Part shown: piece after piece, positions 1-64,000 of the stretch
Layout of the letters: the number at the start of each line of letters is the position of its first letter
Numbering within the stretch: position 1 is the first letter of the stretch
NCBI GenBank assembly: GCA_029259595.1
Contig: JAJDEW010000017.1
Coordinates: 1,073 to 65,072, forward strand
Length of the DNA: 64,000 bases
DNA from: Planctomycetota bacterium
Lineage (GTDB): Bacteria > Planctomycetota > UBA1135 > GCA-002686595
Direction of reading: 5' to 3'
Notes under the pieces: model-generated
Told to the model about the DNA's origin: nothing
Databases searched by the model: none
The model's input: only the letters and a program-made list of their open reading frames with translations
Position numbers and translations under genes: made by a program

Positions 1-1
1 C

Positions 2-307
2 CGCTCGTTCCCGCGTCGGCGGGCACTCGTCAAGCGCATCGGGCTCACGCTCTGGAACCTCGGGCAGGCCGTCGGCTGGCAAGGGCGGCTCTTCGGCGAG
101 CTGGAGACCTCCGGCGCGTCGAGCCAGGAGAGCGCGCACGCGGCGAGTCGCTCGGATCGCCACCGCCTGCTCGACCGTTCGCTCGACGACCTGCGCCAGC
201 GACTCGGGTTCGGACGCATCCTGCGGGGCTCCAGCCTGCCGCTCGCCCGGACGCACCCCCTGCGGCCGGATGGTTATCGGCTGCGTACGCCGTCTTTGAA
301 CCAGTGA
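2..307 (+). CDS. Partial CDS (3' end only; the start lies upstream of the window), unknown function. Its position directly upstream of dnaE2 makes an ImuB-like accessory protein possible.
   Basis: Frame 2 is open from position 2 to TGA at 305-307 (...RALVKRIGLTLWNLGQAVGWQGRLFGELETS...RTPSLNQ*). It is GC3-rich like neighbouring genes. It is absent from the ORF track because it has no in-window start. Confidence 0.35.
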   Translation, partial: RSFPRRRALVKRIGLTLWNLGQAVGWQGRLFGELETSGASSQESAHAASRSDRHRLLDRSLDDLRQRLGFGRILRGSSLPLARTHPLRPDGYRLRTPSLNQ

Positions 308-494
308 CGGGGAGGGGGCCCGGTCGCGCCCCCTGGCCGACTCGCTCGAGCCCCACGAAAACGGACTCGCTCGACGCTCCCAACCCTCTTCCCGGACGGC
401 CCTTGGAAGCGCCACGGTCCCAACCCTCTGGCGTGATTTTCGCCTTTTGTTAGGGTCCGCGGAACGGGGGGGGAATTCCGCAAAGACGAGCACC

Positions 495-3400
495 ATGACC
501 TACGTCCCCCTCCGCGTTCACGGCTGGCATTCCCTCCTGACCGGTGTCGATCCCCCCGAGCGGTTGTGCGAACGCGCGGCCGAGCTCGGGCTGGAGGCCC
601 TCGCCTTGACCGACGTGGACGGCACCACGGGGCTCACGGACTTCCTGCGAGCGGCCGCGCGCACAGGGGTGCGGCCGATCGTCGGGGCCGAGCTCAGCGA
701 TGCCGGGCGCCGGCCGGGGCGCGTCATCGCCCTCGTGCAGAACGAGACGGGCTACCGCAACCTGTGCAAGCTCGTGTCGGCCCGCCACCTCGGTGACGAC
801 CCGGGGGAGCGCGAAGCAGCACTCGACGGTCCCGAGAGCTTCGAACTGACCGACGCGGTACGGCGCTTCCAGGACGGGCTCTTCCTGCTGGTCGATCACC
901 CGCGGCTCGTCTACGCCCTCGCGGAAGCCGTACCTCGCGAACGACTCGGCGTCGCGCTCTCCCCCGTCGCCTTGAAGAAGCGTCCGCGACAGCCCCGGGG
1001 CGAGCGCGTGACGGCGGGGCGCGTGGCGGCGGTGCCCGCGCACACCGGCCCCAAGGTCCCACCGCCCGCGCAGGCCGCGGCGGCCGAGGACCTCCTGGAA
1101 TCGGCGCGCGTGTTCGGGCTCGCGACCTTCGCCGTGCCCGACGTGCACTGGGTCGATGCGGAAGGCTTGGAGCACCACCGAACCCGTACGGCGATCAAGT
1201 ACAACGCGCTGCGCTGCGACCTCGCGGCCGGCTGGATGGCGGAACCGCCGGCCCATCTCTTCACGCCGCGCGAGCTGGCGCGGACCTTCCGCGACCTTCC
1301 TGACGTCGCGGGTCCGTTCTCACGAGGCTCGGGGGCCTGGCCGGGAGCGCTCGTGCGCACCGTCGAGGTCGCACGAGGGTGTGCGTACGTGCCGCCGCTG
1401 GGTGGCGTGATCTTCCCGGAGCTCGAGCTCGAAGAAGGAGAGACGCCTTACTCGCGGTTGTGCGCCCTGGCCTTCGACGGGGTGCGGAAACGGTACACAC
1501 CGCTGAAGCCCGAGGTGGTGCGACGGCTCGACTACGAGCTGTGCGCGATCGATGCGCTCGGATACGCGTCTTACTTCCTGCTCGTGAAGCGGATCGCCGA
1601 CTTCGCCCAGGCCGAAGGCATCCCCCACGTCGGGCGCGGCTCGGCTGCGGACAGTCTCGTCGCCTACTGCCTCGAGCTGACCGACGCCGACCCGATGCGT
1701 TACAAGCTGCCCTTCGAACGCTTCCTGAATCCGGCTCGCCAGGACCGTCCGGACATCGACCTCGACTTTTGCTGGCGGCGCCGCGACGAGGTGCTCGAGC
1801 GGGTCGGCAGCGCCTTCGGGTGCGAGCGCACGGCGATGATCGCCACCCTGAACCGCTTCGGCCTGCGCGCGGCCTTCCGCGAAGCCGCCCTGGCCGAGGG
1901 CCTCCCCCCCGTCGAGGTCAACCGCTGGTCGCGCCGCCTGCCCTGGATCGTGTCGAACGCCGGCTCGACCGAGAGCGGCCTCGACGAGCCGCACGAGCTC
2001 CCGACACCCCAAGATCCCACATTCTCCGCCACCTTCCCCGCCCCGCCCGGTCCCCCGGGCGGGTGGGGGCTGGGGATGGATGATGAGGGTGGGGGCCCAC
2101 CGGGGATGGATGATGAGGGTGGGGGCCCACCGGGGACAGACCACCGGGGTGGGGGCCCACCGGGGACGGACCACCGGGGTGGCAACGGTCCGCCGCGGCC
2201 GGCGTTGCCGCCCGGGCTGGGGACGAATCCCATCGCCCTGGCCCTTCGTGCGACGCCCGAGTGTGCGGACTTTCCGTTCACGACGCCGCCCTATCCGCTC
2301 GTGTTGCGGGTAGCGGCGGCGCTCTTGGATGCACCGCGGCATCTCGGGTTGCATCCGGGTGGGGTCGTCGTGGCGCCGGGACCGATCACGGATCTCGTGG
2401 CGTGTCAGCGGGCGACGAAGGGGGTGCTCATGACGCAGCTCGACAAGGACGGGGTCGAGGCGATCGGTCTCGTGAAGATGGACCTGCTCGGGAACCGGGC
2501 GCTCACGATCCTGGACGACTGCTCGAAGCTCTTGGGGCGGGAGCTCGAGCTCGCGACCGTGCCCGAAGACGATCGGCGCACGGCGGAGATGCTCGCGCGC
2601 GGAGAGACGCTCGGGTGCTTCCAGATCGAATCGCCGGGGATGCGCAACCTCCTGAAGCAGACGGCGGCGCGGAACATGGACGACGTCATTCAGGCGGTGG
2701 CCTTGATCCGGCCCGGGCCGGCTTCGTCGGGGATGAAGGACGCCTACGTGCGTCGCTTCCGTGGGTTGGAGGAGCCTCGGCCGCCCCACCCGCGCTTGAC
2801 CGAGCTCTTGTGGGACACGCACGGGGTGATGCTGTACCAGGAGGACGTCATGCAGGCCGTCGTCCTGATGGCGGGGCTCGAGCTCTCGCAGGCCGACGAA
2901 CTGCGGCGGGCGCTCGCGAAGCGCCGCGGACCCGAGCTCGAGCGACTGCGCGAGCTCTACTTCCGAGGTTGTGCGCGTGAAGGGGTCGAGCTCGCCGGTG
3001 CCAACCGGGTGTGGGAGCTCGTGATGAACTTCGCCTCCTTCGGCTTCTGCAAGGCGCACGCGGTGACCTACGGGCGGATCGCCTACCACACCGCCTACCT
3101 GAAGGCCCACTGGCCGGCCGCCTACCTCACGGCCTTCTTGAACAGCGAAACCGGCTACTACGCGACGCGCGTCTACATCGAGGAAGCACGACGGCTCGGC
3201 GTGCTCATCCTGCCGCCCGATGTGAACCGCAGCGGGAAGGGCTTCGAGCTCGAGCGCTCGGAGGCCGAGCCGGGGATCCGGGTCGGGCTCGAGCGGGTCA
3301 AGGGGCTCTCGGCGGCGACGCTGGCCTCGATCCTCGAGCAGCGCGAAGCGAACGGCCTCTTCCTCTCGCTGCCCGACTTCCTGCGGCGCTCGGGCGCGCG

Positions 3401-4118
3401 CGTCGACGAGACCGAGCACCTGATCCAGAGCGGGGCCTTCGACGCCTTCGACCGTACCCGGCCCGAGATGCTCCTGCGCCTGCACCTCTTGGTCGCGCCC
3501 GAACGCCGGGCTCCGCGCGCGCGCGCGGGAGAGGCACCACTCGACGCGAATCGGCTGGCCGCTTGCCGCCTCTCTCCCGACGAAACCGCACGTTCCAATC
3601 AGCAGATGCCGACCGGTGGTTGGTCGCGCGGGAGCATCGGGGTCGGCGGGCTGACCCTCGGGCCGGGCGAGAGCGCGTCGCTCTTCGCCGCTCCCGAGAC
3701 ACCGACGCTCGCGCTCCCCTCCTTGCCCGAGGTCGATCGTGCGACGCGCGGCCGACTCGAGCTCGAGCTGCTCGGCCTGAACGTCACGTCGCATCCCACG
3801 GAGCTCTTCCCTTGCTCGCTCGAATCACACGGCACGTCGCCCCCGCGCATCCCCTGCCGCGATCTCGATCGCCACCGCGGCCTGCGCGTCAGCCTGTGCG
3901 GCTGGCTCGCGGCCTCACGCCGCGTTCGCACGAAGGACTCCCGCTGGATGCGCTTCTTGACGCTCGAAGACGCCTCCGGAATCGCCGAAGCCGTGCTCTT
4001 CGCCAACGTCTACGAACGCGATGGGCACCGTCTGGTCCACCGCGGGCCGTTCCTGATCTCCGGACGCGTCGAGGATCAGATGGGTGCGTGCACACTGCAC
4101 GCGGACAGGATCTGGTAA
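495..4118 (+). CDS. dnaE2: DNA polymerase III alpha-family catalytic subunit, probably the error-prone DnaE2 (ImuC) type.
   Basis: The ORF track gives 447..4118. The likely start is ATG 495 (MTYVPLRVHGWHSLLTG), a PHP-domain N-terminus. Pol III alpha core motifs are present (GRGSAADSLVAYCLELTDADP, RPDIDLDF, FQIESPGM). The protein ends right after a C-terminal OB-fold (RFLTLEDASG...) with no tau/beta-binding extension, which is typical of DnaE2 rather than DnaE1. Confidence 0.8.
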   Translation: MTYVPLRVHGWHSLLTGVDPPERLCERAAELGLEALALTDVDGTTGLTDFLRAAARTGVRPIVGAELSDAGRRPGRVIALVQNETGYRNLCKLVSARHLGDDPGEREAALDGPESFELTDAVRRFQDGLFLLVDHPRLVYALAEAVPRERLGVALSPVALKKRPRQPRGERVTAGRVAAVPAHTGPKVPPPAQAAAAEDLLESARVFGLATFAVPDVHWVDAEGLEHHRTRTAIKYNALRCDLAAGWMAEPPAHLFTPRELARTFRDLPDVAGPFSRGSGAWPGALVRTVEVARGCAYVPPLGGVIFPELELEEGETPYSRLCALAFDGVRKRYTPLKPEVVRRLDYELCAIDALGYASYFLLVKRIADFAQAEGIPHVGRGSAADSLVAYCLELTDADPMRYKLPFERFLNPARQDRPDIDLDFCWRRRDEVLERVGSAFGCERTAMIATLNRFGLRAAFREAALAEGLPPVEVNRWSRRLPWIVSNAGSTESGLDEPHELPTPQDPTFSATFPAPPGPPGGWGLGMDDEGGGPPGMDDEGGGPPGTDHRGGGPPGTDHRGGNGPPRPALPPGLGTNPIALALRATPECADFPFTTPPYPLVLRVAAALLDAPRHLGLHPGGVVVAPGPITDLVACQRATKGVLMTQLDKDGVEAIGLVKMDLLGNRALTILDDCSKLLGRELELATVPEDDRRTAEMLARGETLGCFQIESPGMRNLLKQTAARNMDDVIQAVALIRPGPASSGMKDAYVRRFRGLEEPRPPHPRLTELLWDTHGVMLYQEDVMQAVVLMAGLELSQADELRRALAKRRGPELERLRELYFRGCAREGVELAGANRVWELVMNFASFGFCKAHAVTYGRIAYHTAYLKAHWPAAYLTAFLNSETGYYATRVYIEEARRLGVLILPPDVNRSGKGFELERSEAEPGIRVGLERVKGLSAATLASILEQREANGLFLSLPDFLRRSGARVDETEHLIQSGAFDAFDRTRPEMLLRLHLLVAPERRAPRARAGEAPLDANRLAACRLSPDETARSNQQMPTGGWSRGSIGVGGLTLGPGESASLFAAPETPTLALPSLPEVDRATRGRLELELLGLNVTSHPTELFPCSLESHGTSPPRIPCRDLDRHRGLRVSLCGWLAASRRVRTKDSRWMRFLTLEDASGIAEAVLFANVYERDGHRLVHRGPFLISGRVEDQMGACTLHADRIW
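2071..2190 (+). repeat. In-frame 30-bp x4 tandem repeat inside dnaE2. It encodes PGMDDEGGGP x2 followed by PGTDHRGGGP x2.
   Basis: Four consecutive 30-nt units are read directly from the sequence: two identical (cggggatggatgatgagggtgggggcccac) and two of a variant subtype. Confidence 0.85.
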
Positions 4119-4130
4119 CGAGAACCGGTG

Positions 4131-4847
4131 TCAGTCTTCCTCGTCCTGGTAGCGCAGGCTGACGTTCTCCCGCCCCATTTCACGCAAGCGATCCGGCGAC
4201 TTCTTCAAGCCCAGGTTGTGAGCCTTCGAGACGACGCTCTTGACCGAACGGTCCAGCTTGCGAGCGATCTCGAGGTTGGGCTGCGTCGGATACTCGCGCT
4301 TAAGGAACTCGAGTTCGTCGTTCGACCAGCGCGGCATCTTGGTGGCCGCCTCGCCCCGCAGCTTGCGCACGAAGGCCTTGTCCTTCGCCAGTGCATGCTC
4401 GTTCGCGAGGGTATGGATGTCGGTGACGGTCCGCCCGAAGATGCGGGAGAGATCGTCGTCCGTCCGGGTCCCATAGATGCGCTTGAACTCCGCGACCTCC
4501 TCCCGGGTCCACGAGCCATCGCGTTGGATTCGACCGAGCTCCAGGATCTGCGCGTCCACCTCGTCCACGCTGCGCCCCAGGATCCTCGCGATCACTTCGG
4601 GGGTCGTCGCACCGAGATACTTCTTGAGGTCCTCCGCCTCACGCGCCGTCCACGGACCGGTCTTGGTCCGCTTGGGGAACAGCTTCTCGGCCATCTTCCG
4701 CACGCTCGAAACAGGTCGGTTCAGCTCGCGTGCGATGGTCGCATCGTCACGCAATCCGTACAGGTCCCGGAGACGCGCTTGCTCCGCCTGGGACCATCGA
4801 CCCCTTCGAGGTGTAGACGACCGGTTGCCTCCAGCGTCTCTTTGCAC
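4131..4847 (-). CDS. Protein made of four tandem ~45-aa Myb/SANT-like (or sigma-70 region 4-like) helix-turn-helix repeats; putative DNA-binding protein.
   Basis: Four repeats fit W-x2-E-x3-L-x3-YG-...-IAR-x-L-x-R-x-V-x-S-V. They are WSQAEQARLRDLYGLRDDATIARELNRPVSSV, WTAREAEDLKKYLGATTPEVIARILGRSVDEV, WTREEVAEFKRIYGTRTDDDLSRIFGRTVTDI and WSNDELEFLKREYPTQPNLEIARKLDRSVKSV. The ORF is GC3-rich. Confidence 0.6.
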   Translation of the reverse strand: MQRDAGGNRSSTPRRGRWSQAEQARLRDLYGLRDDATIARELNRPVSSVRKMAEKLFPKRTKTGPWTAREAEDLKKYLGATTPEVIARILGRSVDEVDAQILELGRIQRDGSWTREEVAEFKRIYGTRTDDDLSRIFGRTVTDIHTLANEHALAKDKAFVRKLRGEAATKMPRWSNDELEFLKREYPTQPNLEIARKLDRSVKSVVSKAHNLGLKKSPDRLREMGRENVSLRYQDEED

Positions 4848-5027
4848 CCTATCTCCTCGTCACGTGGTGTGAGCGTCCAGGCTCCCTCGCCACCTCCCCC
4901 TGCGCGCGTGTGTCCCTTGAGAAGGGGAGAGGGTTCGAGTTCCGTTCTGCTCGGCTTTGTCTGGCCGCGTCGGATTGTATAGGGAACGACCCCCGGCGGC
5001 GCCAGTCCCGCGCCGTGGAATGTGCCC

Positions 5028-6806
5028 TCAGGCCCCTTTCCGACTCGATTCTTCTCCATCGACTTGGTCCCGGATCTTTTGCAACACCCCGCGCACGCCC
5101 TCGGACGTGTCCTGGGCGAGCGCCTCCTCCGCGAAGGAACTCGCATCGGTCGCACGGATGCGACGAACGGCGTACTTGATCTCGGGCACGAATTGCGGCG
5201 CGACGCTGACCGAGGTGTAGCCCAATCCCTGCAACAACACCGCGGTAGCAGGGTCGCCGGCGATGTCGCCACAGACCGAGGCAGGCCGTCCCGCCGCCTG
5301 AGCACCGCGCGCGATTTGCGCCAGGGCCCGCACGACAGCCGGGTGCTGCGGGTCGTAGAGATCCGCCACCCAGGGATTGTCGCGGTCGACCGCGAGCAGG
5401 TACTGCACGAGATCGTTGGTTCCGACGCTCACGAAGTCGACCTCCGCCACGATGCGCTCGAAGTCGAGCACGGCCGAGGGGACCTCGATCATGGCTCCGA
5501 CCGGCAGATCATCCACGGTCTCGTAGCCTTGGCGGTCGAGGTCCTTGCGCACCTCGTCGAAAATCCCGTGAACCGTCCGGATCTCCTCGAGCGAGGTCAC
5601 CATCGGCATGAGGATGCGCAGATCGCCACTGGGGCTCGCCCGCAGCATCGCACGCAGCTGGACGCGAAGCAGGTCGCTCCACTGCAACGTGATGCGAATC
5701 CCCCGCCAACCCAGCGCGGGATTCTGCTCGGGCGGCGTCTGGAAGTAGGGCAGGGGCTTGTCGCCACCGATGTCCAGGAGACGCAGGGTCACCGGCCGCC
5801 CGTCCATGTGCTCGAGCACGCGCCGGTAGAGCCGATACTGCTCCTCTTCGGAGGGGAACTCGCTGCGCTCCATGTACAGGAATTCGGTCCGTAGCAAGCC
5901 GACGCCGTCGGTGTACTCCCCGTTGAAGGTGTCGAGGTCGCGCACGCTCTCGATGTTGACGAGGATCGGCAGCTCGACGCCGTCGGGCGTGACCGCCGAG
6001 TGACCCGACTCTTCGCGCAGGGTCTGGCGCCGACTCTCTTGCTGGCGCTTCTTCGAAAGGAAGCGCTCGAGCTGCTCTTCCTCGGGCCGAAAGAGGATCT
6101 CGCCACGATCCCCGTCGACGGCGATCACCATGTTCTGCTCGAGTCGTGGCAGCAGGTTCGCGATCCCCACGACGCACGGAATTCCCATCGACCGCGCGAG
6201 CACGGCGCCGTGGGAGAAGCGCCCTCCCTTCTCGGAGACGATGGCGAGGATCCGTTCGCGTCCCAGGTACGTGGCGACGTGAGGCGTGAGCTCACCCGAG
6301 GCCAGGACGACCTTCGATTGCTCCTGCTGGATCTCCTCGCGATCCCGGCTCTGCAACATGTCCAGCACGAGCCGCCAGGGGTCGCTCACGTCGGCGGCGT
6401 AGCCGCGCACGCTCGCGCCTTCCAGGTTCCCCATCGTCTCCTGGAAGCGTCGGATGAGGCGCTGGACCGCGGCCTCCGCGTTGATGCGCTCTTCCGCGAT
6501 CGACGACTCGACCTCCCGCAAGGCGCCGGGATCCTGGAGGATCATCCGGTGCACCGCGAAGATCTCCGCATCCTTCTCGTTGGTCGAGGTCGAGATCAAG
6601 CGCCGGCGCTCTTCGAGCGACTCCGAGGCGGCGTTCATCGCATTCGCCAGCCGTCCGATCTCGAGCGCGATCTCCTCGCGCGCGATGTTCCAGGTCGGCG
6701 TGTCATCGGCGCCAGCGTGCACGACGTGGACGGGCCCTACGGCCAATCCAGGCGAAACGGCGATCCCTTGTACGGTCCTTCCTTGCATGGCGAAAAACTG
6801 GCTCAC
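5028..6806 (-). CDS. ptsI: Phosphoenolpyruvate-protein phosphotransferase (PTS enzyme I).
   Basis: N-terminal GIAVSPGLAVG, phospho-His domain ILAIVSEKGGRFSHGAVLARSMGIPCVVG, and the PEP-utilising C-terminal domain (LRTEFLYM, GTNDLVQY). Length 592 aa. Confidence 0.85.
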   Translation of the reverse strand: MSQFFAMQGRTVQGIAVSPGLAVGPVHVVHAGADDTPTWNIAREEIALEIGRLANAMNAASESLEERRRLISTSTNEKDAEIFAVHRMILQDPGALREVESSIAEERINAEAAVQRLIRRFQETMGNLEGASVRGYAADVSDPWRLVLDMLQSRDREEIQQEQSKVVLASGELTPHVATYLGRERILAIVSEKGGRFSHGAVLARSMGIPCVVGIANLLPRLEQNMVIAVDGDRGEILFRPEEEQLERFLSKKRQQESRRQTLREESGHSAVTPDGVELPILVNIESVRDLDTFNGEYTDGVGLLRTEFLYMERSEFPSEEEQYRLYRRVLEHMDGRPVTLRLLDIGGDKPLPYFQTPPEQNPALGWRGIRITLQWSDLLRVQLRAMLRASPSGDLRILMPMVTSLEEIRTVHGIFDEVRKDLDRQGYETVDDLPVGAMIEVPSAVLDFERIVAEVDFVSVGTNDLVQYLLAVDRDNPWVADLYDPQHPAVVRALAQIARGAQAAGRPASVCGDIAGDPATAVLLQGLGYTSVSVAPQFVPEIKYAVRRIRATDASSFAEEALAQDTSEGVRGVLQKIRDQVDGEESSRKGA

Positions 6807-7020
6807 ACCTTACCGGACACGCCGATCCGGAGCGAGATACGCCCCGGAGCGGGCTTTGCCTCAAGATGACCTGAGGCGCGATTCGAGAGGAAGCAAACGA
6901 CTTCCGACCGGCTCACGGCGAGGAAGAGGCGGTGCTTCGTCTCACGACCGGGAGCTCGGCACCGGGTCACCTGTGGCCCGGCGCGGGAGACCCGGAAACC
7001 ACGCCTGGAGACGACGATCC

Positions 7021-8160
7021 ATGTCCCTCTCGAATTTCGATCACGAGCTCGACGACGCCCCCGAACGCACCTCCACGGGACAGCGCTCGGCCTTCCTGTT
7101 CCTCTTGGCCCTGGGGCTCGGGAACTTCGGCGCCGGGGCGGCCTTCGCGTTCGGCCCGCCCTACTCATGGCAGCTCACGAGGATTTCGCGCACGGTCGCG
7201 GAGCTCGGAATCGAGAACGGCTCGCTCCTCGTCGGCGGCATGTTCTTCCTGGCGCTGGCCTTCATGTTCCGCAGTCAGGCCAGGATGCAAGCCTCACGCA
7301 ACGAGGTCACCGAGGGGCGTGAATCGGACCTGTCGCAGATCGTCGATCAGCTGGCCTCGGAAGTGGCGCGTATCCGCGCGGGCATTCAACAAGTCGGCGA
7401 CAACGTCGTGGTCCTGGCCCGGGGACAACAGGAAGCACAAGCCGCCCAGGCGGCGAACCTGGCGGCCGTCCAGTCTGCCCTGCTCTCGGCGCTCCAGGAA
7501 GCGAGCGCCGACTTCGGGCAGCCGTCGAACGCCGACGCCGAGGGACGCGAAGCGCTCTTCCGGTTGGCTGCCAGTCTCGACAAGCTGCACGCGCGGATCG
7601 ACGAAGGCCTCAACGGCTTCGCAAAGCGTATGGGCGAGAGTTCGAAGGCACTCGCCATCGAGGTGCGGGAGAGCAAGCAGGCCACGCTCGACAAGGTCGA
7701 GAGCCTCGTCAGCGCCGCGCGCAAGTCGACGCCCGCCCAGCCGGCGCCACAGCCTCGCGCACCGCAAGCCGCCCATGCCCAGGCTCCCGCGCGCAGAGCT
7801 CCGGCTCCGGGCTCGGAACTGGCTGCCCATCGACCGCTGAGCCTCGGGCAGCCCCAGCAGCCCTCGGCCGGACCGCAACCGCACTTCCCGACCGTCGAAC
7901 CCGCCGCGCCGTTTCCGTCGTCTGTGGACCCCGCGTCGCTCTCGTTCGGCGGCGAGGAACTCGACATCGTGGTCGATCTCGATGCGGAAGACCTGCATGA
8001 CCCGCAGGCGAACGAGTTCTTCCAGACGGTGTCCGACCTCGATGCGATGGTCCAGGATCCGGGCTTTCGCCAAGAGGGAACGCACTACGAGGTCGACCGC
8101 ATCGAAATTGACGACGACTTCGATTCGCAGAACGACGACGGCTTCTTCCCGACGAGCTGA
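7021..8160 (+). CDS. Hypothetical membrane protein with two TM helices, a coiled coil, a Pro/Gln/Ala-rich linker and an acidic C-terminus.
   Basis: The ORF-track ORF 6454..8160 overlaps ptsI. The first plausible start is ATG 7021 (MSLSNFDHELDD). Hydrophobic segments LFLLALGLGNFGAGAAFAF and LLVGGMFFLALAFMF are present. Divergent from ptsI. Confidence 0.5.
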   Translation: MSLSNFDHELDDAPERTSTGQRSAFLFLLALGLGNFGAGAAFAFGPPYSWQLTRISRTVAELGIENGSLLVGGMFFLALAFMFRSQARMQASRNEVTEGRESDLSQIVDQLASEVARIRAGIQQVGDNVVVLARGQQEAQAAQAANLAAVQSALLSALQEASADFGQPSNADAEGREALFRLAASLDKLHARIDEGLNGFAKRMGESSKALAIEVRESKQATLDKVESLVSAARKSTPAQPAPQPRAPQAAHAQAPARRAPAPGSELAAHRPLSLGQPQQPSAGPQPHFPTVEPAAPFPSSVDPASLSFGGEELDIVVDLDAEDLHDPQANEFFQTVSDLDAMVQDPGFRQEGTHYEVDRIEIDDDFDSQNDDGFFPTS

Positions 8161-8164
8161 AGCG

Positions 8165-11077
8165 CTACGAGTCCTCGGACTTCTTCTCGCCCTTCTTGAA
8201 GAAGCTCGCGAAGGGGTTGTAGGAGCCCGCCGCCGCCTTGGCGTCACGGACCGCCGCCGCGTCGTAGCTGTCATCCTTGTCGCGGCCCTTGCGACGACCG
8301 TCGTTGCGGCCGCCACCGGGACGTCCGCCGCCCCCGCCACCACGACCGCCGGAGCGTCCCGCGGAGGCGCCGGCGAGTCCGTCGCGGCGCGTCCGGGCCG
8401 CACGCGTGACCGGCTGGAACTCCGGCCAGGCCTGCTTGCCCGCCGCCCCGGACGGACGGCCGCGCTCGCGGCGCTCGCCGCCTGAGCCCTGGGCGCCGCG
8501 CGGGCCACCGGCGGGACCGCCCGGACGCCCGGTTCTGCGGCGCGGCTCGGACGGGACCTTCTTGAGGGAGAGCTCGACGCGCTGACCTGTGGGGTCGAGG
8601 ACGCGTCCGCGCACCAGCTGACCGATCGAGAGCAGCCCGCGTGCATCGCGCACGTAGCGCTCCGAAGCCTCGCTGATGTGGATCATTCCATCGCGCGGAA
8701 TGCCGAGATCCACGAAGACCCCGAAGCTCGCAACGTTGGAGACGATGCCCTCGAGCACGCGGCCCTTCTCCAGGGTCGCGGGATCGGTGTCGGGGGGGAG
8801 GAGCTGGGGCGGGAACAGCCGCAAGCGCGGGTCCCGTCCCGGATGCGAGGCCTCGCGCAAGAGCTCGCGCCAGGTCGCCTCGTCGATCTCGAAGTCGGAG
8901 CGCCGCAGCCCCTTGGTCGCATCGCGCTGTCCGAGCATGGACTCGACGGATCCGCCTTGGGACGTCAGGACCTTGCGCGCGAGTTCGTAGAGCGTGGGAT
9001 GAATGTGCGTGCGGTCCAACGGCTCTTGCGCGCCGGCGATTCGCAGGAAGCCGATCGCGTTGGTCCAGCGCGGCTCCTCGAGCAACTCTTTCAGCTCTTC
9101 GCGTGAAGTGAAGGGCCGCTCTTCGCGGCGCGCAACGATCTTCTTGGCGAGTTCGAAGTCGAGCCCCGGAACGTAGCGCAATTGACCGAGGGATGCTTCG
9201 TTCACGTCACAGCCGACGTGCGCGACACAGGACTCGACCGTGTCGTGCAACAGGCGCCGCAAACCGGCCTTGCTGATGACCGAAGTCTCGCGGCCGAGTC
9301 CCAGGTGGCGCGAGTCGGTCTTCAGCAGCTCGGAGAGCGGGTTCTGGAAGCGACGGCCGAGGCTGACGGCCATGCGCGCCGGCACGGAGAGGTTCGGGAG
9401 CTCGGAGCGCGCGAGCTCGGAGTTCGCGTAGCTCGCGAGCCCGGCTTCGTTCACGACGTAGACCTGGGCGTCGACCCCGAGCAGATGAATCGCCTCACGG
9501 AGTCGATTGATGGCCTCGCGCGACCCCTTCCCGTGCCCCACGGCGATGGACTGCACGCCGTGATCGCCGAGCGACTTGCCCAAGATAGCCGCGATCTCCG
9601 CCGGCTTCTTGTCGGCGAGCTCGAGCTTGATCTCCTCGGAGATGACGTTGCCGCGCACGTCCAGGACAGCGATCGTCCAATCCCCTTTCGCGTTGACGTC
9701 CACCCCGGCGACGACCCGACGCACGCCCGGGGGCGCGAGCAAGATCATCCGCAGGTGCTGTGCCAAGAAGCGCAGCGCTTCGTCTTCGGCACGTTCGCGC
9801 AGCTCGGCGCGGATGTCCTCCTCGATCATCGGGAGGATGCGTTGCTCGACCGCTTGGGCGACCACCACGTCCACGACGCTGCGGACGTCGGGATGGATCC
9901 GCTTGCCGATCAGATTGCGGACCTTGGCGTGGGCCACCTTCGGATCGAACTCGATCGCCACGGCGACCAGGCGGTGCATCTGGGCCTGTCGAAGGCCGAG
10001 GAGCTTGTGCCCCTGCAGCTGCTTCAGGGTCGAGCGAATTTTCAGCAGGGACTTGTGACGTCCGAGCTTCTTCTCGTCCGCCAGGGCACGAACGGAAATC
10101 TGCCCGTGCTTCTTCGCCAGGCGTCGGACGAGCGATCGCACCTCGGGGCTGCGCCCGAGTCGGTCCGACAGGACGCGCATCGCGCCTTCGAGGGCCTGCT
10201 GATCGGAATGAACGCCACGATCGGTGTTCACGAAGGGCTGGCACAGACGCGCGAGCTCGGGCGTGAACTCGACCTTGGTGCGCAGACTCGCCGCCTCCTC
10301 GGCCTTCGGATCCTGTCCGCCTTCGGCGGAACCCTGCGCGACCGGAGTCTCGACGTCCAACTCGGGCGCGCTCGCCACGGCCGGGGCCTCGACTTCGCCG
10401 TTCGCAGCTTGCGGTGAAGCGCTCGCGTCGGAGGGTGTAGGGGCCGCTTCGCCCACGACGGCCTCGGTCGCAGGGTCCGAGGGCGCCTCGGCACTCTCGG
10501 TGATCTCGGTCGCGGTCTCGGTCGCGACCTCGGCGACGGCGACGGGACTCGCGCTCACGTCCGCCTCTTGCGCTCCGTCGGCGGGCGTCTCGGCCGCGGC
10601 CTCGGGCCCGTCGTTCGTTGTCGCCTCCTGGCTCGGTGCGCGCGCTGCCAGCAGATCGTCGACCAGCGGACCCAAGCCACGATCGAGGGCCAGCTGCACC
10701 TCCGGCTCGGGCTTTCTGTGCGGGAGGAAGAGGTCCTCGAGCTCGCGCGGATCCATGCACGTGAAGACTCGCCTGAACTCGGTGTCCTTCTCGAGTTCCG
10801 CGCGCTTGGCGGCGAGCTCCTCTTCAGAGAGCTCCTTGGCGCCGAGCAGGGTCTTGATGAGCGATTCGCGCCGTCGGCCGAGCTCTTCCAGCTGACGACG
10901 GCGGCGGTCGAAGCGCCGCAGGAGACCTTCGGTCAAGGCCCCCGTCTCCGCGCGCCGATAGCGCGCGAGGTACGGTGCTTTCAAGCCGGCACGGAAGGCT
11001 TCCGACACCGTTTGGGCCTCGGCTTCCTGAATCGAGAACTCTTTCGCAAGCGTCGCGACGATCGCTGCAACTGTCAC
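8165..11077 (-). CDS. tex: Tex-like transcription accessory protein (HTH + YqgF/RuvC-like + HhH + S1 domains) with an acidic insertion and a C-terminal RG-rich tail.
   Basis: N-terminal Tex HTH region (APYLARYRRAETGALTEGLLRRF), YqgF-like segment (VVAGVDVNAKGDWTIAVLDVRGNV), S1 domain (GIVSNVASFGVFVDLGIPRDGMIHISE...VELSLKKV). Length 970 aa. Confidence 0.8.
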   Translation of the reverse strand: MTVAAIVATLAKEFSIQEAEAQTVSEAFRAGLKAPYLARYRRAETGALTEGLLRRFDRRRRQLEELGRRRESLIKTLLGAKELSEEELAAKRAELEKDTEFRRVFTCMDPRELEDLFLPHRKPEPEVQLALDRGLGPLVDDLLAARAPSQEATTNDGPEAAAETPADGAQEADVSASPVAVAEVATETATEITESAEAPSDPATEAVVGEAAPTPSDASASPQAANGEVEAPAVASAPELDVETPVAQGSAEGGQDPKAEEAASLRTKVEFTPELARLCQPFVNTDRGVHSDQQALEGAMRVLSDRLGRSPEVRSLVRRLAKKHGQISVRALADEKKLGRHKSLLKIRSTLKQLQGHKLLGLRQAQMHRLVAVAIEFDPKVAHAKVRNLIGKRIHPDVRSVVDVVVAQAVEQRILPMIEEDIRAELRERAEDEALRFLAQHLRMILLAPPGVRRVVAGVDVNAKGDWTIAVLDVRGNVISEEIKLELADKKPAEIAAILGKSLGDHGVQSIAVGHGKGSREAINRLREAIHLLGVDAQVYVVNEAGLASYANSELARSELPNLSVPARMAVSLGRRFQNPLSELLKTDSRHLGLGRETSVISKAGLRRLLHDTVESCVAHVGCDVNEASLGQLRYVPGLDFELAKKIVARREERPFTSREELKELLEEPRWTNAIGFLRIAGAQEPLDRTHIHPTLYELARKVLTSQGGSVESMLGQRDATKGLRRSDFEIDEATWRELLREASHPGRDPRLRLFPPQLLPPDTDPATLEKGRVLEGIVSNVASFGVFVDLGIPRDGMIHISEASERYVRDARGLLSIGQLVRGRVLDPTGQRVELSLKKVPSEPRRRTGRPGGPAGGPRGAQGSGGERRERGRPSGAAGKQAWPEFQPVTRAARTRRDGLAGASAGRSGGRGGGGGGRPGGGRNDGRRKGRDKDDSYDAAAVRDAKAAAGSYNPFASFFKKGEKKSEDS

Positions 11078-11210
11078 GGGAACCCCCTCGGGACGAGCGG
11101 AGTGGTAGCGGGGACGGCCGTTCGACGGGCCCCGGGATGCTGTGGCGAAACATGATACCGCTGGTCGCGGATCCGGGGAGACTCGTTCGCCCGAACCTCA
11201 CCCGAGGAAT

Positions 11211-11777
11211 TCAGATTCCTACGACCTCGACGAGCGCCTTGCCAAAACGGAAGCCCGCGGCATCGTCCAGGGCGGTCACGATCTTGCGGTCGCGCTGCAC
11301 CTGCCCGCCCAGGAACTTCGCGCCGGAGGCCTCGAGGAGCGCGCGGACGGACGGATCGCCCGTCACCTTGCGCTTCTTGACGACCCCGGCCTTGCCGAGC
11401 ACGGCCACGGCCGTACCCCAGGCCGCGATCAGCTTGTCGTCCGCCGCCGCCTCGCGGGCGAGGCGCAGCGCATTCGGGTCGTCGGCCAGCTCGAGCGCAC
11501 CGACACCCCCGCAGAAGATGACGCCCGAGTACGGCTCCATGTCGGCTTCGGCCAGGGGGCCGTCGACCTGGAACTCGTCCTGGAGCTCGCCGACGATCAG
11601 GTCCGCGTCGTTGTTCGCGACCGAAATGGTGTGCACGTGAACGTTGTAGAGCGCGGAACGCGCATAGCGCAGCGTGGTCTCTGCATAGCCCTGCGAAGGC
11701 AGGACGACGAGCACGGTCGACAGGTGCTTGTGGATGACGAGTCCGTGCTCGTCCAGTTCTTCTTCCTGGTTCGACAT
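11211..11777 (-). CDS. DJ-1/PfpI family protein (class I glutamine amidotransferase-like fold).
   Basis: ORF track gives 11211..11858. The likely start is the internal ATG (MSNQEEELDEHGLV...). A DJ-1-like core is present (VVLPSQGYAETTL...IFCGGVGALELADDP...AAWGTAVAVLGKAG). Confidence 0.6.
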   Translation of the reverse strand: MSNQEEELDEHGLVIHKHLSTVLVVLPSQGYAETTLRYARSALYNVHVHTISVANNDADLIVGELQDEFQVDGPLAEADMEPYSGVIFCGGVGALELADDPNALRLAREAAADDKLIAAWGTAVAVLGKAGVVKKRKVTGDPSVRALLEASGAKFLGGQVQRDRKIVTALDDAAGFRFGKALVEVVGI

Positions 11778-11802
11778 GCGGCGAATTTCCGGGCAGGAGG
11801 AA

Positions 11803-12786
11803 TCAGGCGGGCAACTCGAAAACGGTGGCGCGGGTCTCTTCGGCCAAGAGCCCGGCACCCTGGGACACGTGCCAGGCGATACGCTCGTCGAGGCCGGGCA
11901 TCGTGAGATCCCCTAGCGAGCGACCGGTCAGCCCGTCACGAACCTCGAGCAGGGCGCCGCGAGCGATGTACAGCTTGCCCGAATCGAGCGAGATGGAAAC
12001 GTCGGGCAGCTCGTCGTGGGACTCGTTCGCGACCTCCTCGCGCCAGAGCGGACCGCCGGCGACCCTTTCCCGCGAGGAGTAGGCGACGAGTGTGAGCTTC
12101 TCCGCCGCCCCCGGGCGTCGGTAGGCCCCGGGCGCGCGGTTGCCGATGAGCAGGATCACGAGCCCCGTATCCACCACCATGTTGTGGATGACCGGGAACT
12201 CGGGCTCGAGGAAGGCGTTCTCGAAGTCTCCGCTGTCCACGTCGAGGCGCACGACGCCCTGACGCTTCAGGTTCGGATTCGTGTAGACGACGAAGACGTG
12301 CGAGTCCTCGCGGCCGAGGATGTGATAGCGCTCGCCGTCGCGGGCGTAGGACCACACCTCGATCATGGGCGAGGTCATGATCCCGGCGACGCGCCCCGGC
12401 GTCACGGTGACGCTCATGTCGCCGCGAACGATGGCCTGGTCGAAGGGCTCGATCTCGCGGGCCCCGATCAGCTCGCCACTGGAGAGCTTCATGCGGGCGA
12501 TGCGATGCCCCTTGAGGCTCGGGCCGAGCACGACGACGTCGTCTTCCGAGCCCAGTCCACTCCCGAAGCCGCGCCCGTAGCCGACCTCACACGGCGAGAT
12601 CCAAGCGACTTCGCCCGTGTTGCGGTCCAGGGCGGCGAGCTTGCCCGGGATCACGTTGTCGATCCACTTCCCACCGGCCGGCGGGTCGTAGCCGTGCAGG
12701 AAGACCGGTCCCGTCGATCCGAGAGCAATCCCGTCGATCTCTCCCTTGAAGTCGGTCACCCAACGTCTTCGAGCGGTGCGCGTCAT
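11803..12786 (-). CDS. PQQ-like beta-propeller repeat protein, hypothetical.
   Basis: ORF track gives 11803..12822. Plausible start is ATG 12786 (MTRTARRRWVTDFKG). PQQ-repeat-like motifs are present (AALDRNTGEVAW, repeated beta-strand/Gly patterns). Confidence 0.5.
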   Translation of the reverse strand: MTRTARRRWVTDFKGEIDGIALGSTGPVFLHGYDPPAGGKWIDNVIPGKLAALDRNTGEVAWISPCEVGYGRGFGSGLGSEDDVVVLGPSLKGHRIARMKLSSGELIGAREIEPFDQAIVRGDMSVTVTPGRVAGIMTSPMIEVWSYARDGERYHILGREDSHVFVVYTNPNLKRQGVVRLDVDSGDFENAFLEPEFPVIHNMVVDTGLVILLIGNRAPGAYRRPGAAEKLTLVAYSSRERVAGGPLWREEVANESHDELPDVSISLDSGKLYIARGALLEVRDGLTGRSLGDLTMPGLDERIAWHVSQGAGLLAEETRATVFELPA

Positions 12787-12843
12787 GGCCGAAATCCTAC
12801 CCGCACGGGGGAGGTGATCCAACGGAGACAGGGGGGTGGAGGG

Positions 12844-13010
12844 CTAGTGGGGTGACGAACGAGCGCTTCGGATGCCGGGGCGTCCGCAGCCGCTGGAGTG
12901 GAGCATCTGAAAACGCAGGCGAATCCGTGGATTCTGCGAGGCTTCCAGGTGGCGCACTCCTGCGGGGGATGTCGTCATGGCGCCCAATGACCGGGTCAAG
13001 GGGCTCCTAG
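12844..13010. repeat. Copy A (most diverged) of a novel ~165-bp CTAG-flanked repeat element with partially complementary ends.
   Basis: Shares the motifs GCTTCGGATGC, GAAAACGCAGGCGAATCC and GCGAGGCT and a GGGCTCCTAG 3' end with the copies at 17743, 24427 and 24590. Its terminal CTAG (13007-13010) contains the EF-G stop codon. Confidence 0.8.
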
Positions 13011-15106
13011 GAATCCTCGCCGAGGACCTTCTCGGCGATGTTGCGCGGGACGGCGCGGTACTCCTGGAGCTCCATGGAGTACGAGCCACGCCCTTGAGTC
13101 GCACCCCGGAGGGCCGAGGAGTACGCGAACATCTCGGCGATCGGGACGAGACCGCGAACGATGCGCTGATCGCCCAAGGCCTCGACCTCGCTGACTTCGC
13201 CGCGGCGCGAGTTGAGATCGCCGACGACGCCACCCAGGTATTCCTCGGGCACGCGCACCTCGATCTTCATGATCGGTTCGAGCAGCGTCGAGTTGCCCTG
13301 GATGACTTCGCGGAAGGCCTGGACGCCGGCTGCATGGAAGGCGTGCTCGTTCGAGTCGACGTCGTGCGCCTTGCCGTCGAACAGGCTGGCTCTGACGTTC
13401 ACGAAGGGATAGCCGAGACGGCCCCCGCCCAAGACGCCTTCCTTGATGCCCGCGGAGACCGCAGGGATGTACTCGCGCGGGACGGAACCACCCTTGATCT
13501 CGGAGACGAACTCGAACTGTTCTTCGCCCGTGTCCACGATGTCGAAACGCACGCTGATGACGGCGTACTGACCGCGACCGCCGGACTGGCGCACGTAGCG
13601 GATCTCGAGCGACTTCGAATTCGAAAGCTCCTGCTTGTAGGCGACCTTCGGCCGCCCGGTGACGACTTCGCAGCCGTACTCGTTCTTGATCCGGTTGACG
13701 ACCACCTCGAGGTGGAGCTCGCCCATGCCCGAGATCACGAGGTCGCCCGTCTCCTCGTTCGTCACGGCGCGGAAGGTCGGATCCTCGCGCATCATGCGAC
13801 CGATGACCTCGGTCAACTTGTCGCGGTCCTGGTTCTTCGCCGGCTCGATCGACATGGCGATGACGGCCTCGGGGAAGGTGATTTTCGAGAGCGCGATCGG
13901 CGCGTTCTCGTCACACAGCGTGTCACCCGTGATCGTGTTCTTGAGCCCCATGACGGCGGCGATCTCTCCGGCCCCGACGGAATCGCAGGCCTCGCGCTTG
14001 TTCGCGTGCATGCGAACAATGCGGCCGATGCGCTCGTTCTTGCCGGTCCGCGGGTTCAGGACTCGGACGCCCTTCGAAAGGACCCCGGAGTAGACCCGCA
14101 CGAAGGTGAGGTCACCGGTGGACTCCGCAACGGTCTTGAAGGCCATCAGGCACATCGGCTCGTCGTTCGACGGCTTGCGCGTCTCGACGGTGTCCTCGCG
14201 CGGACGCAGGCCCTGGACGGGCGGGATGTCGAGCGGGCTCGGCAAGTAGTCGAGCACGGCGTCGAGCAGGAAGCGCACGCCCTTGTCCTTCAGGGCCGAG
14301 CCGCAGAGGACAGGCGTGATCTCCATCGAGAGCGTTCCGAGTCGGATCGCGCGCTTGAGCAGGTCCAGCGGAATCTTCTGGTCCTCGACGAAGAGATCCA
14401 GGAGCTCCTCGTCGAACTCGGCGGCGGTTTCCACCAACTCGTGCCGACGCAACTCGACCTCTTCGAGCATGTCCGCGGGAATGTCCTTCTCGGACGCCGC
14501 CTTGCCGTCCGAAGCCTCATCGAACTCGTAGAAGCGCTGGTTCACGAGGTCGATGAAGCCGCGGAAGTCCTTCTCCTCGCCGACGGGCAGCTGCAGCGTG
14601 ATCGGACGCGCACTCAAGCGATCGACGATCGACTGGATGGCCTTGAAGTAGTCCGCGCCCGCCCGGTCCATCTTGTTGATGAAGCAGATCCGCGGAACTC
14701 CATAGCGGTTCGCCTGGCGCCAGACCGTCTCGGACTGGGCCTCGACCCCGCTGACGGCGTCGAACACGGCGACCGCGCCATCGAGCACCCGCAACGAACG
14801 CTCGACCTCGGCGGTGAAGTCCACGTGGCCGGGCGTGTCGATGATGTTGATCGTGTGATCCTTCCACTCGACCGTCGTGGCCGCCGATTGGATCGTGATG
14901 CCGCGCTCACGCTCCTCCTCGAGGAAGTCCATCGTGGCACTGCCCTCGTGCACCTCACCGGTCCGGTGGATCTTGCTCGAGAGGAACAAGATCCGCTCCG
15001 TAACGGTGGTCTTGCCGGCATCGATGTGGGCCATGATGCCGATGTTGCGGTGCTTGACGAGGTTTTGCTGGCCCATCGCTTGCTGGGATTCGACTGCCGT
15101 GGACAT
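13007..15106 (-). CDS. fusA: Elongation factor G. It stands alone, outside any rpsL-rpsG-tuf context, so it is probably an EF-G2-type paralogue.
   Basis: MSTAVESQQ...[29 protein letters not shown], and full five-domain EF-G length (699 aa). Confidence 0.92.
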
Positions 15107-15255
15107 GATTCGAGCGCGAACGACGCGCGTTGTGGACTTCCACCGTGGGGAAGCGTTGCGAACCCGTGCGGGCCGCGGGGAACCGAAAGGGAGGGCGTCG
15201 AACCCTGCTCGATCGGAATTTGAAGCGAACTAGACTAGCGCGGCTTCGTTGCCTG

Positions 15256-16116
15256 TCAACGGCCGCTGGCGACTCGTTGTCCGCCGAGCGGGATCCCGAG
15301 CTCCACCTCTCGGCCAGCAGCCACGAAGTCCTGGAAGCGCAGGGGAATGCCCTCTCCGTGGGCATCTTGCAAATACAGCATCAGGCCGGACCACCCGGAC
15401 GAGCCCTCAGCGGAGGCCGGGAGCACGCCCAGGACTTCGGCGACCTCGACCCGGTCGCCGAGCGCGAGACCGGCGACCGGGTCGCAGCCCGCCAGCACGA
15501 GCAAGCGTCCGGGAGCGAGCTCCAGCACGATGCGCCGGGGTTGTCCGGGTGCCAGGTGCGCGTCGGTCGCTCTTGGTCCGTCCCCGAGCGCCACGATCCG
15601 GCCCGCGGCCGGGGCCAGGACCGTGGGCAGCGGGCGGCCGCCGGCGTGCTCCGGCTCCTCGACGAGCGGATCGAACAGGAAACCGAAGCAGCGATCCGGC
15701 ACCAGCACGAGCCCGTTGCGCCGCCGATCGGTCCCCCCGAAACGACACATCCAGGTGCCCTCGAAGGGCAGCTGGAAGCGGATCGTGCTCGGTCGTCCGG
15801 CATAGGACGAGGGATAGGACAGGGGAAACGACGCGAGCCAGAGGCCGGCGCCGGCGACCAGGAAGGCCGCGAGTCGTCCGGGCTGCAGCACGGGGCGGTG
15901 CAAGGCGGACCAGACCAACGCCAGGGTCAGCGCCAGGGCCGCGGCCAGCCCCGCGAGGACAGGGCCGTACAGGTAGGCCAGCACCGGACCGCGGCCGCCG
16001 GGACGCGAGCCCAGGTAGACGTAGAGCCCGAGCGTCGCGAGACCGAGAGCGTGCACGAACAGGGGCCAACGCTCGCGCCGCTCGGCGGGCGTCGAACCGG
16101 GCGCAGGCGCGGTCAC
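15256..16116 (-). CDS. Hypothetical integral membrane protein (about 3 TM helices plus a C-terminal soluble domain), translationally coupled to HMG-CoA reductase.
   Basis: A GTG start overlaps the hmgr TGA stop (GTGA). Hydrophobic N-terminus (LFVHALGLATLGLYVYLGS, LAGLAAALALTLALVWSAL, LAAFLVAGAGLWLASF). The ORF track's 623-aa version is a run-on through hmgr in another frame. Confidence 0.5.
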   Translation of the reverse strand: MTAPAPGSTPAERRERWPLFVHALGLATLGLYVYLGSRPGGRGPVLAYLYGPVLAGLAAALALTLALVWSALHRPVLQPGRLAAFLVAGAGLWLASFPLSYPSSYAGRPSTIRFQLPFEGTWMCRFGGTDRRRNGLVLVPDRCFGFLFDPLVEEPEHAGGRPLPTVLAPAAGRIVALGDGPRATDAHLAPGQPRRIVLELAPGRLLVLAGCDPVAGLALGDRVEVAEVLGVLPASAEGSSGWSGLMLYLQDAHGEGIPLRFQDFVAAGREVELGIPLGGQRVASGR

Positions 16117-17390
16117 GGCCGCGGCACCTGCGGCCGGTTGCGCCCCAGCCGTTCGTGGGCCTCGACGAAGTCGTGCGTGCAGAACGAGGCGAGCAGGGAC
16201 AGGTCGCCGGCGAGAACCGTGGCCGCGAGGATCTCGGCCAATTCGTCCGCTCCCCCCGCCTTGCGCACCCCGAGCAGATCGAGGCACTCGGCCGCCGTCC
16301 CTTGCCCGCTGCCCCCACCGACCGTGCCGACGAGCAGGGACGGCAGGTGCGCGCTGGCGTGCAGATCGCCATCGGGCAGACACTCGAAGTCGAGAAAGCC
16401 CGTGGCGCTCTCGGTGACATAGGCGACGTCCTGACCACAGGCCAGATAGACCGCCGCCAGCCCGTTGGCCGCCTGGACGAGCCCGTTCGTGGTTCCGAGC
16501 CGCGCGAACCCGACCGCATAGGAGCGCTGGATCCGGACGAGATCCTCGGGGGTGACGCGCAGGATCTCGCGCAGGACCGCGGCCGGAATCCGAACCTCGG
16601 CGACGGTATCCCGACCGCGACCACGCGCGAGCGCCACCGCGTTGGCCCGCTTCTCGACGTCTTCGCCATGGACGTAGTAGCGCTCGGCACCGGTCCGCTG
16701 GGCGAGCTCGTGCGCGATCGCGTCCGTCGCGCGCGCCGCCATGTTGATGCCGATCGCGTCCCCGGTCGCAAACGTGAGCTCGCAGACCACACGCCGACCG
16801 ACGAGGCGGGGTTCGAGCGCGAGCAGGCGACCGTGCTTCGTCAGCCCGGCGACGATCGTGGCGCAGGCCTCGAAGCTGGCCGGGATGGCGTCCCGCGCAG
16901 CGAGCGCGGACCGCGCGTCCGCAAAGAGCAGCATCGGGTGTTGCGTCAAGCCGTGTCCGACGACCCGGGCCCAGGCGCCACCCGCCGCCCGCAGGAGCTT
17001 CATCCCCCGGGCGTAGGCCGCGACCATGGCGCCCTCGGTCGTCGCGAAGGGCACGAAGACCGAGCGCTCGCCGCCCGACGTCTCGACCTCCAAGGGACCG
17101 GCGACCCCCACGGGGACCTGGGCCCACCCCACGAAGTTCTCGACCTTACCGTGGGCCTCGAGCGCGGGCACCGGCGCACCCGCGAGCCGAGGCAAGGGAC
17201 GACCGGCGGCCGTTTCGCAGGCGGCCAGGCGCGCGCGGACGAACTCGGGCTCGAAGTCCCGGGCACCGTCGGCGCGCGGCAAGGGAGGCAGGTCCGAGCG
17301 CGCGTTCTTCACGCCAGGAGCATACGCGGCGCACCCGGCGCGGCCGGAATACGAAAAGGGGGCCGGAGTGGACAAGGACTCCGGCCCCAA
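16113..17390 (-). CDS. hmgA: Hydroxymethylglutaryl-CoA reductase, class I catalytic domain (mevalonate pathway).
   Basis: Class I HMGR motifs ENFVGWAQVPVGVAGPL, VPFATTEGAMVA, DAIGINMA and GTVGGGS. Length 425 aa. Confidence 0.85.
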   Translation of the reverse strand: MGPESLSTPAPFSYSGRAGCAAYAPGVKNARSDLPPLPRADGARDFEPEFVRARLAACETAAGRPLPRLAGAPVPALEAHGKVENFVGWAQVPVGVAGPLEVETSGGERSVFVPFATTEGAMVAAYARGMKLLRAAGGAWARVVGHGLTQHPMLLFADARSALAARDAIPASFEACATIVAGLTKHGRLLALEPRLVGRRVVCELTFATGDAIGINMAARATDAIAHELAQRTGAERYYVHGEDVEKRANAVALARGRGRDTVAEVRIPAAVLREILRVTPEDLVRIQRSYAVGFARLGTTNGLVQAANGLAAVYLACGQDVAYVTESATGFLDFECLPDGDLHASAHLPSLLVGTVGGGSGQGTAAECLDLLGVRKAGGADELAEILAATVLAGDLSLLASFCTHDFVEAHERLGRNRPQVPRP

Positions 17391-17742
17391 CAGTTCGCTT
17401 CAGTGCCATCCCTAGAAAGGCCGTCTCGAAGCACAGGCGCCCATCGTTCTCGTCTCGTGGTTTCCAAGGAGGAGGGGAGGATTGGAAACCTCGATGGGGC
17501 GCCGGAAGACTGTCACGAACTGCTTCGAAACTCATGGACCAGCTCATGAGCGCCTTCAAGCGACCATTCTGAGGCGATTCCGCGGAAAGCCATGCTGTCG
17601 ACAGGAAGCGCTCTGGAGCGCGTCCGGCTCCGACCGATGCGGATCCCAGGATGAGGCCCGGGTGAGGTCGGCCGGCGAGTGATCCTTCCGAAAGGGCGCG
17701 GGAGCCCGTCCGACCCGCGGGTTGGCGCGCAGCCATCCCCAA

Positions 17743-17905
17743 GAGCCCGTTGAAGAAGTGCTTCGGATGCCTGGGCGGCAGCATCCGCTTCGATGAGGTG
17801 CCTGGAAACGCAGGCGAATCCATGGATGCGGCGAGGCTTGCAGGTGTCTCACCGAAGTGGAGGACGTCGCCCTGGCGCCGGATGACTTTTTCAACGGGCT
17901 CCTAG
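17743..17905. repeat. Copy B of the novel ~165-bp repeat element, in the divergent promoter region between hmgr and the deaminase gene.
   Basis: 5' end GAGCCCGTTGAAGAAGTGCTTCGG pairs with 3' end CTTTTTCAACGGGCTCCTAG. It carries the shared core motifs. Internal hairpin CGGATGC...GCATCCG. Confidence 0.8.
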
Positions 17906-18085
17906 CCGCGACCCTTCGGGGCAGCGCCGGCCACACGCCGCCTCGCGACACGCTCCGAACACCGGGGTCCTCGACCCCCCGGCCAAAGTCGCCTGCGGGG
18001 CCGAGGTCCATGAAGATTCACCTGACCGCGAGTTGGATCGAACGGTTCCACGCTCTTGGGACGGATGCGCGCTAGCCTCTGCGCC

Positions 18086-18577
18086 ATGGGCTCGCACGAA
18101 CCTCTTCCCCTCGATTCCGACGAGCGCTCGTTTCTGACGGAGGCGATCGCACTCGCGTGCGAGGCCGTCCGTGCCGGAGGCGGCCCCTTCGGGGCACTCG
18201 TCGTCCGAGCCGGTCGCGTGCTTGGACGCGGGTGCAACGCGGTCGTGCCCACGCTCGATCCGAGCGCGCACGCCGAGATCGTGGCGATCCGCGCCGCCTG
18301 CCAGGAGACCAGTAGCCACGCCCTGCCGGGTGCCACGATCTTCAGCTCTTGCGAGCCGTGTCCGATGTGCCTGGCCGCCATCCACTGGGCGCGGATCGAG
18401 CGCGTGGTGTTCGCCGCCTCGCGGCACGACGCCGCCGCGGCCGGCTTCGACGATGCCGCGCTGTATGCCGCCTTCGCCGCTGGAAGTTCGCCGGTGACGC
18501 TCGCCCGCGGCCTCGAGGGCGAGGCCGACGAACCGTTCCGGGTCTGGGCCGCGACCGCGTCCCGGCGGCCCTACTGA
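18086..18577 (+). CDS. CMP/dCMP-deaminase-fold zinc deaminase (guanine deaminase / tRNA adenosine deaminase-like).
   Basis: Zinc-binding motifs HAEIVAIR and CEPCPMC. The ORF track starts at TTG 18056; ATG 18086 (MGSHEPL) is more plausible. Confidence 0.7.
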   Translation: MGSHEPLPLDSDERSFLTEAIALACEAVRAGGGPFGALVVRAGRVLGRGCNAVVPTLDPSAHAEIVAIRAACQETSSHALPGATIFSSCEPCPMCLAAIHWARIERVVFAASRHDAAAAGFDDAALYAAFAAGSSPVTLARGLEGEADEPFRVWAATASRRPY

Positions 18578-18608
18578 AGCACCGCTCCGCCCCGCGGTCG
18601 GCTCCCGT

Positions 18609-19265
18609 TCAGGGACGTTCGGGAGACTTGTCGCGCGGACGGTCGACGCCGAACGACTTCTTGACCGTACGGCTGCCGTCCTTCGACCACAGGGTCCAGG
18701 CCCCGACGCGCGCCCCCTCGGCATAAACCCCTTCGGCTCGGCGCTTGCCGTCGGGGTACCAGATCGTCCAGAAGCCGGCTTCGCGCGCGCGCGTGTAGCT
18801 GCCCTCTTTCTCCTTGTGCCCGTTCGGAAACCAGAGCGTCCACAGGCCTTCCTTCACGCCGGCGATGCCGCTGCCTTCGCCGGCGAGCACACCGTTGTCG
18901 TGCCAGAAGCGCATGAATCCCGGGCGCCCCTTCGCCGCCATCTCGATCTCCGAGTGCAGCTGGCCGTTCGGGTACCAGCTCTTCCACAGACCGCTGGGCA
19001 CGTCGTGCTCGTGGGTGCGCTCGGCCCGCAGGCTTCCGTCCGGATAGCGCAACACCTCCTTGCCGTGCAGCTCGGCCCGCCCGTCGGGGTGGACGAGGAC
19101 CTCGTAGCGGCGCTTCTCGACCTCGCGCCCGGCGTACCACGTGCGACGCGTCTCCGGCTTCGGGCTCGGGGCCACGACCGCTTCGTCACGCGGCTCGTTC
19201 GAGCCGCAGGCGGCACAGACGACAAGGAGAAGAACCGGGGCGAGGGCGGAGAAGGTCAGGCGCAT
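18609..19265 (-). CDS. Secreted/lipoprotein with MORN-variant (YwqK-like) repeats.
   Basis: Signal peptide MRLTFSALAPVLLLVVCAACGS. Repeated G-x-W-x-x-WYPNGQ-type motifs (GLWKSWYPNGQLHSE, GLWTLWFPNGHKEKEG, GFWTIWYPDGKRRAEG, GAWTLWSKDGS). Confidence 0.6.
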   Translation of the reverse strand: MRLTFSALAPVLLLVVCAACGSNEPRDEAVVAPSPKPETRRTWYAGREVEKRRYEVLVHPDGRAELHGKEVLRYPDGSLRAERTHEHDVPSGLWKSWYPNGQLHSEIEMAAKGRPGFMRFWHDNGVLAGEGSGIAGVKEGLWTLWFPNGHKEKEGSYTRAREAGFWTIWYPDGKRRAEGVYAEGARVGAWTLWSKDGSRTVKKSFGVDRPRDKSPERP

Positions 19266-19331
19266 CGACGTCTACGAGAGCGTGTCTCGGGGCGAGTCTA
19301 ACCCGTCGACCGACCTCTGGTTGCGCCGATT

Positions 19332-21770
19332 TCAGCGCAGGAGCAGGGCCCGGAACAGGAGCTGGAAGGCGGCCTGGGACCAGCCGCGGTACTGCGGACG
19401 GAAGCCGAAGAGGTGCACCGCTCCCGCGCCGTGCGAGGCCCGCAGCCAGGCCGACTTCCCGGCGATGACTTCGGGTTGGCGGATCCAACCCGAGGCGAGC
19501 ACACGCGTGGGAGCGTAGTCCAAGAGCGAAACGAACGTGCGCCCGTCTTCCTCGAGCGTCTGCTTGTCCGGTAGCTCCCAAGCGGCCGAACGCGAGAAGA
19601 AGACGGCCAGCGAGTCGGGCAGGCCGGCGGTGAGTTCGTGTGCCGCCGGAACCGTTCGGACCACGCTGCCGGGACAGGAGAAGTCGCCTGCCTCCGGACC
19701 GCGGGTCGTGTCCTCGAGCGGCAGGTCGAAGAGCTCGATCGCCCAGCCCGCCGAACTGCCCGTCGCGACCAGCGTGCCCCCGCCGCGGACGAACTCCTCG
19801 ATCGCAGCCGCGCCTTCCGCATCGAGACCCCCCTCGAAGTCGGGCGGCACCGTGCCCGCCTCGCGCCCGCGCTCGAGCTGGCGTCCGGAGATGCTCGGCA
19901 CGAAGAGCACATCGAGGAAGTCCGCGAGGCGCCCGGCCCGGATCATCTCGTTGCGGACGCTCACGTAGGGCACGCCGAAGGAATCCAGCACGTAGCGGGC
20001 CCAGCCCTCGTCCATGCTCCCGAACCAGGGGGCATAAAGACCGATGCGCGGCAGCTGGGCCAGGTCGCCCTCGGCACTCTCCTCGAACAGACCGGCGTGC
20101 TCGCCTTCGGCGTGGAAGGAGAGCGCCTGGCCCGCGCCGAGACGCTCCCAGACCGCGCGCCAACCGTCGCCGTCGCGCGAGGCGTGGAAACCCGCGGAAG
20201 GACCGTCGGGAAAGCCCGCGAGCGCGTCCACGGCCGAGGTGACGGGACGCAGCGCGACTTCGGGCTCGGTCACGAGCTCGACGCGGTGAACGCCCATCAA
20301 CAGGGGCAGGGTCCAGCCCGCCACGTCGTAGGGCGGATCGCCTTCGGGGTAGCGTTGGACCTCGAAGAGGTCCTTGACGTGCTGACCGTAGGGCTGGGCT
20401 CGAGCGATGACGAGCGAGCCCGCCGGCCAGCGACGGCCGTCCGCTTCGATCTCGGTCGTGGCAGCCTGGAGCTCGACCCCGCCGAGCAGCAACGTATCCG
20501 CCAGCCGACGGACGGCCGCGCGGTCGGGATTGGTGCTCGGGATGATCCAAGCCCGCGGCGTGTCCGAGACGCCCTTCTCGATCGCGCGTTCAGCGGCGCC
20601 GAGCGCGTTCTCCAACCAGAGCCGCGGCTCGCGCACGACACTTCCGAGGAGCGAGCGGGCGAAGGCGTGCTCGTAGTCGATGATGTCGCGCAGACGCCAC
20701 CAACCGCCCGGCCACGGAGCGGGGAAGCGGTTCGACGGGGCGTAGCCCCCCAGGCCGCGCGGTGCGCCCAGCCGATCGAAGGGCAGAAAGACCGGCGTCG
20801 CGATGCGGACCGAGGCCGCTTCCGTGAGCAGTCCGATGATGTTGTGGCGAACGGGCACGTTGCGGTTGCCGCCGTTCCACCACATGTCGTAGGTGACCCC
20901 GGTCGACACCCCCGTCAGGCCCTCGCGCGTCATGTCGAACAGGGCGCGCGTCCCGAGCTGGGCGATCCCACCGATCACGCCAGGGTCCAGGTTCGGGTTC
21001 AACGGGTCGCGGAAGGGCGGAACGAAGAAGCGCTCGTTGTTGGAGCCTTGCTGGTGGACGTCCCAGTAGATCTGGGGGAACCACTCGCCGTAGAGGAGCC
21101 GCGTCACGATGCGGGTTTCGTTCTGGGACAGCATGAACCAGTCCCGGTTGTTGTCGTGCCCGGCGTAGTACTGGTAGAGCTTCAGAAGGCCCGAAGCCTC
21201 GTAGGGCGTCCCCACGGTCTCGCGGTACCACGACACGACGTGGTCGAGGCCATCGGGGTTCAGGCACGGCGCGATCAGCACCACGGCGCGCTCGCGGGCG
21301 CTCTTGTACGGCTCCTCGTTCGACGTCGCCAATCGGTGCGCGAGCTCGAGCCCGAATTGCGGCGCGGCGGTCTCCGTGGAGTGCATCGCGATCGATACGA
21401 AGACGATCGGAAGCGCCTCGGCCAAGAGCGCTTCACGGCTCGGGCCGTCGAGGCCGCGCGGATCGGCCAGGCGGCGAGCGGCGGATCGGATCTCGTCGAG
21501 CCGTGCGAGGTTGGACTCGCTCGACACCGTGGCGAGCAGGAAGTCGCGGCCTTCGGTCGTCTGCCCCACGGTCTCGACCAGGACGCGTGGACTCTCCGCG
21601 GCCAAGGCCTGGAAGTAGCCCGAGACCTCGTCCCAATCCGCCAGCTCGAAGTCGCGCCCGAGCGGTCGGCCCAGGTGAGCCTCGGGAGTGGTGACCGACT
21701 GAGCCGTCGCGGCGGGGAGCGCGCAGCCGAAACCGAGGAGGACGAAGCTCGAAAGGAGGATGGATCGCAT
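19332..21770 (-). CDS. Secreted M14-family zinc carboxypeptidase with a C-terminal DJ-1/class I glutamine-amidotransferase-like domain.
   Basis: Signal peptide. M14-like N-terminal half (HSTE..., HDNNRDW). C-terminal domain FVRGGGTLVATGSSAGWAIELFDLP. Length 812 aa. Confidence 0.65.
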   Translation of the reverse strand: MRSILLSSFVLLGFGCALPAATAQSVTTPEAHLGRPLGRDFELADWDEVSGYFQALAAESPRVLVETVGQTTEGRDFLLATVSSESNLARLDEIRSAARRLADPRGLDGPSREALLAEALPIVFVSIAMHSTETAAPQFGLELAHRLATSNEEPYKSARERAVVLIAPCLNPDGLDHVVSWYRETVGTPYEASGLLKLYQYYAGHDNNRDWFMLSQNETRIVTRLLYGEWFPQIYWDVHQQGSNNERFFVPPFRDPLNPNLDPGVIGGIAQLGTRALFDMTREGLTGVSTGVTYDMWWNGGNRNVPVRHNIIGLLTEAASVRIATPVFLPFDRLGAPRGLGGYAPSNRFPAPWPGGWWRLRDIIDYEHAFARSLLGSVVREPRLWLENALGAAERAIEKGVSDTPRAWIIPSTNPDRAAVRRLADTLLLGGVELQAATTEIEADGRRWPAGSLVIARAQPYGQHVKDLFEVQRYPEGDPPYDVAGWTLPLLMGVHRVELVTEPEVALRPVTSAVDALAGFPDGPSAGFHASRDGDGWRAVWERLGAGQALSFHAEGEHAGLFEESAEGDLAQLPRIGLYAPWFGSMDEGWARYVLDSFGVPYVSVRNEMIRAGRLADFLDVLFVPSISGRQLERGREAGTVPPDFEGGLDAEGAAAIEEFVRGGGTLVATGSSAGWAIELFDLPLEDTTRGPEAGDFSCPGSVVRTVPAAHELTAGLPDSLAVFFSRSAAWELPDKQTLEEDGRTFVSLLDYAPTRVLASGWIRQPEVIAGKSAWLRASHGAGAVHLFGFRPQYRGWSQAAFQLLFRALLLR

Positions 21771-22008
21771 CCGCGGATGCTAGCGGGAGGCGGTCCGAAC
21801 CGTCCACTCGCGTTGATCGAAGGGCAGCGGAGCCGAGGTCGCACATACGGATCACCCACCAGGAAAACTGGACCCGCATACGCTTCCTCGACTCCGCAGC
21901 ACTCCGAGGAGAGTGCGGCGTTCGAGAACTCCGCTTTCGTCTCGTGCCCCACCGATGCGGCTCGTTCCCGAGCGGGTTGCGGAAAGCTCGAAAATCTCGA
22001 CGCTCGCT

Positions 22009-23553
22009 TCAGCGTGCCGCGAAGCGTTCGCGTAGGAGACGCTTGGCGATCTTGCCGGAGCCCGTCTTCGGCAGTTCTTCGAGCCAGTGGATGCGACGGG
22101 GCAGCTTGAAGGCGGCGAGCCGCGCACGGCAGAAGGCCAGGAGCCCTTCCTCCGCGAGCGCGGCGCCGGGACGGCGGACGACGGCGGCGGCGACGATTTC
22201 ACCCCACTCGTCGTCGGGGAGCCCGAAAACCGCTGCCTCCTGGAGGTCGGGGTGCGCGTCGAGCACGTGCTCGACCTCCGTCGAGTAGACGTTTTCCCCG
22301 CCGGTCACGATCATGTCCTTCTTGCGGTCGACGATGTTCACGTACCCCTCGGCGTCGATCACCGCGAGGTCGCCCGTGTAGAGCCAACCGCCGCGGATCG
22401 CCTCGGCCGTCGCCTCCGGAGCTCGCCAGTAGCCGGGCGTCACGGTCCGTCCCCGGACGCGGATCTCCCCCACGGTGGCGTCGTCGGCCGGAACGCGCCG
22501 GTCCCGCTCGTCGACGATTTCGAGCTCGACGCCGGTGAAGGCGCGCCCGGTGCGCGCCTGGATCCGGAGCCGCTCGTCGGCGGGCAAGTCCGCCAAATGC
22601 TCGTGCAGCAGACCGAGCGTCAGGTAGGGACTCGTCTCCGTCATTCCGTACGTTTGGACGTACTCGCAGCCGAAGGTCGTGAGGATCTCGCGAACGAGCG
22701 TCGGCGAGATCGGAGCGCCGCCGGAGAGCAGGAGTCGCAGGCTACGATGATCCGCCCGCTGCGTCCGCTCGTCGCGGACCAGGCGGTTCAACATCGTCGG
22801 GACGAGGTTCGTCACGGTCATCCGCCCGACCTCGATACAGCGCAGCACCGCCTCGACGTCGAAGCGCGGAACGAAGAGGTGGGTACCGCCCACCGCGGTG
22901 ATCGCGAGCGTCGCCCAGGCGTCGGCCAGGTGGAACATCGGCGCGATGTGCCCCCAGCGATCCCGCTCGGAGAGCGAGAGCTCGCGGCAGGCGGTCAGCG
23001 CGTGCACGAGGACGTTCTCGTGGGTCAGCATGACCCCCTTGGGCCGCCCGCTCGTCCCGCTCGTGTAGTACAGCTGGGCAACGTCGCTCGCTGGCCCGGG
23101 GACCGGCTCGAGCGCGGGCCCGCTCGGATCCAGGTCGAGGGCGTGGATCCGGAGCGCGGGGACGCGCGTGCGAACCTCGTCGGCGAGTCCCGCGCAGGCT
23201 TCGTCATGGACGAGGGCGGCGGGCTCGGCGGAGGCAGCGATCGCGGCGAGCTCGTCCGGCGCGAGCCGGGTGTTCCACGGCACGAGGATCAAGCCCGCCT
23301 CGGAGGCCGCGAAGGTCGTGACCAGAGCGAGGGGTCCGTTGTCCGCGAGCAAGGCCAGTCGCTCACCGGGCCTGCAGCCCGCACGTCGCAGCGAACTGGA
23401 CGCGCTGCGCACGCGCTGCGCGAGCTCCCTCCAGGTCCACGACGTGTCCCCGAACGAGCACGCCTGGGCCCCCGGCGACCGCTTCCAGGTCCGGGACAGA
23501 AGGTCGTGAAGGCGACCGGGCGGCGAGCTTCCTGGGAACCGAACCCCTTGCAT
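22009..23553 (-). CDS. AMP-dependent synthetase/ligase (acyl-CoA synthetase family).
   Basis: AMP-binding motif LYYTSGTSGRPKGVMLTHEN, then TYGMTETS, then GWLYTGDLAVIDAEGYVNIVDRKKDMIVTGGENVYSTEVE. Confidence 0.8.
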   Translation of the reverse strand: MQGVRFPGSSPPGRLHDLLSRTWKRSPGAQACSFGDTSWTWRELAQRVRSASSSLRRAGCRPGERLALLADNGPLALVTTFAASEAGLILVPWNTRLAPDELAAIAASAEPAALVHDEACAGLADEVRTRVPALRIHALDLDPSGPALEPVPGPASDVAQLYYTSGTSGRPKGVMLTHENVLVHALTACRELSLSERDRWGHIAPMFHLADAWATLAITAVGGTHLFVPRFDVEAVLRCIEVGRMTVTNLVPTMLNRLVRDERTQRADHRSLRLLLSGGAPISPTLVREILTTFGCEYVQTYGMTETSPYLTLGLLHEHLADLPADERLRIQARTGRAFTGVELEIVDERDRRVPADDATVGEIRVRGRTVTPGYWRAPEATAEAIRGGWLYTGDLAVIDAEGYVNIVDRKKDMIVTGGENVYSTEVEHVLDAHPDLQEAAVFGLPDDEWGEIVAAAVVRRPGAALAEEGLLAFCRARLAAFKLPRRIHWLEELPKTGSGKIAKRLLRERFAAR

Positions 23554-23637
23554 GGCAAGGAGTTCTACGACCTTGAGGGAAAAAGTCCTACAGGGAGCTG
23601 GGCCCGCTGACGAAGGGGCCAGCGGAGGGTCGGGAGC

Positions 23638-24417
23638 TTGCCGACCCGATCGCTAGTCCGCGAAGCCCCCTCTTCGTTGCTCGATCTCATGAACGACAGC
23701 TCGCCGCCGGCGTCCCGGCTCGTGTCGGAATCCGTTCTTGCTCCGAACGCCTTGCCCTCCCGTACCGCGCGCTCGCAGCACGCGTCGACCTTGTCCTCCC
23801 GACCCCGCCGGACCTGCCCGCTGATTCGAGTCGCAGAAGAGCACCGCCTCGGCCTGGTCATCGACAGCGTCTTGATCGTGAGCGCCGACGCCGCCTTCGC
23901 GGACCGTTTCCACGACGAGCTCTCCCCCACCTTCGCATCGACCAGGGCCGGCTCCCTGCGAGAAGCGCTCGAACGGCTGGACCTGACGCGACCGCAGGCC
24001 ATCGTGCTCGACACCCCGCTCGCCGATGCGACGGGTCTGAAGGCCTACTTCTTCATCAGCCAGCACACGCAGGAGGCATGCGTCCTGGCGCTGACACGCG
24101 AACGCGACCATCTCCAGGCGCGGTGCCTCGTCACCGCGGGAGCCGCCGCCGTCCGCTCGCGCGAGAGCGTCTTCAGCACCGACGTCCGGATCGTCGTCCG
24201 CGACGCGATCGCGACCGCTGCGCGACGCCGATCACTCGCGGGCAACGCCACGATCGCGGCCCAGGCCGAGCGAGTCTCCATGTGTGCGGTGTGCCGCAAG
24301 ACGCGCGACCACGAGACGTACTGGAACCGCCTCGAGGCGCTCGCAACGGACGACGGACGCCAGCCCGTTTCTGCCGCGATCTGTCCGGCCTGCGCGCGTC
24401 AGCTCTACGGCCACTAG
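23638..24417 (+). CDS. Hypothetical protein with a degenerate CheY-like receiver domain and a C-terminal CxxC...CxxC zinc ribbon. The start is uncertain and could be ATG ~23689.
   Basis: Receiver-like segments VLIVSAD and AIVLDTPLADATGL. C-terminal CAVCRK...CPACARQLYGH. Its TAG stop (24415-17) lies in a CTAG-rich junction immediately before repeat copy C. Confidence 0.45.
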   Translation: MPTRSLVREAPSSLLDLMNDSSPPASRLVSESVLAPNALPSRTARSQHASTLSSRPRRTCPLIRVAEEHRLGLVIDSVLIVSADAAFADRFHDELSPTFASTRAGSLREALERLDLTRPQAIVLDTPLADATGLKAYFFISQHTQEACVLALTRERDHLQARCLVTAGAAAVRSRESVFSTDVRIVVRDAIATAARRRSLAGNATIAAQAERVSMCAVCRKTRDHETYWNRLEALATDDGRQPVSAAICPACARQLYGH

Positions 24418-24426
24418 CTACTAGCT

Positions 24427-24593
24427 CTAGCAGTCCGATGGCAGAGTGCTTCGGATGCGATGTTCGTGACCGGGAGGCCCGGCGGGTGCGCGAGAACGCA
24501 GGCGAATCGGTAGATTCGGCGAGGCTCTCGTGTGCCGGCCGGACTTTCCGGACGCGTGCAGCGCGTCGGAGGACTTCTTCCAAGGGCTGCTAG
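24427..24593. repeat. Copy C of the novel ~165-bp repeat element. It is the first of a head-to-tail tandem pair.
   Basis: About 90% identical to copy D across the core. It carries GTGCTTCGGATGC, the GACCGGGAGGCCCGGC hairpin, GAACGCAGGCGAATCGGTAGATTCGGCGAGGCT, and ends GGGCTGCTAG. Confidence 0.85.
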
Positions 24594-24757
24594 CAGCCTG
24601 ATGGAAAAGTGCTTCGGATGCGATGCATGTGACCGGGAGGCCCGGCGGGTGCGCGAGAACGCAGGCGAATCGGTAGATTCGGCGAGGCTCTCGTGTGCCG
24701 GCCGGACTTTCCGGACGCGTGCAGCGCGCCGGATGACTTTTTCATCAGGCTGCTAGG
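24590..24757. repeat. Copy D of the novel repeat element. It shares the CTAG (24590-93) with the end of copy C, and its right terminal CTAG contains the stop codon of the methyltransferase gene.
   Basis: 5' end CTAGCAGCCTGATGGAAAAG is almost perfectly complementary to 3' end CTTTTTCATCAGGCTGCTAG. GCTGCTAGCAGC at the C/D junction is a perfect 12-bp palindrome. Confidence 0.85.
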
Positions 24758-25340
24758 ACTTGCGGCGGTCGAAGACCGCCCAGCGCTCTTGCCACTCGCG
24801 ATCGGTAACCGGGTAGTCGACCGGGCGATCCGCGCAGATGCGGAAGGTGTTCCCGAGCGCACGCTGCTGATCGTCGGCGGTGATGCCCCAGGGAGGTCCG
24901 CCCAGCTCGAGCGGACGGTCGACCGGGAAGACGAGGCAGAAGAGCCGCCCGTTCGAGGCCAGGTTGCGGTCGATCATCTTGCCCCAGTCGGGCCGCTGCG
25001 CGGGATCGATCGCACAGAAGAAGGTGTGATCGAAGATCGCCTGGAAGGACTCCTTGCCCTGGTGCTTCAGCGCGTCGGTCGCGAGGAATTCGCCACCCAG
25101 CTCCTTCAGCGGGGTCAGGATCTCGTCGGAGAGGTCGACCTGATCGATGGCCGTGACGCTCCAGCCGAAGCTGGCCAGGGCCAAGGCGTCGTAGCCACGT
25201 CCGCAGCCGGGGACATAGGCCCGCCCCGGACGCCCGAAATCGCCAGCACGCAAGCGTGCGACCAACTCAGGATGAGCGCGACCCAGGTCCCAGGGCGTGT
25301 CACCACTCTGGTAGCGCGATTCCCAGTCCATGGGGAGCAT
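24753..25340 (-). CDS. SAM-dependent methyltransferase, thiopurine S-methyltransferase-like.
   Basis: ORF track gives 24753..25493. The likely start is ATG 25340 (MLPMDWESRYQSGDTPWDLG). SAM-binding motif VPGCGRGYDALALASFGWSVTAIDQ. Confidence 0.65.
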   Translation of the reverse strand: MLPMDWESRYQSGDTPWDLGRAHPELVARLRAGDFGRPGRAYVPGCGRGYDALALASFGWSVTAIDQVDLSDEILTPLKELGGEFLATDALKHQGKESFQAIFDHTFFCAIDPAQRPDWGKMIDRNLASNGRLFCLVFPVDRPLELGGPPWGITADDQQRALGNTFRICADRPVDYPVTDREWQERWAVFDRRKS

Positions 25341-25519
25341 CGAATGAGGGAAGACGCTCGCCGCGAGAGACAAGGGAGCGCGGAGGTCATGGCAACCATT
25401 CGACTCGCCGATTGCAAGCGCACCGCGTATTCTTCCCGACCTCCCGCGAGGTTCCGGGGGCCTCGCGACATGGGGTCCAGGGACTTCAGACACCGCTCCC
25501 GCCGACCGCCACGCCCGCG

Positions 25520-26437
25520 ATGGACCGAACGAACGAGCCGCCTCCCCCCCGTCCCTTGGCCGCCGGAATCGTGCGTTTGGTCGGGCTCTGGCTCGTCGTA
25601 GGCGCAGCCTTCAAGCTGTTCGCGGGAACGCCGAACGACCTGCCGCCCGTCGTCAAGGACTTCGGGAGCACGCTGTCGCTCTCGATCGGAACGACCTACC
25701 GAATCGCCATCGCCGCCGAGCTCGTCCTCTTCGCACTGGCCCTCGTCCGCCCGCGGCTGGCCTGGCTGCCGCTCGCGGGGGTCCTGGTTCTGTTCGACGC
25801 CATCCTGGTCACCCAGCTGGGCAGCGACAACTGCGGCTGCTTCGGCTCGAAGATCTCGATGCCGCCGTGGCTGATGATGGCGATCGACTCGGTTCTCCTG
25901 CTCGCGTTGCTCGCGACGCGGCCCTGGCGAATCCCGCGTGGCGGCTTGCCCCTGATCGCGTTGCCGGTCCTGACGCTTTGCGGCCTGGTCCTGCCCTGGA
26001 TGCTGGATCGCGAGGCACGTTCGCCGGTACCGGGCGACGAAGGCTCGACCGAAGCTGCCGGAGGGCTCCGCTCGTACGAAGTGCTCGCGATCGACGAGTG
26101 GGTCGGCCAGGACCTCGGCGAGACGCCGCTGGCCAAGTACATGGACGTGTATTCCTACTATCCCGACGCGCTCTGGGTCCTGTGGCGCAGCACCTGCGAC
26201 CATTGCGCGGAGCATCTGGCCGAGCTGGCCCAATCCGAATCGGGTGAGCGCTTCCTCGTGCTCCTGCGCCTCCACGAGCCCCATGACACCGAAGCCAACC
26301 GGGCGGTGTACCTGTTGCCCGAGGGAGCCTTCGTCCAGCACGCGGACCTGCCCGACACCCGCGACTGGGTCATTCAGACGCCGAGCGAGCTCGAGGTCGA
26401 GGGCTTCCAGGTGATTCGCGCGCAAGAAGGCCTCTGA
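25520..26437 (+). CDS. MauE/DoxX-like membrane domain fused to a C-terminal thioredoxin-like CxxC domain.
   Basis: Likely start ATG 25520 (MDRTNEPP); the upstream part of the 393-aa ORF overlaps the methyltransferase. MauE-type motif SDNCGCFGSKI, 4-5 TM helices, and C-terminal WRSTCDHCAEHL. Confidence 0.55.
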   Translation: MDRTNEPPPPRPLAAGIVRLVGLWLVVGAAFKLFAGTPNDLPPVVKDFGSTLSLSIGTTYRIAIAAELVLFALALVRPRLAWLPLAGVLVLFDAILVTQLGSDNCGCFGSKISMPPWLMMAIDSVLLLALLATRPWRIPRGGLPLIALPVLTLCGLVLPWMLDREARSPVPGDEGSTEAAGGLRSYEVLAIDEWVGQDLGETPLAKYMDVYSYYPDALWVLWRSTCDHCAEHLAELAQSESGERFLVLLRLHEPHDTEANRAVYLLPEGAFVQHADLPDTRDWVIQTPSELEVEGFQVIRAQEGL

Positions 26438-26444
26438 GCGCGGC

Positions 26445-27239
26445 GTGCGCCTGGCCGTCCTCTATTCGCTCGCTCCGGCCCTGCTCTGGCTGTTCGTCCG
26501 CATCGCCCTGCCTGGAGGTTCGGCCGCCGCCGCCCTGCGCTCGAGTGCCGGGCGCCTCTTCGGGACACGCGGCGGACGTCGCATCGCGCTGGTCTTCGCC
26601 CTCGTCCTGGTCGGGAACGCACTCGAGTGTCGGATCGACCCCGGCCTCTCGAGAGTCCTGGGCGTCGACTTCACGCCCCTCGTCCACGGGCTCGAAGGCG
26701 ATCGGGTCGCGCGCTTGCAGCGCCTCGTGTGCGGCACGCTCGGCACCGAAACCTGCGCGACCGTGGCGACGCTGATCTACGTTCCGGGGTTCGTCGCTAC
26801 GCTCGCCCTGCCCCTCGTGGTCTGGGGTGCGCGTCACGAGGACGAGGCCGTCGCGGAGGGGGTGCGCGCGATCGCCTGGAACTACGTCCTGGCCCTCCCC
26901 TTCTACCTGGCGATTCCCGTGCGCGAGGTCGCCTGGAGCGGACTCTCGCAGGCCGTGCCCTTGCTCGAGGACTTTTGGCTGGGGCTGACGAGCGAGCTGC
27001 GTGCCGGCAGTGCCCTGGACAACTGCTTGCCGAGCCTGCACACGTCGCTCGCCGCCAGCCTGTGCTTCGTTTCCCTCCGCAGAGGGCCTCAGGCGCTCAC
27101 CCGACTCCTCGTCACCGCCACGACGGCCATCGTCGCCGCGACGCTCGTCCTCGGAATCCATTGGTTGACGGACATCGCCATCGCCCTGCCCTTCGCCGTA
27201 CTCTGCGCCCGGCTGTCCCGGCAGAACTCCCGTCGATAG
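26445..27239 (+). CDS. PAP2-superfamily phosphatase (phosphatidic acid phosphatase type 2-like), integral membrane.
   Basis: GTG start. PAP2 signature residues PSLHTSLA and HWLTDIAIA, and multiple TM helices. Confidence 0.6.
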   Translation: MRLAVLYSLAPALLWLFVRIALPGGSAAAALRSSAGRLFGTRGGRRIALVFALVLVGNALECRIDPGLSRVLGVDFTPLVHGLEGDRVARLQRLVCGTLGTETCATVATLIYVPGFVATLALPLVVWGARHEDEAVAEGVRAIAWNYVLALPFYLAIPVREVAWSGLSQAVPLLEDFWLGLTSELRAGSALDNCLPSLHTSLAASLCFVSLRRGPQALTRLLVTATTAIVAATLVLGIHWLTDIAIALPFAVLCARLSRQNSRR

Positions 27240-27358
27240 GAGCTGACCCGGCTTCTCCAAGCGGGCTGCGGGGCCCTTGTGCGGTGAGCGGCCGGCTGGT
27301 CGCTCGCTAGGCGATCGGATAGCTTGGCGCGCCCCTGGGACCCGCGTCCTCCGAACCC

Positions 27359-27847
27359 GTGAAGATCGAAACGACAAACAAGCTGAGCGTGATCGGATGG
27401 CGCGAGTGGGTCGCGCTGCCCGACCTCTCCATTCCATCCGTCAAGGCCAAGGTCGACACGGGGGCGCGGACCTCTTCCTTGCACGCCTACGACATCGAAG
27501 AGTTTCGAATCGGCAAGCGCCGCATGGTCCGATTCGTCGTCCACCCCGAACAGCGCAGCTTGCGCGACACCATTCACACCGAAGCTCAGCTCAGCGACTA
27601 TCGCCACGTGAAGAATTCGGGAGGGCACGCCGAGCGCCGACCCGTCATCCTCTCGGAGATCGAGCTCCTGGGACAGCGCTGGGAGATCGAGCTGACCCTC
27701 ACTCGGCGCGACGTCATGGGCTTTCGGATGCTCCTCGGTCGTCAGGCCATCCGCAATCGATTCGTCGTCCATCCAGGTCGATCCTACTTCAACGGCAAGA
27801 GACTCGTGGGTAGCCGCAAGATCTCGAGGAAGAAGAAAACCCAGTGA
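27359..27847 (+). CDS. rimB: RimK-associated retropepsin-like aspartic protease (COG4067-type, 'ATP-dependent zinc protease' family).
   Basis: GTG start. Motif [12 protein letters not shown]. Immediately precedes rimK with a GTGA overlap. Confidence 0.65.
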
Positions 27848-28746
27848 AGATCGCCATCCTCTCTCGACGCAGCAGCCTCTATTCGACGCGTCGTCTCAAG
27901 GAAGCGGCCGAAGACGCGGGACACCAGGCGATCGTCGTCGACTACCTCCGATGCTCGATGAACATCACGACGCATCGCCCGTCGATCCTGTATCAAGGCA
28001 AGCCGCTGGCCATGGACGCGGTCATTCCGCGTATCGGAGCGTCGAAGACCTTCTACGGGACGGCCGTCGTCCGGCAGTTGGAGATGATGGGTGTGTTTCC
28101 CTTGAACGAGTCGCAGGCGATCGCACGCTCGCGGGACAAGCTCCGGTGCCTTCAGCTCCTGTCTCGCCGCGGCATCGGGTTGCCGGTCACGGGCTACGTT
28201 CACTCGACAAAGGATGTCTCCGAAGTGATCGAGATGGTCGGCGGCGCCCCGCTCGTCGTCAAACTCCTGGAGGGAACCCAGGGCATCGGCGTCGTCCTGT
28301 GCGAGACGCACAAGGCGGCCGAATCCGTGATCGAGGCGTTCCGCGGCCTCGATGCGAACATCCTGGTCCAGGAGTTCATCAAGGAAGCCGGCGGAGCGGA
28401 CCTACGCGCCTTCATCGTGGGCGACAAGGTCGTCGCGGCGATGCGACGGCAAGGTGCTCCCGGCGAGTTCCGCTCGAACCTCCATCGCGGAGGCAGTGCC
28501 GAGAAGATCAAGTTGACCCCCGAAGAGCGCAGTACCGCGGTGCGCTCGGCCAAGGCCATGGGGCTGCGGGTCTGCGGCGTCGACATGCTGCGCTCGAATC
28601 ACGGACCGGTCGTGATGGAGGTGAACTCCTCGCCGGGTCTGGAAGGAATCGAAGAGGCGACGGACATCGATGTCGCGGGTCGCATCATCAAGTACATCGA
28701 AGACAATGCCTCACCGAACAAGACCCGCGACCGCATCAAGGGCTAA
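27844..28746 (+). CDS. rimK: Ribosomal protein S6--L-glutamate ligase (ATP-grasp).
   Basis: Collinear with E. coli RimK (MKIAILSR...DAVIPRIG...[20 protein letters not shown]...[20 protein letters not shown]...[10 protein letters not shown]...[17 protein letters not shown]). The GTG start overlaps the upstream stop. Confidence 0.9.
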
Positions 28747-28774
28747 GGGCGCTCCGTTCGAGATTGCGGGGCAG

Positions 28775-29704
28775 ATGGTCGCCCCCGGCGAACGCCAGCG
28801 CTTCGACCTGCCGGCGGCCTTGCTGCCGACCCACACGCAACTCAACCTGCCGTTGACCGTCGTGAACGGCCTGCGGCCCGGCCCTCGGGTCTGGCTCAGT
28901 GCGGCCGTCCACGGGGACGAGCTCAACGGCGTCGAGATCATTCGGCGCGTGCTGGCCGAGATCGACGTCCCTTTGCGGCGCGGCGTCGTGATCGCCGTGC
29001 CGGTCGTCAACGTCTTCGGCTTCATCCAGCAGTCGCGCTACCTGCCGGATCGCCGCGATCTCAACCGCTCGTTCCCCGGCTCGAAGCGCGGCTCGTTGGC
29101 CGGACGCATCGCCCACCTCTTCATGAAAGAGATCGTCGAGCGCTGCACGCACGGCATCGACCTGCACACCGCCTCCAGCGAGAAGAGCAACCTCCCCCAG
29201 ATCCGGGCGAACCTGCGCGACCCGGAAACGTACCGCGCCGCCATGGCCTTCGATGCCCCGGCCATGGTCCAGTCGGGAGCCCGCAAGGGGTCCTTGCGGG
29301 AGGCGGCGGCGAGTCGGGGAATCGTCGGCTTGGTCTACGAGGCCGGCGAGTCCAGACGCTTCAACAAGAAGGCGATCCAGTTCGGTGTGCGCGGCGTGCT
29401 CGGCGTCCTTCAAGAACTGGACATGATCGCCGGCAAGTACAAGACCAAGCGTCGCCGCTGCATCTTCGTTCACGAGAGCAACTGGATCCGCGCCAAGAGC
29501 GGCGGCCTCCTGCGCCTCGACGTCGACGAGGGAGACCTCGTGAAGCAAGGCCAGACGATCGGCTGGATCGGAGACCCGTTCGGAGAGTCTTCCTCCGCCG
29601 TCAAATCCCCGCACGCGGGCCTCGTCCTGGGACTCACCCAGGACCCGGTCGTTCACGGCGGGGACGCGGTCGTGCACATCGGTCGCGTCGAGCAAGAAGC
29701 CTGA
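28775..29704 (+). CDS. rimA: Succinylglutamate desuccinylase/aspartoacylase (AstE/AspA) family zinc hydrolase, RimK-associated.
   Basis: HGDELNG zinc motif and NRSFPG. ORF track gives 28670..29704; the first start that does not overlap rimK is ATG 28775 (MVAPGERQRF). Confidence 0.7.
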   Translation: MVAPGERQRFDLPAALLPTHTQLNLPLTVVNGLRPGPRVWLSAAVHGDELNGVEIIRRVLAEIDVPLRRGVVIAVPVVNVFGFIQQSRYLPDRRDLNRSFPGSKRGSLAGRIAHLFMKEIVERCTHGIDLHTASSEKSNLPQIRANLRDPETYRAAMAFDAPAMVQSGARKGSLREAAASRGIVGLVYEAGESRRFNKKAIQFGVRGVLGVLQELDMIAGKYKTKRRRCIFVHESNWIRAKSGGLLRLDVDEGDLVKQGQTIGWIGDPFGESSSAVKSPHAGLVLGLTQDPVVHGGDAVVHIGRVEQEA

Positions 29705-30044
29705 CGCGGACTCGGTAGAGAAGCGGGCCACAGGCGAACCCGTGACCCGCTCCTTCTCCGCACCGACGAGCGGCCTGGGATCCGCGATCGACGGTGGAAG
29801 ACTCGGGCAGGGCGACGCCCCGCGAAGACGCCACGACCGGACAGCCCGGTCCGAACGCCTCGTGGCGAGGCAGAGCCCGCGCTCGTCGATGAGCAGGCTC
29901 GACTGGCTGATGCCGGTTGCTAGACGAGCGTCCCGACGACGTAACACGTCCCGCGCTCGTCGTTCGACATCGATCGGTGGACGCTGCGCGAAGGCGCGCA
30001 GCCGGTCGCTCGACGGCGACCCGTCCCCAGCGCGGCCGGGCGGC

Positions 30045-31016
30045 TCAGTCGCGCAGCCAGCGAGCAGCCTGGCGCGCGTAGTAGGTCAGGACGAGGTCCG
30101 CACCGGCACGACGGATCGCGAGCAGGCTCTCGAGCACGGCTGCGCGCTCGTCGAGCCAACCCCGCTCGGCCGCAGCGCGCAGCATCGCGTATTCACCGGA
30201 GACCTGGTAGGCGGCCACCGGCAAGGTCGTGGCCGCGCGCACGGCACGCACGACGTCCAGGTACGGACCGGCCGGCTTCACCATCACCATGTCCGCGCCC
30301 TCCTCCTCGTCGAGGCGCACCTCGCGCAGAGCCTCGCGGACGTTGGCCGGGTCCATCTGGTACGTACGCTTGTCTCCGGAACGCGGCGCAGAGTCGAGCG
30401 CGTCCCGGAACGGGCCGTAGAAGGCGGAGGCGTACTTTGCGGTGTAGGCGAGGATGGCGACCTCTTCGAAGCCGCCCTGGTCGAGGGCGTCACGAATGGC
30501 CCCCACGCGTCCGTCCATCATGTCGCTCGGCGCGATGATGTCGGCGCCGGCCGCCGCCTGAACGAGCGCTTGTCTGCAGAGCACGCGGACCGTTTCGTCG
30601 TTCAGGACACGACCGTCGGGCGCCACCAGTCCATCGTGACCGTCGGAGGAGTAGGGGTCGAGCGCGACGTCGGTGACGACGGTCAATTCGGGGAAGCGGG
30701 CCTTCAACGCGCGCACGCTGCGCGGCACGAGCCCGTCTTCGTTCCAGGCTTCGTTACCCGTCGGCGTCTTCTTCGCCTCGTCGACCGCCGGAAAGAGCAC
30801 CAGGCCCCGAACACCGTCCTCGAGCGCACCTTCGGCCTCGCGCAGGAGACCGTCCGGGCCGAGGCGTGCCTGGCCCGACATCGAAGCGATCGGCGTGGTC
30901 GCGTCGGCTTCGTGGAGAAAGACCGGCGCCAGGAAGCGCTCGGGCGCGAGGTTCGACTCGGAAGCGATCGCGCGCAGGAACCCGTTGCGGCGGTTGCGGC
31001 GGGGACGTTGTCTCAT
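30045..31016 (-). CDS. hemB: Porphobilinogen synthase (delta-aminolevulinic acid dehydratase).
   Basis: MRQRPRRNRRNGFLRAIASE...; active-site region TDVALDPYSSDGHDG; MVKPAGPYLD; AYQVSGEYAML. Confidence 0.9.
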   Translation of the reverse strand: MRQRPRRNRRNGFLRAIASESNLAPERFLAPVFLHEADATTPIASMSGQARLGPDGLLREAEGALEDGVRGLVLFPAVDEAKKTPTGNEAWNEDGLVPRSVRALKARFPELTVVTDVALDPYSSDGHDGLVAPDGRVLNDETVRVLCRQALVQAAAGADIIAPSDMMDGRVGAIRDALDQGGFEEVAILAYTAKYASAFYGPFRDALDSAPRSGDKRTYQMDPANVREALREVRLDEEEGADMVMVKPAGPYLDVVRAVRAATTLPVAAYQVSGEYAMLRAAAERGWLDERAAVLESLLAIRRAGADLVLTYYARQAARWLRD

Positions 31017-31160
31017 CGCGGGTCAACCTAGCGGGAGCGCGTCACGGGTGCCAGGAGTCGGGAGAATCCGGGCGCGCGATCCCCTCGCCCGCAAGCTCCT
31101 TCGATGGCTTCCGGGGAGCTTCCGTACGGCGCGCTCCCCGGAAAGAGGCTCTCGAAGGAA

Positions 31161-32846
31161 CTACTCCGGCGCCTCGGGCCCGGCTTCGGACGCCTCGGGA
31201 GTGCCTTCCTCGACCGGCTCCGGTGCACCCTTCGCGGCCGAGACCTTCGGCTTGCCCTTGGGGCGGATCTCCTTCTTGGGTTCATCCGCGTCGAGGATCT
31301 TGCCGAAGTAGTCCGGCATCTCGATCCCGCCGACGTCGCGCATGATCTTGAGCATCGGCGGGAGCGTGCCGGCCATGCTGCGCAGGAAACCGGCCGTGGC
31401 CCCGCCTTCGCCGCCCTCTCCCTTCGCGCCACCGTCCCAGACGATGACCTTGTCGAACTTGATGTTGGAGATCGCCTTCGCCGCCGTCTCGGACAGGTGA
31501 TCGAGGTGCTCGAGCATCAGCATCTGGAAGGCGGACTGTGAGCCGCCGCAGCTGTCGACGATCTGCTTCAGACCGGCGGCCTTCTTGGCCAACATCTCGT
31601 ACTGACCACGGGCCTCCGCCTCGAGCTTGGCATAGATCGCCGAGGCCTCACCCTCCGCATGGATCCGCTTCTGCTGGGCTTCCGCTTCGGCGTCGACGAT
31701 CGTCTTGGCCTTTTCGGCGCGGGACACGGACTCGAGCTGAGCACGCTTCTCGGCCTCGATCTTCTTCGCCATGGCCTCGGCGGCCTTGGCCTGGGCGAGG
31801 TACTGCGCCTCCTGGACGGCTGCTTCCGCCTCGCGGTGACGCGTCTCCGAGCGCTGGTAGGCCTCGGCCTCCTGCATGCGCAGTTCGGCGTTGGTGAGCG
31901 CGATCTGCGCCTTGGCTTCGTTCTCGCCCTTCACGGCGCCGGCGTTGGCGCTCGCGACGCGAATCCGCATCTGTTGCTCCTGCTCACGGACCGACGACTC
32001 CTGGGCGAAGACGGCGGTTTGCTCACCGACGATGCGCTCCTTCTCGAGTTCGGCCAAACGAACGGCGCGCTCTCGCTCCGCCTCCTTCGTACCGATGTCC
32101 CGGACCTTCTCGGCGTTCGCGACCGAGATCGACTTCTCCCGATCGGCTTCCGCCACACCGATGGCGCCCTTGCGGTCCTGGTCGGCGACGTCGATCTCCG
32201 CTTGCTTGATCGCGGTCGCGGCCGCTTTGCGGCCAATCGCCTCGATGTAGCCGGACTCGTCGGTGATGTCCTTGATGTTGACGTTGATCAGGACCAAACC
32301 GATCTTCTTCAGCTCGGGCTCCAGCGAGGATTGAATGCTGCTGAGGAAGACGTCGCGGTCGCGGTTGATCTCTTCGATCCGCATCGACGCGATCACCTGG
32401 CGCAGCTGGCCGAAGATGATGTCTTCCGCCTGCTTCATGATCTCCGCGTTGGTGAGGCCGAGCAAGCGGATCGCCGCGTTGTACATCGTCTCCTGATCGG
32501 TACCGACCGCGACCGTGAAGACACTGGGCACCGAGACCCGGATGTTCTCGATCGACAACGCGCCCTCGAGCGGGATCTCGATCTGCATCGGATCCAGCGA
32601 GAGATACTCGTAGTCCTGGATCAGCGGAATGATGAAGGCGCCGCCGCCGTGCTTCGTCCGCGAGACCTGACCGGCCGAGGTCTTGCCGTAGATGACCAGG
32701 ATCCGGTTGCTGGGGCAGCGCTTGTAGCGCCGCGAGATCGCGACGACGAGCACGAAGAAGACCAGACCGAAAGCGAGCGCGGTCAGGGCCCAGGCCAGGG
32801 GGCCGCCCATCAGTGTTTCTTGTACGAGAGCCAAAGGCATCTGCAT
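31161..32846 (-). CDS. floT: Flotillin (SPFH/band 7 domain; FloT/YqiK-like).
   Basis: N-terminal TM segment followed by an SPFH domain and a long Ala/Glu-rich coiled coil (EAEAAVQEAQYLAQAKAAEAMAKKIEAEKRAQLES). Likely start is ATG ~32840-32846 (MQMPLALVQ), which has a GGAGA ribosome-binding site upstream. Confidence 0.8.
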   Translation of the reverse strand: MQMPLALVQETLMGGPLAWALTALAFGLVFFVLVVAISRRYKRCPSNRILVIYGKTSAGQVSRTKHGGGAFIIPLIQDYEYLSLDPMQIEIPLEGALSIENIRVSVPSVFTVAVGTDQETMYNAAIRLLGLTNAEIMKQAEDIIFGQLRQVIASMRIEEINRDRDVFLSSIQSSLEPELKKIGLVLINVNIKDITDESGYIEAIGRKAAATAIKQAEIDVADQDRKGAIGVAEADREKSISVANAEKVRDIGTKEAERERAVRLAELEKERIVGEQTAVFAQESSVREQEQQMRIRVASANAGAVKGENEAKAQIALTNAELRMQEAEAYQRSETRHREAEAAVQEAQYLAQAKAAEAMAKKIEAEKRAQLESVSRAEKAKTIVDAEAEAQQKRIHAEGEASAIYAKLEAEARGQYEMLAKKAAGLKQIVDSCGGSQSAFQMLMLEHLDHLSETAAKAISNIKFDKVIVWDGGAKGEGGEGGATAGFLRSMAGTLPPMLKIMRDVGGIEMPDYFGKILDADEPKKEIRPKGKPKVSAAKGAPEPVEEGTPEASEAGPEAPE

Positions 32847-32851
32847 TCTCC

Positions 32852-33463
32852 TCAGTCCAACGGTTCCACTTCGAACGTACCTTCGGTCGTCATGCGGACC
32901 ACGCGACACTCACTGCCCGAAGGAAGCTCCGGTCCGGAGGTCATCGCGTCGAATTCCGCGCTACGCCCCTCGATCGAGACGGTGATCTTGCCCTTGCCCT
33001 TCTTCTCGCCGGGAATGCGCAGATAGACGCGCGCCGAGCGGCCCACGGCGAGGCTCGCGTCGAGGTTGCCTTCGGACCCCATGCGTTGGAAGAAGCGCAT
33101 GATCCAGGCGACCATGAACATGACGCCTCCACCGGAGCCGAGCGCCGCCAGGGACGACCGACCGACACCCCAACCCGAGGCCATCCCACCCCAACCGACG
33201 AGACCGAAGAACGTCAGGAAGCTCGCGAGCGCTCGGATCGAAAGGAAGTTGAGCGAATCGGCGCCGTCCAGGTCGTCGACGTCGGTATCGGGATCCACGT
33301 CGGTCCCGTCCCCGAGGCCGAACAGGTTCAAACCCGCCTGGCTCAAGAGAACCGTGCCGCCCGCGGCCGCGCAGGCGATGTAGACCTTGACGATGGTCCA
33401 CTCGGTCAAGTTGTCCTTGGCCCAGCCGACGACCGATTCCCAGATACCTTCCATACCCGACAC
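32852..33463 (-). CDS. NfeD-family membrane protein (flotillin-associated, OB-fold C-terminus).
   Basis: Two or three TM helices and a C-terminal beta-rich domain (GRSARVYLRIPGEKKGKGKITVSIEGRSAEFDAMT). Directly upstream of flotillin in the same orientation, the known NfeD-flotillin pairing. Confidence 0.65.
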   Translation of the reverse strand: MSGMEGIWESVVGWAKDNLTEWTIVKVYIACAAAGGTVLLSQAGLNLFGLGDGTDVDPDTDVDDLDGADSLNFLSIRALASFLTFFGLVGWGGMASGWGVGRSSLAALGSGGGVMFMVAWIMRFFQRMGSEGNLDASLAVGRSARVYLRIPGEKKGKGKITVSIEGRSAEFDAMTSGPELPSGSECRVVRMTTEGTFEVEPLD

Positions 33464-33664
33464 TCCGGGGCCGACGAACCAGCGCCGACCGGGTGGACAC
33501 GAACCCCGAACTCCCGCCCCGGGGTGGCGACCCGAGCTGCGCGAGACTTCAGCGGGCGGCGGGCTACCCGGACGGGCAGCAAGGATTCAGCGCGCGAGCG
33601 AGAAAGACTCGCCGGTGCGCCCCCTATACTGAACGGCCGCTGACCGCCGCAGGCGGGATTATCC

Positions 33665-34351
33665 ATGGCCTTCCTCGACGAAACCACCGCTCTCGGCGAG
33701 ATCTTCGGGGAGTTCGGGTACCTGGCGCCGTTCGTCGTCCTCTTGCTCTGTGGTGTCGGCCTCCCCTTGCCCGAAGAGGTCTCGCTGATCGGCGCCGGCA
33801 TCCTGGTCTATCGTGGCGAGGTCGAATTCCTCCCCATCGTCGCGGTGTGCTCGGCGGCAATTCTGATCGGGGACTCGATCCCCTATTGGCTCGGTCGTCG
33901 CTACGGCATGAGCGCACTGCAGATCCCCTGGGTCGCGAAGATCATCCATCCCGAGCGCTTCAGCCGCTTCCAAGCGCGCTTCGAAGAGCACGGCAATTGG
34001 GCCATCTTCGCCTGCCGCTTCGTCGCCGGAATCCGGCTTCCCGGCTATTTCCTGGCCGGCGCGATGCGGATGACCTATCCGCGCTTCTTGCTCCTGGACT
34101 CGCTGGGCGTCCTGATCTCGGTCCCGGTCTCGATCTACCTCGGACGGCTCTTCGGGGGCGAGGTCGACAAGCTCAAGGACAAGGTCCACGACATCCATTT
34201 GATCCTGGCCTTCCTGGTCATCGCGATGGCCCTGATCCTCCTGGTCCGCAGTCGGCGCCGGCCCAAGACGGCGGCCGCGGACAAGGCCCCCCCCGCCCCT
34301 CCCCCGGTCCCGGGGGAAGATCCCGCCCGGGGAAGCGACACGGATGGTTGA
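33665..34351 (+). CDS. DedA-family (VTT/SNARE-associated domain) membrane protein.
   Basis: DedA core motifs (LPLPEEVSLIGAGIL, IPYWLGRRYG, FACRFVAGIRLPGYFLAGAMRMTYPRFLLLD). Confidence 0.8.
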   Translation: MAFLDETTALGEIFGEFGYLAPFVVLLLCGVGLPLPEEVSLIGAGILVYRGEVEFLPIVAVCSAAILIGDSIPYWLGRRYGMSALQIPWVAKIIHPERFSRFQARFEEHGNWAIFACRFVAGIRLPGYFLAGAMRMTYPRFLLLDSLGVLISVPVSIYLGRLFGGEVDKLKDKVHDIHLILAFLVIAMALILLVRSRRRPKTAAADKAPPAPPPVPGEDPARGSDTDG

Positions 34352-34419
34352 CCGGCCCCGCTTCGAAGCTATCCTTTCTGCCCCAACCCCTGGGGAACAA
34401 GGAGCTTAGGCTTCGCTAG

Positions 34420-34442
34420 TTCCGGAGCGAGGGGCTCCGGAA
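34420..34442 (+). terminator. Possible intrinsic-terminator-like hairpin after dedA. It has no U-tract.
   Basis: TTCCGGAGC-GAGGG-GCTCCGGAA is a perfect 9-bp stem with a 5-nt loop, 70 bp after the dedA stop. Confidence 0.3.
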
Positions 34443-34563
34443 GCGAGCTCCACGGTCACCGCTCGACCTCCCTTTCTCTCTCGGGAGTGTTTCCCCGGGG
34501 TCGTGTCGTCCCACGTTCGACCTCACGCCTTCCCTAGATTCACGATCTCGACCCGAGGACCCG

Positions 34564-36609
<2,046 letters not shown>

Positions 36610-36617
36610 GCCCAACC

Positions 36618-36658
36618 CGAGCCACGATCCGGCGGTACCGCATTCGCCGGATCGTGGC
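36618..36658 (+). terminator. Strong stem-loop immediately after hppA; candidate terminator. No U-tract, which is common in high-GC genomes.
   Basis: AGCCACGATCCGGCG-(GTACCGCATT)-CGCCGGATCGTGGCT is a perfect 15-bp inverted repeat starting 9 nt after the hppA stop. Confidence 0.45.
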
Positions 36659-36724
36659 TACGATGGGTCGAACACCGGGACCCGCTGTCCCCTCTCGATT
36701 CCATCCGCACCGGAGAATCCGCCC

Positions 36725-37096
36725 ATAGAAGCGAAGACCCTCGCGCTCACGGCCGCCCGCCTGGCCGACGAGAAGAAGGCTGCCCGGATCGAGATCATCG
36801 ACGTCGGAGACCGGATCAAGGTCGCCGATTACTTCGTGGTGATCGTCGGTCAGAACCGCACGCACGTGCGCGCGCTCTACAACGAGCTCCATGTGCGGCT
36901 CAAGGCGCTTGACGAATTCCACCAGCCGGTCGAAGGCGCGGACCTCGGTTGGTGGATCGTGGCCGACTACGGCGATGTCGTGCTGCACATCATGCAGGAC
37001 GAGGCGAGCGAGTATTACGACCTCGAGCACCTCTACGGCGACTGTCCACGCATCGCCTGGCAGGAGGCGGAAGCCTCCGACGCCGCCCAGGCCTGA
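36725..37096 (+). CDS. rsfS: Ribosomal silencing factor RsfS (Iojap family).
   Basis: The conserved core is DYFVVIVGQNRTHVRALYNELHVRLK...WWIVADYGDVVLHIMQDEASEYYDLEHLYGDCP. The frame is open back into hppA with no ATG/GTG/TTG. Homology and a GGAGA box 7 nt upstream point to an ATA codon at 36725 as the start (...EAKTLALTAARLADEKKAARIEIIDV). The ORF track only calls 36836..37096. Confidence 0.65.
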   Translation: MEAKTLALTAARLADEKKAARIEIIDVGDRIKVADYFVVIVGQNRTHVRALYNELHVRLKALDEFHQPVEGADLGWWIVADYGDVVLHIMQDEASEYYDLEHLYGDCPRIAWQEAEASDAAQA

Positions 37097-37101
37097 CCGG
37101 C

Positions 37102-37674
37102 TCAGGAGGCGCGGCGTTTGGCGTCCGCCTGCAGGATCGGGTCGAAGTCCGGCCGTGTGAGCCAGCGGCGCCCCGACAGGTCCACCGCGCAGCCCACCGT
37201 CTCGAGGCGGCTCGCCAGCGCACGCCGATCCTCGGGCGTCCCGGCAAAGCGGATCACGTGACGACCGGCGATGTCGGAGAACGGCCGAATCCGACCGAGC
37301 TGCACGAGGATCGTGCGGTCCGGGTGGGTCGCAAAGGCCATCCCTGCTTCGAACAGCACGTTGGCTCGGGCCTGCGGTCGGAGCTCGCGCTCGGCCGGGC
37401 CGTCCGCGGGCACGGCATGACACGCGCGCAAACGTGCCTCGTCGTCGCCCGTCAGGAGCACGACCACGGCCTGAACCTGAGCGAAGGCGTGCTCGAGCAC
37501 GTCGCCGATGTGCGGCGCACCGGTTCCCGCCTCGCGCACGGCCTCCTCCCATTCGAGCGGCTGGAGGCCGATCGCGCGCAGAAACTCGACCAGTGCATCG
37601 TGAGCGGCCACGTCTCGGCCGTGCACGACGAAAATCCGACGCGGATCCGCACTTTGCTTCGTCGGTTGTGTCAT
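37102..37674 (-). CDS. Stand-alone TIR-like domain protein (PF10137-type 'predicted nucleotide-binding protein containing TIR-like domain').
   Basis: Family hallmarks from memory: RIFVVHGRD near the N-terminus, VVLLTGDDEA, and RPQARANVLFEAGMAF. Likely start is the internal ATG (MTQPTKQSADPRRIFVVHGRD). Monocistronic, between rsfS and a divergent glycosyltransferase. Confidence 0.5.
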   Translation of the reverse strand: MTQPTKQSADPRRIFVVHGRDVAAHDALVEFLRAIGLQPLEWEEAVREAGTGAPHIGDVLEHAFAQVQAVVVLLTGDDEARLRACHAVPADGPAERELRPQARANVLFEAGMAFATHPDRTILVQLGRIRPFSDIAGRHVIRFAGTPEDRRALASRLETVGCAVDLSGRRWLTRPDFDPILQADAKRRAS

Positions 37675-37835
37675 CGCTGTACCTCCCGTGCAGCGGTCGA
37701 ACGAGAATCCCCGGAAAGCCTTTCCCTCCAACTCGCCGGAGACCGATCCTTGCCCTTGGTATCTCCGTGTCCGAAAGACCTTCCTCCTTTCCGCTGGAAC
37801 CGCGATCCTCCTTAGCCCATCGCACAGACGATTCC

Positions 37836-39497
37836 ATGCTCTCGAATGAGGCTCGTACCGACCTCACGTGGCTCGAGCGCGTTGGAGTCGCCCTCCTGAT
37901 CCTGGCTGCGTTCGTCCCGCGTGTGCGCGACCTCGGTGCGACCTTCGATCGCTCCGTGGAAGGCTTCCAGGGGAGCTGCATCGCGACGTATGCGGTGAAC
38001 TACGAGCGCCTGGGAATCGGGGCCTTCGGCGGCTACCCGGTCTTCAACATCGACCTGCCGACCGACCCGGAGCGGACGCCGTACGTCTACGCCAACCATC
38101 CACCACCGATGTACCTCGTCGCGTGGCTCGGCATCCGCCTGTTCGGACCTGATGGCTGGGACACCGCCTGGGAACGCGGCGCTCCTCCCGCGAACATCGA
38201 AGGCGCGATGCGGATCCCGTTCTTCCTCGGGCACGTGCTGTTTCTCTTCGGTCTGTGGTGGGCCGTGCGACAAGGAGGTGGAGCGAGGCTGTCGTTCCTG
38301 ACGCTCGCCTTCGCGGGCGTGCTCCCTGTTGCCATCGTCTTCTCGACGCTCGTGAACTACGAGAACCTCTGGCTCGCGCCCGTCGTCTTCGCCTTCGGGT
38401 TCCATGCGCGCTTTCTCCAGTCGGGTCGCATCGTGGACCTGGCGTGCGTCGCGCTGCTCTTCGGGCTCGCGTCCACGATCACGTTCATGCCCGTCATGTT
38501 CCTGCCCGGGCTCGTGCTCCAGACCCTGTTCCGGCGCGGATGGGGACAGGCGCTCTTTCAGGGAGCCGTCATCGGTGCGGCCGCTCTCGCGCCGCTCATC
38601 GCGCACGGGCTCTGGGTCGGACAGGTCTTGGGGGACACGGAGGCTCAGGGAGTCTGGACGCGGGCAAAAGACATGCTGGCCCCGCTCTTCGACGGGAGCC
38701 TGCCCTTGACGGAATGGGTCCGGCGCCAGGGAGTGCGCTTCAACTGGTTCTTCTCCGAGCCGCTCTCCTGGGTCGCCATGGCAGGCCTTGGAATCGCGCT
38801 CGCGGATGGTCTACGGGGACGGCGACGCGAGGTCGACCCGGCGGGCGTGTCGCTGGCGCTACCGTTCACCGCGGGCGGCGTCTTGGTCTTCCTGCTCTTC
38901 TACAAGCACACGTGGGACGGCGACCGGGCGGACAACGGCCAGACGCTCTTTCTCATGAACCTCATCCCGGCTGCGGCCGTCCTCGCGGCGACGTTCTTCG
39001 ATCGCATCGCGCCCGCGCTCTACCGCTTGCGGGGCGGAGTGGCGCCGCTCGTCTTGCTGGTCGGCATGGTCGCGTTTCCGGCGCTGATGCGAGCGGGCAC
39101 GATCCGACACGCCTGGCGCGGTGCGGGTCCCCACGATGATCCGTCGGTCGCCGCGGGCCCTCCCACGCCGCTTCCGATCACGGCCGGGATGGAGATCGCG
39201 ACACTGCTGCCCGGGGGCTCGATCGGGTTCTATCCGCGCGGGATCGGATTCACGACGGCTGTCTCCTACTACGCCTGGCGGACGCTTCTGCCCGTCGACG
39301 AGGCGACATGGGGCGGCCAGCTCATCTTCCTGGACCACCCACTCGGGATCGCCGATCTCCCGCGCTACTTCGTCATCCCGAAGGACCCGCCTCCCCAGGC
39401 GGCCGACCACGTGCACTATGTCCGCACGAAGCTGGCGGCGGAGTTCGACATGCTGAGCGAGACCCAGCACTACGAGCTCTGGCCCTCGTTCGAATAG
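37836..39497 (+). CDS. Polytopic membrane protein, putative GT-C-fold glycosyltransferase (ArnT/PMT-like).
   Basis: ORF track gives 37434..39497. Likely start is ATG 37836 (MLSNEARTDLTWLERVGVALLILAAF). About 11-13 TM helices with periplasmic loops. The family assignment is tentative. Confidence 0.5.
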   Translation: MLSNEARTDLTWLERVGVALLILAAFVPRVRDLGATFDRSVEGFQGSCIATYAVNYERLGIGAFGGYPVFNIDLPTDPERTPYVYANHPPPMYLVAWLGIRLFGPDGWDTAWERGAPPANIEGAMRIPFFLGHVLFLFGLWWAVRQGGGARLSFLTLAFAGVLPVAIVFSTLVNYENLWLAPVVFAFGFHARFLQSGRIVDLACVALLFGLASTITFMPVMFLPGLVLQTLFRRGWGQALFQGAVIGAAALAPLIAHGLWVGQVLGDTEAQGVWTRAKDMLAPLFDGSLPLTEWVRRQGVRFNWFFSEPLSWVAMAGLGIALADGLRGRRREVDPAGVSLALPFTAGGVLVFLLFYKHTWDGDRADNGQTLFLMNLIPAAAVLAATFFDRIAPALYRLRGGVAPLVLLVGMVAFPALMRAGTIRHAWRGAGPHDDPSVAAGPPTPLPITAGMEIATLLPGGSIGFYPRGIGFTTAVSYYAWRTLLPVDEATWGGQLIFLDHPLGIADLPRYFVIPKDPPPQAADHVHYVRTKLAAEFDMLSETQHYELWPSFE

Positions 39498-39503
39498 GCC
39501 GCT

Positions 39504-40205
39504 TCAGGCCCTTGGACCGCCACGGAAGAGCGGCAGCAACGTCCCTTCGAGCTTCCCGTAGAGTTCCGCGGTCGCCTTGACGTCGCGCAGACAATACTCG
39601 CCGATCTCGTCGATCCGCCCTTCGCGGTAGGCGCGCCCGACCTGGCTTCCGTCGATCGAGCCCTTCGGGCTCTCGATGTCGAAGCGCCGGCACCAATAGT
39701 CGAGTGAGTAACGATCCCGCCAGGCTCCCATGAAGCAAAAGACGTCCATGAGGTCGCAGTGGGAGTCGATCATGTAGCGATTGGGGACGAGATTGATCGA
39801 GGGTGCGATGCCGAGCTGCGAGGAGCGGATCATCAGGATCGGCCCGTCATAGCCGCGCCCGTTGTAGGAGACCATCCGCGGTCGCTTGCGTCCTACGATC
39901 TCCCAGAAGCGCTCGAGCAGCTCCGTCTCGCTTCCTCGCACGACATCCGAACCAGGTACGCGTTCCCACTCGTGCTGCGGCTGACTGTCCCCTTCCAGGA
40001 GAATGAGCCCGCGCCCCTTTTCCACGTTCCACATCCCGATCGCGATGACCTTGCCCAGCCCAGGGAACAACGCCGTGCGCTCGGGGGTCGCTTCGAGCTC
40101 GCGTTCGTCACGCGCTCGCTGCAAGAGGTAGCCCCGGGTGATCTCGTCGACGTCATCCCACTGGAATCCGGCGACCTCGATGTCGAAGACAATCGTTGCG
40201 GACAT
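39504..40205 (-). CDS. RNase H-like 3'-5' exonuclease (PolB-exonuclease-domain-like, COG3298/YprB-like).
   Basis: Exo I motif VFDIEVAGF, and the YNGRGYDGPIL and YCLRDV motifs. Confidence 0.6.
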   Translation of the reverse strand: MSATIVFDIEVAGFQWDDVDEITRGYLLQRARDERELEATPERTALFPGLGKVIAIGMWNVEKGRGLILLEGDSQPQHEWERVPGSDVVRGSETELLERFWEIVGRKRPRMVSYNGRGYDGPILMIRSSQLGIAPSINLVPNRYMIDSHCDLMDVFCFMGAWRDRYSLDYWCRRFDIESPKGSIDGSQVGRAYREGRIDEIGEYCLRDVKATAELYGKLEGTLLPLFRGGPRA

Positions 40206-40247
40206 GGCCCAAGAGTACAGGCCGTGTCGCCGAAACGAAGCCGGGAA

Positions 40248-42440
40248 TCAGGCCTGCGCGGGAGCCCGGAAGGCGGCCTGCCGAGCGCGCCAGCCGAGGG
40301 CCGCAGCGAGGAGCAGCATCCACCAGCCCCCGAGGAGAACTCGACCGACATCGGGCGGGCCGCTGACGGGAACCATGCGGCACGAGCCACCGCCGCCGCT
40401 GGACGAGCTGCGGAAGGCGAACACACCGCTCAAGACGGCGGCTTGGGCCGAGGCCGCATCGCGCACGACGATCGCGGACGGCCCGGCCGGATGCTCGGGC
40501 GTGACGACCTCGATCGTCGTCGCGTCGATCCGATTGACGGACGCTGCCGCGATGCCTCCCTCGCCGGTGACCGGGTCCACGCCGAAGAAGACCGCCACCG
40601 AGGTCGGGAAGTCGGTCCCGGTCAAGGTCAGGGTCTCGCCACCGATCGGCTTGCCCGAGGCCGGTGAGACGTCCGACAGCTCGGGGTCGGGCGTGACGGC
40701 GTACGCGAAGGCGGCGGTCGCGATGCCACCGCCCGGATTCTCCACCTCCAGAGTCTGCGCGCCGGCAGGGCCACCCTGCGTCGAGAACGTCAGCGTCGTC
40801 CCGTCTTCGACTTCGACGCTGCTCTGGACCACCCCGTTCAGGCGGACGATGGCGCCCGCCTGCAGGTTCGAGCCGGTCAGGCTGACCTCCGTACCTCCGG
40901 CCGCTTGTCCGGCGTCCGGGAAGACCGTCGTCACCGCGGGCAGGTCTGCGGTCTGGAAGGCGCTGGTGACGCGATCCTCGGAACCGCTCGGATCGATGAC
41001 GACGACGTCGTGCGTTCCGAGCAGGGTCGGCCTCGTCACGAGCGTGATGGTCGTGTCGTCTTCGACGGTCGCGTCGATTCCGTCGGTATAGAAGACGTCG
41101 CCGATGACGACGCGCGAGCCGGCCACGAAGTCCGTGCCTTGGATGGTGACGGGCGTTCCGCCCGACGTGCTGCCCTGCACGGGAATGACGCCGGTCACGA
41201 CCGGAGCCGGCGGCGTGATCTCGATCCCGGCTGTCAGAATGCTCACATCACCGGACGCATTCGTCACGGTGAGATCGAAGTGCCCGAGCGGCTCCAGGGA
41301 CGGGACGGTCGCGAGGAACGACACCTGGGATCCGAACCAGGTCACGGCGGAGAGGACGACGTCCGGGTCGCTGGCGGTCAGGGTCGAGCCGGGGAAGAGG
41401 CCGTTGCCGCGCAGCGTGATGCTCGTTCCCGTTCCTCGCTCGGCTCGAATCGGAAAGATGTCGCTGGACGTCCCCAGGTTGAGCGCGACGTCAGCTCCAA
41501 CCACGATGTCTCCCAGGCCGACCAGGTTCGTGCCCGTGATCGTCGCCATCGTTCCGTGCACGGTCGCTTCGAAGTCCGTCTCAACGGTGATGCCGCCCAG
41601 GTTGAAGCCTCCGACCGGGCTGTCGAGCGGCGAAGCATAGATCGTGTAGGTACCGGGCTCGAGACCGCGCAGATCGAAATTGCCGGTCGCCGAGCTGAGG
41701 ATGGCCGCATCCGTGCGCCCCTCGTCGTCGAGCGCGACGACATGCGCCCCCTGGACACCCGTTCCGTCGGATGCGCGGAGAATGCGACCGGTGATGCGTC
41801 CGAAGCCGCCTTGCGGATAGGCGTGGCGCAGACCTCGCACCTCGTCCTCGGACAGGCTACGGTGCAGGACGACCGTCGGATCGACGTACGGATACATCGT
41901 CCCACTCGCCCAACCCGAGTGATCCAGGCCAAGCAGGTGTCCGAGCTCGTGGGCCGCGACGTCTTGGATGTCGAAGGCGCCCGGCGCACCCGAAGTCGTG
42001 AAGTCGAAGTCGTCGCCGTTGAAGATGATGTCGGCGTCGGTGATCCGCCCGTCCAGGAAGAACCAGAGCGGTGTGATCGCAACGATCCCGTTGCCACCGA
42101 AGTAGCCGCTGGCGTTCAGCTCGTCGAACATCACCAGGTGGATGTTGTCCGAGGCGTAGTCCGTGCGGGCCTGCTGCGCGGGAGTCGTGTTCTCGACCAG
42201 CCTGGCGCTCGTTCCGGAAACCGCGTTCCAGTCCTCGATGGCCATCCGGACGGCCAGCTCATCGCTCTGGTCGGGAATGTCGTCGGACCCGTCCGACTGG
42301 ACCACGATCGAGATGTTCGCCGGAGCCGACCAACGCAGGGGGTTGCCGGTGGACGTCTGCAGGCGGACGTGTGCCACTCCCAGCGCGGCGAAAGTGACGA
42401 GGGAGAGAGTGACGTAGGTGAAGCGGCGCGAGCGAATCAC
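40248..42440 (-). CDS. Secreted metzincin (matrixin/M10-like) zinc metalloprotease with multiple TIG/IPT beta-sandwich domains and a MYXO-CTERM-like C-terminal sorting tail.
   Basis: HELGHLLGLDHS plus a Met-turn (GTMYPY). Repeated Ig-like segments (PVVTGVIPVQGSTSGGTPVTIQGTDF, VTTVFPDAGQAAGGTEVSLTGSNL, LSDVSPASGKPIGGETLTLTGTDF). C-terminus ...GGGGSC-(TM helix)-RARQ. The GTG start overlaps the upstream stop. Confidence 0.75.
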   Translation of the reverse strand: MIRSRRFTYVTLSLVTFAALGVAHVRLQTSTGNPLRWSAPANISIVVQSDGSDDIPDQSDELAVRMAIEDWNAVSGTSARLVENTTPAQQARTDYASDNIHLVMFDELNASGYFGGNGIVAITPLWFFLDGRITDADIIFNGDDFDFTTSGAPGAFDIQDVAAHELGHLLGLDHSGWASGTMYPYVDPTVVLHRSLSEDEVRGLRHAYPQGGFGRITGRILRASDGTGVQGAHVVALDDEGRTDAAILSSATGNFDLRGLEPGTYTIYASPLDSPVGGFNLGGITVETDFEATVHGTMATITGTNLVGLGDIVVGADVALNLGTSSDIFPIRAERGTGTSITLRGNGLFPGSTLTASDPDVVLSAVTWFGSQVSFLATVPSLEPLGHFDLTVTNASGDVSILTAGIEITPPAPVVTGVIPVQGSTSGGTPVTIQGTDFVAGSRVVIGDVFYTDGIDATVEDDTTITLVTRPTLLGTHDVVVIDPSGSEDRVTSAFQTADLPAVTTVFPDAGQAAGGTEVSLTGSNLQAGAIVRLNGVVQSSVEVEDGTTLTFSTQGGPAGAQTLEVENPGGGIATAAFAYAVTPDPELSDVSPASGKPIGGETLTLTGTDFPTSVAVFFGVDPVTGEGGIAAASVNRIDATTIEVVTPEHPAGPSAIVVRDAASAQAAVLSGVFAFRSSSSGGGGSCRMVPVSGPPDVGRVLLGGWWMLLLAAALGWRARQAAFRAPAQA

Positions 42441-43012
42441 CGGCCGCTCCTCTTGGCGACAAGTGCCGCTTCGATGCGCGCGACGACTTCCGCGTACTCG
42501 CGAACGACCAGCCCGTTGCCCGAGGTCACGACTCCGCTCGGTACATCGACCAGCGAAACGCCGACGGAACCGCGTACGAGCCGCTTCATGCCGGCGTCAT
42601 CGCTGCGCACCTCGAACTTGCCCTGCGCGAGTCCGATCGGCATGCGCACACCGTTCGTCTCCCGCGACAGGAACAAGAGCGAGCGGTCGCCGGCCGCGAT
42701 ATGCGGCATTCCGGCCAGCATCAAGCCGCGACCATCGTCCAGCACGCCACCCGGAACACGGATCGTACGGTATTCGATGTCGCTGCCCTGGAAGGTCCGT
42801 TCGACCTGGACCAGGTACTCCGTCTCGATGCGTCCGTTCGCCTCGACCGAACGCTGACTCAGGATGCGCCCCTCGACGATGAGCTCCGCACACTCGACGA
42901 GGTCCTCGAGCTCCATGCGAACCGCCGTGCCGGCAGAAACGCGAGTCGAATCGTGGGGACCGAAGATGATCCAGGCGAACACACAGGTGAAGAGAGCACT
43001 GAAGAAGCGCAT
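42437..43012 (-). CDS. Secreted hypothetical protein, translationally coupled (GTGA overlap) to the downstream metalloprotease.
   Basis: ORF track gives 42437..43063. Plausible start is MRFFSALFTCVFAWIIFG (signal-peptide-like). No recognisable domain. Confidence 0.45.
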   Translation of the reverse strand: MRFFSALFTCVFAWIIFGPHDSTRVSAGTAVRMELEDLVECAELIVEGRILSQRSVEANGRIETEYLVQVERTFQGSDIEYRTIRVPGGVLDDGRGLMLAGMPHIAAGDRSLLFLSRETNGVRMPIGLAQGKFEVRSDDAGMKRLVRGSVGVSLVDVPSGVVTSGNGLVVREYAEVVARIEAALVAKRSGR

Positions 43013-43278
43013 GAGGTCGTCGCGTGGGGTCGGGGAGAAGGCCTCGGGGCGAGGCACAGGCACAGGCCTCCCAATCGGATGGCCGCGCGACGCGTCTTGA
43101 GGCGCGCACGTTCGCCTTTCGGCGCGATCCGTCCGCTCGCCCCTGACCGGGACACAGGGAATCGGATTCCCACTGGCACACGCGCTTGTCGATCCCCGGC
43201 GATCCCCCGGGGATTCGCCGGATTCCCGACCCTCGCCAGGGAGACACGGTAGCTTTCCTTCGTAGGACGCCCCTCCCC

Positions 43279-43614
43279 ATGGATCCCTTACAAGTCATCG
43301 ACGGCTACTGCCAACGCTACGGCGTTTCGAGAGAGTTCGGTCTCCGACTCCGTCCCCTCATCGAACGCGCTCTCAAATCCCCGCCCGAGGCCAAGAAGAG
43401 AATTCTCGACATGGTCGAACGGAGCTTTCTGCAGGAAGCGAGCCGCCCCGATGCTCGCAAGGACACGATGAAGCACCTGCCAGAAGCAGATCGCAAGATC
43501 CTCTCGACGGTCGCCAACATTCTCCACAACTGGGAGCCTCCCAAGTGGCTGAAGTACTGGGGCGAGCTCCGCAAGGGTGGCTTCGGCAAGCTACCGCCCG
43601 AACCGCAGGAGTAG
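43279..43614 (+). CDS. Hypothetical small protein.
   Basis: ORF track gives 43186..43614. Plausible start is ATG 43279 (MDPLQVIDGYCQRYG). GC3-rich with no recognisable domain. Confidence 0.4.
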   Translation: MDPLQVIDGYCQRYGVSREFGLRLRPLIERALKSPPEAKKRILDMVERSFLQEASRPDARKDTMKHLPEADRKILSTVANILHNWEPPKWLKYWGELRKGGFGKLPPEPQE

Positions 43615-43721
43615 TGCCGCATTACGGCGCAACGGACGCGCGCTCCGTTACGTGACCTGGCCTCCACGGCAAGGTGCATGGACGACGCGTCTGGACGGAC
43701 CTTGCGTCCTCGAAGTGCAGG

Positions 43722-45011
43722 TCAGCGACGCTCGGACAGGGTCGCGCGCAACTCGCGAATGGCGGCTCGTAGGTCCATCACCTCGGCGCGGAGCTCTTCC
43801 AGCTCGCCTGTGACGCCCTTCGAAGCGCGCTGAACGAACGGCAGGGCACCGAAGCGTTCGCGCGGCGCTTGAAGTCCCTCGCGAAGACGGTCGAGCAAGG
43901 TCTCGCGCTCTGCTCGCCACCGCAGCCAGTTCTCCCGCGCCGTCTCGACCTCGGACTGCCAGCGGGAACGCAGGTCGGGATCGAGCGCCTGCTCCTCGGC
44001 GCGCAGCCGCTTCTCGGTCCAGTCGCGGAGACTGGAAGAGCGCTTCTCGAGCTCGGAAGAGAGCTCGCGCAGGCGCCGTTCGAAGTTCTCGCTCCACGCG
44101 CTCTGCTCGCGGGCCTGACGCTCGAGGAGCCGTGCCAGGAAGTCGCCGGCCGAGCGGTCCGGACCCTGATCCTGATCGGATCGGTCCTCATCGGGACGGG
44201 CCCCCAACTCCACGGAAACCGAACGCTCTTCCCCGTCGCGCAGGACGTCGACGCGGACCGTGCGACCCGCGGGCAGTTCCGCGAGGCGAGCCCGTAGGGC
44301 CGACTCGTCCGCGATCGCAAGACCGTCGAGGCGAAGGAGCGTGTCCCCTGCTTCCAGACCGGCTCGCTCCGCGGGACCGCCCTCGACCGGGCGGGCGACC
44401 CGCACACCGCCAGCGGGATCGCCGGCGAGGTAGACGCCGAGGTAAGCCGGCGTCGTCTCCCCCCTCGTGTCCTCACGCCCGCTGTCCTCCCCCCAGGCCT
44501 CCCCGGGCGCTACGCGCTGCCAGGAACGGGGCCTCCCGGGCGTGGGAGCGGTGGGCGTCGCGACGCCCTTCTCTTGGTCAGGACGGCGGGAGAGTCGCAG
44601 GGAAACCGACCGCGGCTCACCGTCGCGCTCCAGGCGCAGCCCGATTTCGTCGCCCGGGCGCCGCCCCGCGAGCGCCTGACGCAGGTCCGCGAGGCTACCG
44701 AGCGGCTGGCCTTCCAGCTCGAGCAGACGATCTCCCGGCTCGAGCCCAGCCTGCTCTGCGGCGAAGCCCGCCAGGACTTCGTCGACGACGACCCCGTCGT
44801 CCTGCGCCAGGATCAGAATCCCGAGGTAGGGCTCCGATGCCCCCGGGTCCCGGGAGGCCTCTGCGCCCCCTGGCTCGGATTCAGGCGCAGCCCGGGCTGG
44901 CTCCTGGGTCTCGGCGGGAACCGTCCGGGGAGCTTCCTCGGATGCGGGAAGGGCGGAGGGAGCGGGGTCTTGCAGGAGTGTGAGCAGCAGAGCGCCGGCA
45001 AGTCGGGTCAT
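43722..45011 (-). CDS. Secreted protein with two PDZ domains and a C-terminal coiled coil.
   Basis: ORF track gives 43722..45308, but the upstream part overlaps the cupredoxin gene. The start is ATG 45011 (MTRLAGALLLTLLQ, a signal peptide). PDZ segments YLGILILAQDDGVVVDEVLAGFAAEQAGLEPGDRLLEL and YLGVYLAGDPAGGVRVARPVEGGPAERAGLEAGDTLLRL. Confidence 0.6.
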   Translation of the reverse strand: MTRLAGALLLTLLQDPAPSALPASEEAPRTVPAETQEPARAAPESEPGGAEASRDPGASEPYLGILILAQDDGVVVDEVLAGFAAEQAGLEPGDRLLELEGQPLGSLADLRQALAGRRPGDEIGLRLERDGEPRSVSLRLSRRPDQEKGVATPTAPTPGRPRSWQRVAPGEAWGEDSGREDTRGETTPAYLGVYLAGDPAGGVRVARPVEGGPAERAGLEAGDTLLRLDGLAIADESALRARLAELPAGRTVRVDVLRDGEERSVSVELGARPDEDRSDQDQGPDRSAGDFLARLLERQAREQSAWSENFERRLRELSSELEKRSSSLRDWTEKRLRAEEQALDPDLRSRWQSEVETARENWLRWRAERETLLDRLREGLQAPRERFGALPFVQRASKGVTGELEELRAEVMDLRAAIRELRATLSERR

Positions 45012-45162
45012 GGCAGGGTCCTCGGTTCGCGGGTTCGGCGATGATCGGCGTACGCACGACGACCGCGACCGTGAGGGCTTTCCCGTTCTCCGTAACGCAC
45101 GAGGGCCCCCTCCGAAGAGGGAGCCCTCGTGACCCTGGACCTTCGAGCGGTCGTGCTCGAAC

Positions 45163-46014
45163 TCAGCGGCGGCGGCGGCCGCCGGCGGCCTTCTTGGACG
45201 TCGACGCGCCGACGCCCTGCTTGACCGTGGCTTCCTTGCCGGCTTCGACCGTGAATTCGAACTTGCCCTTGCCGAGCTCCTCGTGCCACCACTCGGCCTT
45301 GTAGTCACCGGCCGGGACGTCCTTCAGCGAGAAGTTGCCCTTGGCGTCGGTGACGGCCCAGTGAGTCGCGTCGGTGACGACCACGTGGCTCTTCATCCAC
45401 GGGTGGATGTCGCACTTGGCTTCGAAACTCTCGGCGTTCTCGAGCTTCTGCTCGAAGTTGGTCCCGCCGGAGACGTTCTTGTTCACGACGTCGTTCTTGC
45501 GCGAGTAGGTGTGAATGTTGTGGTTGACCGGATCGGAGTTCTCGTACTTCAGCGTCGCCCCGACGGGAAGCACGACGACGTGCGGCTCGAAGCGGCAGTT
45601 CTTCTGATCGATGACAACCGGCTCGTCCGGAATCTTGACCTCGACGCCCTTGGCCTCGAGCGTGACCACGATGTTGGCGACGCCGCCCTTGGCTCCGATC
45701 AGGAGCGTGCGGTCTTTCGTGTCGACCTTGTGACCGTCGTGGTCGCAGCCTTCGGATTCCTTCGTGCCGATGGTGAGGTCGGGCTTGGGATCCGGCTTGT
45801 CACCTTCCCAGGAGAACGTACCGCTGACGGAGCCGGCCGTCTCATCGTTCTCGAGCACGCGCTCGAACACGGGCAAGACGATGCTGGGCGCCGCGCCCTC
45901 GGGGCTGCAGCAGGCTGCTTCGCTTTGCGTTTCGCAGCACTCCGTCTTCGGATCGTCGTTCACGGTAGAGAAGGCCGCGGTGCTTACTGCGGCGAGCGAC
46001 AGAAGAACTTTCAT
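45163..46014 (-). CDS. Secreted cupredoxin (type-1 blue copper) domain protein with a Cys-rich N-terminal segment and a C-terminal beta-sandwich domain.
   Basis: Signal peptide MKVLLSLAAVSTAAF. CCETQSEAACC segment. Cupredoxin ligand spacing ...NHNIHTY... and CDIHPWMKSH (Cys-x2-His-x3-Met). The gene is Lys-rich and visibly lower in GC than its neighbours. It is the last gene of the Rieske/cytochrome operon. Confidence 0.6.
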   Translation of the reverse strand: MKVLLSLAAVSTAAFSTVNDDPKTECCETQSEAACCSPEGAAPSIVLPVFERVLENDETAGSVSGTFSWEGDKPDPKPDLTIGTKESEGCDHDGHKVDTKDRTLLIGAKGGVANIVVTLEAKGVEVKIPDEPVVIDQKNCRFEPHVVVLPVGATLKYENSDPVNHNIHTYSRKNDVVNKNVSGGTNFEQKLENAESFEAKCDIHPWMKSHVVVTDATHWAVTDAKGNFSLKDVPAGDYKAEWWHEELGKGKFEFTVEAGKEATVKQGVGASTSKKAAGGRRRR

Positions 46015-46093
46015 GTGGTGAGGTCCTCAGCTTGCTTGATGGGGGTTGTTCGAATTGCGCTCGGAGGTTCCGGCGATTTCGGAATGAGTCCGG

Positions 46094-49000
46094 TCAGTTC
46101 CGCACTGCGGCGAGATCCAGGTTGAACAGCCAGGCCAAGATGGCCTCGATCTGATCCTGGCTCGTTCCGGGCAGGAACTCCTGATACACGGCTTCGTTGG
46201 GTGGGAAGTTGGCGGGCATCGAAGTGCCCGGGTACTTCTTGCCCGGATCGTTGAGCCACTCGCGGGTCCAGCCCACGCGCAGTCGTTCCCGGGAAATGAA
46301 GAGATCGGGCGCCCAAGCGATGGGCCCTTCCGCCGTCGGTGCACCTCCCTGCAGGAAGTGGCACTGGAAGCAGTTGGGGCCTTGATCGGCGAGCCGATGG
46401 ACGTTGTCGAAGAATTCCGGGTTGCGGGCCAAAAGCGGGTCGAGGTAGCTCGGTGAGCGCATCTCGATCGCTTCGAACGTCGGGGTGATCGGACCTTCGA
46501 TGTCGAAGTCCTTCGCATCGCCATAGGACACGAGCTTGGAAAGTCCAGCCTCGGTCTCGACGGTTCCGCCGGCCGCGATTCCCTCGACTTGCCCGGCTGA
46601 CACTCCCGACATCCCCATGGCGGACATCTCGTTCGCGATCTGATCGGGTGTCTTGCCCAGGGCCATGAACATCTCTTTCGCGTAGCGCGCCGGCCAGTCC
46701 TTCTCCGAGCGGTACATGAAGTAGTCGACGACCGCTTCGGCTTCCCCCGGCTCCCACGAGAAGGTCGGCATCCGCACTCGCATCTGCTGGCGCAGCGGCT
46801 CGGGATCCTTCAGGAAGGCGTAGAACCACTCACGCTGGATCTTGGAACCCTCGTCCCACAGGACCGGGGGCGCGAAGGTCCAGCGGATCTTCGGGTACGG
46901 CTCGACGCTGTAGTCGCGCCATTCCCCGTCGACGTCCTGTACGCGTCCCTCACCCTCGGGATCGCCCGTGAGCGAGAACTCCTCGTCGGTCTCGGGGTCG
47001 TAGCCCCAGGGACGGAGGTAGTAGTCCGCCACGATGTCCACGAACGCGCCGCCCCAGGGTGCTTTGGTCTCGATCGAGTCGATGTCCTCGACGACGATCG
47101 TCGACCCGGACTCCTTGCCGAGTTCAGGGTGAGGCCCGACGAGCTGGAAGGCGACGTCCTCGAGCTCGTACTCGGGATCCTCGTCCACCTCACGGATGTA
47201 GTCCTCGTAGCCGGAGATGTAGTCCTGGAAGCCGTTGAACGGCGGGGGCAGAGTCTCGTCTTCGACGTTGATGAACTGACCGTGCGCCGTCAGGCGTCGT
47301 CCGTCCTCCCCCGTGAATTCGATCGAGCCCGGCTCGAACATGTGACAGGCCTGGCAGTTCTTCTGACGGATCGTCTGCAGGCCATGGTTCATCGACACCT
47401 GCGGGGCCGAAGGAACCATCTTGGCGTGCTGGACCTCGTCCTTGACGAGCCCGACGACAAACGTCGCGATCGCCTTGACTTCGTCCTCTTCGAAGTCGAA
47501 CCACGGCATGCGCAACTTCTCCGTCGGGTTCTTCACCTTCCGACGGTCGAAGGAACGGGGCGCGTGCAGCTTCTGCTCGAGCCACGGCTCCCGGTAGTAC
47601 TTCATCTCGAGCTTCTTGTGCTCGTTCAGCTCCTCGGGCCAGTCCGCTTCTTCCGCGATGATCTCGTGCATGAAGCCCCAGTCGAGCTTGTCGACGGTCT
47701 TCGAGGCCCAGGTCGTGAGCTCGGCCCCGATGGGCATCGCGTTCTCGAGACCGGGGATCTCGTGGCACGAGTGGCAGCCCTGGTTGAGGACGTACTTCTC
47801 GCCGACGGCGACCAGCAAGGTCTTGTCGTCCGACCACTCCTCCTGGAAGCGGCGGGTCAGCTCGGAGCGGGCCGTACGGTTGAAGAACCAGCGCGCTTGC
47901 TCACGCAGCGCGGCTTGATCGTACGTCTCCGTCGTCGCCTCCCAACCGTCGGGCACGTCGGTGAAGATCGACTCGGGATCCTCGAAGACGTAGGCGACGA
48001 CATCGGCGGCGTCCTGGTCGGAGAGGCGCAGGTTCGGCATGCGCGTCTCTGGCCAGTAGGCGGTGGGATCCTTGACCCAGCCGTACAGCCACTCGGGTGT
48101 GACCTTCGTCGCGATGCCGCGCAGGTTCGGACCGTGCTCGTTCGTTTCGCGCGCCATCTTCGCGGGATCCACCACGTCGGCCTGCTCGGCTTCGGTGTGG
48201 GGCGCCATGTTGTGGCACGCCAGACACCCCGAGAGTCGGAAGACCTCACGCCCCCGCACGGGATCGCCCTCGACGGGAAGGTCGGTCTCCACGGGGGGCT
48301 GGGTCACGTCCCACAGGTAGGCCGTGACCGCGGCGACGGCGGTCTCGTTCCAGGCCTGGCCGAGGATCGGGGGACCACTGCCCCACTCGGACACGGCGAT
48401 GACCTCGTCGGGAGCGTAGTTCTCCAGGTGGAAGATCTGGGGCATCTTCGTCGTCGGGCGGAAGTCGCGCGGCTTCGCGATCCACGACGAGACGAAGTCG
48501 CGGTTCGTCTTGCTCTGAATCCCCCGCAGCGAGGGTCCCGGACGACGCTTGGTCGGGAACCACTCCACCTTGTGACAGGAGTAGCAGCCGTAGCTCTCGA
48601 AGAGCCGGTAGCCCTCCGTGACCTTCGGCGCGTCGTCCGCGATGAGCTCCATCGAGTCGGTGTGGCACTGGACGCAGCTGGCCTCGATGTACTCGGAGTT
48701 GAGCATCGGGTAGTCCCAGTAGTGCTTCTTGTGCCAGTGATACTCCTCGGCCCACTCGTCGCCCTCGGCCTCGTCGGTCGCGTTGTGATCCGCGCGCACG
48801 AAGTCGAGCGCCTCTCCTGATCCGCGGTGACAGATCGTGCAGCCCATCTCCGCCAGGGAGTGGGGCGACTTGGCGGACAGGAAGAGGTCCAGGCGCGGGT
48901 GCGACGTGAAGGGCTGCGCCTCGTCCTCGAAGCCAGCGCGCTCGATCGGCACGTGGCAGGTCGTGCACATGTCGATCCGCTTCTTCTTGGTGAAGTTCAG

Positions 49001-49729
49001 CTCGAAGGTCAAGTTCTCGAGAACGACCTTGTTGACCACCAGGCTGGGGCCGATGAAGTCGAGGCCCGGGAAGTCACGGATGATGTTCGCGAGCTGGGTC
49101 GGGAAGTCGTCCGGCGCCAAGGTGGCCAGCTTCTTGCGAATGAGGTCGACTTCCTTGGTCGCGGCGCGCACGGCGGCCTCGGCGTCCGTGAGTTGCGCGG
49201 TGAATTCGTCGATCTTCGCGTTCTGAGCGTCCACCGCGGCGTCGGCGATCTGCTTCTCTTTGCCGCGTGCGAAGAGCTCGTCTTCGAAGGCCTTCAAGCG
49301 ATCCTCGGCATAGCCCGGATCCCCGTGCTTGATCCGATGCTCCTCGATGGCCCAACGCTCCCAGTTGAAGTTCTGCTTGGCCTTCTTCTCGGCTTCGGTC
49401 GCGACGAACTGGGTTCCGAGCAGTTCCTTGAGCTTGGTCTCGGCCGCGAGGAGCGAGCTCTTGTTCGCGTCGAGCGCCTTCTTGGCCGCGACCTGGGCGG
49501 CCTGGAGGCGCTTCTCATCGGAGAGAGCCTTTTGAGCCTCGGGCTCGAGCAAGGTCTCGCGCGCCCGCTCGACCTCGATGGCCTGGAACTCGCGCTGGTA
49601 GGCCTTCCAAGGACGGCTCCAGTCGTCGATCACCATCCAGACCGAAGCGCCGAGCAAGATGATGCTCGACACCGCGAACCAGCGGTTCAAGAGGGGAAGG
49701 TGGTAGTGGGTGTCGCCGCGATCAGCCAT
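46094..49729 (-). CDS. Membrane-anchored octaheme c-type cytochrome (1211 aa).
   Basis: N-terminal TM helix (WFAVSSIILLGASVWMVI). Eight CxxCH motifs: CTTCH, CTICH, CVQCH, CYSCH, CLACH, CHSCH, CQACH, CFQCH. Confidence 0.85.
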   Translation of the reverse strand: MADRGDTHYHLPLLNRWFAVSSIILLGASVWMVIDDWSRPWKAYQREFQAIEVERARETLLEPEAQKALSDEKRLQAAQVAAKKALDANKSSLLAAETKLKELLGTQFVATEAEKKAKQNFNWERWAIEEHRIKHGDPGYAEDRLKAFEDELFARGKEKQIADAAVDAQNAKIDEFTAQLTDAEAAVRAATKEVDLIRKKLATLAPDDFPTQLANIIRDFPGLDFIGPSLVVNKVVLENLTFELNFTKKKRIDMCTTCHVPIERAGFEDEAQPFTSHPRLDLFLSAKSPHSLAEMGCTICHRGSGEALDFVRADHNATDEAEGDEWAEEYHWHKKHYWDYPMLNSEYIEASCVQCHTDSMELIADDAPKVTEGYRLFESYGCYSCHKVEWFPTKRRPGPSLRGIQSKTNRDFVSSWIAKPRDFRPTTKMPQIFHLENYAPDEVIAVSEWGSGPPILGQAWNETAVAAVTAYLWDVTQPPVETDLPVEGDPVRGREVFRLSGCLACHNMAPHTEAEQADVVDPAKMARETNEHGPNLRGIATKVTPEWLYGWVKDPTAYWPETRMPNLRLSDQDAADVVAYVFEDPESIFTDVPDGWEATTETYDQAALREQARWFFNRTARSELTRRFQEEWSDDKTLLVAVGEKYVLNQGCHSCHEIPGLENAMPIGAELTTWASKTVDKLDWGFMHEIIAEEADWPEELNEHKKLEMKYYREPWLEQKLHAPRSFDRRKVKNPTEKLRMPWFDFEEDEVKAIATFVVGLVKDEVQHAKMVPSAPQVSMNHGLQTIRQKNCQACHMFEPGSIEFTGEDGRRLTAHGQFINVEDETLPPPFNGFQDYISGYEDYIREVDEDPEYELEDVAFQLVGPHPELGKESGSTIVVEDIDSIETKAPWGGAFVDIVADYYLRPWGYDPETDEEFSLTGDPEGEGRVQDVDGEWRDYSVEPYPKIRWTFAPPVLWDEGSKIQREWFYAFLKDPEPLRQQMRVRMPTFSWEPGEAEAVVDYFMYRSEKDWPARYAKEMFMALGKTPDQIANEMSAMGMSGVSAGQVEGIAAGGTVETEAGLSKLVSYGDAKDFDIEGPITPTFEAIEMRSPSYLDPLLARNPEFFDNVHRLADQGPNCFQCHFLQGGAPTAEGPIAWAPDLFISRERLRVGWTREWLNDPGKKYPGTSMPANFPPNEAVYQEFLPGTSQDQIEAILAWLFNLDLAAVRN

Positions 49730-49738
49730 GGTGCCGCC

Positions 49739-50821
49739 TCACACGTTGAAGAACCATTCGGGGATCCCGACGATGTACTTCAGATTGAAGATCCAACGCG
49801 CGAGCATCTTCATGGGGATCAATCCGAACCAGAGCAGGAAGTGCATGAAGATGTTGAAGCGCATGAAGCCCATCTGCGCGAAGAGCTTCCGCAGCAACGT
49901 CTTGCCGAGCAACGGCGGCAGAACCAGGAAGTAGCCGAGAAGCGCGAGGAGTCCGGGCGCCTCTCGAACGAGCGGGTTGTCCGGTCGTGGCGTCCCTAGC
50001 AGGTCGACCCAGAAGTAGGTCGCGAGGTCGACGTTCACGAGCGGCTCGAGCTTGTGCAGGTCCCAGTACTCGAAGGGTCCGAAGAAGGACCAGTTCGGCC
50101 CCCTGAGGAAGGTCCCCAGGATGACGAAGGACACCCAAAAGAGGATGAAGCCCACCCAGAAGAACGAGACCGCGAACGGACGCTCGTTGAAGGTGTAGTA
50201 GCCGTTGCCCTTCGGGTTCGTGTCCAGGTAGGGGATCGCACACAAGCCGACGATCATCAGGCCGGGCAAGACCACGCCCGCGATCCAGGGGTCGAAGTAG
50301 ACCAGGAGCTCCTGGAGACCGAGGAAGTACCACGGTGCCTTCGAAGGGTTGGGCGTGCGGGCCGAGGCTGCCGGCTCCTCGATCGGCGCGGCCACCTCGA
50401 TCGACCAGATCACGAGCAGCGCCGTGAACAGGATGATGCAGATGAACTCGGTGTAGACGAGGTCGGGCCAGGTGAAGACCTTCTTCCGGCCCAGCTCCGC
50501 TTCCAGCGTCGGTTCACCCCGCTTCGTGCGCTCGTCGTTCAAGACGGCCTGACGCAGGGCCAGCCACGAGAGAAAGATGACCGAAGCCAGGAGGATGACG
50601 ATCGGCACGTTGTCCGGCTTCGTCATGATCTTCTTGAAGTCCGGGTCGCCGAGCGCCCAGACCAAGAAGACCGAGCCCAACGAGAAGAACAGCACCATCC
50701 AGATCGGACGGCTGAAGATCTTCCGGAAGTACAGCACCGCGGCGAGCAGTGCTGCGCTTCCCAGGAAGTAGATCGTCGGCTGGAACAGCCAGTCGATTGC
50801 GGCCTTGAGGGATTCGCCCAT
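49739..50821 (-). CDS. Cytochrome b C-terminal half (bc-complex subunit IV-like), extended to 360 aa with extra TM helices.
   Basis: PEWY-type motif APWYFLGLQELLVY and multiple TM helices. Immediately downstream of the cytochrome b6-like gene. Confidence 0.8.
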   Translation of the reverse strand: MGESLKAAIDWLFQPTIYFLGSAALLAAVLYFRKIFSRPIWMVLFFSLGSVFLVWALGDPDFKKIMTKPDNVPIVILLASVIFLSWLALRQAVLNDERTKRGEPTLEAELGRKKVFTWPDLVYTEFICIILFTALLVIWSIEVAAPIEEPAASARTPNPSKAPWYFLGLQELLVYFDPWIAGVVLPGLMIVGLCAIPYLDTNPKGNGYYTFNERPFAVSFFWVGFILFWVSFVILGTFLRGPNWSFFGPFEYWDLHKLEPLVNVDLATYFWVDLLGTPRPDNPLVREAPGLLALLGYFLVLPPLLGKTLLRKLFAQMGFMRFNIFMHFLLWFGLIPMKMLARWIFNLKYIVGIPEWFFNV

Positions 50822-50858
50822 GGTTCAGCAGGGGTTCTCTGGTCGGATGTCCAAGAGG

Positions 50859-51635
50859 CTAGAGCGGTCCCGAGATGCCACCGTCCTTGCGAACGCGCCA
50901 GAAGTGGATGGCCATCAGAGTCGCCGCGGCCAGAGGAAGGCCGACGCAGTGCAGTACGTAGAAACGTAGGAGCGCACCCTCGCCGACGAAGCGTCCGGCC
51001 AGGAGGCCGAAGCGCGCGTCGTCACCGGCATGAACGAAGTTCAGGCCGCCGAAGGACAGCAGCGAGGCACCCGGCCCCTCGTGGCCGAGGAAGGGGGTCG
51101 CCCGTGCCATGTTGGAACCGACCGTGATGGCCCAGACGGCCAGCTGGTCCCAGGGGAGCAGGTAGCCGGTGAAGGAGAGCAACAACGTGAGCACGAGCAG
51201 GATCACGCCCACGTTCCAGTTGAACTCACGCGGCGGCTTGTACGAACCGGTCAGAAAGACGCGGTACATGTGCAGCCACACCGTGATGACCATCATGTGC
51301 GCGGCCCAGCGGTGCAGCTCGCGCATGATGCCCAGCGGCACGTGCTCCCGCATCCCGAAGATGTCCTGGTAGGCGTACTCGGCCGTCGGCCGGTAGTAGA
51401 ACATCAGCAGCAGGCCGGTGATCGTCTCCACCAGGAACAGGAAGAACGTCAGTCCCCCCATGCACCAGGTGTACGACAAGCGAATGCCGCTGCGCCGCAC
51501 CTTGACCGGGTGCAGGTGGAGGAACGTGTTCGAAAGGACGGCCAGCGTGCGATTGCGCGGCGTGTCCGGGTAGCCGTGGCGAAACACCGACCGCCAGAGC
51601 TGGGTGTTTCGAACGGCTTGAAGGAGCTTCTGCAT
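50859..51635 (-). CDS. Cytochrome b N-terminal half (cytochrome b6-like, four-helix heme-binding domain).
   Basis: TFFLFLVETITGLLLMFYY, REHVPLGIMRELHRWAAHMMVITVWLHMYRVFLTGSYKPPRE, VLTLLLSFTGYLLPWDQLAVWA. Conserved His pairs are present. Confidence 0.85.
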   Translation of the reverse strand: MQKLLQAVRNTQLWRSVFRHGYPDTPRNRTLAVLSNTFLHLHPVKVRRSGIRLSYTWCMGGLTFFLFLVETITGLLLMFYYRPTAEYAYQDIFGMREHVPLGIMRELHRWAAHMMVITVWLHMYRVFLTGSYKPPREFNWNVGVILLVLTLLLSFTGYLLPWDQLAVWAITVGSNMARATPFLGHEGPGASLLSFGGLNFVHAGDDARFGLLAGRFVGEGALLRFYVLHCVGLPLAAATLMAIHFWRVRKDGGISGPL

Positions 51636-51691
51636 TCGGGCTGATGCGGGGGACGGGGGGTGGCGAGGTCCGGTCTCGGATCAGAGGAGGC

Positions 51692-52261
51692 TCACGCGTA
51701 GTAGAGGTAAGCTCCGTCGAGCTCCCACTGCCCCTTCTCTTGCTGGTACTTGGTGTTCTTGTCGATCTGGATCTGACCGTCCTCGGCCAGGACGATGCGG
51801 TAGCGCTCGAGCGGGCGCGGGGCCGGCCCCTCGATGTTGATCCCGGTCTTGATGAAGCCCGACCCGTGGCAGGGGCACTTGAACTTCTCGTCGGCGGAGA
51901 GCCAGTTCGGCGTGCAGCCGAGGTGCGTGCACACCGTCGACAGGGCATAGAAGCCCGTCGACTCGCGCACGATCCAGACGCCGAACGAGGCCGCGAAGCG
52001 CTCGTCGACGGCGTCGACCGCGAAGTCCTCCGGGTAGCCGGCCTTGAACTCCTGCGGAGGCTCGAACAGCACGTTGGGGAACATGAAGCGCCCCATCGCC
52101 CCCAGGACGGCCGCCAGAGCACCGGCGAAGACGGCCCAGCCGAGTCCGAGGACCGACAGGAACCCACGCCGGGACACTTCTCCACGCAGCGGAGCGCGCA
52201 CGAGGCCCGGGGTGGGCTGCTCGGCTTCTTGGGTCTCTACTGCTTCCTTCTCTTCAGCCAC
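51692..52261 (-). CDS. Rieske [2Fe-2S] iron-sulfur protein, Tat-secreted.
   Basis: Rieske boxes CTHLGC and CPCHGS. Twin-arginine motif SRRGFLSVLG. The ORF track's 290-aa version (to 52564) has an Arg-rich, junk-like N-terminus. An internal GTG at about 52261 with an AGGAG box 6 nt upstream (VAEEKEAVE...) is the likely start. Confidence 0.85.
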   Translation of the reverse strand: MAEEKEAVETQEAEQPTPGLVRAPLRGEVSRRGFLSVLGLGWAVFAGALAAVLGAMGRFMFPNVLFEPPQEFKAGYPEDFAVDAVDERFAASFGVWIVRESTGFYALSTVCTHLGCTPNWLSADEKFKCPCHGSGFIKTGINIEGPAPRPLERYRIVLAEDGQIQIDKNTKYQQEKGQWELDGAYLYYA

Positions 52262-52560
52262 GGTTCGCTCCTGTTCGCCATCGCGTGGACGTCCGACCGA
52301 CGATGCGGATCCGGACCGCGAGACGCGCATCCGCCGAGCCCGGGAATCCGGTCGCAAGACGACCGGAGAGGGGGTGGCGGGGGCGTTCGGGGGCCAGGTC
52401 GAGGGCTCGACGTCCAGATCGAGTCTTCGATGCGCACAAGGATGGTGAGGGGCCGCCTCCAAGGCAAGTCCGAGGGACTCCAATCCGACGCTTCTCGCCC
52501 GGAAGGCGCTTCGACCCCTTAGGAAAGCGCAATGCGTGCTCGGCGAACGCCGAGCCGCGC

Positions 52561-53529
52561 TCACTCCCCGGCAAGCAAGCTCTGTGCGATCTCCCGCACA
52601 GCCAGGTCGGGCTCGCTCTTCGCCAGGGCCTCGAGTTCGTGGCGCTCGGGAGTCGCGTCGAGGGACACGAGGGCCCGCAGTGCGAGCTGGCGGCTTTCGC
52701 TGACATCGCGCTCACGCACCCACTTGGTCTTGTCCCGGGCGCGCTCCTGGGCGTACGTCTCGGCCGCGAGCATCTCCTGCAGGACCCCGACGCCGGCGCG
52801 ACTTCCCAGGCGGGCGAGCGACAGGGCCGCGTTCATCCGCAACTCCGGTGATGCCGCCGAAAGCAGGCCTTCGAGGGCCACGTTCGTCCGCTCGGTCGGC
52901 AGGGTCTGCAGCGCGATCGCAGCCGCCGAACGCAGTCCGTCGTCCGGGGCATCCAGCAGCCGGATCAGGGCACCCGCGGCTTCTTCGCGTCCACTCTCGT
53001 CGAGTCGTTCGCCGAGCGTTCCGAGCGCGACCGCGGCGTAGAAGCGGTACTTGCCCTCGGGGTCGACCGTGTCGCCGAGCTCGGTCAACCCCGTCAGGTG
53101 CCGCAGCCCTTCGAGGTCCCCCAATTGCGCCATGAGAATCGCCAACGCGAGCGGAATCGGGACGTCCGCCGAGCGCTCGAAGACCGCGTTCTGGTCCCAC
53201 GCGCGGCGCAGGTCCGGCAGGAGACTCGCGTCGAAGGCTCCGGAGGCGTCCTCCTCCCCTTCCCAATCACGCAGGACCTGTCCGACGAGGTTGAACGCCG
53301 CTTGCTGGCGTTCGTTCGCCCCACCGTGCAGGACCCGATCGAGGTTCTCGCGCGGGGTGGCCTCGTCGCCGGCGATCGCGCCGAACAGCGTGAACACGAG
53401 CACGATCACCATCACGATCAAGGCCGGGACGACGACCAGCGGAACCAGGAGGTTGCGGTAGGGCGCCTCGGCCTGCTCCTCGGGATCGGCCGGAGCGGCG
53501 GAGGGGTCGGGGATTTCGATCTCGGTCAC
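52561..53529 (-). CDS. HEAT/PBS-lyase-like repeat protein with an N-terminal TM helix.
   Basis: Proline/charge-rich N-terminus followed by a TM helix (LLVPLVVVPALIVMVIVLVFTLFGAIAG). Repeated alpha-helical HEAT-like units (RSAAAIALQTL..., RMNAALSLARLGS..., VREIAQSLL). Confidence 0.5.
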   Translation of the reverse strand: MTEIEIPDPSAAPADPEEQAEAPYRNLLVPLVVVPALIVMVIVLVFTLFGAIAGDEATPRENLDRVLHGGANERQQAAFNLVGQVLRDWEGEEDASGAFDASLLPDLRRAWDQNAVFERSADVPIPLALAILMAQLGDLEGLRHLTGLTELGDTVDPEGKYRFYAAVALGTLGERLDESGREEAAGALIRLLDAPDDGLRSAAAIALQTLPTERTNVALEGLLSAASPELRMNAALSLARLGSRAGVGVLQEMLAAETYAQERARDKTKWVRERDVSESRQLALRALVSLDATPERHELEALAKSEPDLAVREIAQSLLAGE

Positions 53530-53551
53530 GGGTGGCTCGGCGGGGCCGCGT

Positions 53552-54769
53552 TCAGCGGGAAAAGGGATGGTCCGACAGGCGTTCCGGCCGCGGCAATTCG
53601 CCCACGAGCGGCGCCACGTAATCGAGGAACGAACGATCGATGTCGTTGTCCCCGGCCAGGAAGGCCTCGTCGAGGTCGCGGGTCTCGCGGGCGACGTTCG
53701 CGAGCTCGGTCACTTCATAGGCGGCCTGATAGGCGGCCCCGTCGCCCATGCGGCGGATGACGATCGAGCCGTGGGGCACTTCGCCTCCCGTCGCGACGCG
53801 CAGTGCCGTGCGTCCGACCTCGCGCGCCTCGCGGGCGTCGACCTCGGAGACGCTTCCGAGGAAGGAGCGCTGGAGATAGCCGAAGGTGTCGGCGCGCACG
53901 CGCAGCTTCTTCTGCAGCTTGGATCCGAGCTTCTCTTTCACCTCGTTCGCGAGGAAGTCCCCCAGAGCACCGCTGCCCGAGAGCTGGACGTTGCCGTGCG
54001 AGTCGCGCTCGCCGCTGTCCAAGAGCGAGTCCCCGTTCGCGTCGTGGATGCCCTCGGAAGCGACGACGAGGCAGCGGCCGTGACGCGTATAGATGCGGTC
54101 CACGTCCGCCAGGAAGTCATCGAGCGAGAACACGCGCTCGGGAACGTAGATCAGGTGCGGGCCATCGTCCTCGTAGCGCCGCGCCAGGAGCGAGGCCGCC
54201 GTGAGCCAGCCGGCGTGCCGTCCCATCACGATGTCGATCTTGATCCCCGGGAGGCTGCGGTTGTCCTGGTTGTCGCCCATGACGGCCTGCGCGACGAACT
54301 TCGCGGCCGAGCCGAAGCCCGGGCAGTGATCGGTGACGCGCAGGTCGTTGTCGATCGTCTTCGGCACGTGGAAGAGCCGAACGTCGTAGTTTTCCGCCAC
54401 CGCGAGCTCGTTCAGGATGTGGGCCGTCTCCGCCGAATCGTTGCCGCCGAGGTAGAAGAAGTAGCGCACGTCGTTCTCCTGGAACGAGCGCAGCATGGCT
54501 TCGCACTCCTCACGCGTCGGCTTCTTGCGGATGGATCGCAGTGCCGCGCAGGGGGTGCGCGCCACGGCCTCGAGGGTCGCCGTCGACTCCTTGCCGAGGT
54601 CGATCAGGTTGCCGTCGAGAATGCCCTGGATGCCGTGCACGGCTCCGAGGACGTGGTCGATCCGATCGGATCGAAGGGCCTCTTCGACGACGCCGACGAG
54701 GCTCTGGTTGATGACGCAGGTGGGTCCGCCGGATTGGCCGATCAGGGCGTTGCCTCGGGGGCTCGACAT
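53552..54769 (-). CDS. pfp: 6-phosphofructokinase, PFK-A family with pyrophosphate-dependent signatures.
   Basis: PFK motifs SGGPTCVINQ, YLGGNDS, PKTIDNDL, MGRHAGW. Asp in the GGxDS position and Lys before TIDND are the residues associated with PPi rather than ATP use. Confidence 0.8.
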   Translation of the reverse strand: MSSPRGNALIGQSGGPTCVINQSLVGVVEEALRSDRIDHVLGAVHGIQGILDGNLIDLGKESTATLEAVARTPCAALRSIRKKPTREECEAMLRSFQENDVRYFFYLGGNDSAETAHILNELAVAENYDVRLFHVPKTIDNDLRVTDHCPGFGSAAKFVAQAVMGDNQDNRSLPGIKIDIVMGRHAGWLTAASLLARRYEDDGPHLIYVPERVFSLDDFLADVDRIYTRHGRCLVVASEGIHDANGDSLLDSGERDSHGNVQLSGSGALGDFLANEVKEKLGSKLQKKLRVRADTFGYLQRSFLGSVSEVDAREAREVGRTALRVATGGEVPHGSIVIRRMGDGAAYQAAYEVTELANVARETRDLDEAFLAGDNDIDRSFLDYVAPLVGELPRPERLSDHPFSR

Positions 54770-54930
54770 CCAGAGTGCCTCCTTAATCTTTCAGGGTGGG
54801 GCCGAGAGAACGGGCGACGAACGTAGCGACGCGGAAGGGCCTGTCAACCGGGGCGACGGCTTGCCTTCGTCTCCGCTCCTGCTATCCTTCCCCGGCCGAA
54901 CGGCGGGGGTCGCCCCCTGCCTCGGTGGGT

Positions 54931-55018
54931 GCCCGGGTGGCGGAACTTGGTAGACGCGCAAGACTAAGGATCTTGTGGGGTAATTCCCGTGCTGGTTCGA
55001 TTCCAGTCTCGGGCACCA
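54931..55018 (+). tRNA. Type II (long variable arm) tRNA, most likely tRNA-Leu. The anticodon loop reads CUAAGGA, giving nominal anticodon AAG, which is unusual for bacteria.
   Basis: Hand-folded: acceptor stem GCCCGGG/CUCGGGC plus A-CCA. D-arm UGGCGGAACUUGGUAGACGCG, collinear with E. coli tRNA-Leu. Anticodon stem CAAGA/UCUUG. Long variable arm. T-arm GGUUCGAUUCC. Confidence 0.8.
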
Positions 55019-55144
55019 TCCAGCCTTGCATGACGCTCTGAAGAGGAGCCGGTGGCAGGGCAGCGACCTCCGGACGGTCTCCGGGAACCTCCGCAGAGCC
55101 TCCCAGGACTCCGTCGAGCCCGGGAACACAGGCGAAGGGATTTC

Positions 55145-57172
55145 TCAGAGGTCTGCGGGCTCGAACGGCGTCGTGAAGCGCGCGTACAAGTCGAAGCCCT
55201 TGGTGTCGATCGCCAGCTGGAGCAGGACCCCCGACAGGATCTCCCAGGCCTGGATGCGGTTCTCGGACGCGCGGAGCAGATCGGGGACCTCGCGGCTCGC
55301 GAACTCCTGCTCGAAGCGCAGGGCCTCGGCGTCGTAGAGCCGCGCCAGGCGTTCCTCGACGTCGGGCGAGAGCCGACCCCACGTCTCGCCGGGAAAGTGC
55401 TCGGCGATGAGCTCCTTCTCGATGCGCGGACGCTCGACGTCCCAGTTGATCACGACGCTCTCGCCCGCGCTCTGGCGCGCTAGCTTGCGAAGCGTGTCCC
55501 CCACGGCGCGCGGGTTGGCCCAGATGGAGAGGTCGGTCGCCTGGAGCCCTGCGTTCACCTGGGCCAGGAAGGGCGAGTAGTCGGCCAGGTTCGCGTGGCG
55601 CGTCCCGTCGAGATCGAGGTAGGTCTGGTTCAGGTGCCCGAGCATCAGGTTGTGATTGCTGATCAGGAAGGCGTTGCGACGGTTGTAGCGCGCCCGCATC
55701 GTCGCGATGTGCCCCGTGCCATCGATCAGCTGGTTCCAGTACTCGTACCCGAAGGCCCCGCCGCCCATGTCCTTGTTCTCGTAGACGCCGGCCTCGCCCT
55801 GCTTGCGGCCGCGGACTCCGAAGGCATCGGAGCGACTCTGGATCTTCTTCTCGAGCGAATCGACGGCCTTCTCGTCCTGGATCCACAGGACGACCGCCCA
55901 GGTCAACGTCGCGCGATCGTTGTGCGGCGGCCCGAACTCGCCCTCGTCGGGATAGTCGTGATTGCGGACGACGATCGCGACCCGGTCCTGGAAGGCGGCG
56001 TCGATTTCGTCGATCAGAGGCTGAGCATCGGCGTAGCCCCACACTTCGCGCACCTGGTCGTCGATCAGCGAGCGCGTGTCCGCGTCCGTCGCCGCCAGCG
56101 CCTCGCGCAGGACGTCGCCCAGGCTCAGCCGCAGGAGCGCGAACAGCCCCGCGTCGGCCGGCGCGAGCCGTGCCACGTCCAGGACGTCGACCCGCTCGAC
56201 ACCGCGCGCGCGATACAGCCGCTTCTGGATCGTGTTCATCCCCTCCGAGGAAAGGATGCCGTTCAGCGAGAGGGTCATCCCGCGGCCGAAGGTGGCCGTG
56301 CCGATCAGCTCACGGATGAAGGCGAACTGGAAGAGGCGCGCCATCACGGCCGTACCGAGGGCCTCTGCGTTGGGATCGGGCAGGGCTCCCGTCCAGCCCA
56401 TCGCGACCGAGAGCTTCGTGTAGTCCACATAGAGCTCGAGCGCGCTGCCCTTGCGCTCCGACAGCGTCACGTTGTCGTGATACTTCGCACTCTGCCCGAA
56501 CGAGTTCTGTCCGCGCGCGGCTTCGAGCTCCAGCGCCTTCGCCACGAGCTCGCGCGTCGTCCCGATGACGACGACGTCGAAGACGCGAGTCACGAAGAGC
56601 GGCCGCGGGAGCTGCCCTCCTTCCAGCGCGACGATCCGATCGGTCTGGGTGGCCGTGATGCCCTGCGCGGGCAACCCGATCCAGTCCGGGTACTCGAGCA
56701 ACGACGTCCCCAGCTTGGCGATCCAATTGCCGCGGCCATACACGGCCCAGTCCGCGTCGCTCACCCGCCCGCCACGAAAGTAGCCCGCCACGGCCAGGTC
56801 GCGGCCTCCGAACACCCCGAGGGGCTCGGCCTCGATCGGCAGATTCGCGAAAACCGCGTCGAGCTCCGCCAGCGCCTCGGTCGCATCGAGGCGCTCGAGC
56901 AGTTCCGCGAAGCCCTCCTCGCGCTGGAGCGCCTGCCCTCCCGCGCTCGCCAGAAAGTCGTCCGCGAAGCGCGGCCGCGGCAGGGGGTCGAAATCGTCGA
57001 CCAGGCGGGCCTTCGAGACGTAGAAGTCCACGTCCCGGGGGATGAGGTTGGAAAGATCGCCTTCGTAGTCGGACTCGAGGGGGCTGAAGAGCAGCGTCGA
57101 GAACGTGAAGTAGCCCGTGAACAGGACCAGGACGAGGGCGATCAGCGAGATGCGCAGGAGTCGGCGTTTCAT
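55145..57172 (-). CDS. Hypothetical N-terminally membrane-anchored large protein (675 aa).
   Basis: ORF track gives 55145..57388. Plausible start is ATG 57172 (MKRRLLRISLIALVLVLFTGYF). No recognisable catalytic motif. Confidence 0.5.
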   Translation of the reverse strand: MKRRLLRISLIALVLVLFTGYFTFSTLLFSPLESDYEGDLSNLIPRDVDFYVSKARLVDDFDPLPRPRFADDFLASAGGQALQREEGFAELLERLDATEALAELDAVFANLPIEAEPLGVFGGRDLAVAGYFRGGRVSDADWAVYGRGNWIAKLGTSLLEYPDWIGLPAQGITATQTDRIVALEGGQLPRPLFVTRVFDVVVIGTTRELVAKALELEAARGQNSFGQSAKYHDNVTLSERKGSALELYVDYTKLSVAMGWTGALPDPNAEALGTAVMARLFQFAFIRELIGTATFGRGMTLSLNGILSSEGMNTIQKRLYRARGVERVDVLDVARLAPADAGLFALLRLSLGDVLREALAATDADTRSLIDDQVREVWGYADAQPLIDEIDAAFQDRVAIVVRNHDYPDEGEFGPPHNDRATLTWAVVLWIQDEKAVDSLEKKIQSRSDAFGVRGRKQGEAGVYENKDMGGGAFGYEYWNQLIDGTGHIATMRARYNRRNAFLISNHNLMLGHLNQTYLDLDGTRHANLADYSPFLAQVNAGLQATDLSIWANPRAVGDTLRKLARQSAGESVVINWDVERPRIEKELIAEHFPGETWGRLSPDVEERLARLYDAEALRFEQEFASREVPDLLRASENRIQAWEILSGVLLQLAIDTKGFDLYARFTTPFEPADL

Positions 57173-57399
57173 GGGCACGTTCGGTGCGAGGCGGCTCCCA
57201 AGGCTACGAAGTCGGGCCGGTCGAAGGTACCGGCCGGCCGGATCCCGCGGCTCGCGGTCCGGTCCGAGCGCGGACCCATCGACTGCGAACGACGACGGCG
57301 AAGGCGGGTTCTTCCCGCACGGATCCGGCCCTGGCCAAGTCGACACCCAGGCCAACGCTCCTGGCGCGGCGCTTGACGGCGCTCGCACGCGCGGATCCC

Positions 57400-58569
57400 A
57401 TGGCGCCCGCCATGAAGCTCTCCCCGACCGTCGCCGATCTCTCGCTGTCCGTCACCCTCGCGCTGGATGCGCGTGCGAAGGAACTCGCGCGCGAGCGGGA
57501 CGACATCGTGAACATGGCGGTGGGCGAGCCCGATTTTCCCGCGCCGGCAGCCTGCCTCGAAGCGGCGGAGCGGCGTCTGCGCTCGGGCCACGTGAAGTAC
57601 ACGCCGGCGGCCGGCACGCCCTCGCTGCGCGCCACGATCGCGCGTTACGTGACCGAAACGCGCGGGGTCCCTTACGAGGCGGCGGACATCGTCGTCTGTC
57701 ACAGCGCCAAGCACGCCCTCTCGGGAGCGATCCTCGCGCTGCTCGGTGCCGGCGACGAGATGTTGATCCCCCTGCCGGCCTGGGTCAGCTACTTCGAGAT
57801 GGTCAAGATCGCAGGTGCGACCCCGGTCCTCGTCCCGCCGCGCCCGGACTATCGTCCGGACCTCGAAGCCATCGAACGCGCGATCGGCCCCCGCACTCGC
57901 GCGCTCCTCCTGTGCTCGCCCTCGAACCCGTCGGGCTACGTCCTGGACGCGGACGAGCTGCGCGCGCTCACCGACCTCGCCCGGCGACACGACCTCTGGA
58001 TCCTCTCGGACGAAATCTACCGCCGCCTCGTGTACGAAGGCCCGCCTGCAGGGAGCCCGGTCGCCGCGGGAGCGGACCTGCGCGAGCGCGTCGCGATCGT
58101 GGACGGCGCCAGCAAATGCTTCGCGATGACCGGCTTTCGGATCGGGTTTCTGTGCGGTCCCCGCCCCTTGATCAGCGCGGTGACGAACCTCCACAGCCAG
58201 ATGACCGGCTCGCCCAACGCCGTGTCCCAGGACGCCTATGAAGCGGCCCTCGTCGAGGAGCCGCCCGAGGTCGCGACGATGGTCCGCGCCTTCGCCGAAC
58301 GGCGTGGCGTCCTGGTCGACGGGCTGCGCGCTCTCGGGCTCTCCCTGCCCGAACCCCGCGGCGCTTTCTACGCCTTTCCCGACGTCGGCGCTTACCTGGA
58401 CGAGCGGGGCTCGGTCGGCTTCTGTGCGGACCTGCTCGAGGACCGCGGACTCGCGCTGGTCCCCGGCGCCGCCTTCGGAATGGACCGCCACGTCCGACTG
58501 AGCTACGCGACGAGCCTGGCGAACATCCGCGAGGCACTCGCCCGCTTGGGCGAGTTCCTGAAGCGCTGA
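57400..58569 (+). CDS. Class I/II pyridoxal-phosphate aminotransferase (aspartate/aromatic/alpha-aminoadipate aminotransferase-like).
   Basis: ORF track gives 57184..58569. Likely start is ATG 57400 (MAPAMKLSPTV). NMAVGEPDF motif. The PLP-lysine region is SKCFAMTGFRIGF. Confidence 0.85.
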   Translation: MAPAMKLSPTVADLSLSVTLALDARAKELARERDDIVNMAVGEPDFPAPAACLEAAERRLRSGHVKYTPAAGTPSLRATIARYVTETRGVPYEAADIVVCHSAKHALSGAILALLGAGDEMLIPLPAWVSYFEMVKIAGATPVLVPPRPDYRPDLEAIERAIGPRTRALLLCSPSNPSGYVLDADELRALTDLARRHDLWILSDEIYRRLVYEGPPAGSPVAAGADLRERVAIVDGASKCFAMTGFRIGFLCGPRPLISAVTNLHSQMTGSPNAVSQDAYEAALVEEPPEVATMVRAFAERRGVLVDGLRALGLSLPEPRGAFYAFPDVGAYLDERGSVGFCADLLEDRGLALVPGAAFGMDRHVRLSYATSLANIREALARLGEFLKR

Positions 58570-58572
58570 GTC

Positions 58573-59679
58573 TCAGATCCAGCCGGCGCGCTCGAGGAAC
58601 CAGTAGAAGCCGAACACGGCCACGACGGCGGAACTCCCGAGCCGCAGGCGTAGCGGGACGAGCCCTTCGTCCGGGGTGCGGTCGCGCAAGAACAGCCGGA
58701 CGAGGCCGACGAGGGCCAGGACGATCGCGAGTTGCCCCAGCTCGACTCCGATGTTGAAGCCGGCCAAGGCCATGACGAGCAGCGGCTCGCCCGCCAGGGC
58801 ATCCGCCAAGAAGCCCGCGAAACCGAGCCCGTGCAAGAGCCCGAAGCCGAAGGCCTCGAGCCATGGGTCATGGGGCTTTCTGTGTAGCAGGTTGTCACAG
58901 GCCACGTAAGCGATCGACAGCGCGATCGCCAGCTCGACGAAACGGCCGGGAACCTGGACGACCCCCGTCGCGGCGAGGCCCAACGTGACCGAGTGCGAGA
59001 CCGTGAAGGCCGTCACGATCCAGAGGATCGAACGCATCCTGCGGGCCGCGACGAAGAGCGCGACCAGAAAGAGGATGTGATCGTAGCCCGAGAGGATGTG
59101 ATCGATCCCGAGGCGCAGGAACGCGAAGAAGACGCCCGGTCGGCGTTCGCCGGCCGACTGGAATTCGTGCGCCTGCCGACCGTCCCCGAGCAGCACCTCG
59201 ACGGCCGGCTCCCCCTCCCAGTTCACGTGGACGAAGTCCTTGTGTTCGGGATTGGAGTCGAGGAAAAGGTACGACTCGAAGCGCAGTGCTTCGAGCGGAG
59301 CTTCGAGGCCGAAGACCAGCTCGGCCTCGAGCCAGCGATACCCGGTCGGCAAGCTCTCGCTGCCCTCGATGAAGTCCAGCCCGAGGAAGCGAGCGGGCAG
59401 GCTCTCGGCCCCGGGCGCGGCGTCCGGGGGGAGCAGCCGGTAACTCTTCTCGAGGTAGGGCCCGAAGAGCTCGCGCCCGCGCTCGAGCTCGGCCTCATCG
59501 AGTTCGCCGTCGAGGTCGGCGTCGACGGGCATCGTCTCCATCCAGGTCAGGGCCTGGAAGCGCACCTCGAGTCGGATCTCGTGGGGGCGGACGACGACGC
59601 TCGTCCGACTCAGCGAGTTCGGATGGGGGTCGGCTGCCCAGGCCAACAGGCCCAGGAGGAGAGGTAGGAGGCTCGGCAC
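58573..59679 (-). CDS. HupE/UreJ_2-family membrane protein (putative Ni/Co uptake) with an N-terminal periplasmic domain.
   Basis: C-terminal 6-TM domain with GIDHILSGYDHILFLVALF, TVSHSVTLG and FGLLHGLGFAG. The start is uncertain. The ORF-track start 59814 overlaps the lysW-like gene; GTG ~59679 is possible. Confidence 0.5.
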   Translation of the reverse strand: MPSLLPLLLGLLAWAADPHPNSLSRTSVVVRPHEIRLEVRFQALTWMETMPVDADLDGELDEAELERGRELFGPYLEKSYRLLPPDAAPGAESLPARFLGLDFIEGSESLPTGYRWLEAELVFGLEAPLEALRFESYLFLDSNPEHKDFVHVNWEGEPAVEVLLGDGRQAHEFQSAGERRPGVFFAFLRLGIDHILSGYDHILFLVALFVAARRMRSILWIVTAFTVSHSVTLGLAATGVVQVPGRFVELAIALSIAYVACDNLLHRKPHDPWLEAFGFGLLHGLGFAGFLADALAGEPLLVMALAGFNIGVELGQLAIVLALVGLVRLFLRDRTPDEGLVPLRLRLGSSAVVAVFGFYWFLERAGWI

Positions 59680-59705
59680 GGGGCCAGAGCTTATCCGCTC
59701 AGGCG

Positions 59706-59918
59706 CTACTCGAGATCGCCGTAGGCCTCCTCTTCGTCCTCGACGCGTGCGCGCGGGGCGAGGACCAGGGGATCGAGCTCGGTGACTTCGAGCTGAGCCC
59801 CACAGCGCTCGCAATGGAGCACCTCACCCACGAGCAACCGAGCCTCGAGCTCGAGACCCTGCCCACACTTCAGACACTCGGCTCGAACGCCCGGAACACG
59901 GTTCGTCGTGGAATTCAC
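59706..59918 (-). CDS. lysW: LysW-like amino-group carrier protein (zinc ribbon with an acidic C-terminus ending in Glu).
   Basis: CLKCGQGLELEARLLVGEVLHCERCGAQLEVTELDPLVLAPRARVEDEEEAYGDLE is collinear with Thermus LysW (CPECGAELRL...[29 protein letters not shown]..EDWGE). Probable GTG start at about 59918, which has an AAGGGG box upstream. Confidence 0.6.
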   Translation of the reverse strand: MNSTTNRVPGVRAECLKCGQGLELEARLLVGEVLHCERCGAQLEVTELDPLVLAPRARVEDEEEAYGDLE

Positions 59919-60103
59919 GGATACCCCTTCTCCAAAGACCTGTCTCTCCCAAGACCTGGTGTCGCCACGGTCGCCGCAAACGGCCGTGGCGGTCGGGTCG
60001 AATCTAGGCTCTGTACGAATCCGACCCAAGGGTGTGCCGTGCTCGAAGGAAAGAGTCGCTCCAGAACGGACGGTATCCCCGCCTCTGGGACTCGATCCGG
60101 ATC

Positions 60104-61543
60104 CTACGAACCCGCGAAATCGGCTCGATACACGTTGGTTGCCCCGGGAAATTCCTCGATGGCGAGCTCTTGGACGCGCTGCGCCACGAGAGGATCCGCG
60201 GCATCGACGAAAATGTAGAACTTCCACAAATTGCGGTAGGAGCGCTCGAGATCGGCCAGCCGAGGCACGCGCTCGGCGACTTCGGACAGCGGCCGGACGA
60301 CGTCCGACCCGGGCCAGCGCACGTGGGTCTGGGCCTCCTTCAACTGCATCCGTGCCGCGGGGCAGTAGAAGAGGACCTCGACGTCGCGGCCGGTCGAAAA
60401 CCGGACCAGGTCGCGCAGACGCTCCTCGGCCGCCACGCGCTCCTCGTGCCGACCGGGGGTGAAGAAGCGCTCGACGAGTTCCTCCTGCACCTCCTCGTTC
60501 TCGTAGCGTGGAAAGACGCAGGCGCGCTTCAGGAGACGGCGTTCCCGGAAGCGGTGGACGAGCGCCTTGATGCGCTCGCGAACCTCGGCCGGGGCGCGCC
60601 CGGGATCCTCGACCCGACGCTCGAGCAAGGCCAGCAGCGACTCGTCCGTACAGGGGTAGCAGTCGGCCTCGACGATCAGGTCGTGGCGCACCGCCAAGTC
60701 CACGGCCCGGGCGACGAGGGCACCGGCGGCCACCTTGGCGTGGTGGTAGTAGACCCGTTCCGAGAAGTAGTAGCGCGCCTCGAGCAAGCGCACGATCTCG
60801 CTGAGGATGTCCTCCCGCAGAAGCTCCCGCTTGGCGACGTCGATGTACAGGTTTCCGGACTGCCGATCCACCCGGAAGTAGTTCGTGACCCGCGGATCGA
60901 CGCCGAGGCGCAGGCCCGTGAAGTAGGCATCACGTTGGAGGTAGTCCAGGATGTCCGCCGAGATCGTGTCGGAGGTGATCTGGTGCCAATAGGGCGGCAC
61001 GTCCGAAGCGGCGCCCTCGGTGCTGCCGAGCAGCGTGTTCAGAACGTCCTTGGTCAGCCCCAGGTCCGCGAGAACCCCGCCCACGCCGGTCGAGCTCGAG
61101 AACATGAGCTCGAAGCGATAGGCCGAATCGTGGCGGTGAAAGAGACCGGTCTGGTCCTCGATGTTGTGCCCGAAGGGAATGTGCGTGATGTCGTGGACCA
61201 GCGAGGCCATGCGAATGACGCGCGCTTCGGCCTCCCCGATCGAGAGGCACCCGCGCGGGTCCAGCTCGAAGTTCATGTTGATCGCCTCGATCATGCGCTG
61301 CGTCATCTGCAGCGTTCCGATCGAGTGATCGAAGCGCGTGTGCACGGCTCCCGGATAGGCCAAGAAGGCCGTCCCGAGTTGCTTGATACCGCGCAGTCGC
61401 TGCATCTCCGGGGTATCGAGAACCCGGATCTCCTCGTGGCTGAGATACACGTCTCCGTGGACCGGATCGCGAATCACACTGAATCGATTGCGGCGTGACA
61501 CGGCGGGAGTGTAGCGTCCGCGCGTGCCCGCGCCGCCGCTCAC
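60104..61543 (-). CDS. HD-domain dNTP triphosphohydrolase-like protein (dGTPase/SAMHD1-like).
   Basis: RFDHSIGTLQM and LVHDITHIPFGH HD motifs. The start may be an internal GTG (VSRRNRFSVIRDPVHGD), because the ORF-track start overlaps the divergent GH20 gene. Confidence 0.7.
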   Translation of the reverse strand: MSGGAGTRGRYTPAVSRRNRFSVIRDPVHGDVYLSHEEIRVLDTPEMQRLRGIKQLGTAFLAYPGAVHTRFDHSIGTLQMTQRMIEAINMNFELDPRGCLSIGEAEARVIRMASLVHDITHIPFGHNIEDQTGLFHRHDSAYRFELMFSSSTGVGGVLADLGLTKDVLNTLLGSTEGAASDVPPYWHQITSDTISADILDYLQRDAYFTGLRLGVDPRVTNYFRVDRQSGNLYIDVAKRELLREDILSEIVRLLEARYYFSERVYYHHAKVAAGALVARAVDLAVRHDLIVEADCYPCTDESLLALLERRVEDPGRAPAEVRERIKALVHRFRERRLLKRACVFPRYENEEVQEELVERFFTPGRHEERVAAEERLRDLVRFSTGRDVEVLFYCPAARMQLKEAQTHVRWPGSDVVRPLSEVAERVPRLADLERSYRNLWKFYIFVDAADPLVAQRVQELAIEEFPGATNVYRADFAGS

Positions 61544-63383
61544 CTGTCCTGCACCGAAGGAGGCTCGTCGCGACGGAGGCGAACTGACTCTGGATCGCGG
61601 CTTGTGCCTCGCGGGGCGCGCGGCTCTGGCCCCCGCACTCGTGGCCGCCTGGGACCGGATCGCGGACCGCCAGGACCTGGGCGCACCGGCGAAGGACGCT
61701 CCCGCGCTGCGTGTGAAGCGCGCGCCGCGAACGGGAGCCGGCCAGGGGACGGACGAGAGCTACTCGCTCGCCCTGCGCTCCGACGGCGTCGTTATCGAAG
61801 CCGGAACGGACGCCGGGGTCTTCTACGCGCTCCAGACCCTGGACCAGTGGCTGACGGAATGCGCAGGCGGCGCCGTCCCGACCGGACATGTTCGGGACGC
61901 CCCGGACTTCGAGCGGCGCGGGGTGATGTTGGACGTCAGTCGCAGCCGCGTCCCGCGGATGGACCTGCTCTTCGAACTCGTCGAGCTGTTCTCCTCGCTC
62001 AAGTTCAACGAGCTGCAACTCTACACCGAGCACACGTTCGCCTACTCGCAACACGCCGAGGTCTGGCGCGAGTCCGATCCGTTCACGCCCGAAGAGATCC
62101 GCGCGCTGGATCGCTTCTGCGCCGAACGCTTCATCGAGCTCGTCCCGAACCAACAGAGCTTCGGCCACATGCACCATTGGCTGAAGCGACCGCGCTACCG
62201 CCCGCTGGCCGAATGCCCGGAAGGCGTCGTTCATCCCTTCGCCTTCGAACCGGAGCCCTTCAGCCTGTGTCCCGGCGATCCGCGCGTGCTCACTCTGCTC
62301 GAGGAGCTCTACGACGAACTCTTCCCGTGCTTTGCGAGCACGCGCTTCAACGCGGGCTGCGACGAGACCTTCGACCTGGGTCAGGGGCGCTCGCGCGCGC
62401 GTTGCGAGGAATTCGGAACAGGCCGCGTGTACCTCGACTTCCTGCTCGAACTGCGCGAGCGGGTCGTCGCGCGCGGCCACCGCATGCAGTTCTGGGCGGA
62501 CATCTTGCTGCACCATCCCGAGCTCGTCCCCGAGCTCCCCGATGACGTCGAGCCCCTCATCTGGGGTTACGAGGCGGACCACCCCTTCGAGCTCGAAGCG
62601 CAGCGCGTCGGACGCTCGGGCCTCGCCTTCGGCGTCTGCCCCGGCACGAGCACGTGGCAGAGCTTCGGCGGTCGCACGGCCAACGCCGAAGCGAACCTCA
62701 TCGCCGCCGCGCGCGCCGGCCAGGCGCACGGCGCGAGCGCCTACCTCGTGACCGATTGGGGCGACCGCGGGCACCTCCAACCCCTCGTGGCGAGCTACGC
62801 GCCCTGGTGCCGCGCGGCCGGACTGGCCTGGAACGCGACGGACTCCTGGACGCGCGCCCAGTGGGCCGCGCGGATCGAGCGCTTCGTCGTCCGCGACGAA
62901 GGCCACGCCGCCGGAGAGCTGCTCCTGTCCCTCGGCGAGATCGGCGAAGCCACCGGCCTGCGCACGCCCAACGCGTCGCCGCTCTCGTTGCTCTTGACCC
63001 GCTACGACCAGGCGCTCGACACGGGGCCGCTGGCCGCCCTGCGTCCGGCCGGCCTGACTTCTGCCCTCGAACGGGTCGAAAGCGTACGCGGCCAGCTCGG
63101 CGCGGTCCGGATCCGTGGCTCGCGCGGCGACCTCTTCACGGCGGAGGTCGAACACGCGCTCGGGCTGTGTGCGAGCGCGGCTCGGCTGGGACGAGCCAGG
63201 CTGGCCGCCGGCCCACGGACCCCCCTGGGCGAACTTCCTGGCGCGCAGCGACACCTCCTCGCCGCCGAGCTCCGGGCGGCCCTGGAGCGCCACGAGGCCC
63301 TCTGGCCTCGACGCTCGCGCCCAGGTGAGCTGGCTCGTTCCCGACCTTTCTTGACGCGACCGTTGGCGGCCCTCGAGGCCTAA
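61524..63383 (+). CDS. Glycoside hydrolase family 20 beta-N-acetylhexosaminidase.
   Basis: GH20 catalytic (beta/alpha)8 motifs RRGVMLDVSR, ELQLYTEHTF, FNAGCDETFDLG, and an N-terminal domain-2-like region. GTG start. Confidence 0.75.
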   Translation: MPAPPLTCPAPKEARRDGGELTLDRGLCLAGRAALAPALVAAWDRIADRQDLGAPAKDAPALRVKRAPRTGAGQGTDESYSLALRSDGVVIEAGTDAGVFYALQTLDQWLTECAGGAVPTGHVRDAPDFERRGVMLDVSRSRVPRMDLLFELVELFSSLKFNELQLYTEHTFAYSQHAEVWRESDPFTPEEIRALDRFCAERFIELVPNQQSFGHMHHWLKRPRYRPLAECPEGVVHPFAFEPEPFSLCPGDPRVLTLLEELYDELFPCFASTRFNAGCDETFDLGQGRSRARCEEFGTGRVYLDFLLELRERVVARGHRMQFWADILLHHPELVPELPDDVEPLIWGYEADHPFELEAQRVGRSGLAFGVCPGTSTWQSFGGRTANAEANLIAAARAGQAHGASAYLVTDWGDRGHLQPLVASYAPWCRAAGLAWNATDSWTRAQWAARIERFVVRDEGHAAGELLLSLGEIGEATGLRTPNASPLSLLLTRYDQALDTGPLAALRPAGLTSALERVESVRGQLGAVRIRGSRGDLFTAEVEHALGLCASAARLGRARLAAGPRTPLGELPGAQRHLLAAELRAALERHEALWPRRSRPGELARSRPFLTRPLAALEA

Positions 63384-63502
63384 CTCCTTACACTCCAAGA
63401 ACTTCGACTCTACGGCCGGGAGTCGACCTAGGCCCGGGGCGAATCCGGAGGCAACAATCGGCCCTGGCAGTCGTAATAGGGGCATCCGGCAGGGTCCCTC
63501 GT

Positions 63503-63999
63503 ATGTTGCAGTCACGCTTCCCCGTACTTTTCAGCGCCCTCCTCGCGGCCGCGACGCTTGGCGTCGCCTGGCTCGCGGGACCCTCGGGGCGCGAGCTCGC
63601 GCCGCTCGGCCCGCTCGAGCCCGCGGACGCCCTCGGGGACGAAGCCGGACCGGCCACGACGATCTACGGCCTGTTCCCGCAGCGCGAGGTCCGGGCCCAC
63701 GAACGAGCGCTGGTCCCGGGTGAGTCGCCCTCCGGCAGCCAAGCCCCGCGCGCGACCGCCGAGGAGCCCGGCCTGGCTCCCCCCGCCGTGGTCACCAACG
63801 ACGAAGCCGTCGAGCTCCTGCGCAAGGATGGGGTGCGGGTCTTGGACGCGGAGACGAGTCGCCGCCTGCTCCACAGCCTGCTGCAGCCCGATCCCTGCGA
63901 GAGCCAAGGTGGCCGCTCGGCCCCGGAGCTCCTGGACGATCTGCTCGAGGTCGAAGGCAAGGTCGACCTCTGGCGCATCCGGCAGGAATCGGAAGCTCG
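63503..63999 (+). CDS. Partial CDS (5' end only; runs off the window), a secreted hypothetical protein.
   Basis: ATG 63503 with signal peptide MLQSRFPVLFSALLAAATLGVAWLAG. The frame is open to the window end. It is not in the ORF track because it has no stop. The minus-strand ORFs called here are Arg-rich artefacts. Confidence 0.45.
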   Translation, partial: MLQSRFPVLFSALLAAATLGVAWLAGPSGRELAPLGPLEPADALGDEAGPATTIYGLFPQREVRAHERALVPGESPSGSQAPRATAEEPGLAPPAVVTNDEAVELLRKDGVRVLDAETSRRLLHSLLQPDPCESQGGRSAPELLDDLLEVEGKVDLWRIRQESEA

Positions 64000-64000
64000 C

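Follow-up and report, generated by a model that had tools for sequence, protein, structure and literature searches.

The enterobacterial ERIC (IRU) elements and YPAL (RU-2, 168 bp) are found in transcribed intergenic regions and at the 3' ends of genes, where they have orientation-dependent effects on mRNA (PMC10969869, PMC2759123). With lengths of 127-168 bp they are imperfect palindromes over their full length, like the MITE described here (the comparison is one of architecture only), and they are AT-richer. Their target duplication is TA and that of the present MITE is CTAG. We know of no report of a strand-asymmetric mismatch spectrum of comparable kind for these elements. The centre of the Correia elements (NEMIS) of Neisseria carries an IHF site and promoters. 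As far as architecture is concerned, only the ends of a Correia element pair, whereas the whole body of the present MITE is paired and its tip stem varies yet stays paired. Correia elements, also MITEs, measure about 100-155 bp, have a functional centre between terminal inverted repeats, and give folded transcripts that are cut by RNase III (PMC10969869).

REPINs and the RAYT-associated REP doublets differ from the MITE described here in having no target duplication, in their GTAG or CGTC tags and in their link to a Y1 transposase gene. In 2011 Bertels and Rainey reportedly described REPINs as hairpins of about 100 nt that spread within genomes. Like the present element, these ~100-nt hairpins are kept by compensatory change as they spread within genomes (PMC3733652). 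Another phylum, composition, target (TTTAT) and fold distinguish bcr1 of the Bacillus cereus group. It is about 155 bp long, has a fixed target duplication and is transcribed, and compensatory changes keep its fold. It has been listed as a MITE (PMC3733652).

Insertion sequences of the IS5 family, NF033581 type (ISRssp10, relatives annotated 'ISXoo14 transposase', and those of Bosea and Rhizobium), have the same terminal CAG(G/C)C(T/C)G(T/G)TGAA(A/G)AA as the present MITE and the same 4-bp CTAG-type duplication (CTAG, CTAA, GTAG, TTAA); the right end of the MITE retains the TGA and following bases of such an IS. These ISs are 1.3-1.5 kb long and encode a DUF772 + DDE_Tnp_1 transposase, to which those of Bosea and Rhizobium add a 111-aa second ORF, whereas the MITE is 159 bp long and non-coding. 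The interior of the IS is not palindromic and the MITE is palindromic throughout. The ISs examined are from Proteobacteria, in contrast to the occurrence of the MITE in Planctomycetota.

Four Copies in a Planctomycetota Contig

The window, a stretch of 64,000 nt from a Planctomycetota bacterium (GCA_029259595.1 JAJDEW010000017.1:1073-65072), holds four copies of the element, A to D, where the first-pass annotation had placed them. All are on the + strand, and there is no further copy in the window. Between the CTAG repeats the body of these copies is about 159 bp. Copy A (12844-13010), placed by reading and alignment, is decayed, with CTAG at 12844-12847 and 13007-13010. Copy C (24427-24593) has CTAG at 24427-24430 and 24590-24593. 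Copy D (24590-24756), the best preserved of the four, has CTAG at 24590-24593 and 24753-24756, so that the CTAG at 24590-24593 is at once the right end of C and the left end of D. The CTAG flanks that had been ascribed to every copy are thus found on both sides of A, C and D. In copy B (17740/17743-17905) only the right CTAG (17902-17905) is present, and the left duplication has degenerated to CAAG with the loss of 1 nt.

A covariance model run over the 64-kb window with filters off matched these four copies only, with scores of 102.8 bits for A, 152.3 bits for B and 165.8 bits for D. The 14-mer core occurs four times in the window at ≤2 mismatches, against 0.88 expected. Of the blocks that had been considered conserved, AACGCAGGCGAATC and GCGAGGCT are invariant in all four copies; GTGCTTCGGATGC is found in B, C and D, and A reads GCGCTTCGGATGC instead. 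Copies C and D are 91% identical, and B has 86% identity to a copy in another MAG. The arrangement of four copies on the same strand is real, is not significant alone and proves nothing from the window alone; it is consistent with a wider orientation bias in other genomes.

The copies lie 5-7 kb apart amid housekeeping genes. Copy A lies between fusA and the next - strand gene. For fusA (elongation factor G; 13007-15106, - strand; Pfam GTP_EFTU, EFG_III, EFG_IV, EFG_C), the TAG stop is supplied by the CTA in copy A's right-hand CTAG. The TAG stop of a TPMT-like methyltransferase gene (24753-25493, - strand) is inside the right-hand CTAG of copy D, and that of a response-regulator-like gene (23638-24417) is 11 nt before the start of copy C. 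Directly left of copy C, CTAGCTACTAGCTCTAG (24414-24430, no strand assigned) contains three CTAGs in 17 nt. Since the window has 25 CTAGs where 72.7 are expected, a three-fold depletion, these three are unlikely to have arisen by chance, and they are possibly the footprints of earlier insertions and excisions there.

An integron attC site (5'-RYYYAAC ... GTTRRRY-3', with cassettes and IntI) was also considered for these copies. It was rejected because either strand of the element has its GTT on the 5' side and its AAC on the 3' side, and because of the spacing of the copies among housekeeping genes.

Distribution and Insertion Sites

Copies with the same central motif number at least 56 loci, found in MAGs of more than 20 Planctomycetota species, counts that overstate the number of independent events since the copies are related by descent. 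The central motif was the search key for these loci, and its invariance among 59 loci is therefore partly by construction, with few independently found copies bearing on it.

Of the 46 complete copies, 25 are flanked by CTAG on both sides. One locus (L001) has CTGG/CTGG and another (L021) CTAT/CTAT, and the flanks of the others differ by 1-2 nt. Two syntenic loci show the presence of a copy in one genome and its absence in another. In the first (L060), a 55-nt spacer with no element lies between the same two genes as copy A; in the second, the window has a 9-nt spacer at the site where MAG OFTM79 (L002) carries a copy. Tandem and nested copies, such as C-D in the window, share one CTAG. Across 60 loci no recurrent neighbouring gene of any kind was found, and no promoter-like or terminator-like sites accompany the copies.

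The first-pass annotation had not recognised the element as a described one, and no account of it was found in Rfam 15 or in the literature searched. No Rfam 15 family reaches its gathering score in the window except a tRNA, and with an E-value threshold the only further matches are to microRNA precursors; these are hairpin-shaped and far below the gathering score. The repeats are an undescribed miniature non-coding transposon, widespread in Planctomycetota, with IS5-like ends. A MITE with CTAG target duplication had been one of the first suggestions, and IS5-type ends, a 4-bp duplication, dispersal, lack of coding capacity and presence or absence at syntenic sites all bear it out.

Termini Shared with IS5-Family Insertion Sequences

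The link to insertion sequences comes from a blastn match at the extreme end of a 1.53-kb IS on a Rhizobium plasmid. The left end of this IS is CTAG followed by CAGGCTGTTGAAAAAGG, and its right end is ATGACTTCTTCAACGGCCTG followed by CTAG. Its transposase (DUF772 + DDE_Tnp_1) reaches 264.8 bits, against a cutoff of 140, with the NF033581 model 'IS5 family transposase'. The MITE matches the Rhizobium and Bosea IS ends over about 16 nt on the left and about 27 nt on the right (25-27 of 27-29 nt); beyond the ends, the similarity of MITE to IS is no better than that of shuffles. The Bosea relative occupies six distinct insertion sites with CTAG/CTAG (three), CTAA/CTAA (two) or GTAG/GTAG (one), and a seventh site that is mixed, ATAG/CTAA. 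In more distant members, whose protein identity is 49-57% (ISRssp10, Methylomonas, Ralstonia), the ends are still CAGGCTG.TGAAA and the duplications TTAA or CTAG. From its sequence the element is thus classed as a MITE with the termini and target duplication of an IS5-family clade (NF033581 type).

The ends of the MITE, CAGCCCGTTGAAGAAG and CTTCTTCAACGGGCTG and variants of these, had been regarded as a closing stem rather than a sequence recognised by a transposase. That distinction does not hold, since, besides forming a stem, they constitute a transposase-type terminal sequence. A transposase of IS5/IS427 type with matching ends, for which a search had been suggested, exists in the IS5-family ISs of Proteobacteria. 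For Planctomycetota, the terminal-repeat pairs in the loci included no full-length IS ending in this way, tblastn gave no match in 444 kb of DNA, and one metagenome scan gave no autonomous partner. A MITE of the IS630 or Tc1-mariner kind, with TA duplication, was rejected: the related ISs duplicate 4 bp (CTAA/CTAA, GTAG/GTAG), loci L001 and L021 agree with this, and the ends match IS5 rather than IS630.

A Hairpin Along the Whole Element

Complementarity between the ends of each copy, to which the first-pass annotation had pointed, is real and extends much further, so that the whole element is one imperfect hairpin. Copies B, C and D each fold as a single hairpin of about 75 bp, with folding energies of -98.3, -108 and -122.4 kcal/mol (z -8.55, -8.99 and -13.64 against shuffles). 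Copy A, at -71 kcal/mol (z -0.5), folds no better than shuffles and has decayed. Smaller internal stem-loops noticed earlier do exist, as local alternatives within the arms, and are not the main fold.

Compensatory variation had been reported for the ends; it is real and runs over the full length. Of 63 consensus base pairs in the Planctomycetota copies, 52 have changed on both sides. In a model-based alignment 92.7% of cells are paired, compared to 70.8% in shuffles and about 40% with partners slid, and double changes occupy 576 cells compared to 168 in shuffles. Helix 1, the terminal inverted repeats, is 93.7% paired. Paired changes on both arms are incompatible with a conserved reading frame, which makes the element non-coding, and its 159-bp body is within the size expected of a MITE (below about 500 bp).

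At the apex is the core AACGCAGGCGAATC-NNNN-GATTCNGCGAGGC, found on the + strand at 12912-12942 in A, 17807-17837 in B, 24495-24525 in C and 24658-24688 in D. It consists of a 6-bp tip stem, a G.G opposition, a G-C pair, a 3x3 internal loop (GCA/GAG), a C-G pair and an A.C opposition. The asymmetric internal loop is conserved, and the tip stem above it varies in sequence yet stays paired. The core is kept, with 1-3 changes, in copies found without its use as a search key, and in a looser form in related element families. Across all subfamilies the element length is constant within 2 nt, and even subfamilies with next to no stem sequence in common have the asymmetric core and mismatches at similar positions.

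Strand Asymmetry and Orientation

The strand that carries the core folds better than its complement in 49 of 49 copies, by a mean of 26.5 kcal/mol. In 15 subfamily representatives the oppositions on this strand are chiefly G.U (131), G.G (57) and A.G (57); A.C outside the core (about 13), C.U (10) and C.C (1) are rare. Every copy has a G/C skew of +0.175, compared to -0.012 for the window. Related element families show a like asymmetry. This asymmetry implies selection on a single-stranded form of one strand, either DNA or RNA, and a whole-body hairpin kept on one strand only is not explained by ordinary cut-and-paste transposition.

Orientation with respect to genes is also biased. On its right-hand side the coding strand is '-' 29 times and '+' 8 times, and a stop codon is within the right duplication 13 times and within the left 4 times. 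The bias extends for 8 kb, on the right side only. Where the duplicated CTAG contains the TAG stop of a gene, the well-folding strand is usually antisense to that gene (about 3.5:1).

What the Fold May Serve

The best explanation, and quite probably the correct one, is a non-autonomous MITE with IS5 ends, in which source copies would, on our reading, need a single-strand fold of one polarity in order to proliferate. Another reading, akin to the structured RNA that had been the alternative at first, has the element spread as a MITE while the hairpin is selected for the action of its transcript, a mobile structured-RNA module. Such a transcript might be processed by RNase III or RNase E, might stabilise a 3' end or act as a roadblock, or might be the precursor of an antisense or small RNA. 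One-strand G.U pairs and purine-purine oppositions with heavy covariation are usual marks of a functional RNA helix. G.T, G.G and G.A are the most stable mismatches of DNA as well, so the mismatch spectrum does not separate the two. The conserved 3x3 loop beneath a variable but paired tip stem would suit an RNA, as would an orientation bias tied to the transcription unit on one side and not to both flanks, and known MITEs (Correia, ERIC) act through RNA hairpins cleaved by RNase III or RNase E (PMC10969869). However, the folding strand is antisense to its neighbouring gene about 3.5 times in 4.5, so that read-through would mostly yield the weaker complement. This argues against a simple mRNA role for the fold; a DNA role is not thereby proven. 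Neither a promoter-like nor a terminator-like site accompanies the copies, Rfam gives no match above gathering score, and copy A has lost its fold, which speaks against maintenance at that locus. The RNA module is rather unlikely.

An ordinary MITE, in which the palindrome is a by-product, either of an origin in one duplicated IS end or of correction between the arms, and the asymmetry and bias come from mutation and composition, is less likely again. Both MITE arms do resemble the IS right end, down to the TGA that falls where the second ORF has its stop codon, and quasi-palindrome correction is a known mutational process. Many MITEs, moreover, can form hairpins (PMC10969869). Yet arm-to-arm correction would erase mismatches, whereas their positions and the asymmetric core recur across nearly unrelated stems. 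Deamination of cytosine on the exposed strand would, judging from gene orientation, put G.T on the strand opposite to that observed. The skew of the element exceeds that of its surroundings more than tenfold, and the constancy of its length is also difficult to reconcile with a by-product. Selection of a hairpin on one strand together with orientation bias is typical of REPIN-like or IS200/IS605-like elements, which a Y1 (HUH) transposase such as RAYT mobilises in single-stranded DNA form (PMC6006769, PMC3733652). Such a mover is very improbable here: the ends match DDE-type IS5 and not REPs, the flanks are a 4-bp duplication that Y1 elements do not make, and the copies have neither a GTAG or CGTC tag nor a recurrent neighbour gene in 60 loci.

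For the preferred reading, an IS5-end MITE with a folding source copy, we infer from these observations which transposase acts and why the fold would be needed. An IS5-family DDE transposase acting in trans would most likely recognise the ~20-bp ends (CAGCCCGTTGAAGAAG... / ...CTTCTTCAACGGGCTG and variants). The 159-bp body would be inserted at CTAG-type sites with duplication of four bases. Because CTAG is scarce in this 67% G+C genome and frequently includes a TAG stop, elements pile up directly behind genes, and the target duplication would leave the stop codon of the gene intact. Each insertion makes two new CTAGs, hence tandem and nested copies such as C-D. Source copies that proliferate would need the single-strand fold in this polarity, which most likely forms in single-stranded or extruded DNA during mobilisation; individual insertions would then be free to decay, as copy A did. 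Insertions may survive best where the strong-folding strand is not exposed by transcription of the preceding gene, and this would explain the orientation bias. No single-stranded or hairpin substrate is known for the DDE transposases of the IS5 family, in which the role proposed for the fold is therefore without precedent.

That propagation itself needs the one-polarity fold, in the form of an IS5-type DNA hairpin or cruciform or of a mobile structured-RNA module with IS5 ends, is a tentative proposal. If a DNA hairpin or cruciform is recognised or processed by an IS5-type DDE transposase, this would be a behaviour not described for the IS5 family. If the fold is required in one polarity, the conserved loop near the tip would be a putative protein-binding site.

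Copies in the Window

The four repeats in the window belong to a family of IS5-type miniature transposons (MITEs) that combines a covarying hairpin over the full length of the element, selection of this fold on one strand, and a biased orientation relative to genes. All four lie on the + strand, as the first-pass annotation had them: copy A at 12844-13010; copy B at 17740-17905, with a left flank degenerated to CAAG; and copies C (24427-24593) and D (24590-24756), which have one CTAG in common. Copies C and D are 91% identical, A and B 75%. The conserved blocks noticed in that annotation are also real. AACGCAGGCGAATC and GCGAGGCT are invariant in the four-way alignment, and GTGCTTCGGATGC is kept in B, C and D. 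The 14-nt core, the conserved motif near the hairpin tip, occurs at only four sites in the window with up to two mismatches allowed (0.88 expected). A covariance model of the MITE, run with filters off, detected no fifth copy in the window. A weak match at 47439-47539 (-) (17 bits, E 0.05) was rejected as a copy; it is a hairpin within a multihaem cytochrome coding region (z -2.5).

The first-pass annotation had described complementary ends and a few inner stem-loops. The pairing stands; its full extent had been missed, since B, C and D each form one imperfect hairpin along their whole length. Their folds reach -98, -108 and -122 kcal/mol (z -8.6, -9.0 and -13.6 relative to dinucleotide shuffles). 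In the decayed copy A the fold is no stronger than in shuffled sequence.

Family Size and Covariation

The family was collected from one genome per species with the pattern AACGCAGGCGAATC N8-12 GCGAGGC, which yielded at least 59 loci. At least 56 of these are elements, in metagenome-assembled genomes (MAGs) labelled Planctomycetota or unclassified and representing more than 20 species; three of the 59 listed loci, in Streptomyces, Paraburkholderia and a Pseudomonadota MAG, are chance matches. No copy was found in viral contigs. Complete Planctomycetota chromosomes with the element include OZ245006.1, OZ245838.1 and JADJWQ01. No other EF-G exceeds 78% identity to that of the window, and all named proteins among its best matches come from Planctomycetota. 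In Rfam 15 nothing at the element exceeds the gathering score, and the sub-threshold matches are shaped like microRNA precursors. As far as Rfam and the literature searched show, this IS5-type MITE family is new. The sole window match above the gathering score is a tRNA-Leu (anticodon AAG, long variable arm) at 54931-55018 (+).

The stems of different subfamilies have almost no common sequence, yet they can be aligned without indels, and the outermost flanking TAs are always 164-167 nt apart. RNAalifold gives 63 pairs, 52 of which have changes on both sides. In an alignment fitted by the covariance model, 92.7% of cells hold standard pairs, compared with 70.8% after shuffling and about 40% when the partners are slid; cells changed on both sides number 576, versus 168 and 96-144, respectively. 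Such an alignment leans toward structure and the copies share ancestry, but the margin is still large. Mismatches also occupy similar positions across subfamilies: a 2x2 loop lies roughly 20 nt in, and single oppositions fall near positions 31, 36 and 45. The tip motif is asymmetric: a 6-bp stem, a G.G opposition, a G-C pair, a 3x3 loop (GCA/GAG), a C-G pair and an A.C opposition. Invariance of the core is partly by construction, because the core was the search key; three neighbour copies outside the search pattern (L055:5756-5921, L056:6732-6902 and L049:4372-4540, in numbered loci outside the window) carry it with one to three changes.

Two other hairpin families have a looser core, CGCAG(G/A)CGA-stem-loop-stem-TCG.CGAGG, whose tip stem is not that of the main family but pairs all the same. 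One of them is about 200 bp long (L046:4923-5122, L038:2781-2983 and L052:6371-6453). Its GCCCGG.. ends adjoin TA/CTAG, and it is inserted directly next to copies of the main family. A single MAG (ERR2762127_binner23_Refined_22; L048, L050 and L006) contains head-to-tail arrays of one subfamily (GAGGCGTGGCCGGACAG...). The array junction is CCAG rather than CTAG, pointing to a unit amplified in tandem and not to repeated insertion.

Strand Asymmetry

The strand bearing the core as AACGCAGGCGAATC, here the folding strand, folds better than its complement in 49 of 49 full copies. The mean advantage is 26.5 kcal/mol, with about nine G.U pairs compared with about two. Among 15 subfamily representatives, the oppositions on the folding strand comprise 131 G.U, 57 G.G, 57 A.G, 43 A.C (30 of them the two conserved core ones), 10 C.U, 6 U.U and 1 C.C, so that the least stable mismatches fall on the complement strand. 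G/C skew is +0.175 in every copy and -0.012 for the window. The related hairpin families, including the 200-bp one, have the same asymmetry. Given the orientation of the copies relative to genes, deamination of the exposed strand would produce the reverse of this pattern. It is concluded that pairing has been selected on the folding strand alone. Among DNA mismatches, G.T, G.G and G.A are the most stable, and RNA accepts them too; the mismatch spectrum thus does not favour one nucleic acid over the other.

Ends and Target Duplication

A MITE with CTAG duplication had been one of the readings offered from the sequence, with a search for an IS5/IS427-type transposase as a check, and both IS end matches and 4-bp duplications support the IS5-type MITE reading. 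A blastn of a consensus against plasmids gave a 27-nt match exactly at the end of a 1.53-kb IS in Rhizobium sp. T1473, whose ends are CAGGCTGTTGAAAAAGG preceded by CTAG on the left and ATGACTTCTTCAACGGCCTG followed by CTAG on the right. Its frameshifted transposase (DUF772 and DDE_Tnp_1) reaches 264.8 bits with the NCBIfam model NF033581, 'IS5 family transposase' (cutoff 140). An intact 1520-bp relative with ends CAGGCTGTTGAAAAACC and TCTGACTTCTTCAACAGCCTG is found in Bosea and in metagenomes. Six distinct insertion sites of this relative are flanked by CTAG/CTAG (three), CTAA/CTAA (two) or GTAG/GTAG (one), and a seventh is mixed (ATAG/CTAA). More remote ISs with 49-57% protein identity (ISRssp10, a Methylomonas IS and a Ralstonia IS) have the same end type and TTAA or CTAG duplications. 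The MITE ends (CAGCCCGTTGAAGAAG, GAGGCCGTGGTGAAAC and others) match the IS end consensus; CTAG is present on both sides in 25 of 46 complete copies, and the MITE right arm retains the TGA stop of the IS's second ORF.

That second ORF is conserved in the matching ISs (111 aa, L063:1792-2127; frameshifted in L061:1924-2541). It overlaps the transposase stop, terminates about 20 nt before the right end and has no Pfam match. A TA duplication and an IS630/Tc1-like origin, read from variable outer flank bases, were withdrawn because the related ISs duplicate 4 bp, and L001 (CTGG/CTGG) and L021 (CTAT/CTAT) agree with this. Homology of the MITE core to the IS interior was considered from CGCAGACGA near the IS right end and found no support; local alignment without the first 25 nt stays at shuffle level.

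An IS5-family transposase would move the element in trans. Several searches for a partner in Planctomycetota were negative. No full-length partner was present among the loci, where terminal-repeat pairs were spaced only 164-167 bp apart, apart from the one 200-bp family, and tblastn in 444 kb of Planctomycetota DNA found no transposase match. The best 120 matches of a protein search were all from Alphaproteobacteria, and no Planctomycetota record occurred among the 40 plasmid matches listed or the ten commonest genera. All-versus-all comparison of 482 ORFs from the loci identified no protein recurring beside the element other than sulfatases, glycosyltransferases and similar. One metagenome scan with a MITE end and the DHPLR motif gave only two chance matches for a Planctomycetota partner. 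The scan also revealed a 36-bp mini-element, CAGCCCGTTGAAGAACGGCTAGTCTTCAACGGGCTG between CTAA and CTTG (L073:2734-2769 and L074:911-946). It is made up of the two terminal repeats, set back to back and including an internal CTAG, and probably arose by internal deletion from a full copy.

Insertion Sites and Mobility

Related genomes provide both empty and filled sites. In L060, with an EF-G 76% identical to that of the window, a 55-nt spacer without the element separates fusA from the same downstream gene (61% identical protein). In the window, only 9 nt separate a cytochrome-b-like gene (49739-50821, -) from the multihaem cytochrome c gene (46094-49729, -; 1211 aa); in MAG OFTM79 (L002) a copy occupies the equivalent spacer, where it lies 12 nt before the start codon of the orthologue. 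One window sequence, CCCGAATGGTTCTTCAACG (49750-49775, -), is identical to the MITE end at 19 of 21 positions. The likeness is probably coincidence, because it codes for the conserved PEWFFN C-terminus of the cytochrome-b-like protein.

Tandem or nested copies with a single common CTAG are found in the C-D pair and in L049, L055 and L056. With 25 occurrences against 72.7 expected, CTAG is depleted three-fold in the window; element flanks supply 6 of the 25. Three CTAGs lie within 17 nt in CTAGCTACTAGCTCTAG (24414-24430), adjoining copy C, and CTAGACTAG is located at 15230-15238, upstream of fusA; given the depletion, both clusters may be footprints of excised elements. Since CTAG contains TAG, insertion sites are often stop codons. 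The right-hand duplication contains the stop codon of fusA at copy A and of a TPMT-like gene at copy D, and duplication preserves both. Many copies sit at the extreme ends of MAG contigs (L002, L007, L013, L020, L024, L031, L035, L038, L040, L041 and L043), and the family evidently often interrupts the assembly of these genomes.

Orientation and the Possible Role of the Fold

Once all copies are set with the folding strand as '+', coding to the right lies on '-' in 29 cases and on '+' in 8, and coding to the left on '+' in 13 and on '-' in 18. Co-directional flanking pairs are (-,-) in 12 cases and (+,+) in 2. A stop codon falls exactly in the right duplication of 13 complete copies and in the left duplication of 4. 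The excess of '-' coding persists at 62-73% over 8 kb on the right and falls to about 50% on the left. The element thus tends to lie at the downstream end of a gene run with its folding strand antisense to the genes. The window copies agree, A and B being (-,-) and the C-D pair (+,-). The copies are not accompanied by promoter-like or terminator-like sites, and GC3 skew, a proxy for replication direction, is the same for both gene orientations.

Insertions would last best where the strongly folding strand stays unexposed. Because copy A has decayed, the fold would be required in proliferating lineages rather than at each locus. The evidence leans toward a role at the DNA level, in which a hairpin or cruciform may draw the ends of the 159-bp element together or a processing step may be strand-specific; to our knowledge, such a role is without precedent in the IS5 family. 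Alternatively the fold may act as RNA, with the element a mobile structured hairpin; the Correia and ERIC MITEs do work through RNase III or RNase E on their hairpin transcripts (PMC10969869). A role within mRNA would predict the orientation opposite to that seen, so the DNA-level role is favoured and action as RNA is considered less likely.

The element breaks Planctomycetota genome assemblies, and its sites include stop codons of core genes such as fusA and the interior of a respiratory-complex operon. A model of it helps to annotate genomes and to study 3' ends in a phylum about whose gene regulation little is known. Two features that are usually confounded in MITEs come apart here. The ends point to an ordinary DDE transposase, and the body has the evolutionary signature of a functional single-stranded helix: compensatory change, G-containing mismatches confined to one strand, and an internal loop that is conserved. 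Should movement require the fold, this would indicate that IS5-type transposition has a single-strand or cruciform step not recognised so far, or that very short elements have a means of drawing their ends together. If it acts as RNA, the family would be a phylum-wide mobile regulatory hairpin.

Follow-up and report, generated by a model that had tools for sequence, protein, structure and literature searches.

Tandem copies of an apparently undescribed hairpin repeat of Planctomycetota, probably a MITE, at CTAG sites between convergent genes

Insertion sequences of the IS630/ISY100 type integrate at the dinucleotide TA and generate a 2-bp TA duplication (PMC2170065), and IS630 of Shigella itself prefers TA within CTAG (Tenzen and Ohtsubo 1991, as cited in PMC2170065). 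RUP of Streptococcus pneumoniae is a MITE that is thought to be moved by IS630-Spn1, while the Correia/NEMIS repeats of Neisseria are co-transcribed and form long RNA hairpins that can be cleaved by RNase III, some of which contain a conserved central protein-binding site (PMC2229807). The ERIC/IRU (RU-1) repeats of enterobacteria affect the neighbouring mRNA in an orientation-dependent manner (De Gregorio 2005, as summarized in PMC2229807). REPs are palindromic, extragenic repeats that are often located just after genes and whose termini can supply a TAG stop; REPs and REPINs occur as dimers and clusters, and they act as single strands (PMC3733652).

The element described here resembles the IS630-Tc1-mariner group in its TA target duplication, preference for CTAG, symmetric target and inverted termini. 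Unlike IS630 and ISY100, which are built of inverted repeats of about 25 bp around a gene, it is palindromic over its entire length of about 161 nt, folds in a strand-specific manner and has neither a transposase gene nor an identified parent. It shares with RUP the small size, the absence of coding content, the inverted termini, the TA target and the presumed mobilization in trans by an IS630-family enzyme; however, RUP is AT-rich, 107 bp long and matched at its termini by a known IS, whereas no matching IS is known for the present element, whose host is a planctomycete with 67% G+C and whose target is mostly CTAG at stop codons. Like the Correia/NEMIS repeats, it is a probable TA-flanked MITE with a long predicted hairpin next to genes, but the two are unrelated in sequence, and the present stem comprises 60 pairs with phylum-wide covariation. 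The closest precedent for a hairpin with strand asymmetry is ERIC, a MITE longer than 100 nt with an imperfect palindrome, although its sequence, length (127 bp) and host are different, and no CTAG or stop-codon logic is part of its description in the source cited. REPs, which are palindromic extragenic repeats like the element, are 20-40 nt long, with a GTAG or CGTC tag at one of their ends, and produce no target duplication; in contrast, the element is a single hairpin of 161 nt with C-TA-G junctions at both ends, and lacks the doublet and the tag by which REPs are recognized.

The window, i.e., the entire 64-kb stretch of planctomycete DNA that was analysed, represents core chromosome and encodes DnaE, PtsI, EF-G, HMG-CoA reductase, a cytochrome bc-type complex and PFK. 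A covariance-model scan of the window located four copies of the element (A to D) and none beyond these, all on the forward strand. These copies and the surrounding features are the following.

12847..13007, + strand: copy A, degenerate, covariance-model score 112.9 bits; the C-TA-G at its right end provides EF-G with its TAG stop
13007-15106, - strand: EF-G, with its TAG stop from the right end of copy A
17742..17902, + strand: copy B, covariance-model score 153.8 bits, located in a long intergenic region, with a decayed left junction (CCAAG)
23638..24417, + strand: receiver-like ORF of 259 aa, an orphan that converges on the pair; its TAG stop (24415-24417) lies within a CTAG
24414..24430, no strand: cluster of three CTAGs, CTAGCTACTAGCTCTAG, the first being the stop of the receiver-like ORF and the last the left junction of C
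24430..24590, + strand: copy C body, 161 nt, G...C, with TA at 24428-24429 and 24591-24592; the more decayed copy
24495..24526, + strand: apical motif of C, AACGCAGGCGAATC..T.GAT.C.GCGAGGCT
24586..24597, no strand: junction palindrome GCTGCTAGCAGC, composed of the right terminus of C (GCTGC), the shared TA and the left terminus of D (GCAGC)
24593..24753, + strand: copy D body, 161 nt, with TA at 24591-24592 and 24754-24755; stem essentially perfect, covariance-model score 164.6 bits
24658..24689, + strand: apical motif of D, conserved
24753..25340, - strand: TPMT-family methyltransferase of 195 aa, whose TAG stop is the CTA of the terminal C-TA-G of D (CTAG 24753-24756)

Copies C and D, which the initial annotation had put at about 90% identity, lie head-to-tail as a direct repeat of 91% identity with a period of 163 nt (24427-24589 and 24590-24752, as reported by a repeat finder). 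CTAG occurs around the pair at positions 24414, 24421, 24427, 24590 and 24753. The first three fall within 17 bp to the left of C, the leading one including the stop of the ORF, and the fourth (24590-24593) is common to both copies and forms the middle of a perfect 12-bp palindrome, as had been annotated. The palindrome arises because inverted termini flank one TA on either side. The claim that the pair exactly fills the convergent gap is nearly correct: its right edge lies in the TPMT stop, and at its left edge 9 nt (24418-24426) lie between the stop of the receiver-like ORF and the CTAG with which C opens.

This local pattern of repeats and CTAGs is not due to chance. The 32-nt apex motif occurs four times in the window against an expectation of zero, and CTAG is depleted there (25 observed versus 72.7 expected from shuffles), with 8 of the 25 sites located at or beside the four copies. 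TAG terminates 9 of the 41 genes of the window, four of them in a CTAG context, and three of these four carry or abut a copy, namely EF-G (A), the receiver-like ORF (C) and TPMT (D). The receiver-like ORF has a weak Response_reg match of 23.9 bits, below the cutoff, and a codon-position GC content of 0.70/0.60/0.87, which is typical of coding sequence; no orthologue was detected, its sole match among 5.8 billion proteins being itself. The hairpin of C has a predicted energy of -108 kcal/mol, compared with a shuffle mean of -70.6 kcal/mol (z = -9.0), and that of D reaches -121 kcal/mol. Within the element, 14 positions distinguish the two copies, most of them in the outer stem, and the inner 110 nt are almost identical. 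Of the 12 stem pairs that differ, all are paired in D, one of them as G·U, whereas C has six mismatches and four G·U pairs.

An apex-motif scan of one genome per species returned at least 52 loci; among the matches listed, nearly all come from MAGs of Planctomycetota, Planctomycetaceae or Phycisphaerales, and the rest from unclassified 'bacterium' MAGs. A relaxed motif added 71 metagenome loci from sediment, soil and ocean, so that the family comprises at least 100 copies across Planctomycetota MAGs and metagenomes; viral contigs, scanned likewise, yielded no match. The element body measures 160-163 nt, runs from G to C, with its edges set by the invariant outermost G-C pair, and ends in the complementary termini GCAGCCCGTTGAAG.../...CTTCAACGGGCTGC. 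At the gathering threshold, Rfam 15 contains no family for the element, the only match in the window being a tRNA elsewhere, and at permissive E-values the pair region matched only spurious plant and animal miRNA-precursor hairpins far below threshold. Neither the motif nor the family is described in the literature found; the element is apparently an undescribed, abundant repeat of Planctomycetota. Short-read assemblies of the source sample end inside it.

The alignment of 45 copies revealed one hairpin of 60 pairs, 45 of which show compensatory double changes. The proportion of paired cells is 92%, compared with about 40% when the partners are slid, and none of 500 shuffles reached the observed covariation.

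The flanks of the copies, counted in two independent sets of 45 and 55, define the target. TA lies to the left of the element in 28 of 45 and 45 of 55 copies (73/100) and to the right in 36 of 45 and 46 of 55 (82/100). The left outer base is C in 35 and 49 copies (84/100) and T in 7 and 5 (12/100), while the right outer base is G in 37 and 49 (86/100) and A in 6 and 4 (10/100); the inner G and C of the element ends are invariant, so that the outer variants read TTAG...CTAG, CTAG...CTAA and TTAG...CTAA. Since the outer bases vary and the inner ones do not, it is TA that is duplicated within a symmetric Y-TA-R, rather than 3 or 4 bp; a 4-bp YTAR duplication of the IS5/IS701 type and a 3-bp CTA duplication are thereby ruled out, variation being confined to the outer flank bases. 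The duplication of TA in Y-TA-R is the signature of the IS630/Tc1-mariner superfamily, and CTAG is rebuilt on both sides because G is the first and C the last base of the element.

Stop codons are a frequent part of this target. The terminal CTAG serves as the stop of a coding-like ORF in 46 of 100 copies, compared with 38 of 225 unoccupied CTAGs at the same loci. Among the 100 copies, stop-codon overlaps number 34 at the right end and 17 at the left end (17 versus 5 in the MAG set, 17 versus 12 in the metagenome set), and the flanking coding strand is antisense to the motif strand in 84 cases and sense in 45. The orientation bias is strong among the MAG copies but weak among those from metagenomes, which allows no more than a modest excess to be claimed for the two sets together. 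Since the motif strand is somewhat more often antisense than sense to the gene that it abuts, a simple 3'-UTR hairpin belonging to the upstream gene is insufficient as an account of the element.

Relatives of the host differ from it at two of the occupied sites. In the case of the closest TPMT homologues (79% and 81% protein identity), an AMP-binding gene follows directly, adjacent to TPMT or overlapping it at GTGA, and these TPMT orthologues end in a TGA that overlaps the next gene; no element is detectable between the two genes in these relatives. Their adjacency implies that the window has about 1.2 kb extra (23554-24752), comprising the receiver-like ORF, C and D, all of which the relatives lack. 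Similarly, at the 3' end of EF-G, three relatives at 76-78% identity have a TGA stop and no element downstream. One EF-G orthologue is located on the same contig as a TPMT orthologue. Presence and absence thus differ at orthologous sites, the window being filled and relatives at 76-81% identity empty. The orthologous comparison suggested with the initial annotation gave zero copies in relatives; however, since the relatives have TGA stops in place of a CTAG target and lack the receiver-like gene, their sites are not exact empty-site alleles.

Based on these observations, we consider it probable, with moderate confidence, that C and D are copies of a non-autonomous DNA transposon (MITE) with IS630/Tc1-mariner-type integration, and that the pair was built by successive insertion. 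In the proposed mechanism, a transposase acting in trans would use a palindromic Y-TA-R site, in most cases CTAG, integrate the 160-163-nt element at its TA and thereby duplicate this dinucleotide, giving C-TA-[G...C]-TA-G. A targeted host TAG stop would be preserved, or a TAA converted to TAG, and insertions exactly at gene ends could be tolerated because the stop is kept. Each insertion would create a fresh CTAG target at both ends of the element, such that a later insertion into a terminal TA would produce a head-to-tail pair with one TA inside GCTGC-TA-GCAGC. Most likely, C would have inserted first, at the point where both convergent genes end, and D later, into the right-hand TA of C that is also the TPMT stop. 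The empty target would read as a single CTAG, or as CTAGCTAG if it carried a footprint.

Two loci document that such junctions form between distinct elements: at L033, two different subfamilies stand head-to-tail with one CTAG in common, and at L125, two different elements in opposite orientation have one CTAG in common. Copies would come to abut because targets are regenerated. The CTAG cluster to the left of C includes the hexamer TAGCTA, which corresponds to the excision footprint predicted from ISY100 biochemistry for a TA-flanked GC...GC element that is cut 2 nt inside its 5' ends (PMC2170065). This hexamer occurs only five times in 358 kb and is no commoner there than other TA-NN-TA hexamers, and its interpretation as an excision footprint is speculative.

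Repeated insertion into a CTAG hotspot, one of two origins put forward in the initial annotation, is thus supported by the Y-TA-R flanks of about 100 copies, the mixed-subfamily tandems and the empty orthologous loci. The other, tandem duplication, appears less likely here. It would involve a single MITE insertion at the CTAG between the convergent genes, followed by slippage or unequal recombination at the hairpin, with the 9% divergence accumulating afterwards, and we regard it as an unlikely, though reasonable, alternative. A period that equals one element and one TA precisely (163 nt) fits such an event, as do the membership of C and D in one subfamily and the near identity of their inner 110 nt. 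Furthermore, one MAG (L004, L029, L030 and L045) has arrays of at least three units whose internal junctions are the same variant, CA, at several loci, which indicates that multimers also amplify or move. However, copies derived by duplication would be of equal age, but it is C alone that carries the differences which break pairs (six versus none in D); such uneven decay points to C as the older copy and to D as the later insertion. Moreover, a single copy is flanked by a direct repeat of only 4 bp (CTAG) to drive slippage, and duplication cannot produce the tandems seen at L033 and L125, which demonstrate that the insertion route exists. Two successive insertions are therefore the most likely origin of the pair.

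The mobilizing enzyme of the MITE was sought in the same material. The window contains no transposase, reverse transcriptase or HUH gene, and neither the window nor the fetched loci contain a DDE (DDE_3) transposase with matching termini; no orphan termini were found in the fetched loci (about 0.38-0.7 Mb), and a metagenome scan for apices consisting of the left half alone, with the return arm missing, had no match. That this material contained no autonomous partner counts against the MITE reading. A transposase-like ORF beside a truncated copy at L097 was considered as the parent and rejected, being an IS701-like C-terminal remnant.

Read as a MITE, the family is of a common type, apart from one feature that this leaves unexplained, namely that its fold works on one strand only. 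The motif strand folds better than its complement in all 100 copies (45/45 and 55/55), with mean energies of -113 versus -84 kcal/mol and -108 versus -82 kcal/mol in the two sets, and the consensus fold has -82.5 kcal/mol on the motif strand versus -23.7 kcal/mol on the complement. The stability is one-sided because non-Watson-Crick positions are G·U on the motif strand, where G·U outnumbers A·C by 341 to 38 (9:1) in one set and 397 to 87 (4.6:1) in the other; the conserved G·U pairs include tandem U·G/G·U. The element has a GC skew of +0.18 on the motif strand. The flanks, taken in the orientation of the element, have a skew of +0.007 (54 of 89 positive), i.e., no strand-composition bias, and a replication-linked mutation bias or an insertion coupled to the lagging strand was therefore rejected as the cause of the asymmetry. 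Cut-and-paste transposition of the DDE/IS630 type needs no strand-specific fold, and it likewise provides no reason for covariation along the entire 60-pair stem; both features count against the MITE reading and are unexplained by it.

The one-sided fold of all 100 copies, the excess of G·U over A·C and the covariation in 45 of 60 pairs make it possible, if doubtful, that the spread or retention of the element depends on a single-stranded form of one strand, either an RNA hairpin or a single-stranded DNA intermediate. In the RNA version, the conserved purine-rich apical loop could be delivered to gene ends as a 3'-end or insulator module; in the DNA version, the intermediate could be single-stranded and yet integrate at a symmetric CTAG. 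Two fuller alternatives to the MITE run along these lines.

Were the structured RNA primary, a motif-strand hairpin of about 165 nt with an invariant purine-rich loop would be maintained by selection for a function, for instance in binding a protein, forming 3' ends or insulating against antisense transcription, and transposition would merely spread it. The extent of pairing (92% of cells), the double compensatory changes at 45 of 60 pairs that no shuffle equalled, the conserved G·U pairs, the one-sided consensus fold and the GC skew of the element are all expected of such an RNA, and the apex occurs only inside these elements. Several observations make this account quite improbable nonetheless. 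The motif strand is more often antisense to the abutting gene (34 versus 17 stop overlaps; 84 versus 45 flanking coding strands), neither a promoter-like site nor a U-tract was found, the invariance of the apex is partly forced by the search pattern, with a neighbouring relative having a different apex, and copies A, B and C decay, as selfish DNA would.

The initial annotation had also suggested a bidirectional terminator. At the pair, no canonical terminator site was found, as no U-tract follows the hairpin on either strand, and across 100 copies the density of five T in 8 nt is rarely reached in the flanks or 3' arms of either strand; promoter-like features are likewise lacking at the pair and across the family. 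Termination at the pair may occur by non-canonical means, and the pair may have a role at the RNA level, e.g., as a 3'-end hairpin or as transcriptional insulation between the convergent genes.

Under the DNA version, the element would be a REPIN-like single-stranded DNA transposon moved by an HUH/Y1 enzyme of the RAYT/TIRYT type, with the folded strand cut next to CTA and pasted 3' of CTA without a true duplication. This would account for a strand-specific fold that tolerates G·T in 100 of 100 copies, and for a covarying hairpin that spans the whole element, as in REP doublets; its termini supply TAG stops, as GTAG REPs do, and RAYT-like genes with long flanking inverted repeats exist, including in Planctomycetes (PMC3733652), while filled and empty sites would look alike under either mechanism. 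The target, however, is symmetric in both independent sets, with T at the left outer position in 12% and A at the right in 10% against majorities of C and G, which argues against an enzyme that reads the 5' flank only (IS200/IS605 or RAYT type) and leaves the 3' flank random. In addition, the element has no GTAG or CGTC tag, the flank skew of +0.007 argues against lagging-strand-coupled insertion, and neither the window nor the fetched loci contain a Y1/HUH transposase gene flanked by the repeats, the window having no Y1 gene at all, all of which leaves this mechanism very improbable.

Finally, the proposal that each element encodes a peptide of about 51 residues (M.KCFGC...ENAGESVDSARL...) ending at the terminal TAG is effectively refuted: all four window copies and 34 of 45 family members keep the 51-codon frame open, but 11 of the 45 contain in-frame stops, frame shifts place the terminal TAG out of frame in 10 of 45 while lengths vary from 160 to 163 nt, no start codon is fixed, residues are conserved only at the apex, where the nucleotides themselves are invariant, and elsewhere the sequence changes wholesale with the compensatory changes of the stem.

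With insertion as a MITE, a single rule, i.e., G...C ends at the TA of CTAG, accounts for both the palindromic junctions and a pair wedged between two stops. In practical terms, the family breaks short-read assemblies and marks gene 3' ends, and its open 51-codon frame could mislead gene callers. If the spread of the element does depend on a single strand, it would constitute a phylum-wide mobile structured nucleic acid of an undescribed kind; and if its fold reflects an RNA function, the family would offer a natural system for mobile hairpins that shape transcript 3' ends in Planctomycetota, where little is known of terminators and RNA biology.

The stop codons of the EF-G and TPMT genes are TAG triplets located at element junctions in the window (13007-13009, at copy A, and 24753-24755, at copy D, respectively), whereas the relatives terminate the same genes with TGA (loci L130-L133 for EF-G and L054/L055 for TPMT). 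Either the element picked rare CTAG stops, or the original stop was replaced by the element. Across the family, decay of the flanking TA to CA is commoner on the left than on the right (9/45 versus 3/45 copies in the MAG set); the lower decay of the right TA fits with its being kept more often within a host TAG stop.

In the window, approximately 1.2 kb (23554-24752) separates TPMT from the AMP-binding gene, and this interval comprises an orphan receiver-like ORF along with the head-to-tail copies C and D. In the closest relatives, the two genes adjoin or overlap at GTGA. The only match of the orphan ORF among 5.8 billion proteins is itself, and its codon-position GC is host-like. Within the dimer (24463-24721), pairing between C's right arm and D's left arm can form a third hairpin centered on the junction, which was picked up by a spurious Rfam match to MIR918. 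Any transcript of the C-D pair would have competing folds. The short-read Logan contigs L053 and L058, from the source sample of the window (SRR15505516), stop inside the element on either side of the pair; the element family fragments assemblies.

Just upstream of EF-G, the intergenic sequence CTAGACTAG (15230-15238) carries two CTAGs 1 nt apart, which is a double target without an element or possibly an old footprint. The position of copy B is occupied in one relative (L130, ~690-750), upstream of HMG-CoA reductase, by an intergenic perfect tandem of approximately seven units of the octamer CGCCCCCT. Housekeeping genes surround a gene (37102-37731, reverse strand) whose product is a TIR-domain protein of the CAP12/Pycsar type (PF10137, E = 1.7e-25), and the relative's contig (L054) also has a homologue.

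Elsewhere in the family, a copy at positions 300-570 of L097 has no left arm and is fused to what is left of an IS701-like transposase, its C-terminal part (LDHFEGRS..GFHRH...FL). The MAG ERR2762127_binner23 contains arrays of at least three units each (L004, L029, L030, L042, and L045), every one of which is built from one subfamily. At several different loci, the junctions inside these arrays have C-CA-G (or GA) in place of C-TA-G, and the outer ones have TA. Multimers whose inner junction is inactivated may move as units. In L125 (5361-5694), a single CTAG is common to two different hairpin elements that are placed back to back in opposite orientation. Since the apical sequence of the second of these elements differs, the superfamily extends beyond the apex motif that was used in the searches.
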